NCBI RefSeq assembly: GCF_000737315.1 | Contig: NZ_JMCB01000009.1 | Location: 264,373-328,372, forward strand | Length of the DNA: 64,000 bases | Direction of reading: 5' to 3' | Origin: Hyalangium minutum | GTDB taxonomy: Bacteria; Myxococcota; Myxococcia; Myxococcales; Myxococcaceae | In this document: positions 1-64,000 of the stretch, in pieces | Layout: every line of letters begins with the position of its first letter | Position numbering within the stretch: the first letter of the stretch is position 1 | Translations under genes and position numbers: made by a program | The notes under the pieces: generated by a model | Told to the model about the DNA's origin: nothing | The model's input: the letters and a program-made list of their open reading frames with translations, nothing else | Databases searched by the model: none

Positions 1-66
1 ATGACGCAGCGCATCCGGCCACCGCCCGGGGTAGAAAAGGCCTCTACTGCTGGAGGCCTTGAGATC

Positions 67-1131
67 ATGCCGATGTCCCGCCTGCGCCGCACCCTGCTCA
101 CCGTGATGGGGACACTCTTGATGCTGGGAGTGACGGGAGGCGTCGTGGGCTGCCACGCCTTCTCCGCGCCCGTGTACCGAGGACCCAAGTCCGACCACTT
201 CAACGGCGAGCAGTTCGTGAACCAAGAGTCGAGGGAGCGGCGGATGACGTTCCTGGAGTGGCAGCGCACCCGGACCCCGGGGACGTGGGCGGAGTGGACG
301 GATGCGGCTCCGGGCACGCCTCCTCCTCGCCGCGTGGCACGGGGCGCACTGCGTGTCACCTTCGTGAACCACGCCACCACGCTGCTGCAGTTGGACGGGG
401 TGAACGTGCTGACGGACCCCATCTGGTCGGAGCGCTGCAGCCCGGTATCCTTCGTAGGGCCCAAGCGCGTGCGTCCGCCGGGCCTGCGCTTCGAGGACCT
501 GCCGCCCATCGACGCGGTGATCCTCAGCCACAACCACTATGACCACATGGACGTGCCGACGCTGAAGCGGCTCGCGGAGCGATACCCGAACGTGCGCTTC
601 TTCGCGGGGCTGGGGAACAAGGCGTTCCTGGACTCGAAGGGACTGCCGAACGTGACGGAGCTGGACTGGTGGCAGGAGGTGACACTGGCGCCGGAGGTGA
701 AGCTGGTGAGCACGCCCGCGCACCACTTCTCCAACCGGGGGCTGAGCGATCGGGACGGCACGCTGTGGACGAGCTACGTGCTGCAGGGTCCCTCGGGGGT
801 GACGTACTTCGCGGGGGACACCGGCTACGGCAAGCACTTCAAGCAGGTGCGCGAGAAGTTCGGCCCGGTGAAGCTGGCGGTGCTGCCCATCGGCGCCTAC
901 AAGCCCGAGGCCTTCATGGAGGTGGTCCACGTCTCGCCCACCGAGACGGTGCAGGCCAGCGTGGACCTGGAGGCGAAGGTGAACGTGCCCATGCACTTCG
1001 GCACCTTCAGGCTCGCGGATGACGGGCAGGAGGAGCCCGTCACCGAGCTGCGCCGGGTACTCGACGCCCGGCCCGAGCCCAAGCCGGACTTCTGGGTGCT
1101 CGGCTTCGGCGAGGGCCGGGACGTGCCCTGA
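67..1131 (+). CDS. MBL-fold metallo-hydrolase (NAPE-PLD/RomA-like), N-terminal lipoprotein-type signal
   Basis: Motifs TFVNHAT, LTDPIWS, SHNHYDH (HxHxDH), YFAGDTG, PMHFGTF. Hydrophobic leader ending VVGC. Start at ATG 67 or 73. Confidence 0.88.
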   Translation: MPMSRLRRTLLTVMGTLLMLGVTGGVVGCHAFSAPVYRGPKSDHFNGEQFVNQESRERRMTFLEWQRTRTPGTWAEWTDAAPGTPPPRRVARGALRVTFVNHATTLLQLDGVNVLTDPIWSERCSPVSFVGPKRVRPPGLRFEDLPPIDAVILSHNHYDHMDVPTLKRLAERYPNVRFFAGLGNKAFLDSKGLPNVTELDWWQEVTLAPEVKLVSTPAHHFSNRGLSDRDGTLWTSYVLQGPSGVTYFAGDTGYGKHFKQVREKFGPVKLAVLPIGAYKPEAFMEVVHVSPTETVQASVDLEAKVNVPMHFGTFRLADDGQEEPVTELRRVLDARPEPKPDFWVLGFGEGRDVP

Positions 1132-1137
1132 GCGGGC

Positions 1138-3327
1138 TCACGCCTTGACGTCGAGGCGCTGCGGCGGCTCTCCGCCCGAGGACTGAGCGGAGTGCCCAGG
1201 GCCGTTGCCACCGGCGGGCTTGTCCTCCTGCGCGGGCTTCTCGGCGGACTGCTTCTCCAGCATGGACTTGGAGAGGGCGTGCTCGTCAGCGGCGCGGCGG
1301 GCCTCGCGCTCCTTATAGCGGCGGATGGCGGGGGCCATGATCTCGCCAATGAGCGTGCGGTAGTCCATCCCGGCGCCCTGGGCGATGAGCACCAGATCGC
1401 TCCAGCCCGGGGTGAGGCCCGGTAGCGGGTTGCACTCGATGAAGAAGATGCGCCCCTTGTCATCCATGCGGAAGTCGATGCGCGCCACGTCGCGGCACCC
1501 CAGCGCCATGAACGAGCCACGGGCCGCCGCGCGCAGCTTCTCCAGCAGCGCCGGCTCGATCTTCGCGGGCGCGTCGTAGCGGATGCGATCGGTCCAGTCG
1601 AGCTTGTGCTGGAAGCTGTAGACGGGGTTCTTCTCCTCCTTGTCGAGGAAGACGATCTCCATGGGCGGCAGCACGCGCGGGCGGCGCTCGCCGAGCAGGC
1701 CCACGGTGAACTCGCGCCCGCCGATGTACTCCTCGATGAGGGCCGGCTGCTGGTACTTGCCGACGATCTCCTTCACCACGTCGCGCAGCTCCGCCTCGCT
1801 GTGGCAGACACTCTTGCTCACCACGCCCTTGGAGGAGCCCTCGGCCACGGGCTTCACCATGAGCGGGAAGCCGGTGAAGTCCTTGTTGAGGCGCTCCTTG
1901 CCGGTGTGCATCAGCTGGAAGGTGGGCGTGTGGATGCCGGCCTGGCGGACGATCTTCTTGGCCAGGGCCTTGTCCAGCGCGAGCGAGAGCGTGGCCGGAT
2001 CGCTGCCCGTGTACGGGATGTCGAGCAGCTCCAGCATGGCCGGCACTTGGCTCTCGCGGTTGCGGCCCTTGAAGCCCTCGGCGATGTTGAAGACGATGTC
2101 CACCGGCGTGCTGGCCAGCACGTTGGGCAGCTCCTGGTTGGCCTCGAGATCAATCACCTCGTGGCCCCAAGAGGCGATGGCCTCGCGGATGGCCTGGAGC
2201 GTGGCGGGCGAGTCATACTCGGCCTCGCTGTCCTCGGAGGCATCCACGGTGGGCTTCACGCGCTTGACGTTGTAGGTGAAGCCCACGCGCAGCGGGCCGC
2301 TCTTGCGCGCCGGCTTGCCCTGGCGCCGCGCCGAGTCCTTGATCTTGTACCGCTTGGCGGCGCTCTGGATGATGCTGCCGATGACGCCATCCATGTGCAG
2401 GCCCTCGAGCTCCGCGGAGGCGTAGATGCCGGCTCCGGGCTCCAGGCTGGGCAGCGCGTTGATCTCCAGGAAGTACGGCACGCCCGCGTCGCTGAGGCGG
2501 AAGTCGATCCGGCCCAGGTCGCGGCAGTCGAGCACCTTGAAGATGGTCTGCGCCATCTTGCGCACGTCCTCGGCCGTCTTCGCGGGGATCTGGGCCGGCG
2601 CGCGCACGCTGACGGACTTGAAGTTCTTCACCTTCAGGTCGTAGTCGTAGATGGAGTACTTGCGGCTCGAGGTGGCCGCCGGATCGATGATGTACTCCAC
2701 GGGGGTGAGCACGCCGTCGAAGTCATTGTCCACGGCGGCCAGGAAGGGCACCGTCAAGTCACGCCCACCGATGTACTCCTCCACGAGGACGCCGGCCGGG
2801 TACTTGGCCAGGGCCTGGGCCACCTTGGTGCGCACCTCGTCCAGCGTCTCCGCGATGGAGTCCTGGGTGATGCCCTTGGAGGAGCCCTCGAAGTTCGGCT
2901 TGACGATGACGGGGAAGCGCAGGTTCTCCGCGGTGAGCTCGCTGAGCTTCTCCACGTACTGCCAGCCCGGGGTACGGATGCCGTGCTTGGCGAGGATCAG
3001 CTTGGTGAGCTGCTTGTCCAGGGTGACGGCCAGGGCATACGCGTCGCTGGCGGTGTAGTGGAAGCCGAGCTCCTCGAAGAGGGCCGGATAGAAGGCCTCG
3101 CGGAAGCGGCCGCGGCGGCCCTCGGCGGTGTTGAAGATGAGATCGGGGCTGTAGGCCTCGAGCCGGGCGACGGTGCGCGAGGCGGGGCCGCTGACCTCGA
3201 AGCGCTCCAGCCGGTGGCCGAGCCGCTCGATGGCGCCCGCCAGGGCGTTCACCGTCTCCTGGGTGTCGAACTCCGCTTCCTCTTCCGAGTCCGAGAGCCT
3301 GAGGTTGTACGTCAGCGCGATGCGCAC
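1138..3327 (-). CDS. D-Ala-D-Ala ligase-like ATP-grasp protein with two complete fused domains
   Basis: Two copies of FN(T/I)AEG..GR.RE, YT(A/G)SD..LDK, VKP..EGSSKG, EEYI.GR, RIDFR and E.N.LP. GTG start at 3327 (VRIALTYN). Confidence 0.85.
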   Translation of the reverse strand: MRIALTYNLRLSDSEEEAEFDTQETVNALAGAIERLGHRLERFEVSGPASRTVARLEAYSPDLIFNTAEGRRGRFREAFYPALFEELGFHYTASDAYALAVTLDKQLTKLILAKHGIRTPGWQYVEKLSELTAENLRFPVIVKPNFEGSSKGITQDSIAETLDEVRTKVAQALAKYPAGVLVEEYIGGRDLTVPFLAAVDNDFDGVLTPVEYIIDPAATSSRKYSIYDYDLKVKNFKSVSVRAPAQIPAKTAEDVRKMAQTIFKVLDCRDLGRIDFRLSDAGVPYFLEINALPSLEPGAGIYASAELEGLHMDGVIGSIIQSAAKRYKIKDSARRQGKPARKSGPLRVGFTYNVKRVKPTVDASEDSEAEYDSPATLQAIREAIASWGHEVIDLEANQELPNVLASTPVDIVFNIAEGFKGRNRESQVPAMLELLDIPYTGSDPATLSLALDKALAKKIVRQAGIHTPTFQLMHTGKERLNKDFTGFPLMVKPVAEGSSKGVVSKSVCHSEAELRDVVKEIVGKYQQPALIEEYIGGREFTVGLLGERRPRVLPPMEIVFLDKEEKNPVYSFQHKLDWTDRIRYDAPAKIEPALLEKLRAAARGSFMALGCRDVARIDFRMDDKGRIFFIECNPLPGLTPGWSDLVLIAQGAGMDYRTLIGEIMAPAIRRYKEREARRAADEHALSKSMLEKQSAEKPAQEDKPAGGNGPGHSAQSSGGEPPQRLDVKA

Positions 3328-3923
3328 GGCTTCCCCCTTCTTGCCCGCCTGAGCGAGCGGCCGCGGCGAATCTTCGCCGCGGACAAGAGTCGTCCCGGGG
3401 CGCGCTGATGCGCCACGGGGGTGCGGGCGGCAACGGATGCGCCCGCGACAACCTTCCCATCCACCACCTGCGTCTGGGCCCACATGTCCCCCAGCCGCCA
3501 GCCAAGCGGATCCTTGAGGACGCGCCATCCCTCCAGCCCCCCGATGACGAGGAGCCCCCCGGCGCCCGCCACCAGGCCCAGGCCCTCGGGCATCATCCCC
3601 AGGAGGATGATCAGCGCGAGCGGGGCATTGCGGAGAGCGCTGTCGCGGTGGCGCGCGGCCGTGTGCGTAGGCAGGTAGATGACCTTGACGCCGAAGATGC
3701 GCTTGCCGGGGCTCTGGCCATGGAGCATGCCGTCGGCCAGGAGCACGAAGAGCAGCGCCACCACGGAGCCGGCGGCGCCGCAGACGACCCACAGGCCCCA
3801 GGCCACGGCGATGTCCACCAGCCGTGCGCCCAGGCGCAGCAGGAGCGCGGCCTTGGGATACGGCGAGCCGGACAGAATCTCTCCCTCGTGGACGAGGCGC
3901 AGCGCGCGAGGACCGGAGTTCAC
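3312..3923 (-). CDS. RDD family membrane protein
   Basis: RLGARLVD, GQSPGKRIFGVKV, LRN, GWRLGDMWAQTQVV. Overlaps both neighbours in an operon. Confidence 0.85.
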   Translation of the reverse strand: MNSGPRALRLVHEGEILSGSPYPKAALLLRLGARLVDIAVAWGLWVVCGAAGSVVALLFVLLADGMLHGQSPGKRIFGVKVIYLPTHTAARHRDSALRNAPLALIILLGMMPEGLGLVAGAGGLLVIGGLEGWRVLKDPLGWRLGDMWAQTQVVDGKVVAGASVAARTPVAHQRAPGRLLSAAKIRRGRSLRRARRGKPCASR

Positions 3924-4429
3924 TCCTCGGGCTCCAGCGTGAGGCCCTTCTCGAGGGGCTCGGGCTCATCCAGGCCGGCCAGCTGGGCCAGCCGCTCGTA
4001 GGCGCTGATGGGCATGCGCTGGGCCTGGGTGCGCTTGGCGTGGGCGCGCGCGTTTTCGGCGGCCAGCTCGGCGGTGGGCGAGCCCGTCTCGGACAGACGC
4101 ATCAGCCGCTCGCGGGCCTCCTCGGTGTCATGCGCCGGGGCCTCGCTTTCCCGGGTGAAGAAGACGAAGGCCATGGCCGGGCGCTTGGAGGCCTCGCGCA
4201 TGGCGAACTGCACGCCATCCAGGTTCCAGCCCTTGGGGACCCACTCGTTGAGGGTGCGCTCCAGCGAGCCCTCATCCACGGTGGACAGCTCGACAACCTT
4301 GTACTGGAGGGGGCCGGGCGCGCGGATGACAGGCGTATGGCCTGCTCCAGGGCGCTTCCCGGCTCGACGCTGACGTTCGGGCGGAGGTTTCGCCGCCTTG
4401 CGCTTGGGGCGCTTCTTCTTCGTGGGCAT
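3920..4429 (-). CDS. hypothetical protein with DUF4177-like domain and basic N-terminus
   Basis: QYKVVEL...LERTLNEWVPKGWNL pattern. Stop overlaps the RDD start (GTGA). Confidence 0.65.
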   Translation of the reverse strand: MPTKKKRPKRKAAKPPPERQRRAGKRPGAGHTPVIRAPGPLQYKVVELSTVDEGSLERTLNEWVPKGWNLDGVQFAMREASKRPAMAFVFFTRESEAPAHDTEEARERLMRLSETGSPTAELAAENARAHAKRTQAQRMPISAYERLAQLAGLDEPEPLEKGLTLEPEE

Positions 4430-4506
4430 TGCCGTGGCCAATCACTTTGCGCGTCCGCGCGCCCAGGATCAAGCGGCGCGCGGAACTTGTGGGCGCCGCC
4501 TGTTGC

Positions 4507-5475
4507 CTACAAGAGCTTCGAGGCTTCCAGGGCGTGGTAGGTGATGATGAGGTCCGCCCCAGCGCGCTTGATGGAAGTGAGGATCTCCATCATCACGCGA
4601 TCTCCATCCACCCAGTTGTTTTGAGCCGCAGCTTTCACCATCGAATACTCGCCGGAGACGTTGTAGGCGACGACGGGCAGGTCCACGCGCTCCTTCACCC
4701 GGTGGATGATGTCCAGGTAGGAGAGCGCGGGCTTGACCATGATCATGTCGGCGCCCTCCTCCACATCCAGGCCGACTTCCTTGAGGGCCTCGCGGGCATT
4801 GCCGGGGTCCATCTGGTAGCCGCGGCGGTCGCCGAACTGGGGCGCGCTCTGGGCGGCCTCACGGAACGGGCCGTAGAAGCCGGAGGCGTACTTGGCGGCG
4901 TAGGAGAGGATGGGCGTGTCCACCAGGCTGCACTCGTCCAGGGCCTTGCGGATGGAGTGGATGCGGCCGTCCATCATGTCCGAGGGAGCGATGATGTCGG
5001 CACCAGCCTGGGCGCAGGTGACGGCCATCTGCGCCAGCAGCGGCAGGGTGGCGTCATTGGCCACATGGCCGCCCTCGAGCACGCCGCAGTGGCCATGGTC
5101 CGTGTACTCGCAGAGGCACACGTCGGCGACGATCTGGAGCTCGGGGACGGCGTCCTTGATGGCGCGGATGGCGCGCTGGACGATGCCCTCACGGGCATAG
5201 CCCTGGGTGCCTCGGGCGTCCTTATGGTCCGGGATGCCGAAGAGAATGACGGAGGGCACCCCGAGCGCCTTCGCCTGCTTGGCCTCGGCGACGGCGTGCT
5301 CGATGGAGAGGTTGAAGACGCCGGGCATGGAGGTGATGGGACGGCGCACGTCCCGGCCTTCCACGACGAAGAGCGGATAGATGAAGTCTGCGGGCTCCAG
5401 CGTCGTCTCGCGCACCATGTCCCGGAGGACGGGGGAGCGACGCAAGCGGCGGGGACGGTGGGTGGGGAAGGCCAT
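4507..5475 (-). CDS. hemB: porphobilinogen synthase (delta-aminolevulinic acid dehydratase)
   Basis: [65 protein letters not shown]. Confidence 0.97.
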
Positions 5476-5567
5476 GGTGATGACGGTATAAACCGTCTGG
5501 AGCCTCCCCATCAGCCCTCAAGTGAACGGCAGGCCTCCCCGCTGGGCAGGCAGCGAGGCGTCCGGCA

Positions 5568-5771
5568 CTACACCGGCTGGGGAGTCAGGTCCTGCCGCCA
5601 CCAGCGCCGAGAGGCCTGCTCCGCGCGGTGCTCGGCCAGCTCCGCCTCGTGGAGCGCCCGGAGATAGCGGCTGTGGGCCGCCGGCGTGCCGGACTTGAGA
5701 CCTTCCTCCGCAGCCGCCAGTTCCTGCCGCGCCTGAACCAATTCCTTCTGCACCACATCCTGCCAACTCAT
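5568..5771 (-). CDS. small hypothetical coiled-coil protein (67 aa)
   Basis: Strong RBS (AGGAGG) upstream, helical Ala/Glu-rich sequence, fills the intergenic gap. Confidence 0.6.
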   Translation of the reverse strand: MSWQDVVQKELVQARQELAAAEEGLKSGTPAAHSRYLRALHEAELAEHRAEQASRRWWRQDLTPQPV

Positions 5772-6000
5772 GTGCCTTCCTCCTGTCCTCTGGAGCTATG
5801 CATGGTCCAGACCAGCGGCAGGCGTGGGAGAAGTGCGCGAAAAGTGAGGCCCTCTGCGGTGCGTCATGCGGGCGCCTGCGCACACCGTTTCACAGGGGGC
5901 GTAAAGCGCTTCACGCGAGCAGGCGGACCGCCCGCCTGGCTATTCGACCGTTCACCCAGGAAGGCAATCGGCGCCAGGGGGCATCGTCTAGAGTGGCACT

Positions 6001-6912
6001 GTGTCCGCTATCGAAGTCACTGGGCTCCGGAAGACGTACCGGCGCGCTTTCTCGCGCACGGGAAATGACGCGTTGCGAGGCGTGGATCTCACCGTACCCG
6101 AAGGGAGCGCCTTCGGGCTGATCGGCCCCAACGGAGCGGGAAAGACGACGTTCATCAAGGCCATCCTCGGCATCGTCCAGCCTACGGGCGGGACGGTGAA
6201 GGTGCTGGGAGGCTCGCCGGAGGACCCGCGCATCCGTGAGAAGATCGGCTACCTGCCCGAGCGCCTGCACCTGCCCAACGCGTGGACGGCCGTCGCGTTC
6301 CTGCACACTGTGGCCAGACTGAAGCGGTTGAAGCCGGACCGAGCCGCGGAGCTGCGGCTGCTGGAACGCGTGGGGCTGGCGCACGCGGCGGGCCAGCGGA
6401 TTGGTGGGTACTCCAAAGGCATGCGGCAGCGGTTGGGGCTGGCGGCGGCGCTGATCGGCTCCCCTTCCCTGCTGGTGCTGGACGAGCCCACGGACGGCAT
6501 CGATCCCATGGGCCGGGTGGAGGTGCGCGCGATCCTCCAGGAGGAGGTGCGGCGCGGCACCACGCTGTTCCTGAACTCGCACCTGCTGGCGGAGACGGAG
6601 CGCGTGTGTGATCGGGTGGCGATCCTCGCGAACGGGCGGGTGCTGCGAGAGGGTCGGCTGGAGGAACTGGCACGCGGCGGGGCGCGATGGGCGGTGCGCT
6701 TCGCGCCGGGGGCGGACGCGGGGACACTGGCCTCAGTGGGCTTCCAGTCAGCAGGCTCGGAGGGGCTGTTCCACATCGAGGCGGCGGACCCGGCGGCCTT
6801 GAACACGGCGCTGGACAAGGCGCGGGCGGCGGGTGCGCTGCTGGTGGAGCTGAGGCGGGACGGACAGGATCTCGAGGCCGTGCTGACGGCCACGATGGGA
6901 GCGGCGGCATGA
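6001..6912 (+). CDS. ABC transporter ATP-binding protein
   Basis: Walker A GPNGAGKTT, signature YSKGMRQR, Walker B LVLDEP, H-loop NSH. Confidence 0.95.
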   Translation: MSAIEVTGLRKTYRRAFSRTGNDALRGVDLTVPEGSAFGLIGPNGAGKTTFIKAILGIVQPTGGTVKVLGGSPEDPRIREKIGYLPERLHLPNAWTAVAFLHTVARLKRLKPDRAAELRLLERVGLAHAAGQRIGGYSKGMRQRLGLAAALIGSPSLLVLDEPTDGIDPMGRVEVRAILQEEVRRGTTLFLNSHLLAETERVCDRVAILANGRVLREGRLEELARGGARWAVRFAPGADAGTLASVGFQSAGSEGLFHIEAADPAALNTALDKARAAGALLVELRRDGQDLEAVLTATMGAAA

Positions 6913-7745
6913 ACCCCGTTCTGGGAATTGCTGGCTACGTTTTGCGCGAGGCGGCGTCGCGGAAGTTCATCCTGGCCTTCCTGGTGGGCATCACGCTGGT
7001 GCTGCTGGTGCTGTCGCTGAGCCTGAAGCTGGAGGTGCTGGACGGGGCGCTGGCGGCCACGCGGCTGTTCGGCAAGGAGTTGGAGACGAGCATCCGCTCG
7101 GTGGACGTGGCGCTGCGGCCGTTGTTCCAGGCGTGCGCGTACGTGGTGTTCTACGGAGGCATCCTGTTTGGGATCGTGGCGTGCTCGGACTTCGCGCCGA
7201 GTTTGCTGTCGCCGGGGCGCATCGAGCACCTGCTCGCCCTGCCCTTGCAGCGCTGGCACATCCTGGCGGGAACGTTCCTGGGAGTGATGACGCTGGCGCT
7301 GTGCGGGGCGCTGTATGGCTCGCTGGGGCTGCTGATCATCTTCGGAGTGAAGACGGGGTTCTGGACGCTGGGGCCGCTGATCGCGGCGATGCTGGCAATC
7401 GGGAGCTTCGCAGCGGTGTACGCGGTGATGTTGACCACGGCGACGCTGGTGCGGAGCGCGGCACTGTGCGCGGCTTCGGGCTTTCTGATCTTCGTGGGAG
7501 GCATCGTCGCTGGCTACCGCGTGCCCATCGCGCGGGTGTTCGAGGAAGGACTGAGCCGCAAGCTCTTCCAGGCGGTGACGGCGGTACTGCCGCGGCTGTC
7601 GGCACTGGCGGATGCGTCGGCGGATCTGGCGGCATCGAAGCCGCTGGAGGTGAAGTCGCTGGAAGCGCTGGTGGCGGGAGTGGTGGTGTTCGGCCTGGGG
7701 GTGCTGGCGGTGGGGCTGTGGCGTTTCGAGGGAAAGGACTACTGA
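6909..7745 (+). CDS. ABC-2 type transporter permease
   Basis: ATGA overlap with the ATPase, about six hydrophobic segments, GRIEHLLALPLQRWHIL motif. Confidence 0.85.
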   Translation: MNPVLGIAGYVLREAASRKFILAFLVGITLVLLVLSLSLKLEVLDGALAATRLFGKELETSIRSVDVALRPLFQACAYVVFYGGILFGIVACSDFAPSLLSPGRIEHLLALPLQRWHILAGTFLGVMTLALCGALYGSLGLLIIFGVKTGFWTLGPLIAAMLAIGSFAAVYAVMLTTATLVRSAALCAASGFLIFVGGIVAGYRVPIARVFEEGLSRKLFQAVTAVLPRLSALADASADLAASKPLEVKSLEALVAGVVVFGLGVLAVGLWRFEGKDY

Positions 7746-8872
7746 TGAACCGGCGTCGAGGCATCTGGTTGGGGTTGGCGGCGGTCCTGCTGGCACTGGG
7801 GGCGTGGCTGATGCTGAGTGGCCAGGGCGATGAGCCGGCTCCCGAGCCGCTCAAGGTGGAGTTCCCGCGCAGGATGCGGCGGGAGGACTGGAAGCGGGCC
7901 GAGCAGCGCCGGACGCAGGTGGTGCCCGCGGTGGTCCCGGCGCAGGGGAAGCCGGAGGCCGAGCCGCCGCGCCCGAGGGATCCGGTGCTGGCAGCGCTGC
8001 CGCGAGGCAAAGGGCGCTCGGCGGTGGTCATCGAGGCGAACGCACTGCGCTACTCGCCGATTGGGGAGCTGCTGGTGGACTGCCTGATGCGGGATGGAGG
8101 GAAGAACCTGGAGGAGTTCCGCAAGCAGAGCGGTGTGGATCCGCTGCAGGACCTGGACCGGATGGTGATCACGGACAAGGGCATCGTGCTCTCAGGGAAC
8201 TTCGGCAACGCGCGCTTCAAGGAGCTGTTCCAGGAGCGGGTGTCCTCGGACTACGGCCCGGGGTCGCGGGTGTACGAGCCGGGCAGCGTGGTCGTCACGC
8301 AGGCGGACGGGGGCGTCCGGAAGGGCCGGAACAACGGGACGGTGGGAACCTGGAACGATCAGCTGCTGGTGGTGGGCGACGATCCGACGGCGGTGAAGGA
8401 GGTGCTGGATCAGGTGAACGGAGGAGGCTCGAACGAGCCGCCGGTCATCAACGAGGGGAGCACGTACGGGGAGATGTACGGGGTGCTGTCGGTGGAGCAG
8501 CTGGCGCGGATGATTCCCAAGGAGCAGGCCGAGCTGGCGCAGAAGCTGCGGGACGTGGCGGACACGGTGGAGCTGCACATGGATGCGCGCTCGGACGTGG
8601 CGATGGTGGCGCAGATCCGGGGCTCGGATGCATCGAAGGTGACGGACCTGGGTAAGTCGCTGGGCGGGGCGCTATCGCTGGCTCGGCTGAAGGCGCAGGC
8701 GGACGGGGACAAGGATCTGGCGCAGTTCCTGGACTTCGCGAAGGTCGAGCCGGATGGGTCGGAGTTCAAGCTGGAGCTGGCGGTGCCGCTCGAGGTCATC
8801 AAGGAGCGCCTCGCGTTCTGCCGCGATGATCAGAAGACGGCGGCGGAAAGGGGAGCGGAGGTACGGCCATGA
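7745..8872 (+). CDS. hypothetical membrane-anchored protein in the ABC operon
   Basis: TGATG coupling with the permease. One N-terminal TM helix (MNRRRGIWLGLAAVLLALGAWLML) and coding-like composition. Confidence 0.8.
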   Translation: MNRRRGIWLGLAAVLLALGAWLMLSGQGDEPAPEPLKVEFPRRMRREDWKRAEQRRTQVVPAVVPAQGKPEAEPPRPRDPVLAALPRGKGRSAVVIEANALRYSPIGELLVDCLMRDGGKNLEEFRKQSGVDPLQDLDRMVITDKGIVLSGNFGNARFKELFQERVSSDYGPGSRVYEPGSVVVTQADGGVRKGRNNGTVGTWNDQLLVVGDDPTAVKEVLDQVNGGGSNEPPVINEGSTYGEMYGVLSVEQLARMIPKEQAELAQKLRDVADTVELHMDARSDVAMVAQIRGSDASKVTDLGKSLGGALSLARLKAQADGDKDLAQFLDFAKVEPDGSEFKLELAVPLEVIKERLAFCRDDQKTAAERGAEVRP

Positions 8873-9477
8873 AGCGCTCGGAGTTGGTGGCGCTCGTCGA
8901 CATGGACGGGACGCTGTGCGACTACGAGGGGGCGATGGCGCGGGATCTGGAGAAAATCCGGAACCCACAGGAGCCGCCGCTGAAGATGCGAGAGCACCAC
9001 TCGGTTCCGTGGTTAAGGGAGCGGGTAGAGCTGATCCGGCGGCAGCCGGGCTGGTGGGCGGGGTTGGAGCGGCTGAAGCTGGGCTTCGACGTGCTGGAGG
9101 AGCTTCGGGCACTGGAATTCGAACTCCACATCCTGACGAAGGGGCCGGCGCAGGCGACGAGCGCCTGGACGGAGAAGCTGCAGTGGTGCCAGCGGCACGT
9201 ACCGGACGCACGCGTGACGGTGACGATGGACAAGGGCTTGGTGTACGGGAAAGTGCTGGTGGATGACTGGCCCGAGTACATCGAGCGCTGGCTCACCTGG
9301 CGGCCGCGGGGCCTGGTGATCATGCCCGCGCAGCCCTGGAACGAGGACTTCCAGCATCCGAACGTGCTGCGCTACGACGGGAGGAACCTGGACGTGGTGA
9401 AGACGAGCCTGCGGGCCGTAAAGGAGCGGGCGCTGGCGCTGCCGCCCGACGATGTCCCGCCGCTCCCCGAGAGTTGA
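8869..9477 (+). CDS. HAD-superfamily 5'(3')-deoxyribonucleotidase (NT5C-like)
   Basis: HAD motif I VDMDGTLCD, motif II LTKG, conserved K (EKLQW), motif IV LVDDWP. ATGA overlap. Confidence 0.75.
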   Translation: MKRSELVALVDMDGTLCDYEGAMARDLEKIRNPQEPPLKMREHHSVPWLRERVELIRRQPGWWAGLERLKLGFDVLEELRALEFELHILTKGPAQATSAWTEKLQWCQRHVPDARVTVTMDKGLVYGKVLVDDWPEYIERWLTWRPRGLVIMPAQPWNEDFQHPNVLRYDGRNLDVVKTSLRAVKERALALPPDDVPPLPES

Positions 9478-9484
9478 GCACGGC

Positions 9485-9976
9485 ATGTCCCTCTCCACCT
9501 TGTGCCAGCGCTGTGGGCTCTGCTGCGACGGGAACCTGTTCTCGTCGCTGCCGTTGCGCCGCTCTGAGGTGGAGCCAATGCGGCGGCTCTCACTACCCGT
9601 GGTGGAGCGGACAGATGGAACGCCGGGGATCGAGCAACGCTGTGCGGCGTTGGATGGGCGGTGCTGCACGGTGTACGCGGAGCGTCCCGAGGCCTGCCGC
9701 CGCTACCGCTGCCACCTGCTGACGGCGGCGGCCGAAGGCGAGGTCTCAGTGGAGGAGGCACTGGGAGTGGTGGATGAGGCTCACGCGCGCATCCGAGCCG
9801 TCGAAGCCGCCCTACCCCTGGAGCGCCTGGGTTCTCCCCAAGCGGTGCTACAGCGTGCGAGACACGAAGACCAACCGGAAAACGGCGGTCCCCTGCCCCG
9901 CGAGACGCAGGAACTCTGGAATCAGGCGGAGAGCCATCTCGACCGCCACTTCCGAGGCCGACACCGCCGGATGTGA
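9485..9976 (+). CDS. YkgJ/UPF0153 family cysteine-cluster protein
   Basis: CQRCGLCC ... C ... CTVYAERPEACRRYRC. Confidence 0.88.
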   Translation: MSLSTLCQRCGLCCDGNLFSSLPLRRSEVEPMRRLSLPVVERTDGTPGIEQRCAALDGRCCTVYAERPEACRRYRCHLLTAAAEGEVSVEEALGVVDEAHARIRAVEAALPLERLGSPQAVLQRARHEDQPENGGPLPRETQELWNQAESHLDRHFRGRHRRM

Positions 9977-10127
9977 ACATGTCATTGCAGGTGCATCGCC
10001 TGCGTCACAACTCAGCAACATGCGCTGCGGATAATTTCTCCCCAGGCTAGTTGGTCACGATGTCGCATTCATCACTGCGGCGAATGGCATTCGCGCAGAG
10101 TAACGATAAGCCAAGTTGAGGTGGACA

Positions 10128-13100
10128 TCATCTCCACAACTCTTCCGGAATCCATGAGCGCCCCCAGTCCTTCAACTCTTTGGCGCCTCTTGGCCCTAGC
10201 ACACGATCCGGGAAAGGCGTGGGGTCGTCCGGCGAATTTCCCCAGAAATAGTAAGGGACCACATCAAGTAGTAAATGCAGAGCAGACCCTTGATCGGATC
10301 CAAAATTATATGTCCCTATATTAGCCGGATCCGTTACAAGCTGCCCATCCCTGAAGACAACCTCGCAGTGTCCATTGGGAGAGATAAATTTCTTGTTTCT
10401 CTCGTTCCCCAGCCCGTGCTGATGATAGACCGCTTTATCGGCAGGCACTGGAATCCAGCTTTTCGAGGCGAACTCATAAGACACGACACGATTATACTGA
10501 TTCCTATTATAATGTAGATCCTTCGCGATGACTATCCCCACAGCAGCCACGATAGCCCCAATCGGGACGGCAAAAAGACCAGACGGATCTACGTGCATGT
10601 GCGGCTGATTTGCCACGTATACATAAAAATTGGTGTCACCACCTGCAAAGCGAATAGGATCCTTGGTGGTCCACCTGCCTGTCTCGGCATCGTAGTCTCT
10701 AGCCCCAAAGCGGGTGAGTTTCGTGTCCCTGTCGTAAAGCCCCCCTGCAAAACCAAAGGGTTGGAAGCCTGGGTTGGAGTCAGCAAGCACGTTGCCCCAA
10801 ACGTCGTAGTCCAGTCGCTGAGCCACATTTCCATTGGCGATATCCACCACGAGGCGGGGGCTGCCTAGGTGATCCGATATGATACGGTAAGTGGTTCCCC
10901 CCTTGACCATATAATCGGGTGAGTGGCCTTGAGTGGCATACACGAAACGGGACACCACTTGATTGCTGCTATTCAACTCAGCAATCACTCGCAACTGCCC
11001 ATCATAGAGAAAACCTTGAGTGAGAGCGCCATTCACCATCTTGCCCACTCTTCGGCTCTGCGCATCCACTACGTACGCAATCCGTGTTCCGTTAGGAAGC
11101 GTGGCTGAGTGGAGGTTGCCCAAGGAGTCATACACATAAGTGGTGGATTGGGTCCCCACCTGCTTGCTCTGCAAATCTCCGCTGGGCCCATAGGTGTAGG
11201 TCGCATTACCAAACGTTAGCAACCGGTCCTGAGCATCGTAGGAGGCGGTTCGAGTTACACCCCCTACGACAAGTGCGGTGCGGTTGCCATTACCCGCCCC
11301 CCCGTTGTCGTAAGTGGCGTGGGAAATAACGGTACCGTCCTCTTGCAAATCCTCCAGTCTTCCTGCTGCGTCATACGTATAGACGTAGGTATGAGTCGTG
11401 CCCTGCACCGTCTCGAACTTACGATCAATGCGCCCCACGGCATCCCTGCGTAGTTGCACTGAGTAGAGGGATACGCTACCCCACGAGGTAGAAAGGCTTT
11501 CAATCTCCCCATAGGCATTGGGAACAATCGTAGTGGACACTTGCCCCAGAGTGGTGTCGGTAAGCACGCCATTCGTAGGACTGCGCACAAGCACCATGCT
11601 GCCAGCCTGTTTCATCAGCCCATCCTCGTCGTAGGCGTACACCACCGGGTTGGCGCCATTTATCGAAAGAGAGAAGGGGCGGAAGAACGCGTCATAGTTA
11701 TAGGAGACACTCCCGCTCACCCCTGTACTCCACGTCACCTGCTTAAGCAGTGCCCCGTCATACACATAGTTGAGGCTGGCCCCTTGCGAGTCTGTCAGCG
11801 ATTGAAGGTACCCACTCACGGGGTAGTAGACGGCCTGCAGTGTGCGAGCACTGTATCGACTGCTGCTCGGAGGAGTAGCCGTGAGGATCTGCAAGCGCCC
11901 TTTCTTGGACGTAGCATTATCCTCGTAGAAGGCCTGCACATCCGCCCCATCCGGATACGTAGACTGCTTCCACTGCCTGTCCACATTGTACTCCGAGTGG
12001 GTGTGTACGCGGGGCACGCCCGTGAGGCTGGGAGGGGTGTAATCCTCCTCCGCATCCGTCGGCGTGTAGGTAAACGAGTGTGCGGGTTGTCCTGAGGGCA
12101 CTAGGGTCTTCAAATTACCGTTGGCGTCGTAGTCGAAGTTCACCTGCCGGTTGCCCGGCAGCGCCTGCCCTCGCACCCGGCCTGCCAAATCATAGGAGAA
12201 GCTTGCAGTGCGGCCGAGTGCATCGGTCACCGTGTTCAAATATCCCTCGGGCTTATAGGTAAATGTGGAACTGCGGGTCCCCTGGGCGAGCAGCCTCAAC
12301 TGCCCTTCCGTGTCATAGTCATACGTCACCGGCAATATCCCTGGGACCTCCACCTTCACCACCTTGCCCTTGTCGTCATAGGTGGTCGTGACCTGTTTCC
12401 TCATAGGGCTCTGCTGAGTGAGTTTGCGCGTCGAGGCCTCGTACGTGAGGGTGGTGGTGAGCCCATTCACCGTCAGCACGTCCGTAAGCGTGGACAGGCT
12501 CAGCACGTCTTGTGGGTTGGTGAGTGTCACCGTGCGGCTGTGGCTGAAGTTTTGGGTCAGCCCACTGGGCAACTTCACCGTCTGGGAGCTCACCAGCGGA
12601 ACCTGCATCCCAAAGCGCGCATCCGGCCCCTCCACTGTGGTCACCAGTGTCCCATCCGCCGCAGTGACGGCAGTGGTGCCATTGGAGTTTCGCAGCGTCG
12701 TGGACACCTGGCCCGCTGCCCCCGTGAGGGTGCGCTGCTGCTCACCGGAGGAAAGGTTCTGCACCGCATACGTCGTGGTGCGGCCCATGGCAGTGCTTAC
12801 TGCCACGTTGTATCCGTTGGCGGTCTCGGTCCGAGCCAGAGCCTTGAATCCGCCCCCGGGCTGGTTGTCCTTCTTCAGCCTCCCATCCGGCTCATACTCG
12901 AACGTGTGCAAGCCTCCTCGAGGATCCTTGAGCGACGTCAAGAGACCACCCGCAGTATGAGCCAGTTCGATTGTCTCCGAGGCGGGATTCGTGACGGAAG
13001 ACAGATAGCCATTGCCATCCAGCCCCAACGTGGTGCGCTGGCCATGAGGCGCCACAATGGTCAGGGGCTTTCCCGAAGCATCCCGCTCCACCCGAGAGAT

Positions 13101-16100
13101 CAACCCATCCTCGTCCTTCACGGTCATCAACCGCCCAGCTTCGTCGTAGCCGAACTCGAAGCGCACCGACTTCGTCAGCGCGTCCAACGTCCGCAAGTGA
13201 CGCCCGCTGGAGTTGAAGACATAGACCTCTCCTCCATCCTCAGAGGGAATGATCAGGTCCTCGGAGCCAAACCCAGGCAGCGAAGAACTCACCTTGCGGA
13301 TGCGCTGACCCGACCATTCCGAGATGAACAGGCTCCCCTCTGGGCTGAGAGCCAAGCCACGAGGCGTATGGACCTGGGCCTGAGCCACAGGCCCCCCACT
13401 TCCACCCGAAGCGGGAAACCCCGTCCCCGTCACCGTGGTGATGATGCCATCGGGGCTCACTTTGCGGATGCGATGGTTCCCTGCATCAGCGATGAACAGA
13501 GTGCCACTCAGGTCAACCGCAATCCCTCGGGGCTCAAGCAACCGAGCCTGCGTGGCCGGCCCGCCATCTCCGCTGTAGCCAGGACTCGACGTCCCCGCCA
13601 CGGTGGTGATGATGCCGTGAGGGCTCACCTTACGAACACGGTGATTTCCTGTATCGGCAATCCAGAGATTTCCCGCTGAATCCAGCGCGATCTTCTGCGG
13701 GAGGTTCAGCCGCGCCTGGGTGGCCGACCCACCATCGCCACTGAATCCAGAAGCGCACTTCCCGACAGCCGTTGTGATCACCCCATCCGGACCTACCTTC
13801 CGGATGCGGTGATCATCCGCAATGAAGAGGCTTCCATCGCTTCCCAGCGCGATTCCCTGGGGGCCATACAGTCGTGCTTGCGTGGCGGGCCCACCATTTC
13901 CGCTGTACCCCCGGTTCCCAGTGCCCACCACGGTGGTGATGATCCCCTGAGAGTTGACCTTCCGGATGCTGAAGTTCCCCGTATCGACAATGAACAGGTT
14001 GTTCTCCGCATCCACCGCGATGTCTTGCGGAGACCGGAACTGGGCCTGAGTCGCGCTCCCACCATCTCCGCTGTAGCCCGGCACTCCGGTTCCAGCGACG
14101 GTCGTGATCGTCCCAGCCGGGCTCACCTTGCGGATACGATGATTCGCACTGTCCACAATGAAGAGGCTGCCATCCCGGCCGACCGCGATCCCTTCAGGCG
14201 ACAAGAGCTGGGACTGCGTCGCGGGCCCTCCATCCCCTCCAGAGCCCGGCACGCCTGTTCCAGCGACGGTCGTGATGACGCGCTGATTGAGGTCCAATGA
14301 GCTGCGGCGCTGCCCATACCCCAGATAGAGGACCTTCCCCATGGCGTCATAGGCGTGCTGGACATCGAGGGTCCATCCTCCCAGCCCCTGCGACGAAGAC
14401 TTGAACGTCCCCAGACTGCTCTCCCAATCCTGCCACAGCGTCATCTCACGCGTGTCTTGAGCAGCCGTGAAGGGGATACCCGAAATCCGTCCGAAGGCCT
14501 GCCCAAACTCCGCAGGCTGTTGGTAGATGAGCGAGTAGACATAGCCAACGCGAACCTTCGCGGGCCACTCCCCTTGCAAGACGCGCCCATACGCGTCCTT
14601 CCCATCCCACTCGAAGGTGTATTGCTGATTCACGGCGGCGGGGAACGTGTGCGTAAACCGCTGCCCAGCAATCTCCACCTCCAGCACCATCCGCCTGAGA
14701 CTGGCGGGCAGAGAGGCGCCGCTCAGGGGAACCTTCAGCCGGTAGTTCGTCTTCCGCCCCGGCACCCGGTCGCTCCTGTAATGCAAGCCGAACGGAGCAC
14801 CCACGAGCTCAATGGCTTCCCCCAAGGTCTGGGTCTGGCACTCGATGATCGACCCGCAGACGGCATCGGGCTTCTCCTCGGGCTTCTCCGCCTGAGGAGG
14901 TGACTGAATGGGCGCCTCTGCATCCAGGGGCGGACCGTAAGGCCAGTTACAATCCCACGGCGTGAAGTGGACGATGGGGGTGCGCCAAAGCGTCTTCCCC
15001 GCCGGGTACAGCCGCCCCAACTGCTGCAGTTCATCATCCAGGATGCCCAGGGGCACCAGCACATCAGGCCCGTCCGCGATCCCATCCCCATTCACATCCA
15101 ACACGGCCACGTTCGCATTGATGCCGAGGATCTTCACCACACGGCCGTTGTCCGAGGGCTTCCACACCCCAGACCTCCTGTCGTAGTAGCCCGCCGGCAC
15201 CACGCTCCCCACCGGGAAGTTCAGGAAGTTGTCCACGTACAGCGGCACCGGCTGCGTGAAGCGGACCTCCACGGCCCCGGCGGCCTGGGCCTCGTCCACG
15301 CTCAGCTCCACCGCATAGGTGTAGCCGCTGGTGGGCGGCAGATCTCCCGGCATCGCGTCCGGCCCTCGCTCTCCCACGGTGTACTCAGTGGCGCGCACGT
15401 GCCCCGTGGAGAGCGTCTGCGTGCTCCCATCGGGCAGCTCCATGCTCACCTGGGTGTTGGGAGGAAAGAGCAGGGTCGCCCGCCGTGTCCCGTCCGCGTC
15501 CGTAACGGGAGCGCCTTGCGCCACCTGCATCCCCGTGCTGCCCCCACCAAACTGCACTGGGGTCACCTGGGCATCGGCGCCCACCAGCACCACATCCTCG
15601 AGCCAGGCGTAGTTCTGCCAGGCCGGTTGCTCCTGGCGCTGAGAGGGCATGTACCCCGCCAGTTCGTACTGCAAGGTGAGCGGCACGCCTCCATTCACGG
15701 CCATGTCGAACATGCCGTTGGCTCGCGTCAGCGTGGCCCCAAACTCCGGATGGCCCAGCACGGACACCTTCACCCCTACCAGGGGGTTGCCCTCTCTCCC
15801 CTTCACGTGTCCGCGAAGCACCGCCACCCGCTTCGGGTCAATCGTCCCCTCGGCAACCCCTGTCTGGATCGCATGGGGGCCCGTGTAGAGAAACGCGGTG
15901 GCTTCGATGAACGGCGTTACCGCCGTCTCACTCACGGGCGTTACCACCTCTTCCAGTTCTGGACGCACCGTTACATGGAGCGTGGCTTCCGCCGGATTGC
16001 CAGCGGTGTCCTCCACCCGGGCCACCAGCGTGAGTGCCCCGGCGGCCAGCGTCACGGTCCCCTGCGCCCCCCTCTCCCCAGCGGAGAGCTGAGAGGAGAG

Positions 16101-16346
16101 GTCCTGCCCATTCACCAGCAGCCGGAAAGAGCCAGGCGCCACCCCCGAGGGATCGTCATAGGTCAGTGCGATGGTCTGGACGGTGCCATGGAGCGTGCTT
16201 CCCTCCTCGGGGCTCGTGAAGACCAAGGACGGTGGCGTCTCGTCCTTCGGGCCGGAGAGGGGCGGGTCATCCGCACAGCCTCCCAGCCATAGCGTCCCCG
16301 CGACCATCCACCACCCGAGAATGAACCGCAGACTTGAACGTTGCAT
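10128..16346 (-). CDS. teneurin-like RHS/YD-repeat lipoprotein with NHL propeller and C-terminal toxin-like tip (2072 aa)
   Basis: Lipobox LGGC, Ig domain, and teneurin-type segments VLRGHV..LVGVKV..TLTRANGMFDMAVNGG and YTFEWDGKDAYGR...VRVGYVY. Then six NHL repeats, YD repeats, and RHS core end PFGFAGGLYD...RDYD..TGRWTTKDP...DPSGL. Confidence 0.92.
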   Translation of the reverse strand: MQRSSLRFILGWWMVAGTLWLGGCADDPPLSGPKDETPPSLVFTSPEEGSTLHGTVQTIALTYDDPSGVAPGSFRLLVNGQDLSSQLSAGERGAQGTVTLAAGALTLVARVEDTAGNPAEATLHVTVRPELEEVVTPVSETAVTPFIEATAFLYTGPHAIQTGVAEGTIDPKRVAVLRGHVKGREGNPLVGVKVSVLGHPEFGATLTRANGMFDMAVNGGVPLTLQYELAGYMPSQRQEQPAWQNYAWLEDVVLVGADAQVTPVQFGGGSTGMQVAQGAPVTDADGTRRATLLFPPNTQVSMELPDGSTQTLSTGHVRATEYTVGERGPDAMPGDLPPTSGYTYAVELSVDEAQAAGAVEVRFTQPVPLYVDNFLNFPVGSVVPAGYYDRRSGVWKPSDNGRVVKILGINANVAVLDVNGDGIADGPDVLVPLGILDDELQQLGRLYPAGKTLWRTPIVHFTPWDCNWPYGPPLDAEAPIQSPPQAEKPEEKPDAVCGSIIECQTQTLGEAIELVGAPFGLHYRSDRVPGRKTNYRLKVPLSGASLPASLRRMVLEVEIAGQRFTHTFPAAVNQQYTFEWDGKDAYGRVLQGEWPAKVRVGYVYSLIYQQPAEFGQAFGRISGIPFTAAQDTREMTLWQDWESSLGTFKSSSQGLGGWTLDVQHAYDAMGKVLYLGYGQRRSSLDLNQRVITTVAGTGVPGSGGDGGPATQSQLLSPEGIAVGRDGSLFIVDSANHRIRKVSPAGTITTVAGTGVPGYSGDGGSATQAQFRSPQDIAVDAENNLFIVDTGNFSIRKVNSQGIITTVVGTGNRGYSGNGGPATQARLYGPQGIALGSDGSLFIADDHRIRKVGPDGVITTAVGKCASGFSGDGGSATQARLNLPQKIALDSAGNLWIADTGNHRVRKVSPHGIITTVAGTSSPGYSGDGGPATQARLLEPRGIAVDLSGTLFIADAGNHRIRKVSPDGIITTVTGTGFPASGGSGGPVAQAQVHTPRGLALSPEGSLFISEWSGQRIRKVSSSLPGFGSEDLIIPSEDGGEVYVFNSSGRHLRTLDALTKSVRFEFGYDEAGRLMTVKDEDGLISRVERDASGKPLTIVAPHGQRTTLGLDGNGYLSSVTNPASETIELAHTAGGLLTSLKDPRGGLHTFEYEPDGRLKKDNQPGGGFKALARTETANGYNVAVSTAMGRTTTYAVQNLSSGEQQRTLTGAAGQVSTTLRNSNGTTAVTAADGTLVTTVEGPDARFGMQVPLVSSQTVKLPSGLTQNFSHSRTVTLTNPQDVLSLSTLTDVLTVNGLTTTLTYEASTRKLTQQSPMRKQVTTTYDDKGKVVKVEVPGILPVTYDYDTEGQLRLLAQGTRSSTFTYKPEGYLNTVTDALGRTASFSYDLAGRVRGQALPGNRQVNFDYDANGNLKTLVPSGQPAHSFTYTPTDAEEDYTPPSLTGVPRVHTHSEYNVDRQWKQSTYPDGADVQAFYEDNATSKKGRLQILTATPPSSSRYSARTLQAVYYPVSGYLQSLTDSQGASLNYVYDGALLKQVTWSTGVSGSVSYNYDAFFRPFSLSINGANPVVYAYDEDGLMKQAGSMVLVRSPTNGVLTDTTLGQVSTTIVPNAYGEIESLSTSWGSVSLYSVQLRRDAVGRIDRKFETVQGTTHTYVYTYDAAGRLEDLQEDGTVISHATYDNGGAGNGNRTALVVGGVTRTASYDAQDRLLTFGNATYTYGPSGDLQSKQVGTQSTTYVYDSLGNLHSATLPNGTRIAYVVDAQSRRVGKMVNGALTQGFLYDGQLRVIAELNSSNQVVSRFVYATQGHSPDYMVKGGTTYRIISDHLGSPRLVVDIANGNVAQRLDYDVWGNVLADSNPGFQPFGFAGGLYDRDTKLTRFGARDYDAETGRWTTKDPIRFAGGDTNFYVYVANQPHMHVDPSGLFAVPIGAIVAAVGIVIAKDLHYNRNQYNRVVSYEFASKSWIPVPADKAVYHQHGLGNERNKKFISPNGHCEVVFRDGQLVTDPANIGTYNFGSDQGSALHLLLDVVPYYFWGNSPDDPTPFPDRVLGPRGAKELKDWGRSWIPEELWR
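13287..14280 (-). repeat. six intragenic NHL repeats (about 56 aa each)
   Basis: Six copies of ITTVAGTG..G.SGDGG.ATQA.L..P.GIA.....LFI.D..NHRIRKV. Confidence 0.9.
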
Positions 16347-16447
16347 GAGCGTTCCCCAACAAGCATCAAATCAGAGCGGGTGCCTGCGCAGTGCCCCCTG
16401 GCGGAAAGACGCCTTGAAGCGAGCACCACGCGGTCCCACTGCCCATA

Positions 16448-18859
16448 TCAGTCAACACACTCGAGCCGCACCGTCACCGTCACCCTGGCCGTGTCCGTAG
16501 CGCCACTTCCATTGGAGACGGTGTAGAGAAAGCTCATGTTGCCGAGAAAGTTTGGCGCGGGGGTGAAGCGCAGCACACCTCCGCTGAGGCTGACCGTTCC
16601 GCTGGCCGGCTGAGTCACGGAGGTGATGATGAGGGTCCCCGACGCCGAGCTGTCATTGGCCAGCACGTTCAGCACCGTGGGCCCGCTGTCATCCGCCACC
16701 GTGAAGGCGTCATTTCCGGCATGGAGCACGCTGTTCACCGTCACCGTCATCCACACCGCGGCCGTCGCGGATCCACCCGTCCCATCCGAGACCGTGTAGG
16801 TAAAATACGTGGTGCCAACGAAGGTCTCCGCGGGGGTGAAGCGCACCACGCCTCCAGAGAGCGTCACGGTGCCGCCCGTCGGCTGCGTCACCGCTACGAT
16901 GGTCAAGGTCTCCCCCAAATCCGGGGCCGATGAGTCATTGGCCAAGAGGTTCAACTCCGTGGCCTCGCTGTCCTCCATGACAGAGAAGCTGTCGTCTCGG
17001 GCTGTCGGAGGGTCGTTCACGGGCGTCACGGTCACGGTGACCGCAGCTGTATCAATCCCTCCATTCCCGTCGGAGAGGGTGTAGGTGAAGTTCGTGGTGC
17101 CGAAGAAGTCTGGAGCAGCGGTGAAGAAGAGCGTGCCGCCACTGACGAAGACCGAGCCGTTCGCGGGTTGAGTCGCTGAAGTGACGGTGCGCGTCCCCGT
17201 CGCAGAGGCATCATTGGCAAGCACATCCAGTGCAGCAGTCCCGCTGTCCTCGGCCACCGTGAAGGCGTCGTCCACCGCATTCGTCGCTACCGCCGTCACC
17301 GTCACTGTCACCGTGGCCGTATCGGTTCCTCCGATGCCGTCCGAGATGATGTAGGTGAAGTTCGTGGTGCCGACAAAGTTCGTCGCGGGGGTAAAGCGCA
17401 GCACGCCTCCTGTGAGGCTCACCGTGCCATTGGCGGGCTGGGTCGCCGCAGTCAGAGTGATTGTCCCCGATGCCGAGCTGTCATTGGCCAGTACGTCCAG
17501 CACGGTGGCTCCGCCATTCCGGGCCACGGTGAAGCTGTCGTCCACCGCATCCGTCACTGCCGCCAGCCCCACTCTCACGGTCACCAGAGCCGTGTCGGTC
17601 CCTCCTGAGCCATCCGAGAGGGTGTAGGAGAAGCTCGTGGTACCGGAGAAGTTAGACGCTGGGGTGAAGTTCACCATGCCCCCAGTGAGGACCACCGTCG
17701 CATTCGCCGGCTGTGTGACGGCACTGACGGAGATTGTCTCCCCCTGATCTGGAGCGGCGGTGTCATTGGCCAGAACATCGAGCGGAGTCGTCCCGCTGTT
17801 CTGGGCGACCGAGAACGTATCGTTCACCGCGTCCGGTGGGTCGTTCACGGGCGTTACCGTCACCGTCACCGAGGCGGTACTGGTCCCTCCACTTCCATCG
17901 GAGACCGTATAAGTGAAGCCCGTGATGCCAAAGAAGTTAGAGGCGGGGGTGAAGCGCACGACACCGCCACTGAGGGTCACCGTGCCGTTAAAGGGTTGAG
18001 TGACGGCCGTGACGGTGAGCGTCCCCGACGACGTGCTGTCGTTGGCCAGCACGTCGATCGCCGTTGGACCGCTGTCCTCAAGTACGGTCAAGGTGTCGTC
18101 GGTGGCCACCGGTCCGACGGTGTCGACCGTGAAGGTGTTGGCGTTCGACTGCGAGCCGGTGTTGCCTACTTCGTCGGTCGCAGTGGCTTGCACCACGTGA
18201 GAGCCATCCACCAGTAGCCCCGGGGAGGTGAAGCTCCAGTTGCCTGAGCCATCCACCGTCGTGCTGCCCACCACGGTCCCATCCACGATGATGACGACGG
18301 TGCTGCTGGGCTCAGCTGTGCCTGAGTAGGTCGGCGTCGTGTCGTTGATTCGCGAGCCGTTGGCCGGCAAGTAGATGGCCGGGGCGGCTGGAGGGGTGGT
18401 GTCCACCGTGAAGGTATTGGGCGTGGACTCAGGGCTGGTATTCCCTTGGGCGTCGGCAGCCGTGGCCCGTACCTCGTGAATCCCATCCGTCAGTGGCGTG
18501 GTCGAGGTGAAGGCCCAGGTACCTCCAGTCACTGCCGTAGATGTACCCAGGGACACACCGTCCACCAAGACGGAGACGGTGACCGTATTGCCTTGCTCAG
18601 TAGTGCCCGAGTAGGTCGGCGTCGGGTCACTCGTTCGCGAGCCGTTGGCGGGGGTAACCACCACAGGAGCAGGCGGAGCGGCGATGATGGCCGTAACGCT
18701 GTTGCCCTGACGTGCCGCCGCGGCATTCGCCGCGGGAGGAGTTTGGGTCTCTTGGCTACAAGAGAGACTCAGCGCTCCCAGCATGACTGGCAGCACCAGG
18801 AGTTTTGCAAAGACGGCGACCTTCGTCTGAAGGCATGGATCCACAGATCCCCCTCTCAC
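16448..18859 (-). CDS. Ig-like/cadherin-like repeat surface adhesin lipoprotein
   Basis: Lipobox LSLSC, two bacterial Ig domains (NGS...PTYSGT...VDG), six A.DD.F.V...DVLAND repeats. Start uncertain (18859, 18844 or 18784). Confidence 0.85.
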   Translation of the reverse strand: MRGGSVDPCLQTKVAVFAKLLVLPVMLGALSLSCSQETQTPPAANAAAARQGNSVTAIIAAPPAPVVVTPANGSRTSDPTPTYSGTTEQGNTVTVSVLVDGVSLGTSTAVTGGTWAFTSTTPLTDGIHEVRATAADAQGNTSPESTPNTFTVDTTPPAAPAIYLPANGSRINDTTPTYSGTAEPSSTVVIIVDGTVVGSTTVDGSGNWSFTSPGLLVDGSHVVQATATDEVGNTGSQSNANTFTVDTVGPVATDDTLTVLEDSGPTAIDVLANDSTSSGTLTVTAVTQPFNGTVTLSGGVVRFTPASNFFGITGFTYTVSDGSGGTSTASVTVTVTPVNDPPDAVNDTFSVAQNSGTTPLDVLANDTAAPDQGETISVSAVTQPANATVVLTGGMVNFTPASNFSGTTSFSYTLSDGSGGTDTALVTVRVGLAAVTDAVDDSFTVARNGGATVLDVLANDSSASGTITLTAATQPANGTVSLTGGVLRFTPATNFVGTTNFTYIISDGIGGTDTATVTVTVTAVATNAVDDAFTVAEDSGTAALDVLANDASATGTRTVTSATQPANGSVFVSGGTLFFTAAPDFFGTTNFTYTLSDGNGGIDTAAVTVTVTPVNDPPTARDDSFSVMEDSEATELNLLANDSSAPDLGETLTIVAVTQPTGGTVTLSGGVVRFTPAETFVGTTYFTYTVSDGTGGSATAAVWMTVTVNSVLHAGNDAFTVADDSGPTVLNVLANDSSASGTLIITSVTQPASGTVSLSGGVLRFTPAPNFLGNMSFLYTVSNGSGATDTARVTVTVRLECVD
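16466..18115 (-). repeat. six tandem cadherin-like (Big_9-type) domain repeats, about 95 aa each
   Basis: Recurrent DD.F.V..DSG.T.LDVLAND..TQP..GTV...GG..RFTPA.NF.G...FTY.VSDG.GG..TA.VTV. Confidence 0.88.
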
Positions 18860-18945
18860 GATAAGCTGACTCGCTTACCGCCAGCTTAGATCACCTCTCA
18901 TGGATGTGGTGCGTAATCATGGCAGGAATTTCGAAGGGGATAGGA

Positions 18946-19836
18946 ATGACACGGGTCCTGGTCGTCGGTGGCGTGGCGTTCAACACGATGATCCAGCTCG
19001 AGCAGTTCCCGGAGCGGCGCTCCCAGACCGTCTTCAGCCGGGGCTACCACGAGACCCTCGGAGAGACCGGGGCTGGCAAGGCGTTGAACCTTCGCAAGCT
19101 GGGCTTCGACGTCTCCCTCCATGGCCTCGTAGGTGATGACCTGTACGGCCACCGCATCGAAGAGCGGCTCCAGCAAGAGGGCATCCACTTCCTCCGCGAT
19201 CTCGATCCGCGCGGCACCGAGCGCCACGTCAACCTCATGAACGCCGAGGGCGGCCGCATCTCCATCTACATGGCCTATGCCACCTTCGAGCCCCAGCTCG
19301 ACTTGAGCCACCTCGAAGCCCTCATTCCCTCGCACGACTACGTCGTGCTCAACATCATCAACTACGCGCGCCGCCTCATCCCTGCCGTGAAGCGATCTGG
19401 CAAAGAGCTCTGGTGCGACATCCACGACTTCGATGGCCGGAATGAGTACCACCGCGACTTCATCGAAGCCGCTGACTGCATCTTCATGAGCTCCGACTCC
19501 ATGAGCGACTACCGCCCGTTCATGCAGTACCTCGTGAGCCAGGGAAAGAAGCTCGTGGTCTGCACCCACGGCCGCCACGGCTCCACCGCCCTCACCTCTG
19601 ACAACCGCTGGATCGAGACTCCCATCGTCCCCGGCTACACCGTCCGCGACACCAACGGCGCCGGCGATGCCTTCTTCGCGGGCTTCCTCTTCGGCCACTC
19701 CCGGCAATACCCCCTCAAGCAGTGCCTGCGGCTCGCCAGCATCACGGGAGCCCTGTGCGTCACCTCGGAAGAGCTGGCCTCCCCCACCCTCTCCTCTGAG
19801 TTGCTGGAGTCGGAATACCGCAAGCACTTCGGCTGA
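18946..19836 (+). CDS. PfkB family carbohydrate kinase
   Basis: GETGAGKALNL, VCTHGRHGS, and the signature DTNGAGDAFFAGF. Confidence 0.92.
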   Translation: MTRVLVVGGVAFNTMIQLEQFPERRSQTVFSRGYHETLGETGAGKALNLRKLGFDVSLHGLVGDDLYGHRIEERLQQEGIHFLRDLDPRGTERHVNLMNAEGGRISIYMAYATFEPQLDLSHLEALIPSHDYVVLNIINYARRLIPAVKRSGKELWCDIHDFDGRNEYHRDFIEAADCIFMSSDSMSDYRPFMQYLVSQGKKLVVCTHGRHGSTALTSDNRWIETPIVPGYTVRDTNGAGDAFFAGFLFGHSRQYPLKQCLRLASITGALCVTSEELASPTLSSELLESEYRKHFG

Positions 19837-19845
19837 GCCGCCCCG

Positions 19846-20643
19846 TCACTGCACCATCGCGCTCACCTCTTCGGTGAACGCGTGCTCGTCCTCCGCATGC
19901 AGCACCAGCGGTGGCAGCACCATCAGATCCGCGCGCCCGCCCTTCACCGCATTCAGCAGCACCAGCTTCGCCGGCCGGTCCGCCCGGGGATGCACCATGC
20001 GCGCCGTCTTTGGCTCCAGCCGGTGCTCTCGCAGCAGCCCCGCAAGCTCCGCGAACCGGGCCGCCGGGTACACCATGCACAGCCCTCCTCGCGGCGCCAG
20101 CAGGTACCGTGCCGCCCGCGCCACGTCAGGTAGCGCACATGCCACCTCGTGCCGCGCAATCGCCTTCTCCATCGTCACGCTGCTGCGCCCCGTGGTGCAC
20201 GCCCGGTACGGCGGGTTACACAGCACGTGGCTGAAGCTCCCCGCCGCGAAGAACTGGTCCACCTGCCGCAGGTCTCCCTGCACCAGCGTCACCTGCTCCT
20301 CGCACCGGTTCAGGTACACGTTGCGCTCGGCCAGCGAGTACAGCCGCGGCTGCAGTTCCAGCGCCGTGATGTCCTTGCGCCCCAGCCGCTTCGCCAGCAC
20401 CAGCGGAATGATTCCGCTCCCCGTCCCGAGATCCATCAGCCGCCCGCGGTGAGCACCGCCCTCGTACACCGCGAAGTGCGCCAGCAGGATGGGATCCAAC
20501 GTGAAGCGGTAGCCCCCCCGGCGCTGCAGCACTTGCACCTCGCCTCCGCAGATGGAGTCGAGCGTCTCCCCCGGCTCGGGGTGCAGCGCGAGCCGCACCT
20601 GATGGGGCCACTCCAACAGGTATCGTGAAGACGGTTGCCTCAC
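19846..20643 (-). CDS. tRNA1(Val) adenine(37)-N6-methyltransferase-like SAM-dependent methyltransferase
   Basis: GYRFTLDPILLA, MDLGTGSGII, LCNPPY, IARHE motifs. Confidence 0.85.
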   Translation of the reverse strand: MRQPSSRYLLEWPHQVRLALHPEPGETLDSICGGEVQVLQRRGGYRFTLDPILLAHFAVYEGGAHRGRLMDLGTGSGIIPLVLAKRLGRKDITALELQPRLYSLAERNVYLNRCEEQVTLVQGDLRQVDQFFAAGSFSHVLCNPPYRACTTGRSSVTMEKAIARHEVACALPDVARAARYLLAPRGGLCMVYPAARFAELAGLLREHRLEPKTARMVHPRADRPAKLVLLNAVKGGRADLMVLPPLVLHAEDEHAFTEEVSAMVQ

Positions 20644-20652
20644 CGTGAAAGA

Positions 20653-21792
20653 CTAAGCCTCGGGATCCAAGAACAGGAGGCCCGCAGGTGGCATCGGCTC
20701 CACCCGGAGCGTCAGCGAGGGCAGCGTCGCAGCCGCCTCCATCACGGCCCGCACCTCCCAGACCGGCGGAGGATTCAGGGCGAAGCCTACCTGGTAGAGC
20801 CCCGACTGGACGCCCTGCACCAGCGCCTCCAGCTCCCGCACCGGGTACACCTGTGAGTGCCCGGCGGCCTCGGGCTCCTGGATCCCCAGCACCGTGCGCA
20901 GCACCAGCGCGTTCAAGAGCGCCAGGTCCAAGCTCCGCAGCGTCGGGCTGCGCGGCGCGCCCTTCAGGTGCGCCAGGTCCAGCCCCTGCCGGAACCGAAG
21001 GATCTTCCCCCGCCCCTCCGGTAGCACCAGCAGCACCGCGTGCTGGCCGCTGATGAGCGTGGCCAGCCGCTCGCGCGCCGCAGCCAGCCCTCGAGGAGAC
21101 GTGAGCGGCTCATCGAGCTCGTAGATCCGCGCGTACGCCGCCACGAGCGTGAGGAACGTCTCCTCCTTGAACGTGTCCACGCCCTTCAAAGCCCGGTGGA
21201 TGGGCTCGAGCTGCAAGCCCGGATCCGACAAGGGCACCACTGCCGCCAGCGTGGGGTGCTGCTCATCCAGCGCCGCCAGCGGACGCAGGGGCGCCTCGTC
21301 CAGCACCGCTTGGATGCGCTTGGAGATCGCCGACGGCTCGATGCGGCGCAGCACCACCCGCGAGCCCTCGAACGCGCCCTGCCACACGACGCCGGCCCGC
21401 TCGGAGGCCTCGGCCAGCAGCCCGCGCAGCACGCCATGATCGTCCGCGGCCAGGGTGACCGCGGGCTCCACGCACCAGGAGCGAGGCCGGTAAGGATCCT
21501 GCTCCAGCGGCAGCGCGGCATCCGGCCGCAGCGAGCACAGAAGGAACCGGACCGGAGGCCCGCTCAGCCGCCCAGCAGGTCCGTGAAGCTCTACGACGTA
21601 GAGCGCGGGGCGTGGATCTCGAAGCACCGCCCCCGAAGCACGCCACCGCCCCAGCTCGGCATCAGGGTTCGGCGCCTCGAGCAGTGGCCGGACGTGTGAG
21701 GGCTTGGGAACGCCGCGAGAGGAAGGACCATCCGCTTCGAGGTGAGTACCCAGGGTCGACAGGAGAGCAGGAAATGGAAGGACTCGCGCCAT
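20653..21792 (-). CDS. DUF1015 family protein (divergent)
   Basis: MARVLPFPAL start, W..SG.VLRD.RPALYV, PIHR, LDLALL, FALNP motifs. Confidence 0.7.
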   Translation of the reverse strand: MARVLPFPALLSTLGTHLEADGPSSRGVPKPSHVRPLLEAPNPDAELGRWRASGAVLRDPRPALYVVELHGPAGRLSGPPVRFLLCSLRPDAALPLEQDPYRPRSWCVEPAVTLAADDHGVLRGLLAEASERAGVVWQGAFEGSRVVLRRIEPSAISKRIQAVLDEAPLRPLAALDEQHPTLAAVVPLSDPGLQLEPIHRALKGVDTFKEETFLTLVAAYARIYELDEPLTSPRGLAAARERLATLISGQHAVLLVLPEGRGKILRFRQGLDLAHLKGAPRSPTLRSLDLALLNALVLRTVLGIQEPEAAGHSQVYPVRELEALVQGVQSGLYQVGFALNPPPVWEVRAVMEAAATLPSLTLRVEPMPPAGLLFLDPEA

Positions 21793-21862
21793 GCAGGAAG
21801 AAGGTGGGGCTGCTTCCTCTTCCCTGCCACGGCGTCTGCCCGGCTGCTCCCCTGCCGTGCGG

Positions 21863-23113
21863 CTACCAGAGCCCCTTGTAGGGCCTCTTCGACTTGTAGC
21901 CGCCTGAGCCTGGGGGAGACGCGGTGCGATCCACGCTCTCGTCCCACAGCAAGCTCACAGTGGCGATGGCGCCCGCCGAGCCCAAGAAGGACAACACGTA
22001 GGGCGTGGGCTGATTGAAGCCGCCCAGTGCCACGCCCGACACGAGCAGCACGAAGGCGCCGACGCCCGCTCCAAAAATGTCCGCTCGGAGGATCTGTCCG
22101 GAGCTTGGGTTGTAGCGCGTAGAGGCGATGGCCAGCGCTCCCGCCCCAATGCCCGGGGCGATCAAGAGCGTGTCCGCCCAGGTCTTCCCGCGGATGCCTT
22201 GATTCTCCGAGAAGTGGATGATGGCCAGCAACAGCGTGCTGTAGACCAGTCCCCACGCAGCGCCCGAGGAAATGAGCAACCCCTGGTTGAGCGGCAGCTG
22301 CCCACCGCCGATGACGGCGGTGAGCCACGAGGCCAGCTCCGCGCCCGCGAAGGCGGACCAGGACAGCGCGTAGCGGTCATTCGTGAACAGGTCCATGAAG
22401 CCGCCCAGGAACATGCCTCCGACGGCGGCGTTGGCGATGCTGAAGTAGCCCAGCGGCCGATCCACCCAGTGGTTGAACTGCCACCACGCGGACGCGCCGA
22501 AGCCCAGGCCCGCGCCAATCAAGGTGCCCGCGAGCATCGCCTCACGCGAGTCACGGTCGATCTTGAAGTCCTGCGCGAAGCCCTGCGTGAAGAAGCCACC
22601 CATGGCTCCCAACAGCGAGTGCTGAAGCACGAAGGTCAGACTGCCCGGGCCGGACAGGAACGGCCCCTGCCGAGGCCGTCCATCCAGCAGCACGCCACTC
22701 GCCGCGGGAGGAGGCGGCAGCGTCGGGGTGGCCTGAGGTGACAGGCCCGACTCGGTGAGCGGAGGGTTGGGCCGGGTCCGCAGCGAGTCCGGATTGGGAG
22801 GCGTCAACGGCGCATCGCTCGGCGGAGCGGGTGAAACCGCGCCCGTTCCTTGCGAATCCGGCGAGGCCGGGATCGTCGTGGTGGGTGCGGGCTGCGGTTG
22901 TGTCCATGAGTCCGCCGGAGGCGGCATGGCCTGCTGCGGCTCCGTGGGGGTGGGCTGCGCGGGTGGCTGCTGAAAGCCCGGGGACGGCTGGAAGGAGGGC
23001 GCAGGCGGCGGGGGTGGGTATTGGGACTGTTGCGCCCAGGTGACCCCAGGCAGCAGGAGAGCGGCGATGGCGACGGTGAGACAGCTCCAGGTTCTCAGGT
23101 GTGACACAAGCAC
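21863..23113 (-). CDS. hypothetical membrane protein with Pro/Gln-rich N-terminal region
   Basis: Signal peptide (VTWA), about 110 aa Pro-rich linker, several Gly-rich hydrophobic helices. Confidence 0.75.
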   Translation of the reverse strand: MLVSHLRTWSCLTVAIAALLLPGVTWAQQSQYPPPPPAPSFQPSPGFQQPPAQPTPTEPQQAMPPPADSWTQPQPAPTTTIPASPDSQGTGAVSPAPPSDAPLTPPNPDSLRTRPNPPLTESGLSPQATPTLPPPPAASGVLLDGRPRQGPFLSGPGSLTFVLQHSLLGAMGGFFTQGFAQDFKIDRDSREAMLAGTLIGAGLGFGASAWWQFNHWVDRPLGYFSIANAAVGGMFLGGFMDLFTNDRYALSWSAFAGAELASWLTAVIGGGQLPLNQGLLISSGAAWGLVYSTLLLAIIHFSENQGIRGKTWADTLLIAPGIGAGALAIASTRYNPSSGQILRADIFGAGVGAFVLLVSGVALGGFNQPTPYVLSFLGSAGAIATVSLLWDESVDRTASPPGSGGYKSKRPYKGLW

Positions 23114-23191
23114 TCCTCAAGCTCCGGCCACGTGACGACTTAGATAAAACCCAACCGCGCCGCGCTTGCACCGGTTTTTCACGCGGACCCC

Positions 23192-24397
23192 TCAGGCCCG
23201 CAGCTCGACCAGGTCCACGAAGATGATCTCCTCGGCGCGCGCGCGGATGCGCTCCAACATCTCCTCGGGTGGCTTGGAGTCGAGCTGGATCTTGCAGCAC
23301 GCCGCCTGGGCGCCCTCGAAGATCGTGTTCTCGATCTCCTGCGCGTTGATGCCCGCCTGGCGCACGGCGTCCAGCACGTTGGCCAGCACGCCCACCCGAT
23401 CGTGGTGACGCACGATGAGCTGGTACCGCGCTGGCGTCTTCTCCGCGATGTTCACGCAGTTGGGCACCACGCCCTCATTGAGGAACCGATCCACCAGCCG
23501 CACCGTCTCTCGGGCGATCGCGTCTTGCGCCTGCTCCGTGGAGGCGCCGATGTGGTGCGTGCCGTAGACGTGGGGCAGCTTGCCCAGCTCGCTGTGGAAG
23601 GAGGCCTCGCCGCCCTTGGGCTCGTCGGGGAACACGTCCGTGGCCACGGAGATGCGGCCTCGCCGGGCCTCCTCCAGCAGCGCTTCGTTGTCCACCACGT
23701 CCGCGCGGCTCGTGTTGATGAAGACCGCGCCGTCCGGGAGCGCCGCCAGCACTTGCCGCGACACCAGGCCCTTCGTCTCGGACGAGGCAGGCACGTGCAC
23801 GGTGAGCACCTCGCTCTGCCGCGCCAGGGCCAGCAGGCTCTCGGCGCGCTCGATGCCCAGCGCCTTGGCCCGCTCGGCGGACAGCGAGCGCGAGTACCCC
23901 ACCACCCTCATGCCAAAGGCCAGCGCCCGCTCCGCCACCGCCGCGCCAATGGCGCCCAGGCCCACAATCCCCACTGTTCGCCCATAGAGCCCTCGGGCCT
24001 GGGAGAAGCGCTTCTTGTTCCAAGCACCCTGGCGCAGCGCCGCCACGTTGTCCGGGATGTGGCGATCCACCGCCAGCATCAGCCCGAACGTCAGCTCCGC
24101 CACAGCGATGGCGTTCTGCCCAGGGCAGTTGGCCACGAAGACACCGTGGGCGCTGGCCGCCTTCACATCGATGGTGTTCACCCCCGCTCCGGCGCGGATG
24201 ACGAGGGACAGGCCCTTGGCCACCTCGAACACCTTGGCGGGCACCTCCGTGCTGCGCACCACGAGGATGGAGACATCCTTGGCGGCCTCCGCCAGCGCAT
24301 CCCCCTTGAGGCCGGGGCGGAAATCGACCGTCAGCCCCAGCCCCCGCAGGGACTCCAGGTGGACCTTGGGAAACTCGTCAGCGACCAGGACGCGCAT
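23192..24397 (-). CDS. serA: D-3-phosphoglycerate dehydrogenase-like D-2-hydroxyacid dehydrogenase with C-terminal ACT domain
   Basis: RAGAGVNTID, GIVGLGAIG, FINTSRA, DVFPDEP, HHIGASTEQAQ, ACT motif HHDRVGVLA. RBS GGAGG. Confidence 0.82.
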   Translation of the reverse strand: MRVLVADEFPKVHLESLRGLGLTVDFRPGLKGDALAEAAKDVSILVVRSTEVPAKVFEVAKGLSLVIRAGAGVNTIDVKAASAHGVFVANCPGQNAIAVAELTFGLMLAVDRHIPDNVAALRQGAWNKKRFSQARGLYGRTVGIVGLGAIGAAVAERALAFGMRVVGYSRSLSAERAKALGIERAESLLALARQSEVLTVHVPASSETKGLVSRQVLAALPDGAVFINTSRADVVDNEALLEEARRGRISVATDVFPDEPKGGEASFHSELGKLPHVYGTHHIGASTEQAQDAIARETVRLVDRFLNEGVVPNCVNIAEKTPARYQLIVRHHDRVGVLANVLDAVRQAGINAQEIENTIFEGAQAACCKIQLDSKPPEEMLERIRARAEEIIFVDLVELRA

Positions 24398-24569
24398 CGA
24401 GATACCTCCGGTGGGGTTCCAGCGGGCCAAGCTAGCCCACTCCCCAGGTCGGGCCGCCTCGAATTCTTCCCCCCCTTTCCCTGGGACGTTCAGAGGCTCG
24501 CACTCCGAGGACTCGACGCGGTGCCATGTGCCGCGACGCGTAGGGCGCTCGCGCATCTACCTGCACACT

Positions 24570-26033
24570 ATGCCTCTTGGCTTCTCCTGGTCCGAGCTGG
24601 GCGTCGACTCCGCCCGAGTCCTCGTCATCAACGACGAGCCCCTCCCCTCCCGTCGCGAGTTCGTTCTCTATTGGTGCATGGTGAACCATCGCGCCGAGGA
24701 GAACCCCGCGCTGGACGCCGCCATTGCCCTGGGCAACCACCTCAAGCTGCCCGTCGCCGTCTACCAGGCGCTGCGGCCTGACTACCCCCACGCCTCAGAC
24801 CGGCTCCACGCTTTCGCCCTCGAGGGCATGGCGGAGCTGCCCGCCGCTTATGCCGCCCAAGGCATTCCCTACTGGCTCGAGCTGCCCCGCAGTCCCCGGG
24901 AGCACAAGCCCCGGATCGCCGAGCTGGGCCGCAGGGCCGCGGCCATCGTCTCGGACCTCTTCCCCGCCTTCATCATCCCCGGACACCTGCGCGGCGCGGC
25001 CAAGAAGCTGGATGTGCCGCTGTTCGCGGTGGACGGCTCGTGCGTGGTCCCCATGCAGCGCATCACCGAGCCCCAGATTGGCGCGTACACCTTGCGTCCC
25101 AAGCTGCGGAAGCTCTGGCCGGAGTACCTCGGCAAGTCCCTGGCGCCGCGTCCGCTGAAGGCCACCGCCGCCGCGAAGAAGCTCTCCCCGGGCTTCGCCC
25201 TCTCGGACGCCAAGGCCCTGCGCAAGGCGCTCGATACGTTCGCGATTGACCACTCCGTCCCCCCCATCACCGGGGTCCACGGAGGACGCAAGGCGGCCCT
25301 GGCCACGCTGAAGTCCTTCATCGACACGCGCCTGAAGGGCTACGAGACCGAGCGCAATGATCCGGGCAAGGATCAGCAATCCGGCCTGTCTCCGTACTTC
25401 CACTGGGGCCAGCTCTTCCCGGGCGAGGCCGCGCGCGCCGTGCTCGAGGCCGGAGGCGAGAAAGACCCCGCCGTGCAGTCCTTCCTGGAGGAGCTGCTCG
25501 TCCGCCGCGAGCTGGCCTTCAATTACTGCCTGCACACGCCCGTGCCCCGCCAGCTCTCCGTGGACTCCCTGCCCCGCTGGGCGCGCGAGTCCCTCGACAC
25601 GCACCGCCAGGACAAGCGCGAGCACCTCTACACCCTGGAGGAGCTGGACGCGGCACGCACGGGAGATGGCCTGTGGAACGCCTCCCAGCGCGAGCTGCGC
25701 GAGCGCGGCCGCATCCACAACTACCTGCGCATGCTCTGGGGCAAGAAGCTGCTGGAGTGGAGCCCCACACCCCAGGAGGCGCTCCAGCGCATGGCGCACC
25801 TGAACGATCGCTATGCCCTGGACGGCAGAGACCCGGCCAGCGTGGCCAACTTCATGTGGGTCCTCGGCCTGCACGACCGGCCCTTCCAGGAGCGAAAGGT
25901 GCTGGGCAAGGTGCGGCCCATGAGCTCGCTGCGCACGGCCGAGAAGTTCGACTTGGGGCCCTACCTGGCGAAGTGGAGCCGGCAGGGAGACCCGCCCGTG
26001 AAGCTGCCCCGCCGCCGGACTGCCAGGAAGTAG
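24570..26033 (+). CDS. phr: class II CPD photolyase (deoxyribodipyrimidine photo-lyase)
   Basis: YWCM..HRAEENPAL, SGLSPYFHWGQ, FLEELLVRRELAFNYC, HNYLRMLWGKKLLEW, DGRDP, RPM. Confidence 0.92.
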   Translation: MPLGFSWSELGVDSARVLVINDEPLPSRREFVLYWCMVNHRAEENPALDAAIALGNHLKLPVAVYQALRPDYPHASDRLHAFALEGMAELPAAYAAQGIPYWLELPRSPREHKPRIAELGRRAAAIVSDLFPAFIIPGHLRGAAKKLDVPLFAVDGSCVVPMQRITEPQIGAYTLRPKLRKLWPEYLGKSLAPRPLKATAAAKKLSPGFALSDAKALRKALDTFAIDHSVPPITGVHGGRKAALATLKSFIDTRLKGYETERNDPGKDQQSGLSPYFHWGQLFPGEAARAVLEAGGEKDPAVQSFLEELLVRRELAFNYCLHTPVPRQLSVDSLPRWARESLDTHRQDKREHLYTLEELDAARTGDGLWNASQRELRERGRIHNYLRMLWGKKLLEWSPTPQEALQRMAHLNDRYALDGRDPASVANFMWVLGLHDRPFQERKVLGKVRPMSSLRTAEKFDLGPYLAKWSRQGDPPVKLPRRRTARK

Positions 26034-26139
26034 CGGTGCTGTTGACTTCCACGCTCCCGGACACCATTCGGAAGTTCCCTTCCGGCGCGGCCGACACTAA
26101 ACAATCCGCCAGACAGGACACCGCCGTCAGGAGCCATAT

Positions 26140-26463
26140 ATGGGCACGATGAAGTTCGAGGTCCCCCACAGCCTGCCGAAGGACGAGGCGAAGAAGCGCG
26201 TCGAGCAGCTGCTGCACTACTGGGGCAGCAAGTACGGCGTGAAGGCGGACTGGGCCGGCGATGGGGCGAAGCTCAACGGCAAGGTGATGGGCATCAACCT
26301 GGATGCCAGCTTCGTCATCACCGAGAAGGCCGTGTCGGGAGAGGGCACGGACCCCGGCATGCTGCTGCGAGGCCAGGCCAAGGCCTACCTGCAGAAGAAG
26401 TTCGCCGCGGTGCTCGATCCGAGCAAGAGCGTGGCCGACATCAAGAGCACGATGGACAGCTAG
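26140..26463 (+). CDS. polyhydroxyalkanoic acid system family protein
   Basis: [16 protein letters not shown] pattern, about 100 aa, RBS AGGAG. Confidence 0.7.
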
Positions 26464-28217
26464 TGTCCTTCGTCCTCCAGCGCTGTCAGCGCGTAGCGCG
26501 CCACCCGGGCAATGGCCTCCGGTGAGTCCGGCATGTCCGGGTAGTGGCCCGCCAGAGGCCGCTGGGGGAAGCGCAGTTGCGCGATGGCGTTGCGGTAGCT
26601 GCGCCGGGCGCCATCGCGATCCTGGGTGCGCTCCTGCACCTGGGCCAGCAGGTAGTGGCCAATGGCCAGCGTGGGCTCCAGGAAGAGGGCCTTGCTGAAC
26701 TCGGAGCGCGCCTCGGCCAACTGCCCGGCCTGGAGCGCCGCCACGCCTCCGAAGACCCGGGCCTCCACGCACAGAGGCTCGCGGGCGAGCGCTTGCGCGA
26801 AGGCCTCGCGCGCCTCGACGATGTGGCCGGTGAGTGAGTACAGGTTGCCCAGCGTCAACAGCCCGTCCAGGTGGCCCGGCTCATCCACCAGCAGCTTCTC
26901 CACGTCCTTGATGGCGGTGGTGAAGTCGCTCTGCATCATCTTCCGCACGGCCTGATTCAGGCGCTCGGCGGGCGGCAGCCTCTTGGCGCCTCCAGGCACT
27001 TCGGTGGCGCGCAGCACCCGGGGCTCGGGAGAGCCCACCGCGGGCATCTCCAGCGTGAGGCGCGCGGGCCGCACCGGCTCGGGCGTGTTCCGCATCTCCG
27101 GGTGAGGGTTCAGCTTGGCGTTGGCGGCCAGGCGTTCGCGAATGGTGGTCAGCGGATCGTGGGTGACCGCCGCGGGCTTCACCGGGCTCAGCGTGTCCGT
27201 ACCGGCCGACGGGGTCTTCGAGAACGCGATGGGGGCCGGAGTCTCCATCCCCCGGGGCTTCGAGGGGAGCCCGGTGCTCGGAATGGGCGCGGGAGTGGTC
27301 AGCGGCGCGGCCGTGGTGCCAGCCGTGGGCACGGGCGCGGGCGTCAGCGACAGGGGCTGCAGCGTCATCCGGCTGCCCTTCTGCTCCATCAGGGGCCGCC
27401 GGTAGACGAACGCGCCATCCACCTCGATCATCTCGAAGCGGTCGTACACCTTGAAGAGGCTCTCCGAGTACCCCAGGAAGAGCAGCCCGCCCGGGCGCAG
27501 CGCTTGGAGGAACCGATCCATCAGCCCGCGGATGGTGGGCAGATCGAAGTAGATGATGACGTTGCGGCAGAGGATCAGATCCAGCGAGCCGGGCGCCACC
27601 ATGTCCGTGAAGGACGGCGCCGCGAGGTTCAGACCGTCGAAGCGGATGTACTCCTTGATGTTCGGCTGGATCTCGAGCCCTTCCTCCATGGGCCGGAAGA
27701 AGCGCTCGAGCCGCTCTGCGGACATGTTGCCCGCGCGCCGCACGGAGAAGCGCCCCACCTTCGCGGCCTCCACGGCGGCCAGGTTCAGATCCGTGGCCCA
27801 GATGTCCACCTCGCCGGGCAGCGCGCCCAGCTCCGCCATCACCATGGCCATGCTGTAGGGCTCCTCGCCCGTAGCGCACCCGGCGGACCAGATGTAGACC
27901 TTGCGCACCTCACGCCGGGCCTTGGCCAGCAGCTGAGGGAGGATGAAGCGCTCCAGCGCGCGGAACTGCTTGGGATCGCGGAAGAACTCCGTGTGCCCCA
28001 CTGTCACCAGCGGCAGCAGTGCGCGCAGTTCCTGCTCGCCGCCCACTTCCCGCAGCCGCTGCACGTAGAGTTCAGGGTCCGTGAGGCCCACGGCGGGCAT
28101 GCGCGTGGACAGCGCCAGCCGGAGGCTGTGGAAACCATCCGGAGTGATCTTCAGTCCGGCCCGCTCCAACAGAAGGGCGGAGAGCTGCTGTAGGGCCTTC
28201 TGGCTCACGTTCAGCAA
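26460..28217 (-). CDS. frzF: CheR-type methyltransferase with TPR repeats (FrzF)
   Basis: [37 protein letters not shown]-terminal TPRs. TTG start overlaps the frzG stop. Confidence 0.93.
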
Positions 28218-29221
28218 GTCTCCACCCAATCAACGAGGGTCGGCGCAATCCGGTCCAGCGGAAGGATCTCCTCGGCGGCACCCATCTGCACCGCCTCGCG
28301 AGGCATCCCATACACAGCACACGTCTCCGCGTTCTGCGCGATGGTCCTCCCCCCTCGATCGCGGATCTCTTTCAAACCTCGCGCCCCATCGCGCCCCATG
28401 CCCGTGAGGATGACGCCGATGCACCGGCGCCCGAAGGACTCCGCCGCCGAGGATAGCAGCAGATCGCACGAAGGCCGGAAGCCTCGTACCGGGGGTCGGG
28501 TGTCCAGTACCAGCTTTCCATCCGGGCGCACCAGCAGGTGGCCCCCCGACGGCGCGATGTACACGGCCCCCTTCTCCATCATCTGCTCGTGGGTCGCCTC
28601 CAGCACCTTCAGTGGAGTCTCCGTGGACAGCCAGTGCGCCAACCCCTCGGTGAAGCCATCACTGATGTGCTGGCAGATCGCCACCGGCGCCGGGAAGTTC
28701 CGGGGCATCATCCGCAAGATCTGGGAGATCGCCTTGGGCCCGCCCAGCGAGGCGGCAATGGCCACCAGCGGGAACGGCACCTCGGGTCCCTCGTGGGCGG
28801 CCAGCCGCTTGAGCTTGCCCTGGACGTGACGCACCACGCGGACCTGCGCCAGCACCGTCAGCCGGCGCGCCATGGCGTGCCAGTACTCGGGGCCGGGCGA
28901 GGCGGGACGCTCGGCCACATCCAGCGCCCCGAGCGCCAGGGCCCGGAAGGCCTCCTCGCGCGACAGCATGCCCGGATCCAGTGCGAGGATGGGCGTGGGC
29001 CGCTCCGCCATGATGCGCTCGATGGCGTCCAGCGCGTCCACCGACGTGAGATCGATGAGCAGCACGTCCGGGATCTGCTCCCGGACGGTGCTCAGGGCCT
29101 CACTGAAGCCGCACTCGCCGGCGCTCGACAGCGCGTCGCTGTCGAAGAGCGTGCGCGACATGATGCGGAGGCCCCCGCCCACGAGCAGCACCCGGTATGC
29201 GAGCCCTGGAGCATTGCGCAC
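28211..29221 (-). CDS. frzG: CheB-type methylesterase (FrzG)
   Basis: [46 protein letters not shown]. Confidence 0.93.
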
Positions 29222-29237
29222 GCGGTCCCCTAGCCTC

Positions 29238-31547
29238 TTACGTCAGCCGTTCGATGGTCTGAGCCAGGATCTCTACGCCCAGCTCGCCCTTGACGAGGTA
29301 GCCGTCCGCTCCCGCCTCCAGGCCGCGCCGCTTGTCCTCGGGTGAAGCCAGCGAGGACAGGATGATGACCGGAATGCGCGCCACCGCGGGCGTCGTCTTC
29401 AGCCGCCGCGTGAGCGAGAACCCGTCCATCTTCGGCATCTGCACGTCCGTGAGGATCAGATCGTACGTGTTGACCTGCACCTTGGCGTAGGCCTCCTCGC
29501 CGTCCTGGGCCTCCTCCACCGAGTGGCCCAGCGCCTTGACCAGTGCACCCTCCGTGGCGCGAGCAATGGGCGAGTCATCCACCAGCAGCACTCGCAGCCG
29601 GTTGGAGGACTTCTGCTGGGTGACGGGGCGGGCCATGCGGCGCACCTCGGCCATGATGTCCGGCACGTGGCAGAGCACGGCGACGCGGCCGTCCTCGAGC
29701 GCCGCAGTGCCCGCGATGAAGGGAGCTCCCTTGAGGAAGTCCCCGCCGCAGGGCTTCACGGCCACCTCGCGCTCGTCCACGAAGCCGTCCACCACCAGGG
29801 CGGCGTTGTCCTCGCCGTGGCGGACCACCACGGCGGGCGGCTTCTCCATTCGGTTGCCACCGTTGACGCCCAGCAGCGGCCCCATGGCCACCAGAGCGAT
29901 GGGCTTCTCGCGGTGCTTCACGGCCAGGGTACCGAAGACCTCCATCCGGTCCTCGGGCTTCACGCGCGTCACCGCCACCACGTCCGCCGCGGGGATGCCG
30001 TAGACGTCATCGCCCAGGCGCACCAGCAGCACCTTCATGAGCGCCAGCGACTGAGGCAGGCGCAGGGTGATGGTGGTGCCGCGGCCGATGCGGCTGGCCA
30101 CGCTCACCGAGCCGCCCAGCGTCTCCACCTTGCGCTTCACCACGTCCATGCCCACGCCGCGGCCGGAGATCTCGTTCACCTGCTCGCGGGTGGAGAAGCC
30201 GGGGCGGAAGATGAGCTCCATGGCCTCGCGCTCGGACATCGCGGCGGCTTGGGGCTGCGTGAGCAGCCGCCGGTTGACGGCCACCGTCTTCAGGCGCTCT
30301 GGATCGATGCCCCGGCCGTCGTCCTCCACCTGGATGTGGAGCATGTCGCCGTCGGCGCGGACGCGGATGCGGACCTTGCCCATCGGCGCCTTGCCCAGCT
30401 GCGTGCGGGCATCTGGCGTCTCCAAGCCGTGGTCCACCGCGTTGCGCAGCAGGTGCACCAGCGCATCGCGAACGTCCGACAGCATGGAGCGGTCCACGCC
30501 CATGTCGGAGTTCTCGATGACGAGGTCCACTTCCTTGCCCTGATTGCGCGCCAGCTCGCGCATGGCGCGAGGGAAAGCCTCGAACACCGTGGACAACGGC
30601 ACGAGCCGCGCCTCGGCTACCGTGTCCGCCATCTTGGCCAGGTTGCCGTGCAGCGTGTTCATGCCGTCGTCGTTGCGGCGCAAGAACCGGAAGGCGTCGT
30701 CCCGCAGCGCGTGCAGGTCGCTCTCGATGCCCTCCAGGTGGGCCCGCACCTCTGGCGAGAGCGTCATCTCCTCGCCCACCTTGAGGAAGCGATCGCTCAG
30801 GTGGGAGAAGCGCTCGAAGAGCTGAGCGGTCTCCAGGCCTCGGAGCCGGCCGCGCGCGCTCTCCACCAGCAGATCGCCCGCGAGCACGCCGAGCGAGTCG
30901 AGGATCTCGACGTTCACGCGAATGCTGCGGTCGGCCACGGTCGGCTTGGCGGCCTTCTCCGCCGCCGGAGCCTCGTCCTCGGGCTTGGCCTGCGCCGGAG
31001 CCACGACCGGAGCCGAAGCCTTGGCGGGAGACTGTGCCGCGGTGGCGCGGCTCAGGGACTCCGCCGAAGCCATGGCTGCGGACACAGGAGCCGCGGCAGG
31101 CGCGGGCTTCGCGGCAGGCGCGGGCTTCGCGGCCTGCGGCTTGTTGCCCAGGGGCGGAGCGGGATGGCCGGAGGCCTCCGCGAGCGCCTTGACCATCTCC
31201 TCGCTGCCCTGGGTGCCGGTGTGAGCGCCAGGCAGGTCTTCGATCAGATCCGAGAGGACGTCACAGGCGCGCAGGAGCAGATCGGTGGCCACCTCGGTCG
31301 CCGTCTTGCCCTCACGCTCGGCACGCAGCACGTCCTCGGCGGCGTGCGCCAGCTGGCCGATGGCGGCGAGCCCCAGCATGCGGGCCTCGCCCTTCATCGT
31401 GTGCAGCTCGCGCGCGACATCGTCCGCCGCCTGCTCCGCATTCTCCTTCTCGAGGTCCAGGACCCCGAGCTGGATCTTCTGCAGCCGGTCGGCGGTGACC
31501 TCCTGGAACTTCTTCAGGAGGGATTTCTTGAGCGCCTCGGTATCCAT
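29238..31547 (-). CDS. frzE: CheA-CheY hybrid kinase (FrzE)
   Basis: Hpt ELHTMKGEA, HLLRNAVDHG, DDGRGID, SGRGVGMDVV, CheW domain, C-terminal REC (VDDSPIAR...DVQMP). Confidence 0.95.
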   Translation of the reverse strand: MDTEALKKSLLKKFQEVTADRLQKIQLGVLDLEKENAEQAADDVARELHTMKGEARMLGLAAIGQLAHAAEDVLRAEREGKTATEVATDLLLRACDVLSDLIEDLPGAHTGTQGSEEMVKALAEASGHPAPPLGNKPQAAKPAPAAKPAPAAAPVSAAMASAESLSRATAAQSPAKASAPVVAPAQAKPEDEAPAAEKAAKPTVADRSIRVNVEILDSLGVLAGDLLVESARGRLRGLETAQLFERFSHLSDRFLKVGEEMTLSPEVRAHLEGIESDLHALRDDAFRFLRRNDDGMNTLHGNLAKMADTVAEARLVPLSTVFEAFPRAMRELARNQGKEVDLVIENSDMGVDRSMLSDVRDALVHLLRNAVDHGLETPDARTQLGKAPMGKVRIRVRADGDMLHIQVEDDGRGIDPERLKTVAVNRRLLTQPQAAAMSEREAMELIFRPGFSTREQVNEISGRGVGMDVVKRKVETLGGSVSVASRIGRGTTITLRLPQSLALMKVLLVRLGDDVYGIPAADVVAVTRVKPEDRMEVFGTLAVKHREKPIALVAMGPLLGVNGGNRMEKPPAVVVRHGEDNAALVVDGFVDEREVAVKPCGGDFLKGAPFIAGTAALEDGRVAVLCHVPDIMAEVRRMARPVTQQKSSNRLRVLLVDDSPIARATEGALVKALGHSVEEAQDGEEAYAKVQVNTYDLILTDVQMPKMDGFSLTRRLKTTPAVARIPVIILSSLASPEDKRRGLEAGADGYLVKGELGVEILAQTIERLT
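31093..31128 (-). repeat. 18-bp tandem duplication in the FrzE linker (AKPAPA x2)
   Basis: GCGGCAGGCGCGGGCTTC twice in tandem. Confidence 0.8.
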
Positions 31548-31609
31548 GGCCGGTGGGGCTCCGGGGGGCAAAGGCAGCCGGGGGAGCTACCTGAGCCCTC
31601 CGAAGAGTC

Positions 31610-32875
31610 TCAGTCCGCCTTGAAGCGCTTGATGAGCTCGGCGAGCCGGCCCGCAAGCTGCGAGAGTTCCGCGGACGCGCCCGTGGCCTGCTTGGAGGCC
31701 TGGGTCGTCTGCCGGGTCACGTCCTCGATCTCGGCCATGGAGGCCACCACCTGCTCGGTGGCCGTGCGCTGCTGCTGCGTGGCGAGGTTGATGACGCGCG
31801 CCGCGTCGCTGGTCTCCTGAACACCGGCGAGGATGCCCTCGACGGCCTGCGCGGCCACGGCGCCCAGCTTCTCGCCGGACTCGGTGGCCACCTTGGAGGC
31901 GTCCGCCGCGCTGCCCGCGTTGGCGGTGGCCTCGCGGATCTCCGTGATCAGGCTCTTGATCTCCTTGGTGGAGTCCAGGACGTTCTCCGCCAGCCGCCGC
32001 ATCTCCGCCGCGACGATGGAGAAGCCCTTGCCGGCCTCACCGGCGCGGCTGCCCTCGAGCGCCGCGTTGAGCGCGAGCAGGTCCGAGCGGTCGGCGATCT
32101 CGTCGATCACCTCCACCACGGTGCCGATGCGCTCCACGCGCTTGGACAGCTTGGCGATGGAGTCCGCCACGGCGATCCCGTCGCTGCGGATCTGCTGCAT
32201 GGCCTGGATGAACTCGGCGATGGCGCCCCGGCCCGCGCGGGCGGCACCCAGCGTCTCCTCGGCCACGCGCGCCACGGCGCCGGCGTTCTCGGCGATCTGC
32301 GCGGAGGCGTGCTTCAGCTCCTCCATGGTCGCCGTCGTCTCGTGGATGGCGGCGGCCTGTTCAGTAGAGGACGTCTCGTGCTGGGTGGAGGCCGCGAGCA
32401 CCTGGTTGGCGGACGAGGACAGGCGCAGGGCCGCCTCGTTCATCTCGCGCACGAAGGTGCGCAGGGTCTCGATGACCTTGCCAAAGCCCTCGAGCAGCGG
32501 GGCCAGCTGAGGATCCTCGGTGGAGGTGTTCCAGCGGGACAGGTCGCCCTCGCGCACCAGGGCGATGAGCGAGTCCAGCGCCTGATCAATCTCCTGAGCC
32601 GCCACCTGCTTGCGGTGCTCGGACTCGGAGAAGCGCTCCAGGACCTGGTTGAGCAGTCCGCCCAGCTCGCCGTACTCGCCGCCGACGGTCTCCGGCACGA
32701 CGCGGGCCTGGAGGTTTCCCGCCAGCACCGAGCGCAGGGTGTCCGAGAGCGCCTTGAGCGCCAGGCCATTCCCGTTCGGGGCGGGAGCGGTGGTCTTCGC
32801 CGCCGTCTTCGAGGCCGCGGGCTTCTTCGTTCCGCGGCTCTTCGCCGGCTTGTCGTTCGTGGTGTCCAAAGCCAT
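31610..32875 (-). CDS. frzCD: cytoplasmic methyl-accepting chemotaxis protein (FrzCD)
   Basis: No TM helix, basic N-terminal tail, HAMP-like region, IDEIADRSDLLALNAALEGSRAGEAGKGFSIVA. I recognise it as close to M. xanthus FrzCD. Confidence 0.95.
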   Translation of the reverse strand: MALDTTNDKPAKSRGTKKPAASKTAAKTTAPAPNGNGLALKALSDTLRSVLAGNLQARVVPETVGGEYGELGGLLNQVLERFSESEHRKQVAAQEIDQALDSLIALVREGDLSRWNTSTEDPQLAPLLEGFGKVIETLRTFVREMNEAALRLSSSANQVLAASTQHETSSTEQAAAIHETTATMEELKHASAQIAENAGAVARVAEETLGAARAGRGAIAEFIQAMQQIRSDGIAVADSIAKLSKRVERIGTVVEVIDEIADRSDLLALNAALEGSRAGEAGKGFSIVAAEMRRLAENVLDSTKEIKSLITEIREATANAGSAADASKVATESGEKLGAVAAQAVEGILAGVQETSDAARVINLATQQQRTATEQVVASMAEIEDVTRQTTQASKQATGASAELSQLAGRLAELIKRFKAD

Positions 32876-32880
32876 TGCTG

Positions 32881-33282
32881 TCAGTGCCTTCCTTGAGTCC
32901 TAGCGGTTTCGACCAAATCGATGAGCAACACGAGGCGGGTCTGATCCAGACACGCGCCGATGGTAAAGGGGGCGGCGTTCACGGCGGGCGGGAGCTGCCG
33001 CAGGTTCGCGATGAGGATGGGGCGCACGGCGTGCACCACATCCACCTTGAGGTGGGCCTCGCCCTGCGAGGTGGAGAAGACGAGCGCCCGCCGACCGCGG
33101 CGCAACTCACCCAGCGACGGCACGGAGAGATCCTCCGGCAGCGCGCGCTCGATGCGCAGCACCTGCGAGGCGTCCGTGCCGTAGAGCCGGTCGCCGATCT
33201 CGAAGAAGAGGACATCCACCTCGTCTTCGAGGCGCTGCTCCTGTTGTTCCTGCTCCTGCTCCTGCTCCTGCTGCAGCATCAT
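32881..33282 (-). CDS. frzB: CheW-like protein (FrzB)
   Basis: EVDVLFFEIGDRLYGTDASQVLRIER. ATGA coupling to frzA and position in the operon. Confidence 0.88.
   Translation of the reverse strand: MMLQQEQEQEQEQQEQRLEDEVDVLFFEIGDRLYGTDASQVLRIERALPEDLSVPSLGELRRGRRALVFSTSQGEAHLKVDVVHAVRPILIANLRQLPPAVNAAPFTIGACLDQTRLVLLIDLVETARTQGRH
33235..33273 (-). repeat. (CAGGAG)n hexamer tract encoding QEQEQEQQEQ at the FrzB N-terminus
   Basis: Plus strand reads ctgctc ctgttg ttcctg ctcctg ctcctg ctcctg ctg. Confidence 0.8.
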
Positions 33283-33794
33283 CGGGACACCGCCCGCTGC
33301 CGCGCCGTCTGGAGCAACTTGGAGAAGTTGAGCAGGTTGATGGTCTCCTCGGCGGTGGGCCCAGCCACCACGCCCAGCATGTGCTCGGTGGCGGCGTCCG
33401 CGCCCATGGGCGGCGGGAGGATGTCCGAGACGAGGATCTTCCTCAGGCCCAGCACGGTGTCGGCCACCACGCCAGCCACGTAGGTGCCGCTGACGCCCAC
33501 GAAGAGGCGAGTGCGCGGCATGATGCGCGCCTCGCCCTTGGCCAGGAAGCGCAGCAGATCCATGACGGGGAGCACCTCGCCCCGGTGGCCGGTGACGCCG
33601 AGCAGGAACGACGGAGCCCGGGGCAACGGCGTGAGGAGCCCGGCCCGAAGCACTTCGAGCACGTTCTCGCTCGGGACACCGAGGCGAAGGTTCCCTACAC
33701 GGAAGCAGAAGAACTCTTGCTCCGGCCGGGCCTGGGCCGAGACAGCGCGGGCGGGCGCGATCCGAAGCGCGCGTTGAAGGGGAGTCGAATTCAA
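33279..33794 (-). CDS. frzA: CheW coupling protein (FrzA)
   Basis: FFCFRVG..RLGVPSENVLEVLR, TPLPRAPSFLLGVTGHRGEVLPV. Confidence 0.93.
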   Translation of the reverse strand: MNSTPLQRALRIAPARAVSAQARPEQEFFCFRVGNLRLGVPSENVLEVLRAGLLTPLPRAPSFLLGVTGHRGEVLPVMDLLRFLAKGEARIMPRTRLFVGVSGTYVAGVVADTVLGLRKILVSDILPPPMGADAATEHMLGVVAGPTAEETINLLNFSKLLQTARQRAVSR

Positions 33795-33838
33795 GGACGC
33801 AAAGTATCCGGAGGCGACAAAAACCGGTCAAGGGGACA

Positions 33839-33854
33839 TGGCAGGTTGCCTGCT
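33839..33854 (+). promoter_or_regulatory. putative sigma-54 (-24/-12) promoter for frzZ
   Basis: TGGCAGGTTGCCTGCT has exact GG-N10-GC spacing and two mismatches to TGGCACG-N4-TTGCW. It lies about 70 bp upstream of the frzZ ATG. Confidence 0.4.
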
Positions 33855-33923
33855 TGCATGCCGTTTCGATGGTCCCCCACGCAGCAACAGTGTAGGGTTG
33901 TTTCTGGTCCTTAGAGGAGGCAG

Positions 33924-34790
33924 ATGTCCCGCGTATTGGTCATCGACGACAGCCCGATGCTGGTGGAGCTCACCGTCCGGGCGTTGACCGCGGCAGGCTA
34001 CCATGCAAGCGGCGCGATGGACTTGGCGAGCCTCGAGCAGAAGCTCTCCGAGGGGCCAGCCGCGCTGATCCTGATGGACGTCAACATGCCGGAGATGTTC
34101 GGTGACGACGTCGTCGAGTACCTGCGCACCATGAAGAAGGTCTCCTCGAAGCTGGTCCTGTACTCGGACATCCCCGAGGCGGAGCTGGCGACGAAGGCGA
34201 AGACCTCCGGAGCGGACGGCTACATCGTCAAGGGCCAGGGCCTGGAGGCGGTGCTGACCGAGGTCATCAAGCTGATTGGTCCTCCGGCGATCACCGCGAT
34301 CCCCCCGGTCTCCTCCCCGTCTGACCCCGCTCCCACCTCCACCCCACCCACATCCAGTGGTCCGGCCACCCCAGCGGCCCCTGCCTCGGGCGCCCAGGCC
34401 TCGGGCAAGCGCAAGCCGCGCATCCTGATCGTCGATGACAGCGAGATGACGGCGCGCATCATCGAGGCGGACCTGGTGGCCAAGGGCTTCGAGGTCCACT
34501 ACGCGGACACGGCGGACAAGGCGACGAAGATCATCCTCAAGAAGCAGACCCGGCCGGATCTGGTGCTGCTGGACGTGAGGATGCCGAACGTGAACGGCGA
34601 GCAGTTCTGCCGGTTCATCAAGAGCAACAGCCTGTTCAAGGGCATCAAGGTGCTGCTCTGTTCAGGGGAGAACGTCGAGGAGCTGCAGCGCATCTGCCGC
34701 GAGGCCGGGGCGGACGGCTACGTCCCCAAGGACGCGGTGATGAGCAGCCTGGTGGCCCGAGAGCTGAACCCGGCGCCCACCCCGGAGTAG
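33924..34790 (+). CDS. frzZ: dual-receiver response regulator (FrzZ)
   Basis: Two REC domains (IDDSP..LMDVNMP; VDDSE..LLDVRMP) joined by a Pro-rich linker. Divergent from frzA, RBS GAGGAGG. Confidence 0.95.
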   Translation: MSRVLVIDDSPMLVELTVRALTAAGYHASGAMDLASLEQKLSEGPAALILMDVNMPEMFGDDVVEYLRTMKKVSSKLVLYSDIPEAELATKAKTSGADGYIVKGQGLEAVLTEVIKLIGPPAITAIPPVSSPSDPAPTSTPPTSSGPATPAAPASGAQASGKRKPRILIVDDSEMTARIIEADLVAKGFEVHYADTADKATKIILKKQTRPDLVLLDVRMPNVNGEQFCRFIKSNSLFKGIKVLLCSGENVEELQRICREAGADGYVPKDAVMSSLVARELNPAPTPE

Positions 34791-34796
34791 CGGCCC

Positions 34797-36101
34797 CTAC
34801 GCAGGGCCTGCCGCGTTGGCCCGCTCGTCGAGCCCTCGGGCGAAGTTCCCGATGATCAACCCCGGCCGCGCGGCCTTCAGGCGCTTGAGCAGCTCGCGAA
34901 TCCCCACCGGCTCGCCGCCCGCGCCCTTCTCCCGCGCCACCTCCAGGTACTGGATCGGATCGATGCACAACGAGCGCGTCTGCACCTGATCCACCTGGTA
35001 CTTGCGCACCAGCCGCTCCAGGGCCTGCACCTCGCCCTCGCGGTCCGTGACGCCGGGGAACAACAGCAGGTTCAACGCCAGGTACCCGCCCCGCTCCCGC
35101 GCCAGCGCGATGGACGCCTCCACGTCCTCCCACGTGTACTTCACCGGCTTGTAGTAGGCCTCGTAGAGCTCCTTCACCGCCGAGTTCAGCGACACGCGCA
35201 CCGCGTCCAGCCCCGAGTCGAACAGCGCCGCCAGCCCGTGCGTCAGGCTCGCGTTCGTATTGATGTTGATGGAGCCCTTGTCCGTCCGCTCTCGCATGTA
35301 GCGGATGGCCTCGGCGATGGCCTTGTACCGGGTGAGCGGCTCACCCTCGCAGCCCTGACCGAAGCTCACCATCGTCCGGCCTCCCGCGCGCTCCAGGTGG
35401 TAGAGGCCAATCACCCCCATCTCCTCCCCGGAGGGCCCGTCGTCCATGCGCTCGTGAGAGGCCGGAGGACCGTCCTCGGGCTGATCCGAGATGCACCCCA
35501 CGCACCGCGCGTTGCACATGACGGAGGCTGGGATGGCCGCCTCGTCCCGCACATAGAAGGTGTTCTGCGAGGTGAAGCACCGGTACAGCAGCGCGCACGT
35601 CTTCAGCTGCTTCAGCACCCGGTTGCCCGGGAAACGCGCCGTGTGCTCTTCCACCAGCGCGCGCATCTCCGGCGTCGAGTACCTCTCCGGGTCCCAGTGG
35701 CTCCGCGTGTCCGTGTGGATGGCCCACGCCACCGGCCCGTCCTTGCCCCACGCCGCCGCCGTGTACGCCCACTGCGGCAGGATCGGCCCGTCGCCCTTCA
35801 CCTCGCCCGGCAGGAACGTGCGCGTGTAGCCCGGCGGCAGCAACGCGCCGACTGCGTTGGGCACAAATGATTTGCCGCCCACCTTCATTTCCCGCACCAG
35901 TTCCAGCTCGCCCGTGTCGGGGTTGAGCCCCACCGGCAGGCGGCCAGGGAGGTGCACGAGCCGCCCCGCGGCGGGCAGCGGGATGGGCCGGTCCTGGGGA
36001 GGAACCAGGTCCTCTCCGCTCCGGAGGGTGGCAATCAGGTACGGGTGCTCCATCACCCGTCCCTTGGGATCGGCGAACAGCAGCTTGGGACCGGACGTCA
36101 T
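34797..36101 (-). CDS. radical SAM protein of unknown function
   Basis: CNARCVGC (CX3CX2C), SFGQGCEGEP, NTNAS, RVSLNS. Confidence 0.88.
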   Translation of the reverse strand: MTSGPKLLFADPKGRVMEHPYLIATLRSGEDLVPPQDRPIPLPAAGRLVHLPGRLPVGLNPDTGELELVREMKVGGKSFVPNAVGALLPPGYTRTFLPGEVKGDGPILPQWAYTAAAWGKDGPVAWAIHTDTRSHWDPERYSTPEMRALVEEHTARFPGNRVLKQLKTCALLYRCFTSQNTFYVRDEAAIPASVMCNARCVGCISDQPEDGPPASHERMDDGPSGEEMGVIGLYHLERAGGRTMVSFGQGCEGEPLTRYKAIAEAIRYMRERTDKGSININTNASLTHGLAALFDSGLDAVRVSLNSAVKELYEAYYKPVKYTWEDVEASIALARERGGYLALNLLLFPGVTDREGEVQALERLVRKYQVDQVQTRSLCIDPIQYLEVAREKGAGGEPVGIRELLKRLKAARPGLIIGNFARGLDERANAAGPA

Positions 36102-36306
36102 GCCTCCTTAACTACCACCGCCGCTCCTTCCCTTCGATGATTGGCTGACGCGAAGGCGCTCGGATGCGTCGCCGTGCGTCATCAAAACGGCGCGCCGCAG
36201 CACGCTTGTCTGCTTGCAGGAGCCATGAGCGGCGCTCCGGGGGGTGCCTTGATTCCCCAAAGTCCACTGGTATGGTCCGCCCGCTTTTTACCCCTGGAGG
36301 CACGTC

Positions 36307-37437
36307 TTGATCGTCGGAGTTCCCAAGGAGATCAAAACCCGTGAGTACCGCGTCGGCATGGTGCCCGCGGGCGTCCGCGCGCTCACCAGCGCCGGACACA
36401 CCGTGCTCGTCGAGCAGAATGCTGGCGTTGGCTCCGGCATCCCCGACTCCGAGTACGTGCGCGTCGGTGCGCAGATCGTCAAGAGCGCGGACGAGGTCTG
36501 GTCGCGCTCGGAGATGATCGTCAAGGTCAAGGAGCCCGTGGCTCCCGAGTACGAGCGCATTCAGCAGGGCCAGATCATCTACACCTACTTCCACCTGGCC
36601 GGCGTGGACCCGGAGCTCACCAAGACGCTGGTGAAGAAGAAGGCCGCCGCGGTGGCCTACGAGACGCTGCAGCTGGATGACGGCAGCCTCCCCCTGCTCA
36701 AGCCCATGAGCGAGGTGGCCGGCAAGATGGCCATCCAGGTCGGCGCCACCTGCCTGGAGAAGGCGCACGGCGGCAAGGGCATCCTGCTGGGCGGCGTGCC
36801 CGGCGTGCGCCGCGGCCGCGTGGCCATCATCGGCGGTGGCGTGGTGGGCCTGTGCGCGGCCAAGGTCGCCGTGGGCATGGGCGCCGAGGTGACGATCCTC
36901 GACGTGAACCTGGAGCGCCTCACCTACCTGGATGACGTGTTCCTCGGCCGCGTGGCCACCCTGGCCTCGGACACCGAGTCCATTGCCCGCACCGTGCGCG
37001 AGTCGGATCTCGTCATCGGCGGCGTGCTCATCCCCGGCGGCAAGGCCCCCAAGCTCGTCTCCGAGGCCCTCATCAAGGAGATGGAGCCCGGCTCCGTCGT
37101 CGTCGACGTGGCGGTGGATCAGGGCGGCTGCATCGAGACGTGCAAGCCCACCACGCACGACAACCCCACGTACATGGTGCACGACGTGGTCCACTACTGC
37201 GTGGCCAACATGCCCGGCGCGGTGCCGCAGACGTCCACCTTCGCGCTCACCAACACCACCCGCCCATACGCGAAGAAGATCGCCGACATGGGCCTGATCG
37301 AGGCCGTGAAGTCCGACAAGGCCCTGGCCCGCGCGCTGAACACCTACGACGGCAAGGTCACCTACGAGGCCGTCGCCAAGGACCTGGGCTACGACTACGT
37401 GCCCCTGATGGACGCGTTCGGCGCCAAGGGCCGCTAG
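36307..37437 (+). CDS. ald: alanine dehydrogenase
   Basis: [56 protein letters not shown]. Confidence 0.96.
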
Positions 37438-37466
37438 TCCGACAAGTCGGTACCTTGGCACACCCA

Positions 37467-37498
37467 GGGAGGTAGGGACGCCTGACCCCCTACCTCCC
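37467..37498 (+). terminator. GC-rich hairpin after ald
   Basis: GGGAGGTAGGG (37467-37477) pairs with CCCTACCTCCC (37488-37498). No U tract. Confidence 0.55.
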
Positions 37499-37588
37499 CC
37501 GAAAGTTCTCGGAAATAAACGTTACCGCCATCTGTCCCCTGCCCTTAGGGGCGACCGTGCAAACGGCAACGAGGGGAAGAACGCGTTG

Positions 37589-37616
37589 TTGACCCGTCTG
37601 TTCCCGTGCATACATT
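37589..37616 (+). promoter_or_regulatory. putative sigma-A promoter for the ECF sigma gene
   Basis: TTGACC-N16-TACATT, about 55 bp upstream of ATG 37673. Confidence 0.4.
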
Positions 37617-37672
37617 GAGGGGCAGACAACAACACCTTCGCCTGTAATTTCGGGCCTTTGGGAAGGCGGAAC

Positions 37673-38314
37673 ATGTTGGACTTCAGGCAACCAAACCGCA
37701 CAAAGCAGGAATTCGAGGAGCTGGCCCTGGCCCATTTGGACCCGCTCTACTCGGCTGCTCTGCGACTGACCAAGAACGAGCGCGACGCCGAGGACCTGGT
37801 GCAGGACACCTGCATGCGGGCCTACCGGTTCTTCGACAAGTTCGAGCGCGGCACCAACATCAAGGCCTGGCTCTTCAAGATCCTCACCAACACCTTCATC
37901 AACCGCTATCGGCGCAAGGTGAAGGAGCGCACCGTGGTGGAGGGCGTGGAGCGCGAGGCCGTTCATGAGCGCTTCGTCAGCCGGGACGCGACGGACTTCG
38001 CAGCCAACCCGGAGCAGTACTTCTTCGACAGGCTGCTGTCGGACGATGTGCTCCGCGCCATCGACTCGCTGCCCATCGACTTCCGGCTGGTGGTGATCCT
38101 CGCGGATTTGCAGGAGTTCTCCTACAAAGAGATCGCCGAGATCCTCGAGTGCCCGGTGGGTACGGTGATGAGCCGCCTCTTCCGTGGGCGCAAGCTCTTG
38201 CAGAAGACACTGCGCGAGTACGCGGAGGGCCAGGGTGTATTCCGCCATGAGGGCGAGCCCGTGGCGGCTCCAGCGAACCTGGAAGAGTACCGGCACAGGA
38301 AGAAGACGGGGTAG
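37673..38314 (+). CDS. rpoE1: ECF RNA polymerase sigma factor (RpoE1)
   Basis: [51 protein letters not shown]. Synteny between ald/frzZ and frzS as in M. xanthus. Confidence 0.88.
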
Positions 38315-38384
38315 TAAGAGGTTGACGGGCCCGAGGGCATAATTGCCCGAGGGCCCGTGGCATATCCGCCCTCTTCGAGCGCTC

Positions 38385-39206
38385 ATGACCTGCCAGGAAC
38401 TCGATCGCCTTCTCTACCCCTACCTCGACGGCGAGTTTCAGCCCGAGGAGCGGCTGGATGTGGAGACCCACCTCGGTACGTGCGCGGACTGCGCGCGCCG
38501 AGCGGAGGAAGAAAGGCGTTTCCGGAAGGCCGTACGCCACTCCGTTCAGGCCAGCCGGGCCCCCGCCTCGCTCCGAGACGGAATCCAGCTGGGCCTGCGC
38601 CGCGAGCAGCGCCGCACCGCCCAGATGCAGTGGCTGCGCATGAGCGCCGCGGCGCTCGTGGTGGTCGCCGTGGGCGGCGGGTGGATCGCCATCCGCCCCG
38701 AGGAGCGGCACCGCTTCGCAGCGGACGCGGCCAAGCGCCACGCGAAGCCACTCCCCTTCGAGATCGCCAATGCGCCCCCGGAGCACGTGGAGGCGTGGTT
38801 CGACGGCAAGCTGGATCACCCCGTCGCCGTGCCCCGGCTGTCTCACGCCGAGATGAAGGGCGCGCGCATCACCAACGTGACGGACAAGCAGGCCGCCTAC
38901 ATCAGCTACGAGACGACGCCTGATCAGGACGTCCAGCCCGGCCGCCGCGTGGGAGTCTTCGTGTTCGATGACTCGGGCCGCGAGGTGGAGGCCCGGGCGC
39001 TGCCGGATCTGCAGATGAACACGCTCGGCAGCGTCAATGTCGCCTTCTGGCGCGACGGGGAGCTCGTCTACGAGCTCGTCACGGATCTGGACGAGGCGGA
39101 CATCCGCAAGCTGGTGCTACAGAAAGGTGGCACGGCGCGGATGAGCAACGCGCCGCGTCCCAGCGAGCCCTCCCTGCCGATCCGCCAGGTCTCTGACGTG
39201 CCCTGA
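38385..39206 (+). CDS. anti-sigma factor (zf-HC2/ZAS) with one TM helix
   Basis: MTC...YLDGE...HLGTCADC (HX3CX2C), a TM segment, immediately downstream of the ECF sigma. Confidence 0.88.
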   Translation: MTCQELDRLLYPYLDGEFQPEERLDVETHLGTCADCARRAEEERRFRKAVRHSVQASRAPASLRDGIQLGLRREQRRTAQMQWLRMSAAALVVVAVGGGWIAIRPEERHRFAADAAKRHAKPLPFEIANAPPEHVEAWFDGKLDHPVAVPRLSHAEMKGARITNVTDKQAAYISYETTPDQDVQPGRRVGVFVFDDSGREVEARALPDLQMNTLGSVNVAFWRDGELVYELVTDLDEADIRKLVLQKGGTARMSNAPRPSEPSLPIRQVSDVP

Positions 39207-39307
39207 GGCCCCCTGCCCGCCGTCCGGGCGCGGCGAGGGGCTGTTCTGCACTGCTCGTCCGGCTGGCCGCTGAGGGATCACCACCGGACAGGGTCCAGGC
39301 CCGAACA

Positions 39308-39336
39308 TTGACGGTCCTGGGGAGGGCCGATAGCCT
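39308..39336 (+). promoter_or_regulatory. putative sigma-A promoter for frzS
   Basis: TTGACG-N17-TAGCCT, 80 bp upstream of the frzS ATG. Confidence 0.45.
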
Positions 39337-39416
39337 CGCGGGAGCAGAAATTTCGCACGCTGCCGCTCGCGCGTGGCCCTCCGGCCGCGCCGCTCCTCAG
39401 GTCGGGCCGTCCGTTC

Positions 39417-41309
39417 ATGTCCAAGAAAATCCTCATCGTCGAAAGTGACTCTGCCCTCTCTTCCTCCCTGCGAGAGGCGCTCGAAGCCAGGGGTTTCGCG
39501 GTGGACGAAACCACCGACGGTAAGGGAAGCGTGGAGCAGATCCGGCGCGATCGCCCGGACCTCGTGGTGCTCGCGGTGGATCTGTCCGGTGGACAGAACG
39601 GCTACCTGATCTGCGGCAAGCTGAAGAAGGACGACGATCTCAAGAACGTCCCCATCGTCATCATCGGCAACCCGGACGGGTTCGCCGCGCACCGCAAGCT
39701 CAAGGCCCACGCGGACGAGTACGTGGCCAAGCCGGTGGACTCGGACCAGCTGGTGGACCGGGTGGGAGCGCTGATCGGCTTTCCTGAAGTCGTCGTCGGC
39801 GAGGTGGTCGAGGACGAGGGCCTCACGCTGGATGGGCTGACGGACGATGAGCCCATGGATGAGCCCCTCTCGCAAGACGAGCCCCTCGCCGAGGAGATCG
39901 CCGTCGAGAGTGAGCCGATCGCCAGCGCGAGCGAAGACCTGGACATGCTCGACGAGGCCTTCAGTGACATGGCCGGCACGGACAGCTCCACGGAGGAGGA
40001 GCCCGTGGTGGCGCCTCCAGAGGCCTCGGGGAATGACGAGGAGCTCGACGCGCTCGACAACCTGGGCAAGGACGCCGAGGACGCGCTGGACTCGCTGGGC
40101 GACGACGAAGAGAAGACGCAGATCGGCTTCATGGCGCCGGTGGTGCCGCTGACGCCCGCGCCGATTCCGGATCCGCCGAGGACGCCCTCGCGGCCCGCGA
40201 TGACGCTGCCGGCGGTGCCGGCCCCAAGCTCCACCTCCAAGTCCACGGCGGTGTCCGCGCCGGCGATGTCCGCGGCGGATGCGGCCGAGCTGCGCAACCT
40301 GCGCGCGAAGGTGGCGGAGCTGCAGAGCGCCCTGTCGGATGCGGAGGCTCAGGCCTCCACCGCGGAGAGCCGCGTCCAGGAGCTCGAGGGCAAGCTAGAG
40401 ACCCAGACCTCGGAGCTGGAAACGGCCAGGTCCGCGGCGGGCAAGAGCGACAAGGACTCGTTCGCGCTCAAGGACGCGGTCAACAAGAAGGACAAGGAGC
40501 TCCTCAGGCTCAAGAGCGAGATCAACCTCAAGGAGCAGGAGAAGGACAAGGAGATCTCCCGGCTCAAGGGCGAGCTGACGCAGAAGGAGCACGACTTCGT
40601 CGAGCTGCAGGACAAGCAGCTGGAGCTGGAGCGGCAGCACACCGAGTCCGCTGCGGAGATGGCCCGCCGCGACGCGCAGATCAAGACGCTGACCACCCGG
40701 GCGGATCAGCTCACCGCGGACAAGAAGAAGGTGGAGGTGCAGCTCACCGCCGCGAAGGAGGAGGCCCGCAGTGCCTCCTCGAAGCTCACCGCCCTGCAGG
40801 CCGAGGTGGACGCGCACCAGCAGCAACAGTCCGCGGTGGAGACAGAGCTGGAGGACCTGCGTGGCAGAGTCGGCCAGCTCGAGTCCGAGCTCGAGACGGC
40901 GCGCGGCGAGGCCAGCGAGCTGCGGGGCCAGGCTGAGAGCGCCCGCGAGGAGACGAGCGAGCTGCGCGGCCAGCTGGAGGCCGTGCAGTCCGAGCTGGAG
41001 ACGGCTAAGAGCGACGCGGAGATGGCCCGCACCGAGCTGGAGACGGTCCGCACCGAGCTGGAAACGGTCCGCACCGAGCTGGAGGGCCAGGCCGCCACCG
41101 CCGCCGAGGAGGCCGAGGGCCTGCGCAGGCGCATCTCCGAGCTGGAGGAGGCGGCGGTGCGCAACGAGGAGCGCGTGACGAAGCTCTACACGCGCATCAA
41201 GAACGACGAGAAGCTCCGCGAGCGCGCGAAGAAGGCGCTCGGCATCGCCCATCAGCTCCTGGAGGAGGCTCCCTCCGCCACGGAGGAGGCGGACGAGGCC
41301 GCGGCCTGA
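39417..41309 (+). CDS. frzS: pseudo-receiver plus coiled-coil social motility protein (FrzS)
   Basis: MSKKILIVESD...RPDLVVLAVDLSGGQNGYLICGKLKKDDDLK (phospho-Asp replaced by Ala), acidic/Pro linker, long coiled coil. Confidence 0.93.
   Translation: MSKKILIVESDSALSSSLREALEARGFAVDETTDGKGSVEQIRRDRPDLVVLAVDLSGGQNGYLICGKLKKDDDLKNVPIVIIGNPDGFAAHRKLKAHADEYVAKPVDSDQLVDRVGALIGFPEVVVGEVVEDEGLTLDGLTDDEPMDEPLSQDEPLAEEIAVESEPIASASEDLDMLDEAFSDMAGTDSSTEEEPVVAPPEASGNDEELDALDNLGKDAEDALDSLGDDEEKTQIGFMAPVVPLTPAPIPDPPRTPSRPAMTLPAVPAPSSTSKSTAVSAPAMSAADAAELRNLRAKVAELQSALSDAEAQASTAESRVQELEGKLETQTSELETARSAAGKSDKDSFALKDAVNKKDKELLRLKSEINLKEQEKDKEISRLKGELTQKEHDFVELQDKQLELERQHTESAAEMARRDAQIKTLTTRADQLTADKKKVEVQLTAAKEEARSASSKLTALQAEVDAHQQQQSAVETELEDLRGRVGQLESELETARGEASELRGQAESAREETSELRGQLEAVQSELETAKSDAEMARTELETVRTELETVRTELEGQAATAAEEAEGLRRRISELEEAAVRNEERVTKLYTRIKNDEKLRERAKKALGIAHQLLEEAPSATEEADEAAA
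41031..41084 (+). repeat. 21-bp tandem repeat (about 2.6 copies, TELETVR heptad) in frzS
   Basis: ACCGAGCTGGAGACGGTCCGC / ACCGAGCTGGAAACGGTCCGC / ACCGAGCTGGAG. Confidence 0.85.
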
Positions 41310-41363
41310 GTCCCCTCCCCCACGGGCCCCGGGCTGTAGCGCCGGGGCCTGCAGCGCCGGGAA

Positions 41364-42506
41364 CTACTTCTCTTCCTTCTTCGGCGTCTCCTTCTTCTCC
41401 ATCAGCTTCTTGGCGAAGGTGGCCACGCCCGCGGGCACGTTGCGGTCACGCGACAGATCCTTCAGCTCGCCGTCGCGCAGCGTGTTGAGGAACTTCATCA
41501 CCACCGTGAGCGGCACCTTGGGGTTCTTCACGAGCGCCAGCTTGATCTTCTGGTTCTTCGTCCACTCACGGTTGCCGTAGATGATGCGCAGCACCTCTTC
41601 GTTCACCGCGCGGTTCATGGCGCACGCGAGCACCTCGCCGTCGGTGATACGCGGGCTGCGGATCACCGCCGTGCACACCAGCTTGTTGGAGTCACGCAGC
41701 AGCAGCGTGCGCGCCTCCTTGTTGCCCAGCGTCCCCAGCTTGATCTTCTCGGCGATGCTCATCTTCATGATGCGCTGGGTGAGGTTCTGCTTCTTGGCCT
41801 CCTCCATCGGAGGGGCGTTCTCGTCCTGCTCCGAGGCGCCGTCCGCCTGCAGGTCCGCCATCACCTGCTCGGCCGTGGGGCCGGGATCCGGCGGCGCCGC
41901 GACGGCCTGAGGCCCGAACAGGCGCACCCGCGCCGCCTGCATCTGCGGCACATCCGCCAGCACGAGGCCGCTGCGCACCGCGAAGTCACACACCGAGTCG
42001 ATCAGCGCGGCGCTGGCGTTCGGGTTGCTGCACAGCCCGCGGATGACGTTCTCGTGGCGCAGCAGGCGCAGCTGGTTCTGGCCGACGATCTCCGCCAGCT
42101 TCGCGCTGCAGGTGGACGCCATGTCCGCCACCGCCTCGTCGGGCGTGGTGGGGTTGAGGACCAGCATCTCCGCGTAGAGGTCCTTCTCCTTCAGCAGCCC
42201 CAGGAACCAGCCGAGCACCGGGGCCTGGACGCCCTCATCGCGGAGCGCCGAGCTGAGGATCTTGTCCGGCAGCCCCACGGCGGACTTGGCCGCCGTGTCG
42301 CGCACGTTCTGCTCCGCGTCGTACGTGAGCATGTACAGCGCGCCCAGCATGTCCGAGGGATTGAGCGGTACCAGCGTCTTGGCCGCCATCATCCGCAGCG
42401 GCACCGGCGCGGCCGGATCCACATGCTTGCGCATGTTGGGCGGCAGGAACTCGGAGTTGAACGGACAGCCCGCCGGAGCGGGAGGAACGGGCGAGGCAGT
42501 CGTCAT
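41364..42506 (-). CDS. conserved hypothetical helical-repeat protein
   Basis: Coding-like Leu-rich helical sequence ([27 protein letters not shown]). Start overlaps the coaX stop. Confidence 0.8.
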
Positions 42507-43273
42507 GACGCGTGATTCCTTCCGTAGATGATGCGCAGCCCCTCGAGCGTGAGGAACTCGTCGACTTCTTGAATGGCCTTGGACTCGCTGGCCACCAGCG
42601 GCGCCAAGCCGCCCGTGGCCACCACGCGCACGGGGAACCCCAGCTCCGTCTGCATCCGGTCGCAGATGCCGTCCACCAGCCCCACGTAACCGTAGACGAA
42701 GCCGGACTGCATGGAGTGCACGGTGTTGCGGCCCACCACGTGCGGAGGCCGGGCGAACTCCACCCTCGGCAGCTTCGAGGCGTTCTGGAACAGCGCCTCC
42801 ATGGAGATGTTGATGCCCGGGCAGATGGCCCCGCCCAGGTACTCGCCCTTGGGAGACACCGCATCGAACGTGGTGGCCGTGCCGAAGTCCACGACGATGA
42901 GCCCCGCGTGGTGCTTCTCGTACGCGGCCACCGAGTTGACGATCCGGTCCGCGCCCACCTCGCGCGGGTTGTCGTAGAGGATGGGCATGCCCGTCTTCAC
43001 GCCGGGCCCCACGAACATGGGCCGCGCCTTGAAGTAGCGCTCGCTCATCTTCTCCAGGTTGAACTGGAGCGGCGGCACCACGCTGGACACCGCCACGGAG
43101 TTCACCTTGTCCGGATCGATGCCGCTGTACTGGCAGCACTGGCGAACGAAGATGCCGTACTCGTCATAGGTGCGGCGGGCATTGGTCTCCATGCGCCAGT
43201 GCGCCAGGAGCTTCTTGCCGTCGTACACCCCAAACACGGTGTTGGTATTGCCGACGTCGATCGCGAGGAGCAT
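42503..43273 (-). CDS. coaX: type III pantothenate kinase
   Basis: [46 protein letters not shown]. Confidence 0.96.
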
Positions 43274-43315
43274 CACACGCGCACTTTACCGCGAAGGCGC
43301 CTGCCGGGGACTTCT

Positions 43316-44332
43316 TCAGGAGGGACTGGCCCCCCGGGTACGAAGCCGCTCCACATCGCCCGAGAGCACCCGCTCGACCGAGCCGTCCTCCGTCCGCACC
43401 AGGAGCGCACCCGAGGCGTCAATGTCCTCGGCCCGTCCCCGGAATTCCCGGCGATCCGTGCGGACCCGCACGTCCTGCCCCAGCGTGGAGGACAGCTCCT
43501 TCCACCGTTGCCGGACTGCGGCGAAGCCCACCTCCTGGTGCAGATCCAGCCACTCTTCCAGCCGGTTCCACAAAGAGGCGGCCAACAGCGCCCGGGGTAC
43601 CCGCTGTCCGCGCACCATCGCCAGCGAGGTGGCCGTGTCGCGCAGGTCCTCCGGGAAGTGCTCCGGCTGAGCGTTGAGGTTCACCCCCACCCCGAGCACC
43701 ACGAAGTGCACGCGGTCGGGCTCGGCGGACAGCTCCGTGAGGATGCCCGCCACCTTGCGCCCATCGATCTGGACGTCGTTGGGCCACTTGATGAAGGCCT
43801 CGCCGCCGGCCTCGCGCAGCACCTCGGTGAGCGCTACGGCGGCCACCAGCGTCAGCTCGGGCGCGCGTTGCGGCGGCAGCTCCGGACGGAGGATGGCGGA
43901 GAAGTACAGGTTGAGCCCCGGCGGAGACACCCACACGCGGCCACGGCGGCCCTTGCCCGCCGTCTGCTGCTCCGTCACCACCACCTCGCCGTGCTCGGCG
44001 CCGTCATGCGCCAGCCGGAACGCCAGCTCGTTCGTGGAGCCAAGCGTCTCGTGGAAGTGGATGGCGCGGCCCAGATCGTGCGTGGACAGCAGCGGCGCCA
44101 GCTCCAGCTGCGTGAGCCGATCCGGGACTTCGACCAGCCGGTAGCCGCGCGCGGGCACGGCCTCGATGCGGTAACCCTTGCCGCGCAGCGCCTCCACGTG
44201 CTTCCACACGGCGGTGCGCGACAGGCCCAGCTTGCTGGAGAGCGCTTCGCCAGAGGTGAAGTCCTCGCCGCTCTCGGCGAGGAAGCCCAGGATCAATTCT
44301 TCCTGTGTCTGCTCGGCAGTCTCGGGAGCCAC
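43316..44332 (-). CDS. birA: bifunctional biotin--[acetyl-CoA-carboxylase] ligase/repressor
   Basis: HTH SGEALSSKLGLSRTAVWKHV, STNE, QTAGKGRRGRVW, KWPND, KVAGILTE. Confidence 0.95.
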   Translation of the reverse strand: MAPETAEQTQEELILGFLAESGEDFTSGEALSSKLGLSRTAVWKHVEALRGKGYRIEAVPARGYRLVEVPDRLTQLELAPLLSTHDLGRAIHFHETLGSTNELAFRLAHDGAEHGEVVVTEQQTAGKGRRGRVWVSPPGLNLYFSAILRPELPPQRAPELTLVAAVALTEVLREAGGEAFIKWPNDVQIDGRKVAGILTELSAEPDRVHFVVLGVGVNLNAQPEHFPEDLRDTATSLAMVRGQRVPRALLAASLWNRLEEWLDLHQEVGFAAVRQRWKELSSTLGQDVRVRTDRREFRGRAEDIDASGALLVRTEDGSVERVLSGDVERLRTRGASPS

Positions 44333-44438
44333 GCGCGGCCTCTTCGGGAAAGGGACGTTCAGGGTACGGAGCGCCGCCTCGGCACGCAACGGACCCTGAC
44401 CGCTCGGGAAGAAGCCTGCCTGTCCGCCTGCTCAGCGG

Positions 44439-45758
44439 CTAACTGCGCAGCACCCCAGGCCCCTCTTCAATCCGGATAACCTGGGTAGGAGAACGTGTGC
44501 TGGCCAGCCCGTCGATCCACTTCACCGCGGACTGGACGTCCTGCTCGCGGGCCGAGTGGCTGAAGACGACGATGGTGGCGTGGGGATCCTCGGGCCGGGA
44601 CGGGCGCTGGATGACGGAGGCCAGGCTGACGCCCTTCTCGCCGAGCACCGTGGCGATGCGCCCGAGCACTCCGGGCTCGTCGCTCACGGAGAAGCGCAGG
44701 TAGTACGGGCCGCGCCGCTGGGTGGAGGGGATGAGGGACACGTCCTGGAGGTACGGCGAGCACAGCATGGGCAGCCGGCCCGAGACGCCCGCCAGCAGGT
44801 TGCGGCAGATGTCGATGATGTCCGAGACCACGGCACTGCCGGTGGGCAGCGAGCCCGCGCCAAGCCCCGAGAACAGCGAGGCTCCCAACGCCGCCGACTG
44901 GAGCAGCACCGCGTTGAAGGCGCCGCGCACGTCCGCCAGCGGGCTGGCCTGGGGGATGAAGGCCGGGTGCACGCGCACGTCCAGGCCCTCGGACAGGCGC
45001 CGGGCGGTGGCCAGCAGCTTGAGCACATAGCCCGCCTCGCGGCCCAGGGTGATGTCCACCGGGCGCAGCGAGGTGATGCCCTCCACGTGCACCTGCTCGG
45101 GAGACACGCGCGCGGCGAACGCCAGCGAGGCCAGCAGGCACAGCTTCTGCGCCGCGTCCATGCCACCCACGTCCATCGTGGGGTCCGCCTCGGCAAAGCC
45201 CAGCTTCTGCGCCTGAGCGAGCGCGTCCTCGTACGTGGCGCCCTCATCGGCCATGGCCGAGAGGATGAAGTTGGTCGTCCCGTTCACGATGCCGTGGATG
45301 GAGGACACGCGGTCCGACGCCAGGGCCTCGCGCAGGGTGCGGATGATGGGGATGCCGCCACAGACGGCACCCTCGAAGTGCAGGTCCACGCCGCGCGAGA
45401 GCGCCTGCGAGAACAGCTGCTCCCCGTGCGCATTGAGCAGGGCCTTGTTGGCGGTGACGACGTTGCGGCCGGAGGCGATGGAGCGCTCCAGGTACTCCTT
45501 CGCGGGAGCCAGTCCGCCCATGACCTCCACGACGATGGACACCTCGGGGTCATTCAGGATGGTGCCAATGTCCCGGGTGATGAGCGAGGCGGGCACGTCC
45601 TCGGGCCGGGAGCGTCCCCCGTCCCTCACCAGGATGTGACGCACGCGGACCTTCGCCCCGAGGCGCCGCTCGATGTCACGGGCATGGTCAGCAAGGATCC
45701 GGTACGTCCCGAGCCCTACGTTGCCCAGGCCCAGCAGCGCGATGCCAATCTCTTTCAT
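44439..45758 (-). CDS. hom: homoserine dehydrogenase with C-terminal ACT domain
   Basis: LLGLGNVG, VVTANKA, FEGAVCGGIP, GIVNGTTNFIL, AEADPTMDVGG.D, DEPGVLGRIA. Confidence 0.95.
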   Translation of the reverse strand: MKEIGIALLGLGNVGLGTYRILADHARDIERRLGAKVRVRHILVRDGGRSRPEDVPASLITRDIGTILNDPEVSIVVEVMGGLAPAKEYLERSIASGRNVVTANKALLNAHGEQLFSQALSRGVDLHFEGAVCGGIPIIRTLREALASDRVSSIHGIVNGTTNFILSAMADEGATYEDALAQAQKLGFAEADPTMDVGGMDAAQKLCLLASLAFAARVSPEQVHVEGITSLRPVDITLGREAGYVLKLLATARRLSEGLDVRVHPAFIPQASPLADVRGAFNAVLLQSAALGASLFSGLGAGSLPTGSAVVSDIIDICRNLLAGVSGRLPMLCSPYLQDVSLIPSTQRRGPYYLRFSVSDEPGVLGRIATVLGEKGVSLASVIQRPSRPEDPHATIVVFSHSAREQDVQSAVKWIDGLASTRSPTQVIRIEEGPGVLRS

Positions 45759-45766
45759 ATGCTCCC

Positions 45767-46363
45767 TCAGCCCTGCCCAGGCTTCTGGACCTGGTAGGAC
45801 GTCAGCTCCAGCCACGTCTGCGGAATGCGCCGGCCGCCGCGCTCGGCATCCACCTGAATGCGGACCAGGCCCACGCCGGGCGCGAAGGTGAAGGTGTTGA
45901 CCAGGGTGGTCTCCTGGTCCACGCGGTTGCGGGCCTCCACCCGGACACAGTCCTGGAACGTCCCCGCCGGGGCCTCGCAGGGGATACCGGCCTGGACGAT
46001 CTCATAGCGCTCGGTGGAGGAGACGGACACCACGTTGCTCCACGAGCGCCCCGGCTCCACGGGCCCGCGCAGCAGGTAGCGCTTCTGATCGCGGATCCCG
46101 AAGCTGTCCACCATGAGCTGGCCGCCCTGGCTGTCGTGGAAGAAGCCCTCCTCTTCCTTGAGGATCTTCACGTCCACGTTCTTGTCGCCGCGGCCATTGA
46201 CCCGGTAGCTCCAGCGGTTGCCCACCGCCAGCGGGTAGTAGTCGCTCAGGTGGGCCGAGTCCCTCGGCTTCTCCTCCACCGGTGCCGGCGTGCTCGCACA
46301 GCCACCCCACCCCAAGGCCAGGGTCACCAGGACCAGGCCGCCCACCACTGAAGAAACCTTCAT
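45767..46363 (-). CDS. hypothetical lipoprotein
   Basis: Leader ending WGGC; YYPLAVGNRWSY and FAPGVGLV motifs. Confidence 0.75.
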   Translation of the reverse strand: MKVSSVVGGLVLVTLALGWGGCASTPAPVEEKPRDSAHLSDYYPLAVGNRWSYRVNGRGDKNVDVKILKEEEGFFHDSQGGQLMVDSFGIRDQKRYLLRGPVEPGRSWSNVVSVSSTERYEIVQAGIPCEAPAGTFQDCVRVEARNRVDQETTLVNTFTFAPGVGLVRIQVDAERGGRRIPQTWLELTSYQVQKPGQG

Positions 46364-46364
46364 C

Positions 46365-47279
46365 TCAATGCTCCGCGTGTTCCGGCCCACGCGCCTCGGG
46401 TGTCGAGTGCTTGCGTGAAGCGTAGAGTGTGTCCAGTGCCTGCTGCGCCGCGGCCTGGATGGTGGGCTGATCGTGCCCCTGTGCCACGGTGTAGAGGTAC
46501 GCCTCCGCCTCCGTACCGCCGATCTCTCCCAGCGCGAAGACGATCTCCTGCAGGAATCCCACGTCCTTGCCTCGGGACAAATCAATCAGCGCGGGCACGG
46601 CGCTCGCCGCGCGCATCTCCACCAGCGCGCCAATGGCCCGCCGCACCGTGTCCGGGTCGGACGACTTGAGCTGCTCGAGGAGCAGGGGCGCGGCGGCCGG
46701 GTGGCGGCGCTCGGCCAGGGTGCGCAGGGCGAACTCGCGGACGCGCGGATCCGAGGTCTGGAGATCCTGCACCAGCGCGCCGCTGTCCCGATCCACCGCG
46801 GACAGCTGCAGCACGGCCGACTCGGTCACCTGGCGCAGCGCGCCCTCGAGCGCCTCGCGCAGCGCCGTGCGCCGCGCCCCGGGCGTCTCGTTGAGCATGC
46901 GAATCTCTCCCAGGCCGACCACCTCATAGCGCTCGGGCAGGTCGCCGCCGAAGCGCTCCAGCACCAGCGTGGCGCCGACCTCGGCGTAGGTGTGCTGGCC
47001 GTCGTCCTTCAGCACCTCGCGGGTGAAGGGCAGCTCCAACGTGATGCGCCAGGGGCGCTGCTGGCCCAGCGACTTGCCCTCGGTGAACTCGAAGCGCTTG
47101 CGCGCCTCCAGGGACTGGCGGAGCAGGGCCTTCACCTGCTCGGGCCCCAGCCCCAGCTGGGAGTTGTCCGTCAGCGTGGCGCCAGAGAGGCGCATCTCCT
47201 CGACCGGGTAGCGTGGCCCCGGGTCGCGACAGGCACCCAGCAGCAGGACACAGGCGGTGAGGAGCAGGGCCGACTTCAT
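46365..47279 (-). CDS. HEAT-repeat lipoprotein
   Basis: Lipobox LGAC; HEAT-like repeats (VREFALRTL, VRRAIGAL, VFALGEIGG). Confidence 0.82.
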   Translation of the reverse strand: MKSALLLTACVLLLGACRDPGPRYPVEEMRLSGATLTDNSQLGLGPEQVKALLRQSLEARKRFEFTEGKSLGQQRPWRITLELPFTREVLKDDGQHTYAEVGATLVLERFGGDLPERYEVVGLGEIRMLNETPGARRTALREALEGALRQVTESAVLQLSAVDRDSGALVQDLQTSDPRVREFALRTLAERRHPAAAPLLLEQLKSSDPDTVRRAIGALVEMRAASAVPALIDLSRGKDVGFLQEIVFALGEIGGTEAEAYLYTVAQGHDQPTIQAAAQQALDTLYASRKHSTPEARGPEHAEH

Positions 47280-47326
47280 GGCCCTCTTAAGGTACTCCAC
47301 TCCACCCGCCCGCGTCCCAAGTTGCG

Positions 47327-49270
47327 TCAGGAGGGACTCCCCTCGGACGAGCCGCTACTCGGTGGAGGTGGGGGTGGCTCCGACGCCCGGGGAGCCTCTG
47401 CCCCCGAGGAAGGCGCACTCTCACCCCCCGAAGGAGCAGCCGAGGCGGACGCGGAGCCCTCCGAAGGCGCTCCTCCCGCGGCGGCCGCACCCGGGGCTCC
47501 AGGGGCACCCTGCGCCCCACCCTCAGCACCCTTGCTGCCACGGCCGCGACGGCCCCGGCGGCGGCGGCGGCGGCGCTTGCGGTCTCCCGGAGCGGCGCCT
47601 CCCTCGGCGGGAGCAGCCCCCTCGGGACGGCCGGCGCCAGCCACGAACGCGCTGGCAGCCTCGAGATCCTCGTCGTCGCCCTCCTCGTCGTCCTCCTCGT
47701 CACCCTCCTCCTCGGACTCGGAGGCAGCCTCGGCGGAGGCCGGAGCGGAAGCCGAGGGAGCCACGCTGCGCACCTTCTCGCCCTCCTCGGACTTCGGCTC
47801 CTCGGCGGTCGACGACTCCTCCTCGGAGTCTGCCTCTGCCTCTGCTTCGAACTCGGACTCTGCCTTGGCCTTGAACTTGGACTTGGACGCGGACTTCTTC
47901 CGGGGAGCCTCTTCGCCGCCCTCGTCCTTGGCCTGCTTCTTCTCGCGCTGGCGCTCCTCGCGGCGCTTCTGGGCCTCCTCTGCGTCCAGCCGCGCGGCCT
48001 CGAAGAAGCGGTCGTCGATGTCGAACAGCTCCACCTGGGTGACGGTGACGGCGGTCTTCGCATCGAGGAACTTCTCCCCGAGCGCGTCCCCGCACCACAG
48101 CATCACCAGCGCGCCGCTGGCCTGGGCCTCGGAGCGCGCGTCGCCGCGCACATCGCCCGCGCTCACGAGCAGGCCCACCTGCGCCGAGTAGTGGCCCAGG
48201 TCGCGCCGCAACTCCTGCACCATCTTCCGATCGATGGAGGCGTTGCCCTTGAGCATCCGCACGGCGTAGCGCAGCTCCACGCTGCCCTCGCGCTTGCGCG
48301 CGGTGAGCAGCGGGCCTTCCTTGGAGCGCTTGGCCACCTTGAGCTCGCGGAAGTGCAGCGCGTGCATCATCTTCACGACGGACTTCTCGAAGGTGCCCAC
48401 GTCCGCGTCGCCCAGGCGCTTGCGCAGCCCGCGCGCCACGGCCCGCCGGGCGTCCTTGAGCGTCGTCTTGAGCGTGGTGAGCAGCGCCTGATCCACCAGC
48501 GGCTCGCCCGCCACGGCCGCCACGGCCTTGGCCAGCACCGGGCGCCCATCCTCCAACGGGATGCCCAGCGCGGCGGCGAACGCGGCCTGCAGATCCAGCG
48601 GAGGCGGCTCACTGGGCGAGCCCGCGCGCTCCAGCGTCACCACCTCGCTCGTGTGCTTGTTGAAGGCAAACTGGGGACGGCGGCCCGCGTCGATGCGGCG
48701 CTGGTTGTCCTCCAGCAGCGCGGTGAGCACCACCTCCACGGTGACGTCCTCGGCGCACAGCTCGCGGCCCCGGGCGCGCTCGATGAGCTGCTCGGCGCGC
48801 AGGCCACCCTCGCCCTCGCTGAGGATCTCGAACACCACCTCGGGAAGCGGCGGGAAGCGGCGCTTGCGGCCCTTCTGCTCCTCCTCCTCCTCTCGGCGGC
48901 GCTTGCGCTCACTGCCACGGCCCGCCACCCGCACGTTGTCCCCGCGCGGATCCGGATGACGCTCCACCGGCCTCAGCGGCGGCAGCTCCTCCTCCGGGTT
49001 GGGCTCCACCACACCTGTCTGCGCCAACGCCTCCACATCCTCCGGCACCGACCAGTCCGCCAGCGCGAACGTGTCCTTCGCCGTCACGATCACCTTGCGA
49101 TCCCGAGTCCTTCGTGCCATCGCCGCAAGACGCGACAGCATGGTCATCTCAGGCGTCTTGCCGACGTGGGACAGCAGGTTCTGGGCGATGGACTTCTCGG
49201 TGATTTCCAGAAAGTGGAGGGGACGACCTTCGCTCTCCAGGATCCGGAGCGCGGCCTCGTAAAATGTCAT
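47327..49270 (-). CDS. HARE-HTH domain protein with degenerate Mrr-like endonuclease fold and acidic/Arg-rich tail
   Basis: MTFYEAALRILESEGRPLHFLEIT..GKTPE.TM..RL (HARE-HTH), a second HTH-like segment, an Mrr_cat-like block, then low-complexity E/D and poly-R tracts. Confidence 0.8.
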   Translation of the reverse strand: MTFYEAALRILESEGRPLHFLEITEKSIAQNLLSHVGKTPEMTMLSRLAAMARRTRDRKVIVTAKDTFALADWSVPEDVEALAQTGVVEPNPEEELPPLRPVERHPDPRGDNVRVAGRGSERKRRREEEEEQKGRKRRFPPLPEVVFEILSEGEGGLRAEQLIERARGRELCAEDVTVEVVLTALLEDNQRRIDAGRRPQFAFNKHTSEVVTLERAGSPSEPPPLDLQAAFAAALGIPLEDGRPVLAKAVAAVAGEPLVDQALLTTLKTTLKDARRAVARGLRKRLGDADVGTFEKSVVKMMHALHFRELKVAKRSKEGPLLTARKREGSVELRYAVRMLKGNASIDRKMVQELRRDLGHYSAQVGLLVSAGDVRGDARSEAQASGALVMLWCGDALGEKFLDAKTAVTVTQVELFDIDDRFFEAARLDAEEAQKRREERQREKKQAKDEGGEEAPRKKSASKSKFKAKAESEFEAEAEADSEEESSTAEEPKSEEGEKVRSVAPSASAPASAEAASESEEEGDEEDDEEGDDEDLEAASAFVAGAGRPEGAAPAEGGAAPGDRKRRRRRRRGRRGRGSKGAEGGAQGAPGAPGAAAAGGAPSEGSASASAAPSGGESAPSSGAEAPRASEPPPPPPSSGSSEGSPS

Positions 49271-49328
49271 CGACTATTCCCCAAGAATTTCGAACGGTTA
49301 CAAAAATGTAGGTCCGTATGGGCGGCGG

Positions 49329-49358
49329 ATGGTAGCCACCGCTATTCTGGCTTGTCAA
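49329..49358 (-). promoter_or_regulatory. putative sigma-A promoter for the HARE-HTH gene
   Basis: Minus strand TTGACA-N18-TACCAT, about 60 bp upstream of ATG 49270. Confidence 0.5.
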
Positions 49359-49381
49359 CGAATGGAGATCGAAGGGAAAGG

Positions 49382-51571
49382 ATGACCCGGTTCCGACTCG
49401 GACAGCGCTGGAAGCGCGAACGCACGGCCCACCCGATGGATTCCATCGCCCTGGAGCTCCACGGCGTAAATCTGTTGACGGGAGCGGTGGAGGAGCCCCT
49501 GGCGGAGGTGGTTCCCGCCCTGGTGGGGGCCGTCGCGGCGCTGCGTGCGGGGAAGAGGCGGCTGGCGCAGGTGTCTCTGCCCGAGGCCAGCCTGGAGCTG
49601 GTGCTGCGACGCGCCGGCGTGGAGGTGGAGCTGTCCGTGGCGAGCCTGGGCCGGCCCGCCCGCCTCCTGAGACCGCCAGTGCGGGTGGAGCTGGACGAGC
49701 TGTCCGAGGCAGCGCAGGGCTGCGCGAAAGGTTTTCTGGCGGATATTTCCCAGGCGTCCCCCCGGGGGCTCCCCTCCTCGCTGACCAAGGGGCTGAAGGA
49801 GTCGCTGCGCCTGCTCGGCGCCCCGGTGAGCCTCAAGAAGGAAGCCCCGCCCGAGCCCTTCACCGTCCGGGTCGAACCCACCGAGGACCCAGGCTTCGGC
49901 TTCGAACTGAAGGACCCGACGGACCTGCTGCGAAGCCATGAGAAGGGCCAGGGCACGGCGTTGGGCTCGCTGCTGTGCTCCGGCGAGGTGTGGCTGAAGC
50001 TGGCTGGCCGCGCACAGGCGTGGAAGGCGGCGGGCCCTCCGTTCCTCACGGCGCTGGAGCTCTCGCGGCAGGCGGGAGAGCTGGCCCGGGCGGTGGAGCT
50101 GGGCGAGAAGAGCTTCTCCTTCGAGCTGGGGGGCGTGCGGCCCGCCTTCACGCTGGAGCTGGACAAGGGCAAGGGGCGGCTGGGCCCGGGCACCTCCGTC
50201 GCAGTGGATGGCACGGCGCTGGCGGCGGCGATGTTCCACCTCGGACAGGCGCTGGCGCTCGCCATCGCCGAGCGGGACCGGAGCCAGTCCAACAATCCTT
50301 ATCTGGTGGAGCTGACCGAGCGCTGCCGCGAGGGCCTCTCGCACCTGCGCGGCCCGGTTCAACCTCCAGAGGGCGCGGGAGAGGCGCGGGGCAAAGGGCG
50401 CACCTCGCGACGAACCGGGCGTCCCCTGCCCGTGCCGGGGAGGCTGCGCCGGTTGCGCTTCGAGAAGCGCTGGGAGCAGCGCGGGCTGGAGGGTGCCGAG
50501 TCCGGGCAGCTCATGCTGGGACGGCAGGGGCCGGTGTTCTGCTCGAAGGAGCAGGCCCTGGCACTGGCGCGGAAGGACGGGCAGGAGCTGTGGCGTCGCG
50601 AGGCAAGCCAGGGGGTCGCGGCCACGGCGGACGGGTACGTGGTGACGGCGGATGGGGATCGCGTCCTGTGCTTCATCAGCGCGGGGAAGAGCGCGCGCTG
50701 GCTGCATGACCATGACGGGCTGCCGCTGGGCCCGCAACTCCTGAGACAGGACGGACTGCTCGTCACGCTGTCGGAGCAGCGCACGGTGCTGGCCTTCGCC
50801 GAGGTGGCGGGCCGCGAGGTGTGGCGCCTGGCCCCGGCCAAGACGCAGCGGAGCTGGCTGGCGCTCCAGGGGCACCGGGCGCTGGTGGCCACGGACTCGG
50901 GCTACCTGTACGGGGTGGACATGGCGGACGGTCAGGTCCGCTACCGCATGCGCGCGGGAGTCCCCTTCCAGGGGACGCCCGTGGCCTGGGGCAAGCGCTT
51001 CGTGACGCTGCTGGGCCGGGGGGACCACCACGCGCTGCTGATGGCGGACGCGCACAGCGGGGACGTGACGTGGACGTGCGAGCTCCCGATCGCCCTGCCC
51101 TCCGCGCCGCTCCCGGCCCGCACCCGCGTCTACGTGGCCGGGGAGAAGGATCGCGAGGGCGTGCTCGTGTGCGTGGACGCACGCGGAAAGCAGCTCTGGG
51201 AGCGCCCGCTGCACCTGGGCGCGGGGCCGTTCGCGCTCACGGCCCTGCCTCGGGGCGTCATCGTCACCTCGGCCAGTGGCGCGGCCGCACGGGTGAGCAC
51301 CTCTGGAGAGCTGGAGTGGCGCGTGGGGGCCGTGGGCGAGCCACTGGCCCGGGCGCTGCCCGCGAAGGTGTCGCGCGGGGTGGTGCTCATCCCGGGCGAG
51401 CAGGTCCGCGCGGTGGAGCCTCGCGGAGGCCAGGTGCTGGCCGAGGTGCGCGCCGGAGCTGGGCTCGTGGGGCTGCAGGTGGATGCCCGGCTCGGGCTCT
51501 ACTTCCTGGACGAGGCTGGCACCCTCACCGCGTACCAGCTCACGTCCCACTTCGCCGTCGTGGAAGGCTGA
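49382..51571 (+). CDS. hypothetical protein with C-terminal PQQ-like beta-propeller
   Basis: Repeated G..LW, GREVWR, GDVTWT, GKQLWE, GELEWR blade motifs. RBS GGGAAAGG. Confidence 0.78.
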   Translation: MTRFRLGQRWKRERTAHPMDSIALELHGVNLLTGAVEEPLAEVVPALVGAVAALRAGKRRLAQVSLPEASLELVLRRAGVEVELSVASLGRPARLLRPPVRVELDELSEAAQGCAKGFLADISQASPRGLPSSLTKGLKESLRLLGAPVSLKKEAPPEPFTVRVEPTEDPGFGFELKDPTDLLRSHEKGQGTALGSLLCSGEVWLKLAGRAQAWKAAGPPFLTALELSRQAGELARAVELGEKSFSFELGGVRPAFTLELDKGKGRLGPGTSVAVDGTALAAAMFHLGQALALAIAERDRSQSNNPYLVELTERCREGLSHLRGPVQPPEGAGEARGKGRTSRRTGRPLPVPGRLRRLRFEKRWEQRGLEGAESGQLMLGRQGPVFCSKEQALALARKDGQELWRREASQGVAATADGYVVTADGDRVLCFISAGKSARWLHDHDGLPLGPQLLRQDGLLVTLSEQRTVLAFAEVAGREVWRLAPAKTQRSWLALQGHRALVATDSGYLYGVDMADGQVRYRMRAGVPFQGTPVAWGKRFVTLLGRGDHHALLMADAHSGDVTWTCELPIALPSAPLPARTRVYVAGEKDREGVLVCVDARGKQLWERPLHLGAGPFALTALPRGVIVTSASGAAARVSTSGELEWRVGAVGEPLARALPAKVSRGVVLIPGEQVRAVEPRGGQVLAEVRAGAGLVGLQVDARLGLYFLDEAGTLTAYQLTSHFAVVEG

Positions 51572-52723
51572 TCAGAACTTGAACTCGGTCTGCAGCTTGA
51601 GGCGCTTCTCCGCGGGCTTGTGCGTGCCCACGCCGCCCACGTCCGCGCCGTAGCTCACGGTCTCGTAGTCCGCGATGCTGCGGATGTTCTTGTTCCACCG
51701 GTAGCCCACGCCGGCGATGAGCAGGTTCAGCGTGTCATTCTCCACGACGCGGTCCGGCTCGAGGTGGTCATACCGGGCGACGACATCCACGCCCTCCATG
51801 ACGGGGGCATGCGACAGCTCACCCACGTTGACGACGGCGAACCCATAGAGGCCGTGGCCGGTGACGAGGTTCTCATCGCCCACCGTGTAGCGGCCCTTCA
51901 CCTTGGGCTGGGAGTCCCGGGCCACGGCGTACGCCCCCGCCACCGTCAGCGGCGCGCTCTGGAAGCCCACCTCGCCAATCACGCGGGACTTCGCGCGGGC
52001 CGCCAGCCCCGTGTCGTCATACTCGCCAAACGAGCCGTAGCCGGTGACGAAGACGCCCGAGGCCAGCCCTCCCATGGAGGCGAGCGGGTTGACGGTGAGG
52101 CGCGCCTGCACCTCCTTGCGCTTGCCGAGCTCCGAGAACCGGAAGCCCTCGCCATCCGTCAAGTTCACCTGGAAGCTGCCGTACTTGGAGGGCAGCGAGC
52201 CGCCCACGGCCAGACCGATGTCCGCCGAGGTGATGTAGCCCCAGCGATCCATCGGCAGCGGCCCCTGCACGCGGTAGCCCCAGAGATCCTCCTCATAGGG
52301 GATCCACGCCAGCGGGAGGATGCCCGCGCGCAGGTAGAGGCCCTTGGCCACCAGGTCCTTCACCTCGATGAAAGCGGACTTCGTCTCGGCCAGGAACACC
52401 TGGTTGCCCGAGGCGTTGCGAGTCACTCCACTGTCCAGCGTGAGCTGGAAGCGCACCTTGTCGGTCGCGAAGTACTCGCTCTGCAGGTAGATGCGATCGA
52501 TGGTGAACTGGTTGGAGTTCTTCGCCTCCTGGCCCAGTTCGTACGAGTAGCGCAGGTAGGCCTTGGCCGAGAGCTTCACCTTGTCCGTCCAGCTCGAAGC
52601 GGCTGGAGCGGAGGCCGCAGGCGGAGAGGACTCGGCGGGCGGAGGGGAGACGGGTTCAGCGGTCTGCGCCAGCGCGAGGGCCGGCGCGAGCCAGAGGACA
52701 GAGGCGGACAGAAGTGGCTTCAC
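51572..52723 (-). CDS. outer membrane beta-barrel porin (OprO/P-like)
   Basis: Signal peptide (ALA), alternating beta-strand pattern, terminal Phe (QTEFKF). Confidence 0.72.
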   Translation of the reverse strand: MKPLLSASVLWLAPALALAQTAEPVSPPPAESSPPAASAPAASSWTDKVKLSAKAYLRYSYELGQEAKNSNQFTIDRIYLQSEYFATDKVRFQLTLDSGVTRNASGNQVFLAETKSAFIEVKDLVAKGLYLRAGILPLAWIPYEEDLWGYRVQGPLPMDRWGYITSADIGLAVGGSLPSKYGSFQVNLTDGEGFRFSELGKRKEVQARLTVNPLASMGGLASGVFVTGYGSFGEYDDTGLAARAKSRVIGEVGFQSAPLTVAGAYAVARDSQPKVKGRYTVGDENLVTGHGLYGFAVVNVGELSHAPVMEGVDVVARYDHLEPDRVVENDTLNLLIAGVGYRWNKNIRSIADYETVSYGADVGGVGTHKPAEKRLKLQTEFKF

Positions 52724-52857
52724 GGGGGGAGCTCCATTCCAACGATGCGGGCGAGCAGCACCTAGCCGCTCGCCGCGAGCACCTTAACGTCCTCCCCTCT
52801 TTCGTAATCCCACAGTTGGGTGACGTTTTATGACTGGAGCTGCAACGATCCGTGTGG

Positions 52858-53769
52858 CTACGGAGTCTTCGCGGCCGCGGCGGGATCGATCTCCTCCTCG
52901 GGGCGCGTCTCCTCGGTGGCGCCCTCCCACTTCATGCCCGCGCTGAGCCGCCAGTCGGAGGGCACATCCAGCTTCCACAGATAGTTGGCGTCCGCGGTAC
53001 CGCCCGAGGTCGAGCGCGAGCTCACCTTGAAGGCGATCTCCATCTTCGCCACCTCGCTGGGCACCAGGTCCATGTCGTAGTGGCCCAGCACCATCTGCGG
53101 GGGGAACTCGGCGATGTAGCGCTCCGGGTAGTCGATCTTGTTGGAGGGATCCTGGCCCTTCATCTCACCGAAGAGCTTGCCCTTGGCGTCCGTCAGCTTC
53201 CACGACGCCTCGAAGGCGGCGCTGGTGATCATCTTCTTCACCTTGCCGTCGTCCTTCAGCTCGCGCTGGGCGCCCCAGAGGGCCAGCAGGAAGCGCACCT
53301 GAGGCGTCCCCTGCACCATCACCACGTCCGCGGACACCACATCCAGCCGCATGCCCTTGTCCGTGGCCGTCCACACCGGGCTGTACTTGCCCTTGCGGAA
53401 CGCATCGAACACCTTGCGCGTGTACTCGTAGGCCGCCTTGCGCTCGGCGACCTTCTCGTCCTTGCCGCCCTCGGCCTTGCGCTCCACCTCGGCGATATAG
53501 GAGTCGAACTCCTTGTTGCCCTTGTACTTGGTGAGGTGGGCGTCCACCTGCTCGAAGTACGTCTTGAAGAAGGGGGCCAGCTCCTCCCGGTACGACTTCT
53601 CATCCGGGTTGGTGCGCATCCACCCTACCCGCTCCAGGTAGTCCTTCTGGATGCGCGCGGCGTCCGCATCCTTCTGGGCCTCCAGCGCTTCGGCCTTCAG
53701 CCGCTTGTGGAACATGATCGAACCGCCCAGGACCGCGGCGAGTAGGGCGAGGACACCGAAGTAACGCAT
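52858..53769 (-). CDS. hypothetical membrane-anchored protein
   Basis: One N-terminal TM helix, typical codon usage, RBS GGAG. Confidence 0.78.
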   Translation of the reverse strand: MRYFGVLALLAAVLGGSIMFHKRLKAEALEAQKDADAARIQKDYLERVGWMRTNPDEKSYREELAPFFKTYFEQVDAHLTKYKGNKEFDSYIAEVERKAEGGKDEKVAERKAAYEYTRKVFDAFRKGKYSPVWTATDKGMRLDVVSADVVMVQGTPQVRFLLALWGAQRELKDDGKVKKMITSAAFEASWKLTDAKGKLFGEMKGQDPSNKIDYPERYIAEFPPQMVLGHYDMDLVPSEVAKMEIAFKVSSRSTSGGTADANYLWKLDVPSDWRLSAGMKWEGATEETRPEEEIDPAAAAKTP

Positions 53770-53824
53770 CTGCTGAGACTCTCCTTAGGCGTTCGGGCGC
53801 ACAGTGATAGAAGAATTCCCTTGA

Positions 53825-54859
53825 GTGATCCAGGCCACGGGAACCCACCTCTTGACGGTACCGCTCCCTCTCGAGGAGGGCGGCCTGCTGGACGGCACCC
53901 AGGTTGCCTATGAGACGTATGGAGAACCGTCAGGCGAGAACTCGGTAGTCCTACTGCACGACGCGGCCCAGTCTCACCGGGCGTTGGGTCCACTGGAGGA
54001 CGCTCCGTATCAGCCGTCCGGCTGGGGCCGGGAGCTGATTGGAGAGAAGCGGCCGCTGGATCCCTCCAGCCTGCACCTCATCTCCATGAACCTGCTGGGC
54101 AGCCCGTTCGGCACCACCTCGCCCCTCACCGAGGACCCGTTCACGGGGCAGATGCTGGGGCCCGCGCTGCCGCTGCTCACCACGGGAGATATGGCCCGCG
54201 CGATCTCCGCGATGCTGCGGAGCATGGGGCTCAAGCGCGTGCGGGCGCTGGTGGGCGTGGGACTGGGAGGCCTGGTGGCCTTGCGCCTGGCCGCCCTCTT
54301 CCCCGACATCACCGCGGGGGTGGTGGCCATTGGCGCGGCGAGGGCCCTGCCCGAGGCGCTACGGGACCGGGTGGGGATGTTCCATCAGCTGATGTGGATG
54401 GACCCCGAGTACAAGGAGGGCTTCTACCGTCCAGGCGGCGGGCCGCTGAAGACGATGAAGAAGCTGCGGCTGGAGTACCTGCGGCTGCTGTACGGCCGCG
54501 AGTTCCTGGCGGCGCGATACCGGGACATCGACGTGGCCGAGAAGACGCTGGACGACGACGCCGAGGCCTTCGCCAAGACCTTCGATCCGAACGCGTGGAT
54601 CCTGATGACCACGGCCTACGCCGGGTGCGATCTGACGGAGTACCTGCCGAAGGTGCAGGCCAAGGTGCTGCTCATCGCGGGGGCCTCGGACGTGCTGGCG
54701 CCACCGGCCCGGGTGCGCGAGACGTATCACCTGCTGAGCGCGGCGGGCGTGCAGGCCCGCTACCACGAGATCCAGGGCCTGAGCGACCACGGCGCCCTGC
54801 TGACCGAGACCCGCCGCATCAACGGGCCGGTGCGCGACTTCCTGCGCCGGCTGCGCTGA
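53825..54859 (+). CDS. homoserine O-acetyltransferase (MetX)-like alpha/beta hydrolase lacking the nucleophile Ser
   Basis: LEEGGLL..QVAYETYG, NLLGSPFGTTSP, F...FDPN, SDVL, DHGA. The nucleophile elbow reads GVGLGG instead of GxSxGG. Confidence 0.8.
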   Translation: MIQATGTHLLTVPLPLEEGGLLDGTQVAYETYGEPSGENSVVLLHDAAQSHRALGPLEDAPYQPSGWGRELIGEKRPLDPSSLHLISMNLLGSPFGTTSPLTEDPFTGQMLGPALPLLTTGDMARAISAMLRSMGLKRVRALVGVGLGGLVALRLAALFPDITAGVVAIGAARALPEALRDRVGMFHQLMWMDPEYKEGFYRPGGGPLKTMKKLRLEYLRLLYGREFLAARYRDIDVAEKTLDDDAEAFAKTFDPNAWILMTTAYAGCDLTEYLPKVQAKVLLIAGASDVLAPPARVRETYHLLSAAGVQARYHEIQGLSDHGALLTETRRINGPVRDFLRRLR

Positions 54860-54868
54860 GGCGCGGGC

Positions 54869-55507
54869 CTACCACTTCGGCATCGGGGGCGCGGCGAGCC
54901 GGGCGCGCAGGGCCCCCACGAGCATCTGAATGGCGATCTCGTTGTTGCCGCCATGAGGGACGATGATGTCCGCGTGGTGCTTGGAGGGCTCCACGAAGCC
55001 CATGTGCATGGGGCGCACGTGGCGCAGGTACTGGTTGACGACGTGATCGAAGTCGCCGCCGCGATCCTTGATGTCGCGGGTGAGGCGCCGAAGGATGCGC
55101 AGGTCGTCGTCGGCGTCCACGTAGACCTTCACCTCGGTCTCGTCGCGGATGTCCTTCATGTGGAGCACGAGGATGCCCTCGATGAGGATGATGTCCCCGG
55201 GCTCCACGCGGACGGAGCCGCTCTTCCGCGAGCAGGTGATGAAATCGTAGATGGGCTTCTCGATGGCCCGGCCCTGCTTGAGCTCCTTCAGGTGGCGCAC
55301 GAGCAGCTCGGTGTCGAACGCATCCGGGTGGTCGAAGTTGACCTGCCGGCGCTCCTCGAGCGGCATGTCCTTCAGATCCGCGTAGTAGGAGTCCTGATCG
55401 ATGAAGGCGACACGGCAGTCGGCCAGCGCCTCCCGGATCTTCCGGCAGACCGTGGTCTTGCCCGAAGCGGTGCCTCCCGCGATGCCAACGACGAGGGGTG
55501 ACGACAT
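54869..55507 (-). CDS. udk: uridine kinase
   Basis: GIAGGTASGKTT, IDQDSYY, NFDHPDAFD, ILIEGIL, RRLTRDI, ADIIVP. Confidence 0.95.
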   Translation of the reverse strand: MSSPLVVGIAGGTASGKTTVCRKIREALADCRVAFIDQDSYYADLKDMPLEERRQVNFDHPDAFDTELLVRHLKELKQGRAIEKPIYDFITCSRKSGSVRVEPGDIILIEGILVLHMKDIRDETEVKVYVDADDDLRILRRLTRDIKDRGGDFDHVVNQYLRHVRPMHMGFVEPSKHHADIIVPHGGNNEIAIQMLVGALRARLAAPPMPKW

Positions 55508-55676
55508 GGCGGGCCACCTATCGCAGCAGCCCGGCGGGCGCAAGGCTGTGTCGGAAACGGGACATACCCGGAAGGTGGGGGACCAGGCCCCACCCTGAGA
55601 GGGCTGGGTCTTCTGCCCAAGAGGTCCGCGCTAGGCTGGACGGGTTCCGCCCGAGAGGGCCCAACTGGAGCAAGAC

Positions 55677-56282
55677 ATGGCCATGACATCGCGCCGGGGG
55701 TGGCTGCTGGCCGCCGCCGTTCCCCTGCTCGCCTGTGGCGAGCCTTATCCCTGTGAGAAGAACGTGGAGATCCTGGAGCCGATGCTCCTGGCCGGTGCGC
55801 GCGAGATGCGCATCACCTGCGCCTCGGGGACGCAGCACAGCCTGAGCACCGGCATCCGGATGTCCCAGACCTACGGCACCTCGAGCCTGACCCAGACCAC
55901 CATTGACCTGTTCGTCAACGTCGAGAACACGGCGGAAGCCATTGGGCCCCTGCTGTACATCGACATCCCCAAAGAGCTCGAGGACGGCACCTATTCGGTG
56001 GAGGGCCCCACGCCGCCCATCAAAATCACCTCGGTGGAGAACCTGCGCGGAACGATCACCTTCCAGCGCACCCGCAACTTCCCCTTCGTGGACCAGGTGG
56101 ATCCGCCGGAGGGAGAGGTCAGCAACGCGGTGGTCGTGACGCTCGACCTCCAGGGCTCCTATGACTTCCATAATACGTGCGGCAAGGGAACCTTCGCCCT
56201 GGGCCCGGTCACCCTCAACCTCCGGCGCACCTCCGAGGTGGGGATCTGCCGCACGGACGTGAAGCTGGGCGGCGGCCACTGA
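55677..56282 (+). CDS. hypothetical lipoprotein
   Basis: Leader SRRGWLLAAAVPLLAC, beta-rich body with four further Cys. Confidence 0.72.
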   Translation: MAMTSRRGWLLAAAVPLLACGEPYPCEKNVEILEPMLLAGAREMRITCASGTQHSLSTGIRMSQTYGTSSLTQTTIDLFVNVENTAEAIGPLLYIDIPKELEDGTYSVEGPTPPIKITSVENLRGTITFQRTRNFPFVDQVDPPEGEVSNAVVVTLDLQGSYDFHNTCGKGTFALGPVTLNLRRTSEVGICRTDVKLGGGH

Positions 56283-56300
56283 CAGCCAGCGCGCGTGTGG

Positions 56301-57626
56301 CTACCGCGCCACCACGGAAGGAGCCGCACGGTCGTTCCGGTAGATGACGCCCTCCTTCATCACGAAGAAGACCTGCTCGGTGCGGCGGATGTCCTGGAGC
56401 GGGTCTCCCGGCACGGCGACGACGTCCGCGAGCTTGCCGGGCTCCAGCGTGCCCAGCTGGTTCGTCAGCCCGAGCAGCTCGGCGTCGATGATCGTGGCGG
56501 CACGCAGGGCGTCGGCGGGAGAGAGGCCCGCCTCCACCAGGAGGGCGAACTCCTCGGCATTCCGGCCGTGGGCGAAGACGCCCGCATCCGTGCCGAAGGC
56601 AATGCGCACCCCTCGGGAGATGGCCTTGCTCACGGCCTGTCGCGCGGCGGCGTCGGCGGCCTTGTACTTGGGAATCTGCTCTGGTGACAGGAGGCCCTTC
56701 TCGTAGCGCTCCTTCACGCCCTTCAGGGCGCTCCGGGTGGGGACGAAGAAGGTGCCCTTGCGCTTCATCAGATCGAGCGCCTCGTCGTCGAGGAATGAGC
56801 CGTGCTCGATGGAGTCCACGCCCGCGCGGATGGCGCGCTTGGCACCCTCTGCGCCGTGGGCGTGCGCGGCGACCTTGCGCTTGCGGGCGTGAGCCTCGTC
56901 CACGATGGCGTCCAGCTCGGCCTGGGTGAGCTGCGGCGAGTCCACGTCGTCATTGCGGCTGAGCACGCCGCCCGTGGCGCACACCTTGATGACGTCCGCG
57001 CCGTACTTGAGATGCTCGCGGACCCTGGCGCGGAAGGCGTCGGGCCCATCCGCCACACCTTGGCCGGACTCCTGGGCCAGCAAGCCCTTGCGGTACGAGT
57101 TGCCGCCGTCACAGTGGCCCCCCGTGGAGCCCAGGCCCGAGGTAGCGGCGATGATTCGCGGCCCCACGGCCCTGCCCCGGCGGATACCGTTGCGCAGCCC
57201 GATGTCGATGAAGTCCTCGCCGCCCAGGTTGCGGATCGTCGTGAAGCCCGCCATGAGCGTGGCGCGGGCGAACGGCAGCGCCTCGAGCGTGCGCTCGGGG
57301 ATGGTGCGCTGCATGCGGTCGATGACGTCCTGCCGCCAGTCGTCTCCTGGCTGGCCGGTGATGTGCGTATGCGCATCGATGAACCCGGGCAGCAGGGTGG
57401 CATCTCCGAGCTCGATCACCTCGGCGCCAGCAGGAGCGGAGACGTTCGAGCCCGCGGCGGTGATCTGGCCTCCCGTCACCACCACCACGCCGGGGGTGAC
57501 GAGCTTGCCGCTCTTCGCATCGAAGAGGCGCGCGGCCTTGAGGACAACGGGCTTCGGGGGCTCCGCGGCGGAGACCGGCAATACCCAGAGGAGAGCGAGC
57601 AGGAGGACGATTCGCATGCGGTGCAT
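56301..57626 (-). CDS. metal-dependent amidohydrolase (Xaa-Pro dipeptidase-like), secreted
   Basis: LLPGFIDAHTH, GFTTIRNLG, DVIKVCATGG, AAHAHG, SIEHG, AFGTDAG, GKLADVV. Confidence 0.92.
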   Translation of the reverse strand: MHRMRIVLLLALLWVLPVSAAEPPKPVVLKAARLFDAKSGKLVTPGVVVVTGGQITAAGSNVSAPAGAEVIELGDATLLPGFIDAHTHITGQPGDDWRQDVIDRMQRTIPERTLEALPFARATLMAGFTTIRNLGGEDFIDIGLRNGIRRGRAVGPRIIAATSGLGSTGGHCDGGNSYRKGLLAQESGQGVADGPDAFRARVREHLKYGADVIKVCATGGVLSRNDDVDSPQLTQAELDAIVDEAHARKRKVAAHAHGAEGAKRAIRAGVDSIEHGSFLDDEALDLMKRKGTFFVPTRSALKGVKERYEKGLLSPEQIPKYKAADAAARQAVSKAISRGVRIAFGTDAGVFAHGRNAEEFALLVEAGLSPADALRAATIIDAELLGLTNQLGTLEPGKLADVVAVPGDPLQDIRRTEQVFFVMKEGVIYRNDRAAPSVVAR

Positions 57627-57862
57627 TCCGTGCACAATGCACCGCCGAGTCAATTCCCTCACGCCTGGTCGGGCCCCGCCTCCCCTTCGCTCCACTGCGA
57701 ATGGAGTGCGGGCTGATTGCAATAGCACCGGAGGGTGGTGAGTCTTGGTGGGAGCCATTGGCTGTGCAGCGGGCACTGTTTGGGCCAACTGCTCCCTCCT
57801 CCCTGCTGGGCTATCCTCCTCGTGTCGTTCCCTGTTCCGTATCCACCCGACGGAGTCTCGAC

Positions 57863-58192
57863 ATGACAATCCGCACGCTGTTGTTGGTTCTCACCACTAC
57901 CACCCTGTCTGCGCTTGCTGGCTGCGCCACCCCGCAGACGGCTCCCCGAGAGGAGGCTGCCGTCAACACCTCCTCCCAGCAGGGCTCGGAGCAGGGCGAG
58001 CACAAGGGATGCAGCTGCGCCCTCCGCAAGGAACAAGGAGGCGCCGCCGCACAGGCCGCGGACGGCAAGGGGTGTAGCTGCCCTCATTGTGCCAAGACGG
58101 CCGCCGACACCGACGCGAAGGAAGGAAAGACGTGCGGCTGCTCGCACAAGCACGAGGGCAATCAAGCCCAGGCCCTGGACAACGTGCGCTGA
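57863..58192 (+). CDS. small Cys/His-rich lipoprotein
   Basis: Lipobox LAGC; CSC, CSCPHC and CGCSHKH clusters. RBS GGAG. Confidence 0.72.
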   Translation: MTIRTLLLVLTTTTLSALAGCATPQTAPREEAAVNTSSQQGSEQGEHKGCSCALRKEQGGAAAQAADGKGCSCPHCAKTAADTDAKEGKTCGCSHKHEGNQAQALDNVR

Positions 58193-58262
58193 GCGCACTT
58201 CGGACGGCTGAGCAAGAGCCCGGCCCCATCCACTCCTGGCGTCCGCTCCATCCTCCTCCGGG

Positions 58263-58289
58263 GCCGCCTCCTGTTTAGCCGGAGGCGGT
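58263..58289. terminator. hairpin between convergent genes
   Basis: GCCGCCTCC-N9-GGAGGCGGT. Confidence 0.45.
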
Positions 58290-58365
58290 TCTCTCCATCC
58301 CGCGCATGGGTACCGCGCTCCCACGGCCCGTCTCACGACGGAGCATCTCCCTCGGCCATGCTCCC

Positions 58366-59208
58366 TCAGCCCGGGGGAGGCTGGAGTGGCCCGCCGATGA
58401 CATTGTCCATGGTGCGCACGACGGTGCCGCGCGAGGTACGCGGGGCCAGCCAATCGAGAAAGGCGATGAAGGTGGAGCGCGAGATGCAATACGTCTCGGA
58501 GGAGGGACACGTCGTCGGCGAGATGTGGTGGAAGACGAGGGGCACCCAGCCCCCGCCGCCTGCCTCGGCCCGGAGCACCAGGTTTTGCAGGTAGCTCAGC
58601 GACCAGGCCCGGGTGACCGAGCCGTGCGTGCGAATGGCGTAGACGTCCTGGGGCGGGACAGACTCGGCATAGGGGCAGCCTCGGCAACCGCTGGGCGTTC
58701 GCAAGCCGCCCGACTCCCGGCCCGAGTTGTAACCGCAGTCGATGACCAGCTGACGGGTTCTTGAGTCTTCATCGCCGAATGGGTAGGCGAACGACGTCAC
58801 TCGCAATCCCTCTTTCAGCAAGGCGGCCCGGTCGTCGCAGATCTCGTGCCGCTGCTCGGCCTCGCTGAGCGTGGTGAGACGGGGATGGGAGATCGTATGA
58901 CCGCCCACCTCATGGCCTGCGGCCTGGAGCTGCTGAAGCTGCTCATACGTCAGATAGCCAGACGTCCCCACGCGCCCGCTGTTGACGTAAAAGGTGCCGC
59001 GCATCCCTCTCGCAGCAAGGAGGGGACCTGCCTCGGCCTGACTGGCCAAGTTGTCATCGAAGTTGAAAGAGACGATGAGCTGTCCAGGCTCGAGAGCGAG
59101 CGCCTCGGAGAACTCGAGGAACGGGTCCTCCGGTCCCTGACACGCCAGGGCCAGCAGCAATGACACCATCGACAGCGAGAGAAAGAGCGCCCGGCGGTAC
59201 CAACGCAC
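58366..59208 (-). CDS. polysaccharide deacetylase (NodB/CE4) family lipoprotein
   Basis: SFNFDD, HEVGGHTISHP, SFAYPFG, VFHH; lipobox LALAC. Start uncertain. Confidence 0.87.
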   Translation of the reverse strand: MRWYRRALFLSLSMVSLLLALACQGPEDPFLEFSEALALEPGQLIVSFNFDDNLASQAEAGPLLAARGMRGTFYVNSGRVGTSGYLTYEQLQQLQAAGHEVGGHTISHPRLTTLSEAEQRHEICDDRAALLKEGLRVTSFAYPFGDEDSRTRQLVIDCGYNSGRESGGLRTPSGCRGCPYAESVPPQDVYAIRTHGSVTRAWSLSYLQNLVLRAEAGGGGWVPLVFHHISPTTCPSSETYCISRSTFIAFLDWLAPRTSRGTVVRTMDNVIGGPLQPPPG

Positions 59209-59524
59209 AGGCGTGCGAGATTGCGACAAGCAGCTGCGGCCCTCGGCCAAGAAGTATCCGGATGTCACGGTGGCCTCCCCTCCCAAGCTTTGCTTCAGGC
59301 AAACTCAGTCCGGCGATGCCGACCAGCAACTGCGGAGGGGATACCTCCGTGCGTATGGCTGCTCGTCAATTGTGCCAGTCACATTCCGCTGCTACCTCAT
59401 CTCGTTCCTTGAAGTGGCGAGAGGAAGGGCTAGAACGACGTGGGCAGAGCCTCGCGGTATTTCTCCGACGCTATACTCCTCGAGTGGCAGAGCGTCGCTG
59501 ACACCGTCAGGTGAAGCTCTGCCC

Positions 59525-60466
59525 ATGAGCGATTACCGGGTTCGTAGTGGCGACACGTTGAGCAAGATCGCCCGTCAGAACAAGACGTCCGTGGATGCCC
59601 TGATCCAGGCCAACAACATCCGCGATCCGAACAGGATCCACGCGGGGCAGTCCCTGGAGATTCCTGGAGGGCCGCTCCCTTCAGAGGCGCCCCAGGCTCG
59701 TGTTGGGGCGGGACCGGCTGGCTCGGCGGTGGCGGCCGAGTTGCAGCGGGACTTCTTCACCCCCGCCGAGGCCTCGCGCATCGAGGGTGACACTCGCGTC
59801 TGGGCCGACCCCGCCAACCCTAGCCAGACCTTCCCCAGCCGGGACGGGGTGCCGCTGTTCAGTCAGGGGGATGAGGCCTGGGGAACGCGCAGGCTGGGCG
59901 GAGAGGGGAACGTCCGTGCCGGGAGCCGCGGCAGCATCCAAGCCCAGGGCTGCGCCATCACCGCGAGCGCCATGGCGCTCAGCGCGTTGAGCGGCCGCAC
60001 CATCACTCCACGGGAGATGGACGCCTACCTTGATGAAAACAAGGGCTACAGCGGGAACGCCGTGAAGTTCAGCCAAGTGGGCGGCATCACGGGAGGACAG
60101 CCCCCCATCACCGCCCAGCGCAAGCGGGGCACCCTCACCGCTGACGGCATCGACCAGCAGCTCGACGCGGGCCGCCCGGTTCTCATCGGGGTGAACTGGC
60201 GCACCGACGACGTGAAGACGCCCGACCACTGGCTCACGGTCACGGGCCGAAACGTGGATGGCAGCTATCGGGCCAACGACCCGAACGGTGGCAGGGAGAT
60301 CACCCTACGCCAGCAAGGCAATGCGCTGGTTTCGACCCAGGCCGATGGCGCGCCCCATGACTACCGCTTCAGCGGTCAGGGCGTGACGTTCTCGGGGGGC
60401 ACGCCGCTGAGCCCGCGAGGCAACGGCCAGGACGTGTTCGTGGACTCCCCCGATCCGCGTGGCTAG
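59525..60466 (+). CDS. LysM domain plus C39-like cysteine peptidase
   Basis: YRVRSGDTLSKIA...NNIRDPNRIHAGQSLEIP (LysM); FSQGD..W, GCAITASAM, RPVLIGV, DHWLTVTG, NDP. Confidence 0.82.
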   Translation: MSDYRVRSGDTLSKIARQNKTSVDALIQANNIRDPNRIHAGQSLEIPGGPLPSEAPQARVGAGPAGSAVAAELQRDFFTPAEASRIEGDTRVWADPANPSQTFPSRDGVPLFSQGDEAWGTRRLGGEGNVRAGSRGSIQAQGCAITASAMALSALSGRTITPREMDAYLDENKGYSGNAVKFSQVGGITGGQPPITAQRKRGTLTADGIDQQLDAGRPVLIGVNWRTDDVKTPDHWLTVTGRNVDGSYRANDPNGGREITLRQQGNALVSTQADGAPHDYRFSGQGVTFSGGTPLSPRGNGQDVFVDSPDPRG

Positions 60467-61589
60467 GCCGGGCAGACGCAGACTGCGCAGCGTGCCCAGG
60501 CTGGGGAAGCACCGCCTTGACTGGCCCAAGCTCCGGTGCGGTGAGGAAGGACTCATCCGTCAACGCCTCCAGGAAGGCGAGGATGGCAGCCTTCTCGCCC
60601 TCCTCCAGCGAGAGCCCAGGCGGTGCAGCGTTGCGGCGGAAGGCCGCGTCCAGCGTAGCGGAGGGCACCATGCCGTGCCGGTAGTGCTCCAGAACTTGCT
60701 CCAGCGTGGCGAAACGCCCGTCATGCATGTACGGCGCGGTGACAGCCACGTTGCGCAGGGTGGGAGTCTTGTAGAGCCCGTCATCCTCAGGCAGCAGGGT
60801 GATGCGGCCTCGCCCACGCGTGGGCTCCTCGTCCTGGCCGAAGTGGCTGTCCAGACCGTTGTTATGAAAGCCGTTGTCGGTGAAGAGTTCCGAGCCGTGG
60901 CAGGGCCCACACCGCTTGCGCACAAGCTCCAGCCCCTCCAGTTCCTGAGGGCTCAACGCGCCACCGGGCTCACCTCGCAGCCACCGATCATACCGGGAGT
61001 CCGCAGAGACCAGCGTCCGCTCATATTGCGCGAGCGCCCGCAGCAAGTGGCTCAGCGAGAGCCCTCCGGGCCCATAGGCCGCCTCGAAGAGGCGCACGGC
61101 CTCGGGCGTGGCGGACAAGCGTGCCAGAAGCGCCTCGAGATCCACCGACCCCAGCTCGTCCGGATGCGTGAGGGGAGCCAGGGAGAGGGACTCGAGGTTC
61201 TTGGCACCACCGTCCCAGAAGAGCCCCTCCATCCACGCCAGGTTGATGAGCGCGGGGGTGTGGCGCGAAAGGGGGCGTCCACTCACGCCGCGCGGAGTGA
61301 GCGGGGTGTCATCCGCAAAGGCGTGCGCCTGCAAGTGGCAGGAGGAGCAAGAGTGCTGCTGAGAGCTGGACAGCAGCGGCGAGTGAAACAACCAGCGTCC
61401 CAGGGCCACCCCTTCGGTGCTCAGGGGATTGTCCGGGGGCGAGGGCAAGGATGTGAAGCCCTTGGGGAGCGCACGCGCGGCGGGCGCTCCGGGCTCTGGC
61501 ACGCTCGGCGCTGGCGGTGGGCCGCAAGCCTCCAGCAGCACGAGCACAAGGAGGACTACCCCTGCTCGCCAGAGCCCGGGAGCGCTCAC
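60369..61589 (-). CDS. di-heme cytochrome c peroxidase, MbnH/MauG family
   Basis: PPDNPL..GVALGRWLF, CSSCH, FWDG, CGPCH, FHNNGL, KTPTLRNVAVTAPYMHDG. GTGA coupling to the upstream gene. The ORF overruns into the convergent gene. Confidence 0.88.
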   Translation of the reverse strand: MSAPGLWRAGVVLLVLVLLEACGPPPAPSVPEPGAPAARALPKGFTSLPSPPDNPLSTEGVALGRWLFHSPLLSSSQQHSCSSCHLQAHAFADDTPLTPRGVSGRPLSRHTPALINLAWMEGLFWDGGAKNLESLSLAPLTHPDELGSVDLEALLARLSATPEAVRLFEAAYGPGGLSLSHLLRALAQYERTLVSADSRYDRWLRGEPGGALSPQELEGLELVRKRCGPCHGSELFTDNGFHNNGLDSHFGQDEEPTRGRGRITLLPEDDGLYKTPTLRNVAVTAPYMHDGRFATLEQVLEHYRHGMVPSATLDAAFRRNAAPPGLSLEEGEKAAILAFLEALTDESFLTAPELGPVKAVLPQPGHAAQSASARPSHADRGSPRTRPGRCLAGSAACPPRTSRPDR

Positions 61590-62686
61590 CGGCTGGGGTT
61601 CTCCACGGACACCAGCGAGAACATGCTCGAATAGCTGTCGGACAGCGTGGCGCGCTCCGCGGTGTGGCTGGCACTGATGGTGGGCGTGGTGCGAGGGCTC
61701 AGCGCGGCGAAGAGCGCGCTGACGTCTGCGCGGAGGTTGACGTGGAGGCGCTTCTGGGAGTTCACGGTGATGGGAGCCGGGAAGGACTTCTGCACCGTCC
61801 GGTAGTTCGCGTTGCTACCCGTCTCCCAAGCGAAGCTGTCGGTGGCACCGTCCGCCTTGAGGTACCTACCCTGCGTCTTGGTGAAGATGTAGCTGGTGAA
61901 CCACATCCAACTGATGGAGGTCATGTTCTTGAGCACATGCAGTTCACCGGCCTGGCGGCTGAGGTCATCATTGTAGGTAGGGTCAACGCCGACGCTGAAG
62001 AGGATGCCCGTGTAAACGCCCGCAGGCACGGCAGACACTTGAACACGCTCGCGGCGGTTGGCCGGCAGCGTCTCGGATTCGTTCGTTCCCTCGACCGCCT
62101 GCTCCTTGAGGACTTCCATCAGGTAGTAGCTGCCCGGCAGTGGCACCTGGCTGCCATCCTGCTTGACCAGGCGGATGTTGGATAGCCAGTACCGCAGCTC
62201 CGTGAAGGTAATCGTGTCGCCACCCGCAGTGAAGTAGGAGCGATCCAGCTCGAAGGGCTCAGGGCCGAAGGCCAGCGCGGCGTAGAGTTCCAAGGACCCG
62301 TCGGTGGCGGCCAGCCGAGCGGTGAGTCCCTGCAGCTCAGAGCGCGCTGACTCCAACTGGACAAGGACTCCTTGCCAGTCCTGGGACTCCAGCAGCCTGC
62401 GGGCTTCATCGAGCTGCTGCCGCAGCGTGTTCACCTGCGCGATCAACTGCGCCTGGGTGTTCTGAGCGTCCTCGTGCTCCTGCTGCCACTGGAGAATCTG
62501 GCCCTCGAGGCGAGTGACCTCGGACTCCAGGTCCGTCACTTGCTGCTCAAGGGCCTTTTGCTCCTCGGGGGAGAGCGTTCCCTGGCGAGGGGAGTCCTCG
62601 CCGCACGCAGCGAGGAGGATGCACGAGATGAGGGCGAGGCCCAGCGCTCGCCCCAGGGAAACGGAAGAGAAAAGAGAAGTTTTCAT
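61586..62686 (-). CDS. MbnP-family protein with N-terminal coiled coil, lipoprotein
   Basis: Lipobox LAAC, about 85-aa heptad region, then ITFTELRYWLSNIRL, GILFSVGVD and SWMWFTSYIFTK (WxW motif). Coupled to the MbnH-like gene. Confidence 0.78.
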   Translation of the reverse strand: MKTSLFSSVSLGRALGLALISCILLAACGEDSPRQGTLSPEEQKALEQQVTDLESEVTRLEGQILQWQQEHEDAQNTQAQLIAQVNTLRQQLDEARRLLESQDWQGVLVQLESARSELQGLTARLAATDGSLELYAALAFGPEPFELDRSYFTAGGDTITFTELRYWLSNIRLVKQDGSQVPLPGSYYLMEVLKEQAVEGTNESETLPANRRERVQVSAVPAGVYTGILFSVGVDPTYNDDLSRQAGELHVLKNMTSISWMWFTSYIFTKTQGRYLKADGATDSFAWETGSNANYRTVQKSFPAPITVNSQKRLHVNLRADVSALFAALSPRTTPTISASHTAERATLSDSYSSMFSLVSVENPSR

Positions 62687-62833
62687 TGCGCGTGCACTCT
62701 GCCGAAACCGAACGCGCGAGGCAGTGCGGCATCTTGCCGCGCGGCTGTTCGCCGCAGCGTGGGGAGGGTGGACGCCTCCTACCCCCAGTGTAGGGGAGTC
62801 TGTTAGCGTGCCTACCCAGGAGGTCACGTCGCC

Positions 62834-63703
62834 TTGTTTCAATCTACGTCCCTTGCCGTTGCGCTCGTTCTCCTGACGGGAACAGTCGCGCGAGCCCAGG
62901 CCACCGCACGCGAGCCGAGACACCGCACCGTCACCGTGACCGGCAACCCATCCGAGCCCCCTCCCGAGGTTCACGTCTCCGCCGAAACACCCACGGTGTT
63001 CCTGTTCGGCGCGGAGCTCCGCAAGAAGTCTGTGCGGGTGGACGAGGCGCGGATCCGCGTGGTGGACACGGGCGAGCAGTCGCGGACAATCGTCGTCCAA
63101 GCGGTGAGTCCTCCAAGTCATGGCGAGCGCCACGAGCTCGAAGTCGAGTTCGCGGACGGGAAGGCACCCTCGCGGGCCGTCTTCGCGCTCGTGGTGCACC
63201 CGGCCAATGTGGACACATTGATCAGCGTCGCGCGCCAAGAGCCAGCCGCCCCAGCTTGCCTCGCAGAAGTCCGCGAGGGAGTGAGAGGGCCGGAAGACTT
63301 CCTCTTGCTGGGCTACATGGGCGAGAGCGGCGTTCCCACCGCCAAGGTTGGCCCCGCCAAAGACGCCGCGCAGGGCTTGGAATCCGCGAAAGGGGTGGCC
63401 TACCGCGGCAAGGGGTGGCTCATGGTCCAAGTGAGGCTCCGCAACCAGCGAGGCCCGCAGCCGTGGGTGCCGACGGAGGCAACGCTCACGAGCAAGACAG
63501 GCGAGAAGCTGCGGGGCCGCGTGGTGCTTGAGGAACAGGGAGAGCCAGAACCCGGCAAAGCTGTGCGGGTGCTCGTGGTGACGGAGGAGCCACCCGCAGG
63601 CGTGGGCCTCTTCTTCATCCTGGAACTGAGCGGTGCCGATGGTCGGACGCTTGCGATCCCCGAGGTGAAAATTCCGGCGCCCGCGAAGGAGCCCAAGCCA
63701 TGA
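62834..63703 (+). CDS. DUF2381 family protein
   Basis: Signal peptide, PEVHVSAETPTVFLF, VEFADGKAP.RAVF.LV.HP, AYRG..W, PW.P.EA.L. Typical partner of myxobacterial kinases. Confidence 0.82.
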   Translation: MFQSTSLAVALVLLTGTVARAQATAREPRHRTVTVTGNPSEPPPEVHVSAETPTVFLFGAELRKKSVRVDEARIRVVDTGEQSRTIVVQAVSPPSHGERHELEVEFADGKAPSRAVFALVVHPANVDTLISVARQEPAAPACLAEVREGVRGPEDFLLLGYMGESGVPTAKVGPAKDAAQGLESAKGVAYRGKGWLMVQVRLRNQRGPQPWVPTEATLTSKTGEKLRGRVVLEEQGEPEPGKAVRVLVVTEEPPAGVGLFFILELSGADGRTLAIPEVKIPAPAKEPKP

Positions 63704-63999
63704 CTGCGCCAGTCGTGGGGCTGCCCCCCGGTGCCGTGATCGACGGCTTCAAGGTGCTCAAGGCGCTGGGGGATGGCGGCTTTGCGTTCGTGTACCTCGT
63801 GGAGAAGGACGGCCAGCTGTACGCGCTCAAGCTGGCGCGGCACCGCCAGGCGAGCGGCGACGACAGGAGGACGCATGCGCGCACGCTGCGCGAGTTGGGG
63901 ATCCGTATCAGTTCGCCGATCCCCGTAGAGGGCAGGCGGTCGAGCAGGGCTGCTGGCCAGGGGCGAGCGAGCGTCAGTCGTAGCCTTGAGGAAGAGTGA
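63700..63999 (+). pseudogene. truncated Ser/Thr protein kinase (subdomains I-III only)
   Basis: LGDGGFAFVY (Gly loop), YALK (VAIK Lys), RELGI (alphaC Glu). Kinase similarity then stops abruptly and a stop codon follows at 63997-63999. Confidence 0.75.
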
Positions 64000-64000
64000 C
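63905..64000. mobile_element. possible left end of an insertion sequence (IS66-like terminal pattern)
   Basis: Kinase similarity ends exactly at GTATCAGTTCGCCGATCCCC. IS66 ends typically begin GTA. No transposase is visible within the window. Confidence 0.3.

Follow-up and report, generated by a model that had tools for sequence, protein, structure and literature searches.

What does the long open reading frame at 10128..16346 (minus strand) of this Hyalangium minutum DNA encode, and what might its product do? The window, meaning the whole stretch of DNA that was analysed, is 64 kb long (64,000 nucleotides). The sequence-only reading of it had taken the host for a myxobacterium, correctly: the exact protein is encoded on JMCB01000009.1 of Hyalangium minutum DSM 14724 (assembly GCA_000737315.1). 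The frame is intact, with 2072 codons and a stop, giving a product of 2072 aa. We put at roughly 75% the probability that this product is the sole teneurin-like protein (TLP) of the strain and a member of the bacterial TLP polymorphic toxins already published as a class, with the mechanism proposed below.

Bacterial TLPs were first noted by Jackson et al. 2018 (PMC5851990), and the H. minutum DSM 14724 genome is among the 139 TLP-positive genomes of Raoelijaona et al. 2026, Nat Commun (PMC13018210). In that paper, TLPs are enriched in Myxococcota, SPII lipoprotein signals are predicted for the Myxococcota members, and TLPs are described as having two autocleavage sites and polymorphic C-terminal toxin domains (CTDs) with immunity genes. 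Its HMMs match the H. minutum genome at 9.4e-107, 1.4e-136 and 0, and the H. minutum CTD is present with identical sequence in its supplementary alignment. The first identification is correct, but the class and the exact protein had already been described and catalogued there. Novelty was thus overrated: the class had been in the literature since 2018, lipoprotein TLPs of Myxococcota were described in 2026 with this genome in the dataset, and the H. minutum copy says nothing new about the TLP class itself.

In a sequence search of solved structures, the top match is the Bacillus inaquosorum TLP (BiTLP; 9pt5/9ifo) at about 1497 bits over residues 81-1928. Animal teneurins come next (E 1e-117 to 1e-78) and score 395 bits, versus at most 89 bits for Rhs or Tc proteins. 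An AlphaFold2 model of residues 25-689 has a pLDDT of 89.7. Structure prediction with Foldseek and an HMM search had been suggested from the letters alone as ways to check the identification. Foldseek returns teneurins (E 1e-20) and 9ifo as the top matches of the N-terminal model; the HMMs for the teneurin FN-plug, NHL and YD segments all match, in order (PF24329, PF25021, PF25023). The claim of a bacterial TLP with the full FN-plug/NHL/YD superfold is therefore upheld by HMMs, solved-structure sequence matches and a confident predicted fold. From the N-terminus, the order of elements is as follows:

16275..16346, minus strand: signal peptide with lipobox LGGC, residues 1-24 (PS51257-type pattern match)
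15963..16229, minus strand: Ig-like beta-sandwich, residues ~40-128 (AlphaFold2 strands 16-104, offset +24; block pLDDT 89-97)
15585..15839, minus strand: TTR-like (carboxypeptidase-regulatory-like) domain, residues 170-254 (Pfam TTR_TEN1-4, PF25020, E 3.9e-24)
14937..15563, minus strand: TIP domain, residues ~262-469 (aligned to BiTLP residues ~500-700)
14295..14828, minus strand: FN-plug, residues ~507-684, Pfam core 537-605 (PF24329, 33.1 bits versus a cutoff of 27.8)
13278..14279, minus strand: six-bladed NHL propeller, residues 690-1023 (PF25021, TEN_NHL, E 2.7e-52)
10656..13235, minus strand: YD-repeat shell, residues 1038-1897 (PF25023, E 1.2e-43, model positions 16-867 of 909)
10575..10808, minus strand: RHS-associated core (Rhs_assc_core), residues 1847-1924 (TIGR03696, E 4.8e-19)
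10131..10574, minus strand: CTD, 148 aa, residues 1925-2072, following DPSGL, with an N-terminal hydrophobic helix FAVPIGAIVAAVGIVIA

Every element that the sequence-only reading had named is present: the lipobox, the Ig domain, the carboxypeptidase-like segment, the FN-plug, the six-blade NHL propeller, the YD shell and the RHS core with its terminal DPSGL (residues 1920-1924). What it overlooked is the TIP domain, a bacterial-type insert of ~200 aa between TTR and FN-plug that is modeled mostly at pLDDT 82-98 and is strongly conserved across 60 homologs; the domain was defined in PMC13018210 and is carried by 96% of TLPs. The Ig-like domain has no match at residues ~40-128 in the Pfam scan and is supported by the AlphaFold2 model and by partial alignment to the BIG region of BiTLP. 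The FN-plug, besides exceeding its Pfam cutoff, is supported by the same model and its Foldseek matches, and the six NHL repeats, of 54-56 aa each, can be read directly off the sequence.

BiTLP shares with the H. minutum protein the order Ig/BIG, TTR, TIP, FN-plug, NHL, YD shell, RHS core and short polymorphic CTD (~15 kDa), as well as the G / S site and R/D/D spacing described below. The H. minutum protein has a Gram-negative lipoprotein anchor where BiTLP has Gram-positive wall or S-layer modules. It carries only a single Ig-like domain at its N-terminus, and the cadherin-like repeats are encoded by a gene of their own upstream; its CTD is from another family and has no downstream immunity gene. 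Animal teneurins (chicken Ten2, 6fb3; human Ten4, 7bam; fly Ten-m, 8fia) have the same superfold of TTR, FN-plug, six-bladed NHL and YD shell, but the DPxG cleavage motif is absent from them, the TIP insert is missing in most, and their C-terminus exits the shell, leading to ABD/Tox-GHH domains; the H. minutum protein, by its motifs, would instead be a cleaving-type toxin cage on a lipid anchor. A metazoan-type teneurin was considered and rejected: there is a signal peptide instead of a type II transmembrane anchor, and the cleavage motif is present. The Pfam scan of the TLP gave no EGF or Tox-GHH matches.

The signal sequence, MQRSSLRFILGWWMVAGTLWLGGC, has Arg3 and Arg7 in its n-region, the h-region FILGWWMVAGTLW, and LGGC ending at Cys24, between the positions 15 and 35 required of a Sec/SPII lipoprotein Cys; it fits the PROSITE PS51257-type pattern. 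The start codon is ATG, the first start codon 3' of the preceding stop, and is preceded by GGGGA. The catalogued version of the protein, of 2032 aa, begins at the TTG of residue 41 and does not include the lipobox segment. From these features the TLP would be exported, acquire its lipid on Cys24 and sit anchored in the outer membrane.

Two predicted sites of self-cleavage can be recognized. The RHS aspartyl autoprotease motif comprises R1883, D1896 (DPIR) and D1920 (DPSG, in P1915-HMHV-DPSG-L1924), that is, PxxxxDPxG with a second DPx[G/L/R] 24 residues upstream and a catalytic Arg. The R-13-D-24-D spacing is the same as that of R2103/D2116/D2140 in BiTLP, and the RHS core is predicted to cut after L1924. 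The other site is in the N-terminal part of the protein:

14850..14855, minus strand: predicted N-terminal autocleavage site G498 / S499 in the FN-plug loop, aligned with BiTLP G723 / S724

Here C497-G498-S499-I-I pairs with G723-S724-I-I of BiTLP, Cys497 and Cys503 are close by, and G498 and S499 are at least 90% conserved (alignment A3, 60 homologs). We infer cleavage at G498 / S499; both autoproteolysis motifs are intact in the H. minutum TLP.

The CTD is about the size that the YD-shell cavity holds. Its sequence is unrelated to that of the CTD in the closest relative (Archangium), and GC3 drops along the gene from 0.80-0.92 at the 5' end to 0.51-0.54 at the 3' end (0.54 in the CTD); the 3' part of the gene was probably gained by recombination from a lower-GC donor. 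A profile search (E<=1e-3) finds a CTD family of 1608 representative clusters, defined at 50% identity, on Rhs, DUF6531, eCIS_core, MafB, LXG and TLP scaffolds. Neither Pfam nor NCBIfam has a model for this family, the confidently predicted fold has no PDB fold match, and no sequence or fold relative of known function was found. The family motifs (HYxRN ... YHxxG ... SPDGHxE ... TDPxNxGTYN ... HxxxDVxPYYxWGN) sit after the DPxG-type cleavage site in the H. minutum TLP, and the conserved residues are all intact: H21, R24, N25, H51, N60, K62, G68, E71, D82, N85, T88, N90, H100, D104, P107, Y108, G112 and N113 (CTD numbering). The conserved His/His/Glu/His-x3-Asp set suggests, as a guess, that the CTD is a (metallo)hydrolase. 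Directly downstream of CTD relatives, exported or membrane proteins are encoded in ~16 of 27 metagenome loci; these carry a signal peptide or lipobox, or are small multi-pass membrane proteins. They form at least four mutually unrelated groups, whose role in immunity is assumed. Immunity proteins against toxins that act on the envelope are expected to look like this, and the most likely site of CTD action is accordingly the cell envelope, either periplasm or membrane.

The surroundings of the gene include two further features:

16448..18859, minus strand: upstream co-oriented gene for an 803-aa predicted lipoprotein (Pfam Big_9, E 5e-110; lipobox LSLSC)
9977..10127, no strand: 151-bp spacer from the TLP stop to the stop of a convergent CxxCxxCC gene, with no immunity ORF

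The 803-aa protein consists of Big_13 and six Big_9/Cadherin_5 repeats, and the 101-bp gap between its gene and the TLP start has no terminator-like site. In other TLPs (P0011, P0086, P0024), Big_9 repeats are fused N-terminal to TTR. The upstream Big_9/cadherin-like lipoprotein is likely a split-off adhesin module, which would probably supply the adhesin function that is elsewhere fused to the TLP N-terminus.

No immunity gene is found directly downstream of the TLP, the expected position, and candidate immunity proteins from 27 related loci give only chance-level matches in the 64-kb window (best tblastn E 0.015; HMM E > 2). In PMC13018210, 'almost all' TLP genes are followed by an immunity gene, and the shell gave E. 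coli no protection in chimeras. The lack of an immunity gene and the non-protective shell in those chimeras were counted as evidence against the toxin model. A broader proposal, which we hold tentatively and regard as doubtful, is that interest lies in the CTD more than in the teneurin scaffold, and that the CTD represents a large, envelope-attacking polymorphic-toxin family, new to the libraries searched, with a predicted fold unmatched in the PDB. The H. minutum copy would have acquired a leader helix that is hydrophobic and unique to it, with no immunity partner alongside. On this view the TLP would serve against prey, or be a weapon passed on by vesicles or membrane exchange, its producer being intrinsically insensitive, and would not be one half of a kin-discrimination toxin-immunity pair. 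None of the window's called genes has a Pfam match to the PAAR, VgrG, Hcp or Tc-toxin families, which bears out the absence of T6SS (PAAR/VgrG) and Tc genes claimed at the outset; HMMs, solved-structure matches and the predicted fold likewise agree with a self-cleaving-type RHS core on a lipoprotein signal, unlinked to T6SS/Tc genes.

In the mechanism we favor, the RHS core would cut off the CTD, which would remain inside the FN-plugged YD shell until contact with another cell led to its release into that target. For the H. minutum protein we infer that it is tethered at the surface, recognizes its target through the NHL propeller and delivers the CTD on contact; according to PMC13018210, TLP delivery and release 'remain to be elucidated'. 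Rhs4/Rhs5 of Myxococcus xanthus are likewise myxobacterial, Sec-exported, T6SS-independent YD/RHS toxins; they mediate T6SS-independent kin discrimination and are thought to be surface-located and to give a C-terminal toxin on contact (PMC10433427). They differ in being ~4000 aa long and in residing on Mx-alpha prophages with immunity genes, whereas the H. minutum gene is chromosomal, among housekeeping genes and without one; the teneurin-type FN-plug/NHL architecture is not reported for Rhs4/Rhs5. SitA toxins are also myxobacterial polymorphic toxins bearing a lipobox, but they are small, lack a YD shell and are paired with sitI immunity genes. At the Pfam level, no similarity to SitA was detected in the H. 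minutum TLP.

The lipobox does invite another explanation: the TLP could be an inner-leaflet outer-membrane lipoprotein, spread like SitA via TraA/TraB outer-membrane exchange or vesicles, and no surface weapon with an NHL receptor. Outer-membrane exchange moves lipoprotein toxins in myxobacteria, as described in PMC5562445 and PMC8546572; the apparently envelope-acting CTD relatives fit delivery into the recipient outer membrane or periplasm, and dedicated delivery machinery was not found in published work (PMC13018210). However, exchange targets kin, so that an immunity gene should be needed, and none was found. The Pfam families in the TLP are the teneurin, NHL and RHS sets alone, the 2072-aa length and adhesin-type domains suggest exposure, and the adhesin-like upstream gene suggests a surface function. 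We consider this explanation unlikely.

Slightly less probable still is that the TLP serves chiefly in adhesion or cell-cell recognition, like animal teneurins, with an irrelevant or inactive CTD. This would account for the missing immunity gene, the Ig-like and NHL domains and the adjacent cadherin-like gene are adhesion-type modules, and PMC13018210 leaves room for a role in cell-to-cell communication. Against it, both autoprotease motifs and all family-conserved CTD residues are intact, and the CTD appears to be a recent import whose family recurs across many kinds of toxin delivery scaffold. Such a pattern marks a polymorphic toxin that is active and undergoing diversifying exchange. Finally, an Rhs effector delivered by a T6SS, or else the BC component of a Tc (ABC) toxin, with partner genes elsewhere in the genome, would share the YD shell and RHS core common to both groups but is very improbable given an N-terminal SPII signal rather than PAAR/prePAAR, an FN-plug and NHL rather than a TcB-type plug, N-terminal shell or beta-propeller gate, the absence of VgrG, PAAR, Hcp and TcA genes from the 64 kb, and TLP/teneurin scores (~1497 and 395 bits) far above those for Rhs/Tc (<=89 bits).

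Beyond PMC13018210, this analysis adds the missed lipobox, the size of the CTD family, the hint of an envelope target, the absent immunity gene and the split-off adhesin. Bacterial TLPs are of interest as ancestors of animal teneurins and as a toxin class whose delivery route is still unsettled. The H. minutum TLP can serve as a test case: its source is a type strain in culture, its lipoprotein anchor, missing from the catalogued version, is clear, and its adhesin is encoded in a separate, individually deletable gene. Its CTD is from a large family of unassigned function, and the missing immunity gene raises the questions of how the producer tolerates the toxin and against whom it is aimed.

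The reverse-strand open reading frame at window positions 10128-16346 (6219 bp) encodes 2072 amino acids, and the sequence-only reading had called its product a complete bacterial teneurin-like protein (TLP). This identification holds: besides a full set of teneurin Pfam matches and a teneurin-like predicted structure, the PDB entries that match its sequence best, 9pt5 and 9ifo, are both titled ‘Teneurin-like protein’ (~1497 bits, residues 81-1928). Animal teneurins are found in the same search at 1e-117 to 1e-78, and Rhs proteins of type VI secretion systems (T6SS) at 1e-24 or worse. Both entries are the Bacillus inaquosorum TLP (BiTLP) described by Raoelijaona et al., Nat Commun 2026 (PMC13018210); teneurin-like proteins of bacteria have been on record since 2018 (PMC5851990). 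PMC13018210 reports TLPs from 139 genomes in six phyla and from >20% of Myxococcota species, with the architecture BIG-TTR-TIP-FN-plug-NHL-YD-CTD, in which the shell encloses a polymorphic C-terminal toxin domain (CTD) of ~15 kDa; Gram-negative TLPs are predicted there to be Sec/SPII lipoproteins.

What was found is not new: even the exact H. minutum protein is already known. An exact-sequence look-up places the TLP on JMCB01000009.1 of assembly GCA_000737315.1, which appears in Supplementary Data 1 and 2 of PMC13018210 under the name Hyalangium minutum DSM 14724, a genome with one TLP, and the entry ‘Hyalangium_minutum/1-2032’ in Supplementary Data 3 has exactly the same CTD sequence. We infer, as the literature does, surface exposure, target recognition through the NHL repeats and contact-dependent delivery; the delivery mechanism is called unknown in PMC13018210. 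The points that this analysis puts on the table are a corrected start with its lipobox, a CTD family with a likely envelope target, an absent immunity gene and a separate adhesin gene.

The published version has 2032 residues, 40 fewer than the full reading frame. Its start at the TTG codon of Leu41 leaves out the signal peptide and lipobox (region concerned: window 16224-16346, reverse strand). The ATG of the 2072-residue version, which has GGGGA in front of it, is the first start codon past the upstream stop, and the N-terminus that it gives, MQRSSLRFILGWWMVAGTLWLGGC, matches the lipoprotein signal pattern with Cys24, as the claim of a lipobox would have it. The longer version is preferable, since it has a canonical n-region, h-region and lipobox.

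The domains can be located with Pfam and NCBIfam models and, for residues 25-689, with an AlphaFold2 model built from 60 homologs (pLDDT 89.7).

Domains of the H. minutum TLP (residues of the 2072-residue protein, reverse strand)
~40-128, Ig-like sandwich (AlphaFold2 model)
170-254, TTR_TEN1-4 (Pfam, E 3.9e-24)
~174-248, TTR (AlphaFold2 model)
~262-469, TIP domain of ~200 residues (AlphaFold2 model)
~507-684, FN-plug (AlphaFold2 model)
537-605, FN-plug_TEN1-4 (Pfam, 33.1 bits; cutoff 27.8)
Between FN-plug and YD-shell, TEN_NHL/NHL (Pfam, E 2.7e-52)
690-1023, six tandem NHL repeats of 54-56 residues each
1038-1897, TEN_YD-shell (Pfam, E 1.2e-43; 852 of 909 model positions)
1847-1924, Rhs_assc_core (NCBIfam)
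1925-2072, CTD (148 residues)

A Foldseek search with the model ranks animal teneurins first (E 1e-20), with the bacterial structure 9ifo close behind, and the teneurin models for FN-plug, for NHL and for YD-shell all match. Thus, every element named in the sequence-only reading is real: Ig domain, carboxypeptidase-like (TTR) segment, FN-plug, NHL propeller, with its six blades matched by the six repeats counted, YD shell and RHS core. What it overlooked is the TIP domain between TTR and FN-plug, which a lower-confidence loop separates from the FN-plug. Its statement that the window holds no T6SS or Tc-toxin genes also stands, as no gene in the window has such a Pfam match.

Other genes of the window include a chemosensory cluster at 26460-34790 (CheR-TPR, CheB, a 769-residue protein, MCP, CheW and a response regulator), in which the 769-residue protein has no Pfam match and occupies the CheA position. 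A 647-residue, restriction-endonuclease-like protein with HARE-HTH and Mrr_cat domains is encoded at 47327-49270 on the reverse strand. At 59525-63703, a LysM and Peptidase_C39_2 protein is followed by a CCP_MauG/MbnP pair (MbnH/MbnP-like) and then, near the contig end, a DUF2381 protein.

TLPs cleave themselves at two sites: in the FN-plug between G723 and S724, and past L2144 in a PxxxxDPxG motif, with R2103, D2116 and D2140 (BiTLP numbering; PMC13018210). The RHS core of the H. minutum TLP reads R1883-x12-D1896(PIR)-x23-D1920(PSG)L1924; it ends at DPSGL as claimed, and BiTLP shares its spacings of 13 and 24. The first DPx motif of TLPs can end in Arg (PMC13018210). In the FN-plug, the loop DAVC497-G498-S499-IIEC503 aligns with C719...G723-S724-II of BiTLP, and both G498 and S499 are ≥90% conserved among 60 homologs. 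Autocleavage would be predicted at both sites. By analogy with the C2216-C719 disulfide of BiTLP, Cys1994 in the CTD might pair with Cys497 or Cys503; among CTD relatives, only the closest ones share this Cys1994.

At the start of the CTD lies FAVPIGAIVAAVGIVIA, a hydrophobic helix (Kyte-Doolittle mean 1.94) that is absent from all relatives inspected. The domain has no Pfam or NCBIfam match, and its family profile matches no PDB sequence. A word-index search finds a single relative and is insufficient; the family becomes visible through an exhaustive profile search, which returns 1608 representative clusters at E≤1e-3 (678 at E≤1e-10). Of 134 full-length matches, 118 have the domain ≤40 residues from the C-terminus, and the 55 longer proteins that carry it include 20 with Rhs, 4 with DUF6531, 3 with eCIS_core and one each with MafB and LXG, as well as a second full TLP (P0136); the alignment of PMC13018210 holds one further TLP with this CTD type. 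Every position conserved in the family is intact in H. minutum: H21, R24, N25, H51, N60, K62, G68, E71, D82, N85, T88, N90, H100-x3-D104, P107, Y108, G112 and N113 (numbered from residue 1925). Foldseek with an AlphaFold2 model of the CTD (pLDDT 92.5) finds nothing significant in the PDB or BFVD. Weak matches to Glyco_hydro127C and LytU, met among these sequence and fold searches, were judged to be chance. Given the spread over scaffolds, the intact conserved positions and the lack of a fold or sequence match, we regard the CTD as a genuine polymorphic-toxin module whose activity neither fold nor sequence assigns.

The neighbors of CTD relatives hint at a target. In 27 metagenome loci, fetched with a 7-sequence alignment, the next gene after the CTD-relative stop, where sequence continues, usually encodes an exported or membrane protein: either a product of 165-217 residues with a signal peptide and often a lipobox, or a small multi-pass membrane protein. 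These candidate immunity proteins fall into at least four groups with no detectable relationship to one another, and they match nothing in Pfam. A toxin acting in the periplasm or membrane would be expected to have an exported or membrane immunity protein. Because of these candidates and the conserved His/Glu/Asp set, an envelope-directed hydrolase can be put forward as a hypothesis.

‘Almost all’ TLP genes have an immunity gene directly downstream (PMC13018210). In H. minutum only 151 bp (window 9977-10127) separate the TLP stop from that of a convergent CxxCxxCC-family gene, and no immunity gene was found in this usual position. Searching all six frames of the 64-kb window with the candidate immunity groups (tblastn and HMM) gave nothing above chance. 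Two small reading frames within or beside the spacer, of 57 residues (9848-10021, reverse strand) and 86 residues (9774-10034, forward strand), were weighed as immunity genes and set aside: both run into the 3' end of the convergent gene, neither has a transmembrane segment or a signal peptide, and neither resembles any of the candidate groups. Three explanations can be offered: the immunity gene may be elsewhere in the genome, H. minutum may be intrinsically insensitive to the CTD, or the toxin may be directed at non-kin.

Directly upstream of the TLP gene, on the same strand and separated from it by 101 bp that contain no terminator-like site, is a gene for a predicted lipoprotein.

16448-18859, reverse strand, 803-residue predicted lipoprotein with lipobox LSLSC, Big_13 and six Big_9/Cadherin_5/Cadherin_4 repeats

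It is probably a split-off adhesin module, since the same repeat types are fused N-terminally to TTR in three other TLPs (P0011, P0086 and P0024). Around the locus, neither a consensus promoter nor a consensus terminator turned up, which carries no weight in a high-GC myxobacterium. The two genes (block 9980-19000) have a GC content of 0.54-0.65, compared with 0.68-0.70 in the flanks, and along the TLP gene GC3 declines steadily, starting at 0.80-0.92 in its 5' part and reaching 0.51-0.54 in the CTD, which fits a 3' module brought in by recombination. The low GC of the block and the GC3 fall together suggest that the block was acquired horizontally and its 3' module replaced.

The closest relative found is the TLP of Archangium lansingense (L111, 10001-16208), with 58% identity in the N-terminal part. 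It is broken into reading frames of 1061 and 973 residues, its CTD is glycine-rich, OMP-like and unrelated to that of H. minutum, and its locus likewise has no small downstream gene. A few kilobases upstream are a gene with a faint Tox-REase-9 match and a TsiV-family gene.

Searching genome contigs with the full-length TLP mostly picked up NHL-repeat proteins and no close ortholog. With the TTR-TIP-FN-plug region, at least 796 relatives (proteins P0002-P0121 among them) were found at E≤1e-10 among 8000 candidates scored, with ~45-58% identity and spread over many phyla in metagenomes; in bacteria that have not been cultured, TLPs may be much commoner than one would gather from the 139 isolate genomes.

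What the first reader, a model, noticed from the sequence alone, without database searches (positions are those of the whole stretch)
10128..10574. Low-GC, unassigned 148-aa C-terminal toxin tip
Seen: after DPSGL the sequence drops to roughly 45-50% GC in rows I counted, well below the GC-rich genes elsewhere in the window. The tip has a hydrophobic helix (AVPIGAIVAAVGIVIA) followed by HYNRN, YHQH, KFISPNGHCEVVF, VTDPANIGTYNF and HLLLDVVPYYFWGN. I cannot match it to a named nuclease, deaminase or ADP-ribosyltransferase motif. Inference: a recently swapped polymorphic effector of an uncharacterised family, with the His/Asp residues as candidate catalytic or metal ligands.
Basis: partly seen in the sequence, partly recalled or inferred. 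Interest (0 to 1): 0.72.

Follow-up and report, generated by a model that had tools for sequence, protein, structure and literature searches.

The report
Unnamed envelope-acting toxin tip on teneurin-like protein
The last 148 residues of a 2072-residue myxobacterial teneurin-like/RHS protein are a swappable toxin payload from a large but unnamed domain family with no known structural relative, which probably attacks the cell envelope of other bacteria.

Summary
Window 10128-10574 (-) encodes the 148 residues after the DPSGL cleavage motif of a 2072-aa lipoprotein teneurin-like/RHS protein, and it is the GC minimum of the whole 64 kb. The GC fall starts about 1 kb upstream of DPSGL, not at it.

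The tip matches nothing in Pfam, NCBIfam, PHROGs or PDB sequences. It is not an orphan, though. An exhaustive profile search found 1612 protein clusters that carry the same ~110-residue domain, almost always at the extreme C-terminus. The carriers include RHS, teneurin-like, LXG, MafB, MuF, eCIS-core and phage DUF7211 proteins. AlphaFold2 models it at pLDDT 94.8, and Foldseek finds no analogue in the PDB.

About 20 polar residues are near-invariant, which suggests an enzyme. In 51 other loci, 80% of the downstream (immunity-position) genes encode lipoproteins or membrane proteins, against 39% of control ORFs. This points to action in the periplasm or at the membrane.

Only 4 of the 120 closest homologues carry this tip. 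The window has no immunity gene downstream. "Recently swapped" cannot be dated, because no close orthologue exists. The substrate is unknown.

The parts
10128..16346 (-). Gene for a 2072-aa bacterial teneurin-like (TLP) / RHS-type polymorphic toxin carrier
   Evidence: ORF. Pfam hits: TTR_TEN1-4, FN-plug_TEN1-4, TEN_NHL/NHL x5, TEN_YD-shell, RHS_repeat. NCBIfam: Rhs_assc_core.
16275..16346 (-). Predicted lipoprotein signal peptide, M1-C24 (MQRSSLRFILGWWMVAGTLWLGGC; lipobox LGGC)
   Evidence: Read directly from the translation. It agrees with the SPII lipoprotein targeting reported for Myxococcota TLPs (PMC13018210). The database gene call P0218 starts 40 codons further in.
10575..10808 (-). 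RHS-associated core ending in DPSGL (residues 1847-1924), the expected autoproteolytic release site of the tip
   Evidence: TIGR03696 match 1-76/76, E=4.8e-19. Sequence ...YDAETGRWTTKDPIRFAGG...HVDPSGL. Cleavage itself is inferred from established knowledge of RHS/Tc proteins.
10515..10574 (-). Linker F1925-L1944 with a glycine-zipper-like hydrophobic helix (AVPIGAIVAAVGIVIA, nt 10524-10571)
   Evidence: Maximum 15-residue Kyte-Doolittle hydropathy (KD) is 2.64. By that threshold only 3 of 68 RHS-type family members have such a linker, and 2 more fall just under it; many have linkers of 0-9 residues. It is absent from the closest relative, P0001. TM-anchor plus domain also occurs in P0198 and P0091.
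10191..10514 (-). Conserved toxin domain H1945-P2052 (~108 aa) of an unnamed family. Near-invariant residues: H1945 R1948 N1949 H1975 N1984 K1986 G1992 E1995 N2009 T2012 N2014 H2024 D2028 P2031 Y2032 G2036 N2037 D2041 R2048
   Evidence: Profile search: 1612 clusters at E<=1e-3 and 690 at E<=1e-10. Conservation over 151 sequences. AF2 pLDDT 94.8, pTM 0.83. No Foldseek analogue.
10131..10190 (-). Window-specific C-terminal extension R2053-R2072 (predicted helix), followed by the stop codon at 10128-10130
   Evidence: Most family members end within about 10 residues of the domain. These columns are mostly gaps. pLDDT here is 73-89.
9900..12000 (.). Low-GC tract (0.48-0.57) covering the tip, the last ~475 codons of the shell and the intergenic spacer
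9977..10127 (.). 151-nt spacer where an immunity gene would be expected. It holds only a 19-codon ORF (10072-10131, -) whose ATG overlaps the toxin's stop codon
   Evidence: No promoter, terminator or unusual fold. No homologue of any candidate immunity protein anywhere in the window.
9452..9976 (+). Convergent neighbouring gene (CxxCxxCC zinc/iron-chelating domain protein) that bounds the locus
   Evidence: Pfam PF03692, E=2.3e-8.

Best explanation
The tip is the C-terminal payload of a lipoprotein teneurin-like/RHS polymorphic toxin. By analogy with RHS and Tc proteins, it is cut off after DPSGL and held inside the YD shell until delivery (inferred).

The payload has two parts. The first is an optional hydrophobic, glycine-zipper-like linker. 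The second is a ~110-residue alpha/beta domain from a large, unnamed toxin-domain family with no detectable sequence or structural relative among described families.

The domain is most likely an enzyme. Its active site is probably built from H1945/R1948/N1949, H1975, N1984/K1986, E1995, N2009/T2012/N2014 and the one-helix-face triad H2024-D2028-Y2032. It most likely works outside the cytoplasm of the target bacterium, in the periplasm or at the outer face of the inner membrane. The likely substrate is an envelope component: a phosphate-bearing lipid or lipid-linked cell-wall precursor, or peptidoglycan itself. In the window's copy, the hydrophobic linker would hold the domain at the membrane.

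Shown here: the architecture, the family's size and spread, the conservation pattern, the confident model, and the bias of neighbouring genes towards exported or membrane proteins. Inferred: cleavage, toxicity, compartment, chemistry and substrate.
For: Carrier architecture and intact RHS core. The domain is C-terminal in nearly all of 151 instances and occurs on RHS, TEN_YD-shell, LXG, MafB, Phage_Mu_F, eCIS_core and DUF7211 carriers. Tips differ among the closest homologues: 4 of 120 share this one. About 20 near-invariant polar or Gly/Pro positions, all retained in the window's copy.

AF2 pLDDT is 94.8. Nothing matches in Pfam, NCBIfam, PHROGs, PDB sequences or Foldseek.

Evidence for the compartment: of 51 downstream ORFs >=75 aa in other loci, 41 have TM-like segments (22 are multi-pass), against 39% of 309 control ORFs from the same loci (Fisher p=3.7e-8). 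Two of the ten 'negatives' have lipoboxes and a third has a signal-anchor-like N-terminus by eye. Recurrent candidate immunity families are multi-TM proteins, membrane-anchored ankyrin proteins, small 3-4-TM proteins and lipoproteins. A 4-TM protein downstream of the Cystobacter fuscus DSM 2262 homologue recurs next to a tip remnant in an Archangium MAG (48% identity, E=3e-19).

Some members are just a Sec signal or TM anchor plus the domain (P0003, P0198, P0091). The domain is fused to Peptidase_M23 and Lipase_3 domains. The same style of inference, from TM/lipoprotein immunity proteins to periplasmic or membrane action, is used for Lipocone toxins (PMC12419801).
Against: No activity or toxicity has been measured. 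No homology or fold match constrains the chemistry. My TM and signal calls use a crude hydropathy rule, and the control rate of 39% is high. Downstream ORFs were picked mechanically, and some are spurious.

The window itself has no downstream immunity gene, and neither do two of the three other myxobacterial homologues. Phage DUF7211 and MuF carriers are usually thought to deliver cargo to the cytoplasm and lack adjacent immunity genes. I could not inspect model coordinates, so clustering of the conserved residues in space is not verified.
Confidence: 0.6

Rival explanations
1. The domain is a cytoplasm-acting enzyme (nuclease, NAD(P)ase, tRNase or similar), like most RHS tips. The exported neighbours are not its immunity proteins.
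For: Most characterised RHS, LXG, MafB and MuF tips act in the cytoplasm (established knowledge). MuF and DUF7211 phage carriers suggest injection with DNA. The beta-hairpin followed by a helix bearing HxxxD loosely recalls beta-beta-alpha-metal nucleases.
Against: 80% of downstream genes are exported or membrane proteins against 39% of controls, and they form recurrent families across phyla. The hairpin His (H1993) is not conserved. No Pfam nuclease, ART or deaminase model hits any of 82 members. Foldseek finds nothing. Sec-signal-plus-domain proteins exist.
Confidence: 0.15
2. The tip kills without catalysis, by inserting its hydrophobic helix and disrupting or permeabilising the membrane. 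This was reported for the Bacillus inaquosorum TLP C-terminal domain.
For: A strongly hydrophobic glycine-zipper-like helix lies right after the cleavage site. The BiTLP C-terminal domain has a predicted TM helix, is toxic only with a signal peptide, and makes cells permeable to propidium iodide (PMC13018210). Multi-TM immunity proteins are typical of membrane-targeting toxins.
Against: By the hydropathy threshold, only 3 of 68 RHS-type members have such a helix, with 2 more just under it. It is absent from the closest relative. The conserved part is polar, compact and rich in invariant His/Arg/Lys/Glu/Asp/Asn. The BiTLP C-terminal domain is only ~98 aa and is not shown to be homologous.
Confidence: 0.1
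3. In this genome the tip is not a weapon against kin. It is either a prey- or host-directed effector that needs no immunity, or a non-toxic or decaying cargo.
For: No immunity gene lies downstream in the window, in C. fuscus Cbf 10 or in the ENA contig. Lack of an immunity gene is described as a hallmark of predator-prey and interspecific toxins (PMC12419801). Myxobacteria are predators (established knowledge).
Against: The prey-directed reading is compatible with the best explanation rather than opposed to it. Decay is unlikely, because the ORF is intact and every near-invariant residue is retained. An immunity gene could lie outside the 64 kb.
Confidence: 0.15

Closest known systems
Bacterial teneurin-like proteins (TLPs) with polymorphic C-terminal toxin domains (Raoelijaona et al., Nat Commun 2026, PMC13018210)
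   Same: Same superfold (TTR, FN-plug, NHL, YD-shell). Lipoprotein signal as described for Myxococcota. A ~15 kDa variable C-terminal domain after the shell. The homologue from C. fuscus DSM 2262 (P0226), which carries the same tip family, is in that paper's data set.
   Different: That paper reports an immunity gene downstream of almost all TLPs; the window has none. I found no functional label for this tip family in the parts of the paper and supplements I could search. The toxins tested there were an ART and a membrane-active C-terminal domain, not this domain.
RHS/YD-repeat polymorphic toxins (Zhang et al. 2012, PMC3482391; T6SS Rhs effectors)
   Same: RHS core ending in DPxGL, followed by a swappable toxin tip. 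The same tip is shared with LXG, MafB, MuF and eCIS carriers. Low-GC cassette-like 3' end. An orphan tip remnant plus an immunity-like gene lies beside a transposase fragment in Archangium.
   Different: The tip family is not among the Pfam Tox-/Ntox families. There is no PAAR, VgrG or T6SS marker on the carrier; export is predicted via Sec/SPII.
Lipocone-superfamily toxins such as TelC, a lipid II phosphatase (Burroughs et al., eLife 2025, PMC12419801)
   Same: Works-like analogy only. Both are soluble toxin tips on many carriers, with TM or lipoprotein immunity proteins that imply periplasmic or membrane action. Both have conserved His/Asp on helices and a beta-hairpin element. Immunity-less versions occur in predator-prey settings.
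   Different: Membership is not supported. The motif order here is HxxxD on one helix, not an H2 His plus an H4 Asp with the clade's S-x-x-D...N signature. Foldseek against the PDB gave no match with E<=0.001, and none of the 50 listed matches is a TelC, Wnt or SAA entry.

Membership tests
Polymorphic toxin C-terminal ('tip') domain | Lies directly after a processing or trafficking module (here an RHS-associated core ending in DPxGL) | tested here: met
   TIGR03696 covers residues 1847-1924 in full, and the tip starts at residue 1925.
Polymorphic toxin C-terminal ('tip') domain | Tip varies among otherwise homologous carriers | tested here: met
   Only 4 of the 120 best full-length homologues carry this domain; the others have unrelated tails.
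Polymorphic toxin C-terminal ('tip') domain | Same tip domain is found on unrelated trafficking modules | tested here: met
   Found on RHS, TEN_YD-shell, LXG, MafB, Phage_Mu_F, eCIS_core and DUF7211 carriers, and with Sec signals.
Polymorphic toxin C-terminal ('tip') domain | Cognate immunity gene immediately downstream | tested here: not met
   In the window there is a 151-nt spacer and then a convergent gene, with no homologue of any candidate immunity protein in 64 kb. Across the family, plausible downstream partners are the rule.
Polymorphic toxin C-terminal ('tip') domain | Toxic when expressed, and neutralised by the immunity protein | not testable with these tools
   Needs expression experiments.
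Bacterial teneurin-like protein (TLP) | FN-plug + NHL + YD-shell superfold | tested here: met
   PF24329 (33.1 bits, cut-off 27.8), PF25021 (178 bits), PF25023 (150 bits) and PF25020.
Lipocone superfamily (TelC/CapCone/ClaspCone toxins) | Four-helix cone with an active-site His on H2 and Asp on H4, plus the clade motifs | tested here: not met
   The predicted secondary structure has helices plus a 3-strand element. The conserved His and Asp are 4 residues apart on one helix. The S-x-x-D...N and DK/xD-x3-H signatures are absent. Foldseek against the PDB gave no match with E<=0.001. Profile-profile comparison was not possible, so remote homology is not excluded.
PAP2 phosphatases | KX6RP, PSGH and SRX5HX3D motifs on an all-alpha core | tested here: not met
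   Only SPDGH and HxxxD resemble the motifs. The SPDGH His is present in 72 of 151 sequences, there is no Arg six residues before H2024, and there is no KX6RP. No Pfam PAP2 hit in 82 members. The model is not all-alpha.
HNH / beta-beta-alpha-metal nucleases | Catalytic His at the end of the first hairpin strand, plus metal ligands on the following helix | tested here: not met
   The hairpin His H1993 is not conserved. No Pfam HNH/Tox-HNH hit. No Foldseek hit.
LAS / M15 / M23 zinc peptidases | HxxxD (or Hx6D) plus HxH/ExxH motifs on a beta-sheet core | tested here: not met
   HxxxD lies in a helix here. No Pfam M15, M23 or VanY hit to the domain. The only PDB M23 match (LytU) has E=2.6 and probability 0.03.

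The most novel reading that the evidence does not exclude
The tip founds a new enzyme fold that hydrolyses a membrane-proximal envelope substrate, such as lipid II, an undecaprenyl carrier or a phospholipid head group. The fold has been recruited by at least seven delivery routes: RHS, teneurin-like, T7SS-LXG, MafB, eCIS, MuF and phage DUF7211 proteins. Predatory myxobacteria use it without a linked immunity gene, as a prey-killing weapon.
Probability: 0.25. Interest if true: 0.75.

Novelty: new member of a known kind. Interest (0 to 1): 0.55.

Why it matters
Polymorphic toxin tips have repeatedly yielded new enzymes and new antibacterial targets. This one has about 1600 sequence clusters across more than ten phyla and phages, a confident predicted structure, no structural analogue, and no name in current family libraries. 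Context points to the cell envelope as the target. That makes it a well-defined candidate for discovering a new envelope-directed activity. It also gives the recently described bacterial teneurin-like proteins another payload class, one that in myxobacteria often lacks the expected immunity gene.

Tried and rejected
- **Word-indexed homology search of the tip:** only one hit. The family appeared only with the exhaustive profile search.
- **AF2 with a 2-sequence alignment:** poor, pLDDT 51, and discarded. The 82-sequence alignment gave 94.8.
- **Library searches:** Foldseek against PDB and BFVD, a profile against PDB sequences, Pfam on 82 members, PHROGs and NCBIfam gave nothing significant. 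The weak Glyco_hydro127C hits (best E=0.023) were treated as noise.
- **Motif-level ideas:** PAP2, HNH, LAS/M15/M23 and Lipocone were each checked against conservation, predicted secondary structure and library searches, and none was supported (see membership tests).
- **Genome scan with the 82-sequence alignment:** It was redone with 10 close sequences.
- **Remnant immunity gene in the window:** none found. Promoter, terminator and RNA-fold scans of the spacer were unremarkable.
not possible. The nearest other homologue is 59% identical. The window's own contig could not be retrieved, and its genome was not in the species-representative collection.
- **Organism:** not identified beyond Myxococcota (Archangiaceae-like). 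This rests on the best homologues and 67% GC.
Full report
**What is at the coordinates.** A single 6219-nt ORF (10128..16346, minus strand) encodes 2072 residues. Pfam finds the full teneurin-like superfold: a TTR-like domain, an FN-plug, five NHL repeats and a YD-shell of about 860 residues, plus RHS repeats. NCBIfam finds a complete RHS-associated core at residues 1847-1924, ending in ...HVDPSGL. The N-terminus, MQRSSLRFILGWWMVAGTLWLGGC, reads as a lipoprotein signal. This matches the description of Myxococcota teneurin-like proteins (TLPs) in a 2026 paper (PMC13018210). The finding is therefore the 148 residues (F1925-R2072) that follow the expected autoproteolytic site of a TLP/RHS polymorphic toxin.

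**Composition.**
- The tip has 50.8% GC. It is the GC minimum of the whole window; 447-nt windows outside the gene average 68.1 +/- 3.0%, and none is as low.
- GC at third codon positions (GC3) is 0.53 in the tip. It is 0.72-0.92 in the first ~1600 codons and 0.77-0.90 in neighbouring genes.
- The fall is stepwise. GC3 is already 0.58-0.62 from about residue 1600, so the atypical tract (about 9900-12000) includes the last third of the shell and the downstream spacer, not only the tip.

**The tip belongs to a large unnamed family.**
- Pfam, NCBIfam, PHROGs and PDB sequences give nothing for the tip.
- The word-indexed protein search found a single relative. It is a metagenomic RHS fragment, 47% identical, and it lacks the hydrophobic helix.
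- An exhaustive HMM search of 1.84 billion cluster representatives, using a profile of these two sequences, found 1612 proteins at E<=1e-3 and 690 at E<=1e-10.
- In 151 domain instances the match is almost always within ~10 residues of the protein's C-terminus.
- Exceptions are giant multi-toxin proteins and proteins carrying the eCIS-core N-terminal marker, where the domain is internal or duplicated.
- Carriers include RHS repeats, teneurin YD-shells, LXG, MafB, Phage_Mu_F, eCIS_core, an S-layer domain and the 25-residue DUF7211 N-terminal motif. There are also fusions to Peptidase_M23 and class-3 lipase domains.
- A scan of one genome per species found 79 loci in Desulfovibrionaceae, Verrucomicrobiota, Gammaproteobacteria, Bacteroidota, Firmicutes, Lentisphaerae, Spirochaetes, Planctomycetes, Gemmatimonadota, Fibrobacter, Actinobacteria and Myxococcota.
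- This spread across trafficking systems is the signature of a polymorphic-toxin tip (Zhang et al. 2012, PMC3482391).

**The domain.**
- Over 151 sequences, these positions are invariant or nearly so: H1945, R1948, N1949, H1975, N1984, K1986, G1992, E1995, N2009, T2012, N2014, H2024, D2028, P2031, Y2032, G2036, N2037, D2041 and R2048. The window's copy retains all of them.
- With an 82-sequence alignment, AlphaFold2 gives a confident model (mean pLDDT 94.8, pTM 0.83). It has N-terminal helices, a short strand, a beta-hairpin (KFIS-PNGH-CEVVF) and a long helix carrying H2024, D2028 and Y2032 on one face, followed by short helices.
- Foldseek finds no analogue. The best PDB E-value is 1.5 with TM about 0.2, and BFVD is likewise empty.
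- A profile search of PDB sequences and Pfam scans of all 82 members are also empty.
- I could not read the model coordinates, so spatial clustering of the conserved residues is not verified.
- The density of invariant polar residues argues for an enzyme.

**The hydrophobic helix.** AVPIGAIVAAVGIVIA lies between the cleavage site and the domain. Among 68 RHS-type members, linker length has a median of 19 residues and can be 0-9. By my hydropathy threshold only 3 of the 68 have a comparably hydrophobic, glycine-zipper-like linker, and 2 more fall just under it. A few non-RHS members are simply a TM anchor or a Sec signal followed by the domain. The helix is therefore an optional membrane-associating linker and not part of the conserved fold.

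**Where it acts.**
- In 51 loci from the genome scan, the ORF in the immunity position (>=75 aa) has at least one TM-like segment in 41 cases, and 22 of these are multi-pass. The rate for 309 control ORFs from the same loci is 39% (odds ratio 6.4, Fisher p=3.7e-8).
- Of the ten 'negatives', two have clear lipoboxes and a third has a signal-anchor-like N-terminus. Most of the rest look like spurious ORFs.
- These neighbours form recurrent families: a multi-pass protein in six Lentisphaerae/Victivallaceae loci, membrane- or lipobox-anchored ankyrin-repeat proteins in Firmicutes, small 3-4-TM proteins, and lipoproteins in Desulfovibrionaceae, Granulosicoccaceae and Treponema.
- The closest relative of the window's tip is followed by a 76-residue 3-TM protein.
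- This pattern, the Sec-signal-plus-domain forms, and the fusions to a peptidoglycan endopeptidase and to lipases all point to action in the periplasm or at the membrane surface. The same logic was used for Lipocone toxins (PMC12419801).
- The hydropathy rule is crude and the ORF picking was mechanical, so this is good circumstantial evidence and not proof.

**What it might do.** I considered several chemistries at motif level.
- PAP2 phosphatases: SPDGH and HxxxD resemble PSGH and HX3D, but KX6RP and the SR of motif 3 are missing and the fold is not all-alpha.
- HNH-type nucleases: the hairpin histidine is not conserved.
- LAS/M15/M23 zinc peptidases: the HxxxD lies in a helix.
- Lipocone superfamily: the motif order and clade signatures do not fit, and Foldseek did not retrieve TelC, Wnt or SAA.
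- None is supported. My committed guess is a hydrolase acting on a membrane-proximal, probably phosphate-bearing, envelope substrate such as lipid II, an undecaprenyl carrier or a phospholipid head group. Peptidoglycan is the main alternative.
- The reasons are the many conserved Arg/Lys/His/Asn, the frequency of integral-membrane immunity candidates, the membrane-anchoring linker, and the lipase and M23 fusions. This step is inference only.

**Polymorphism and the 'recent swap'.**
- The window's protein is in the database (P0218), but the next best homologue is only 59% identical (Archangium). Cystobacter fuscus homologues are about 52% identical. There are no close orthologues to compare.
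- Among the 120 best homologues, only four carry this tip family: the window's own, an ENA metagenome protein, and two C. fuscus strains. All others have unrelated tails.
- In all four, the tip has GC3 of 0.53-0.59 against 0.75-0.95 in the body. The tips are only 43-48% identical to each other, while the adjacent shell end is 73-78% identical.
- An Archangium MAG holds a truncated tip remnant (...FLIDVVPYWVLGNSPNDPTPPWNRVTGP*) beside a transposase-like fragment. It is followed by a small membrane protein.
- These facts support cassette exchange and a foreign, lower-GC origin. They do not date the event in this genome.

**The missing immunity gene.**
- The TLP paper reports a downstream gene after almost all TLPs. 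Here the stop codon is followed by 151 nt and then the end of a convergent CxxCxxCC-domain gene.
- The only same-strand ORF is 19 codons long and overlaps the stop (ATGA). The spacer has no promoter, terminator or unusual fold.
- C. fuscus Cbf 10 has a convergent gene overlapping the stop. The ENA contig has an IS3-type transposase 172 nt downstream.
- C. fuscus DSM 2262 has a 123-residue 4-TM protein 236 nt downstream. That protein is 48% identical (E=3e-19) to the one after the Archangium remnant, so it is a credible immunity family. It has no homologue in the window.
- Either the immunity gene lies elsewhere in the genome, or this predator deploys the toxin against prey without needing immunity. 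The Lipocone paper describes that pattern for interspecific toxins.

**Verdict.** It overreaches on 'recently', on the helix, and on two of the histidines. The new information is that the tip belongs to a large, widely distributed, unnamed toxin-domain family with a confidently predicted structure, no known analogue, and context pointing to the cell envelope.

Noticed in passing
L005 2234-5302 (ENA metagenome contig): Four consecutive genes between the phage terminase large subunit and the portal all start with the DUF7211 motif (HHGIKGMKWG.RRYQN) but have different C-terminal regions. One of them carries the tip domain. No immunity-like genes are interleaved. It looks like a phage-borne polymorphic cargo array.
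   Followed up: partly
L073 863-1352 (Archangium MAG): A truncated remnant of the tip domain (last ~45 residues, with the His of the HxxxD motif replaced by Asn) sits beside a transposase-like fragment. It is followed by a 73-aa membrane protein that is 48% identical to the ORF downstream of the C. fuscus DSM 2262 toxin. This is an orphan tip/immunity module.
   Followed up: yes
P0002 and P0024: Some proteins carry two copies of the tip domain. P0002 is a 370-aa DUF7211 protein. P0024 is a 2960-aa multi-toxin protein whose first copy has a degenerate C-terminal motif.
   Followed up: no
window 16275-16346 versus the database gene call P0218: The public gene call for this protein starts 40 codons downstream (MVFTSPEEG...) and so omits the lipoprotein signal peptide with its LGGC lipobox. 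The longer ORF is the more plausible start.
   Followed up: partly
window 16448-18859 (-): An 803-aa protein made of six Big_9/cadherin-like repeats ends 101 nt upstream of the toxin gene on the same strand. It may be co-transcribed as an adhesion partner.
   Followed up: no
window 1138-3969 (-): A 943-aa protein with two ATP-grasp regions, including a full D-Ala-D-Ala ligase C-terminal domain. This is an unusually long fusion.
   Followed up: no
L017 4372-5640 (-) (Cystobacter fuscus Cbf 10): The gene convergent with, and overlapping the stop of, the homologous toxin gene begins MERIFVSYRREDS.... By eye this looks like a TIR-type domain, followed by a TM segment and a long acidic Pro-rich tail. 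It was not checked against Pfam.
   Followed up: no
window about 11550 (residue ~1600 of the toxin): GC3 drops in a step (0.72 to 0.58-0.62) well inside the YD-shell coding region. This suggests a recombination boundary upstream of the canonical DPxGL junction. The same stretch is the part most similar (73-78%) to the C. fuscus and ENA homologues.
   Followed up: partly
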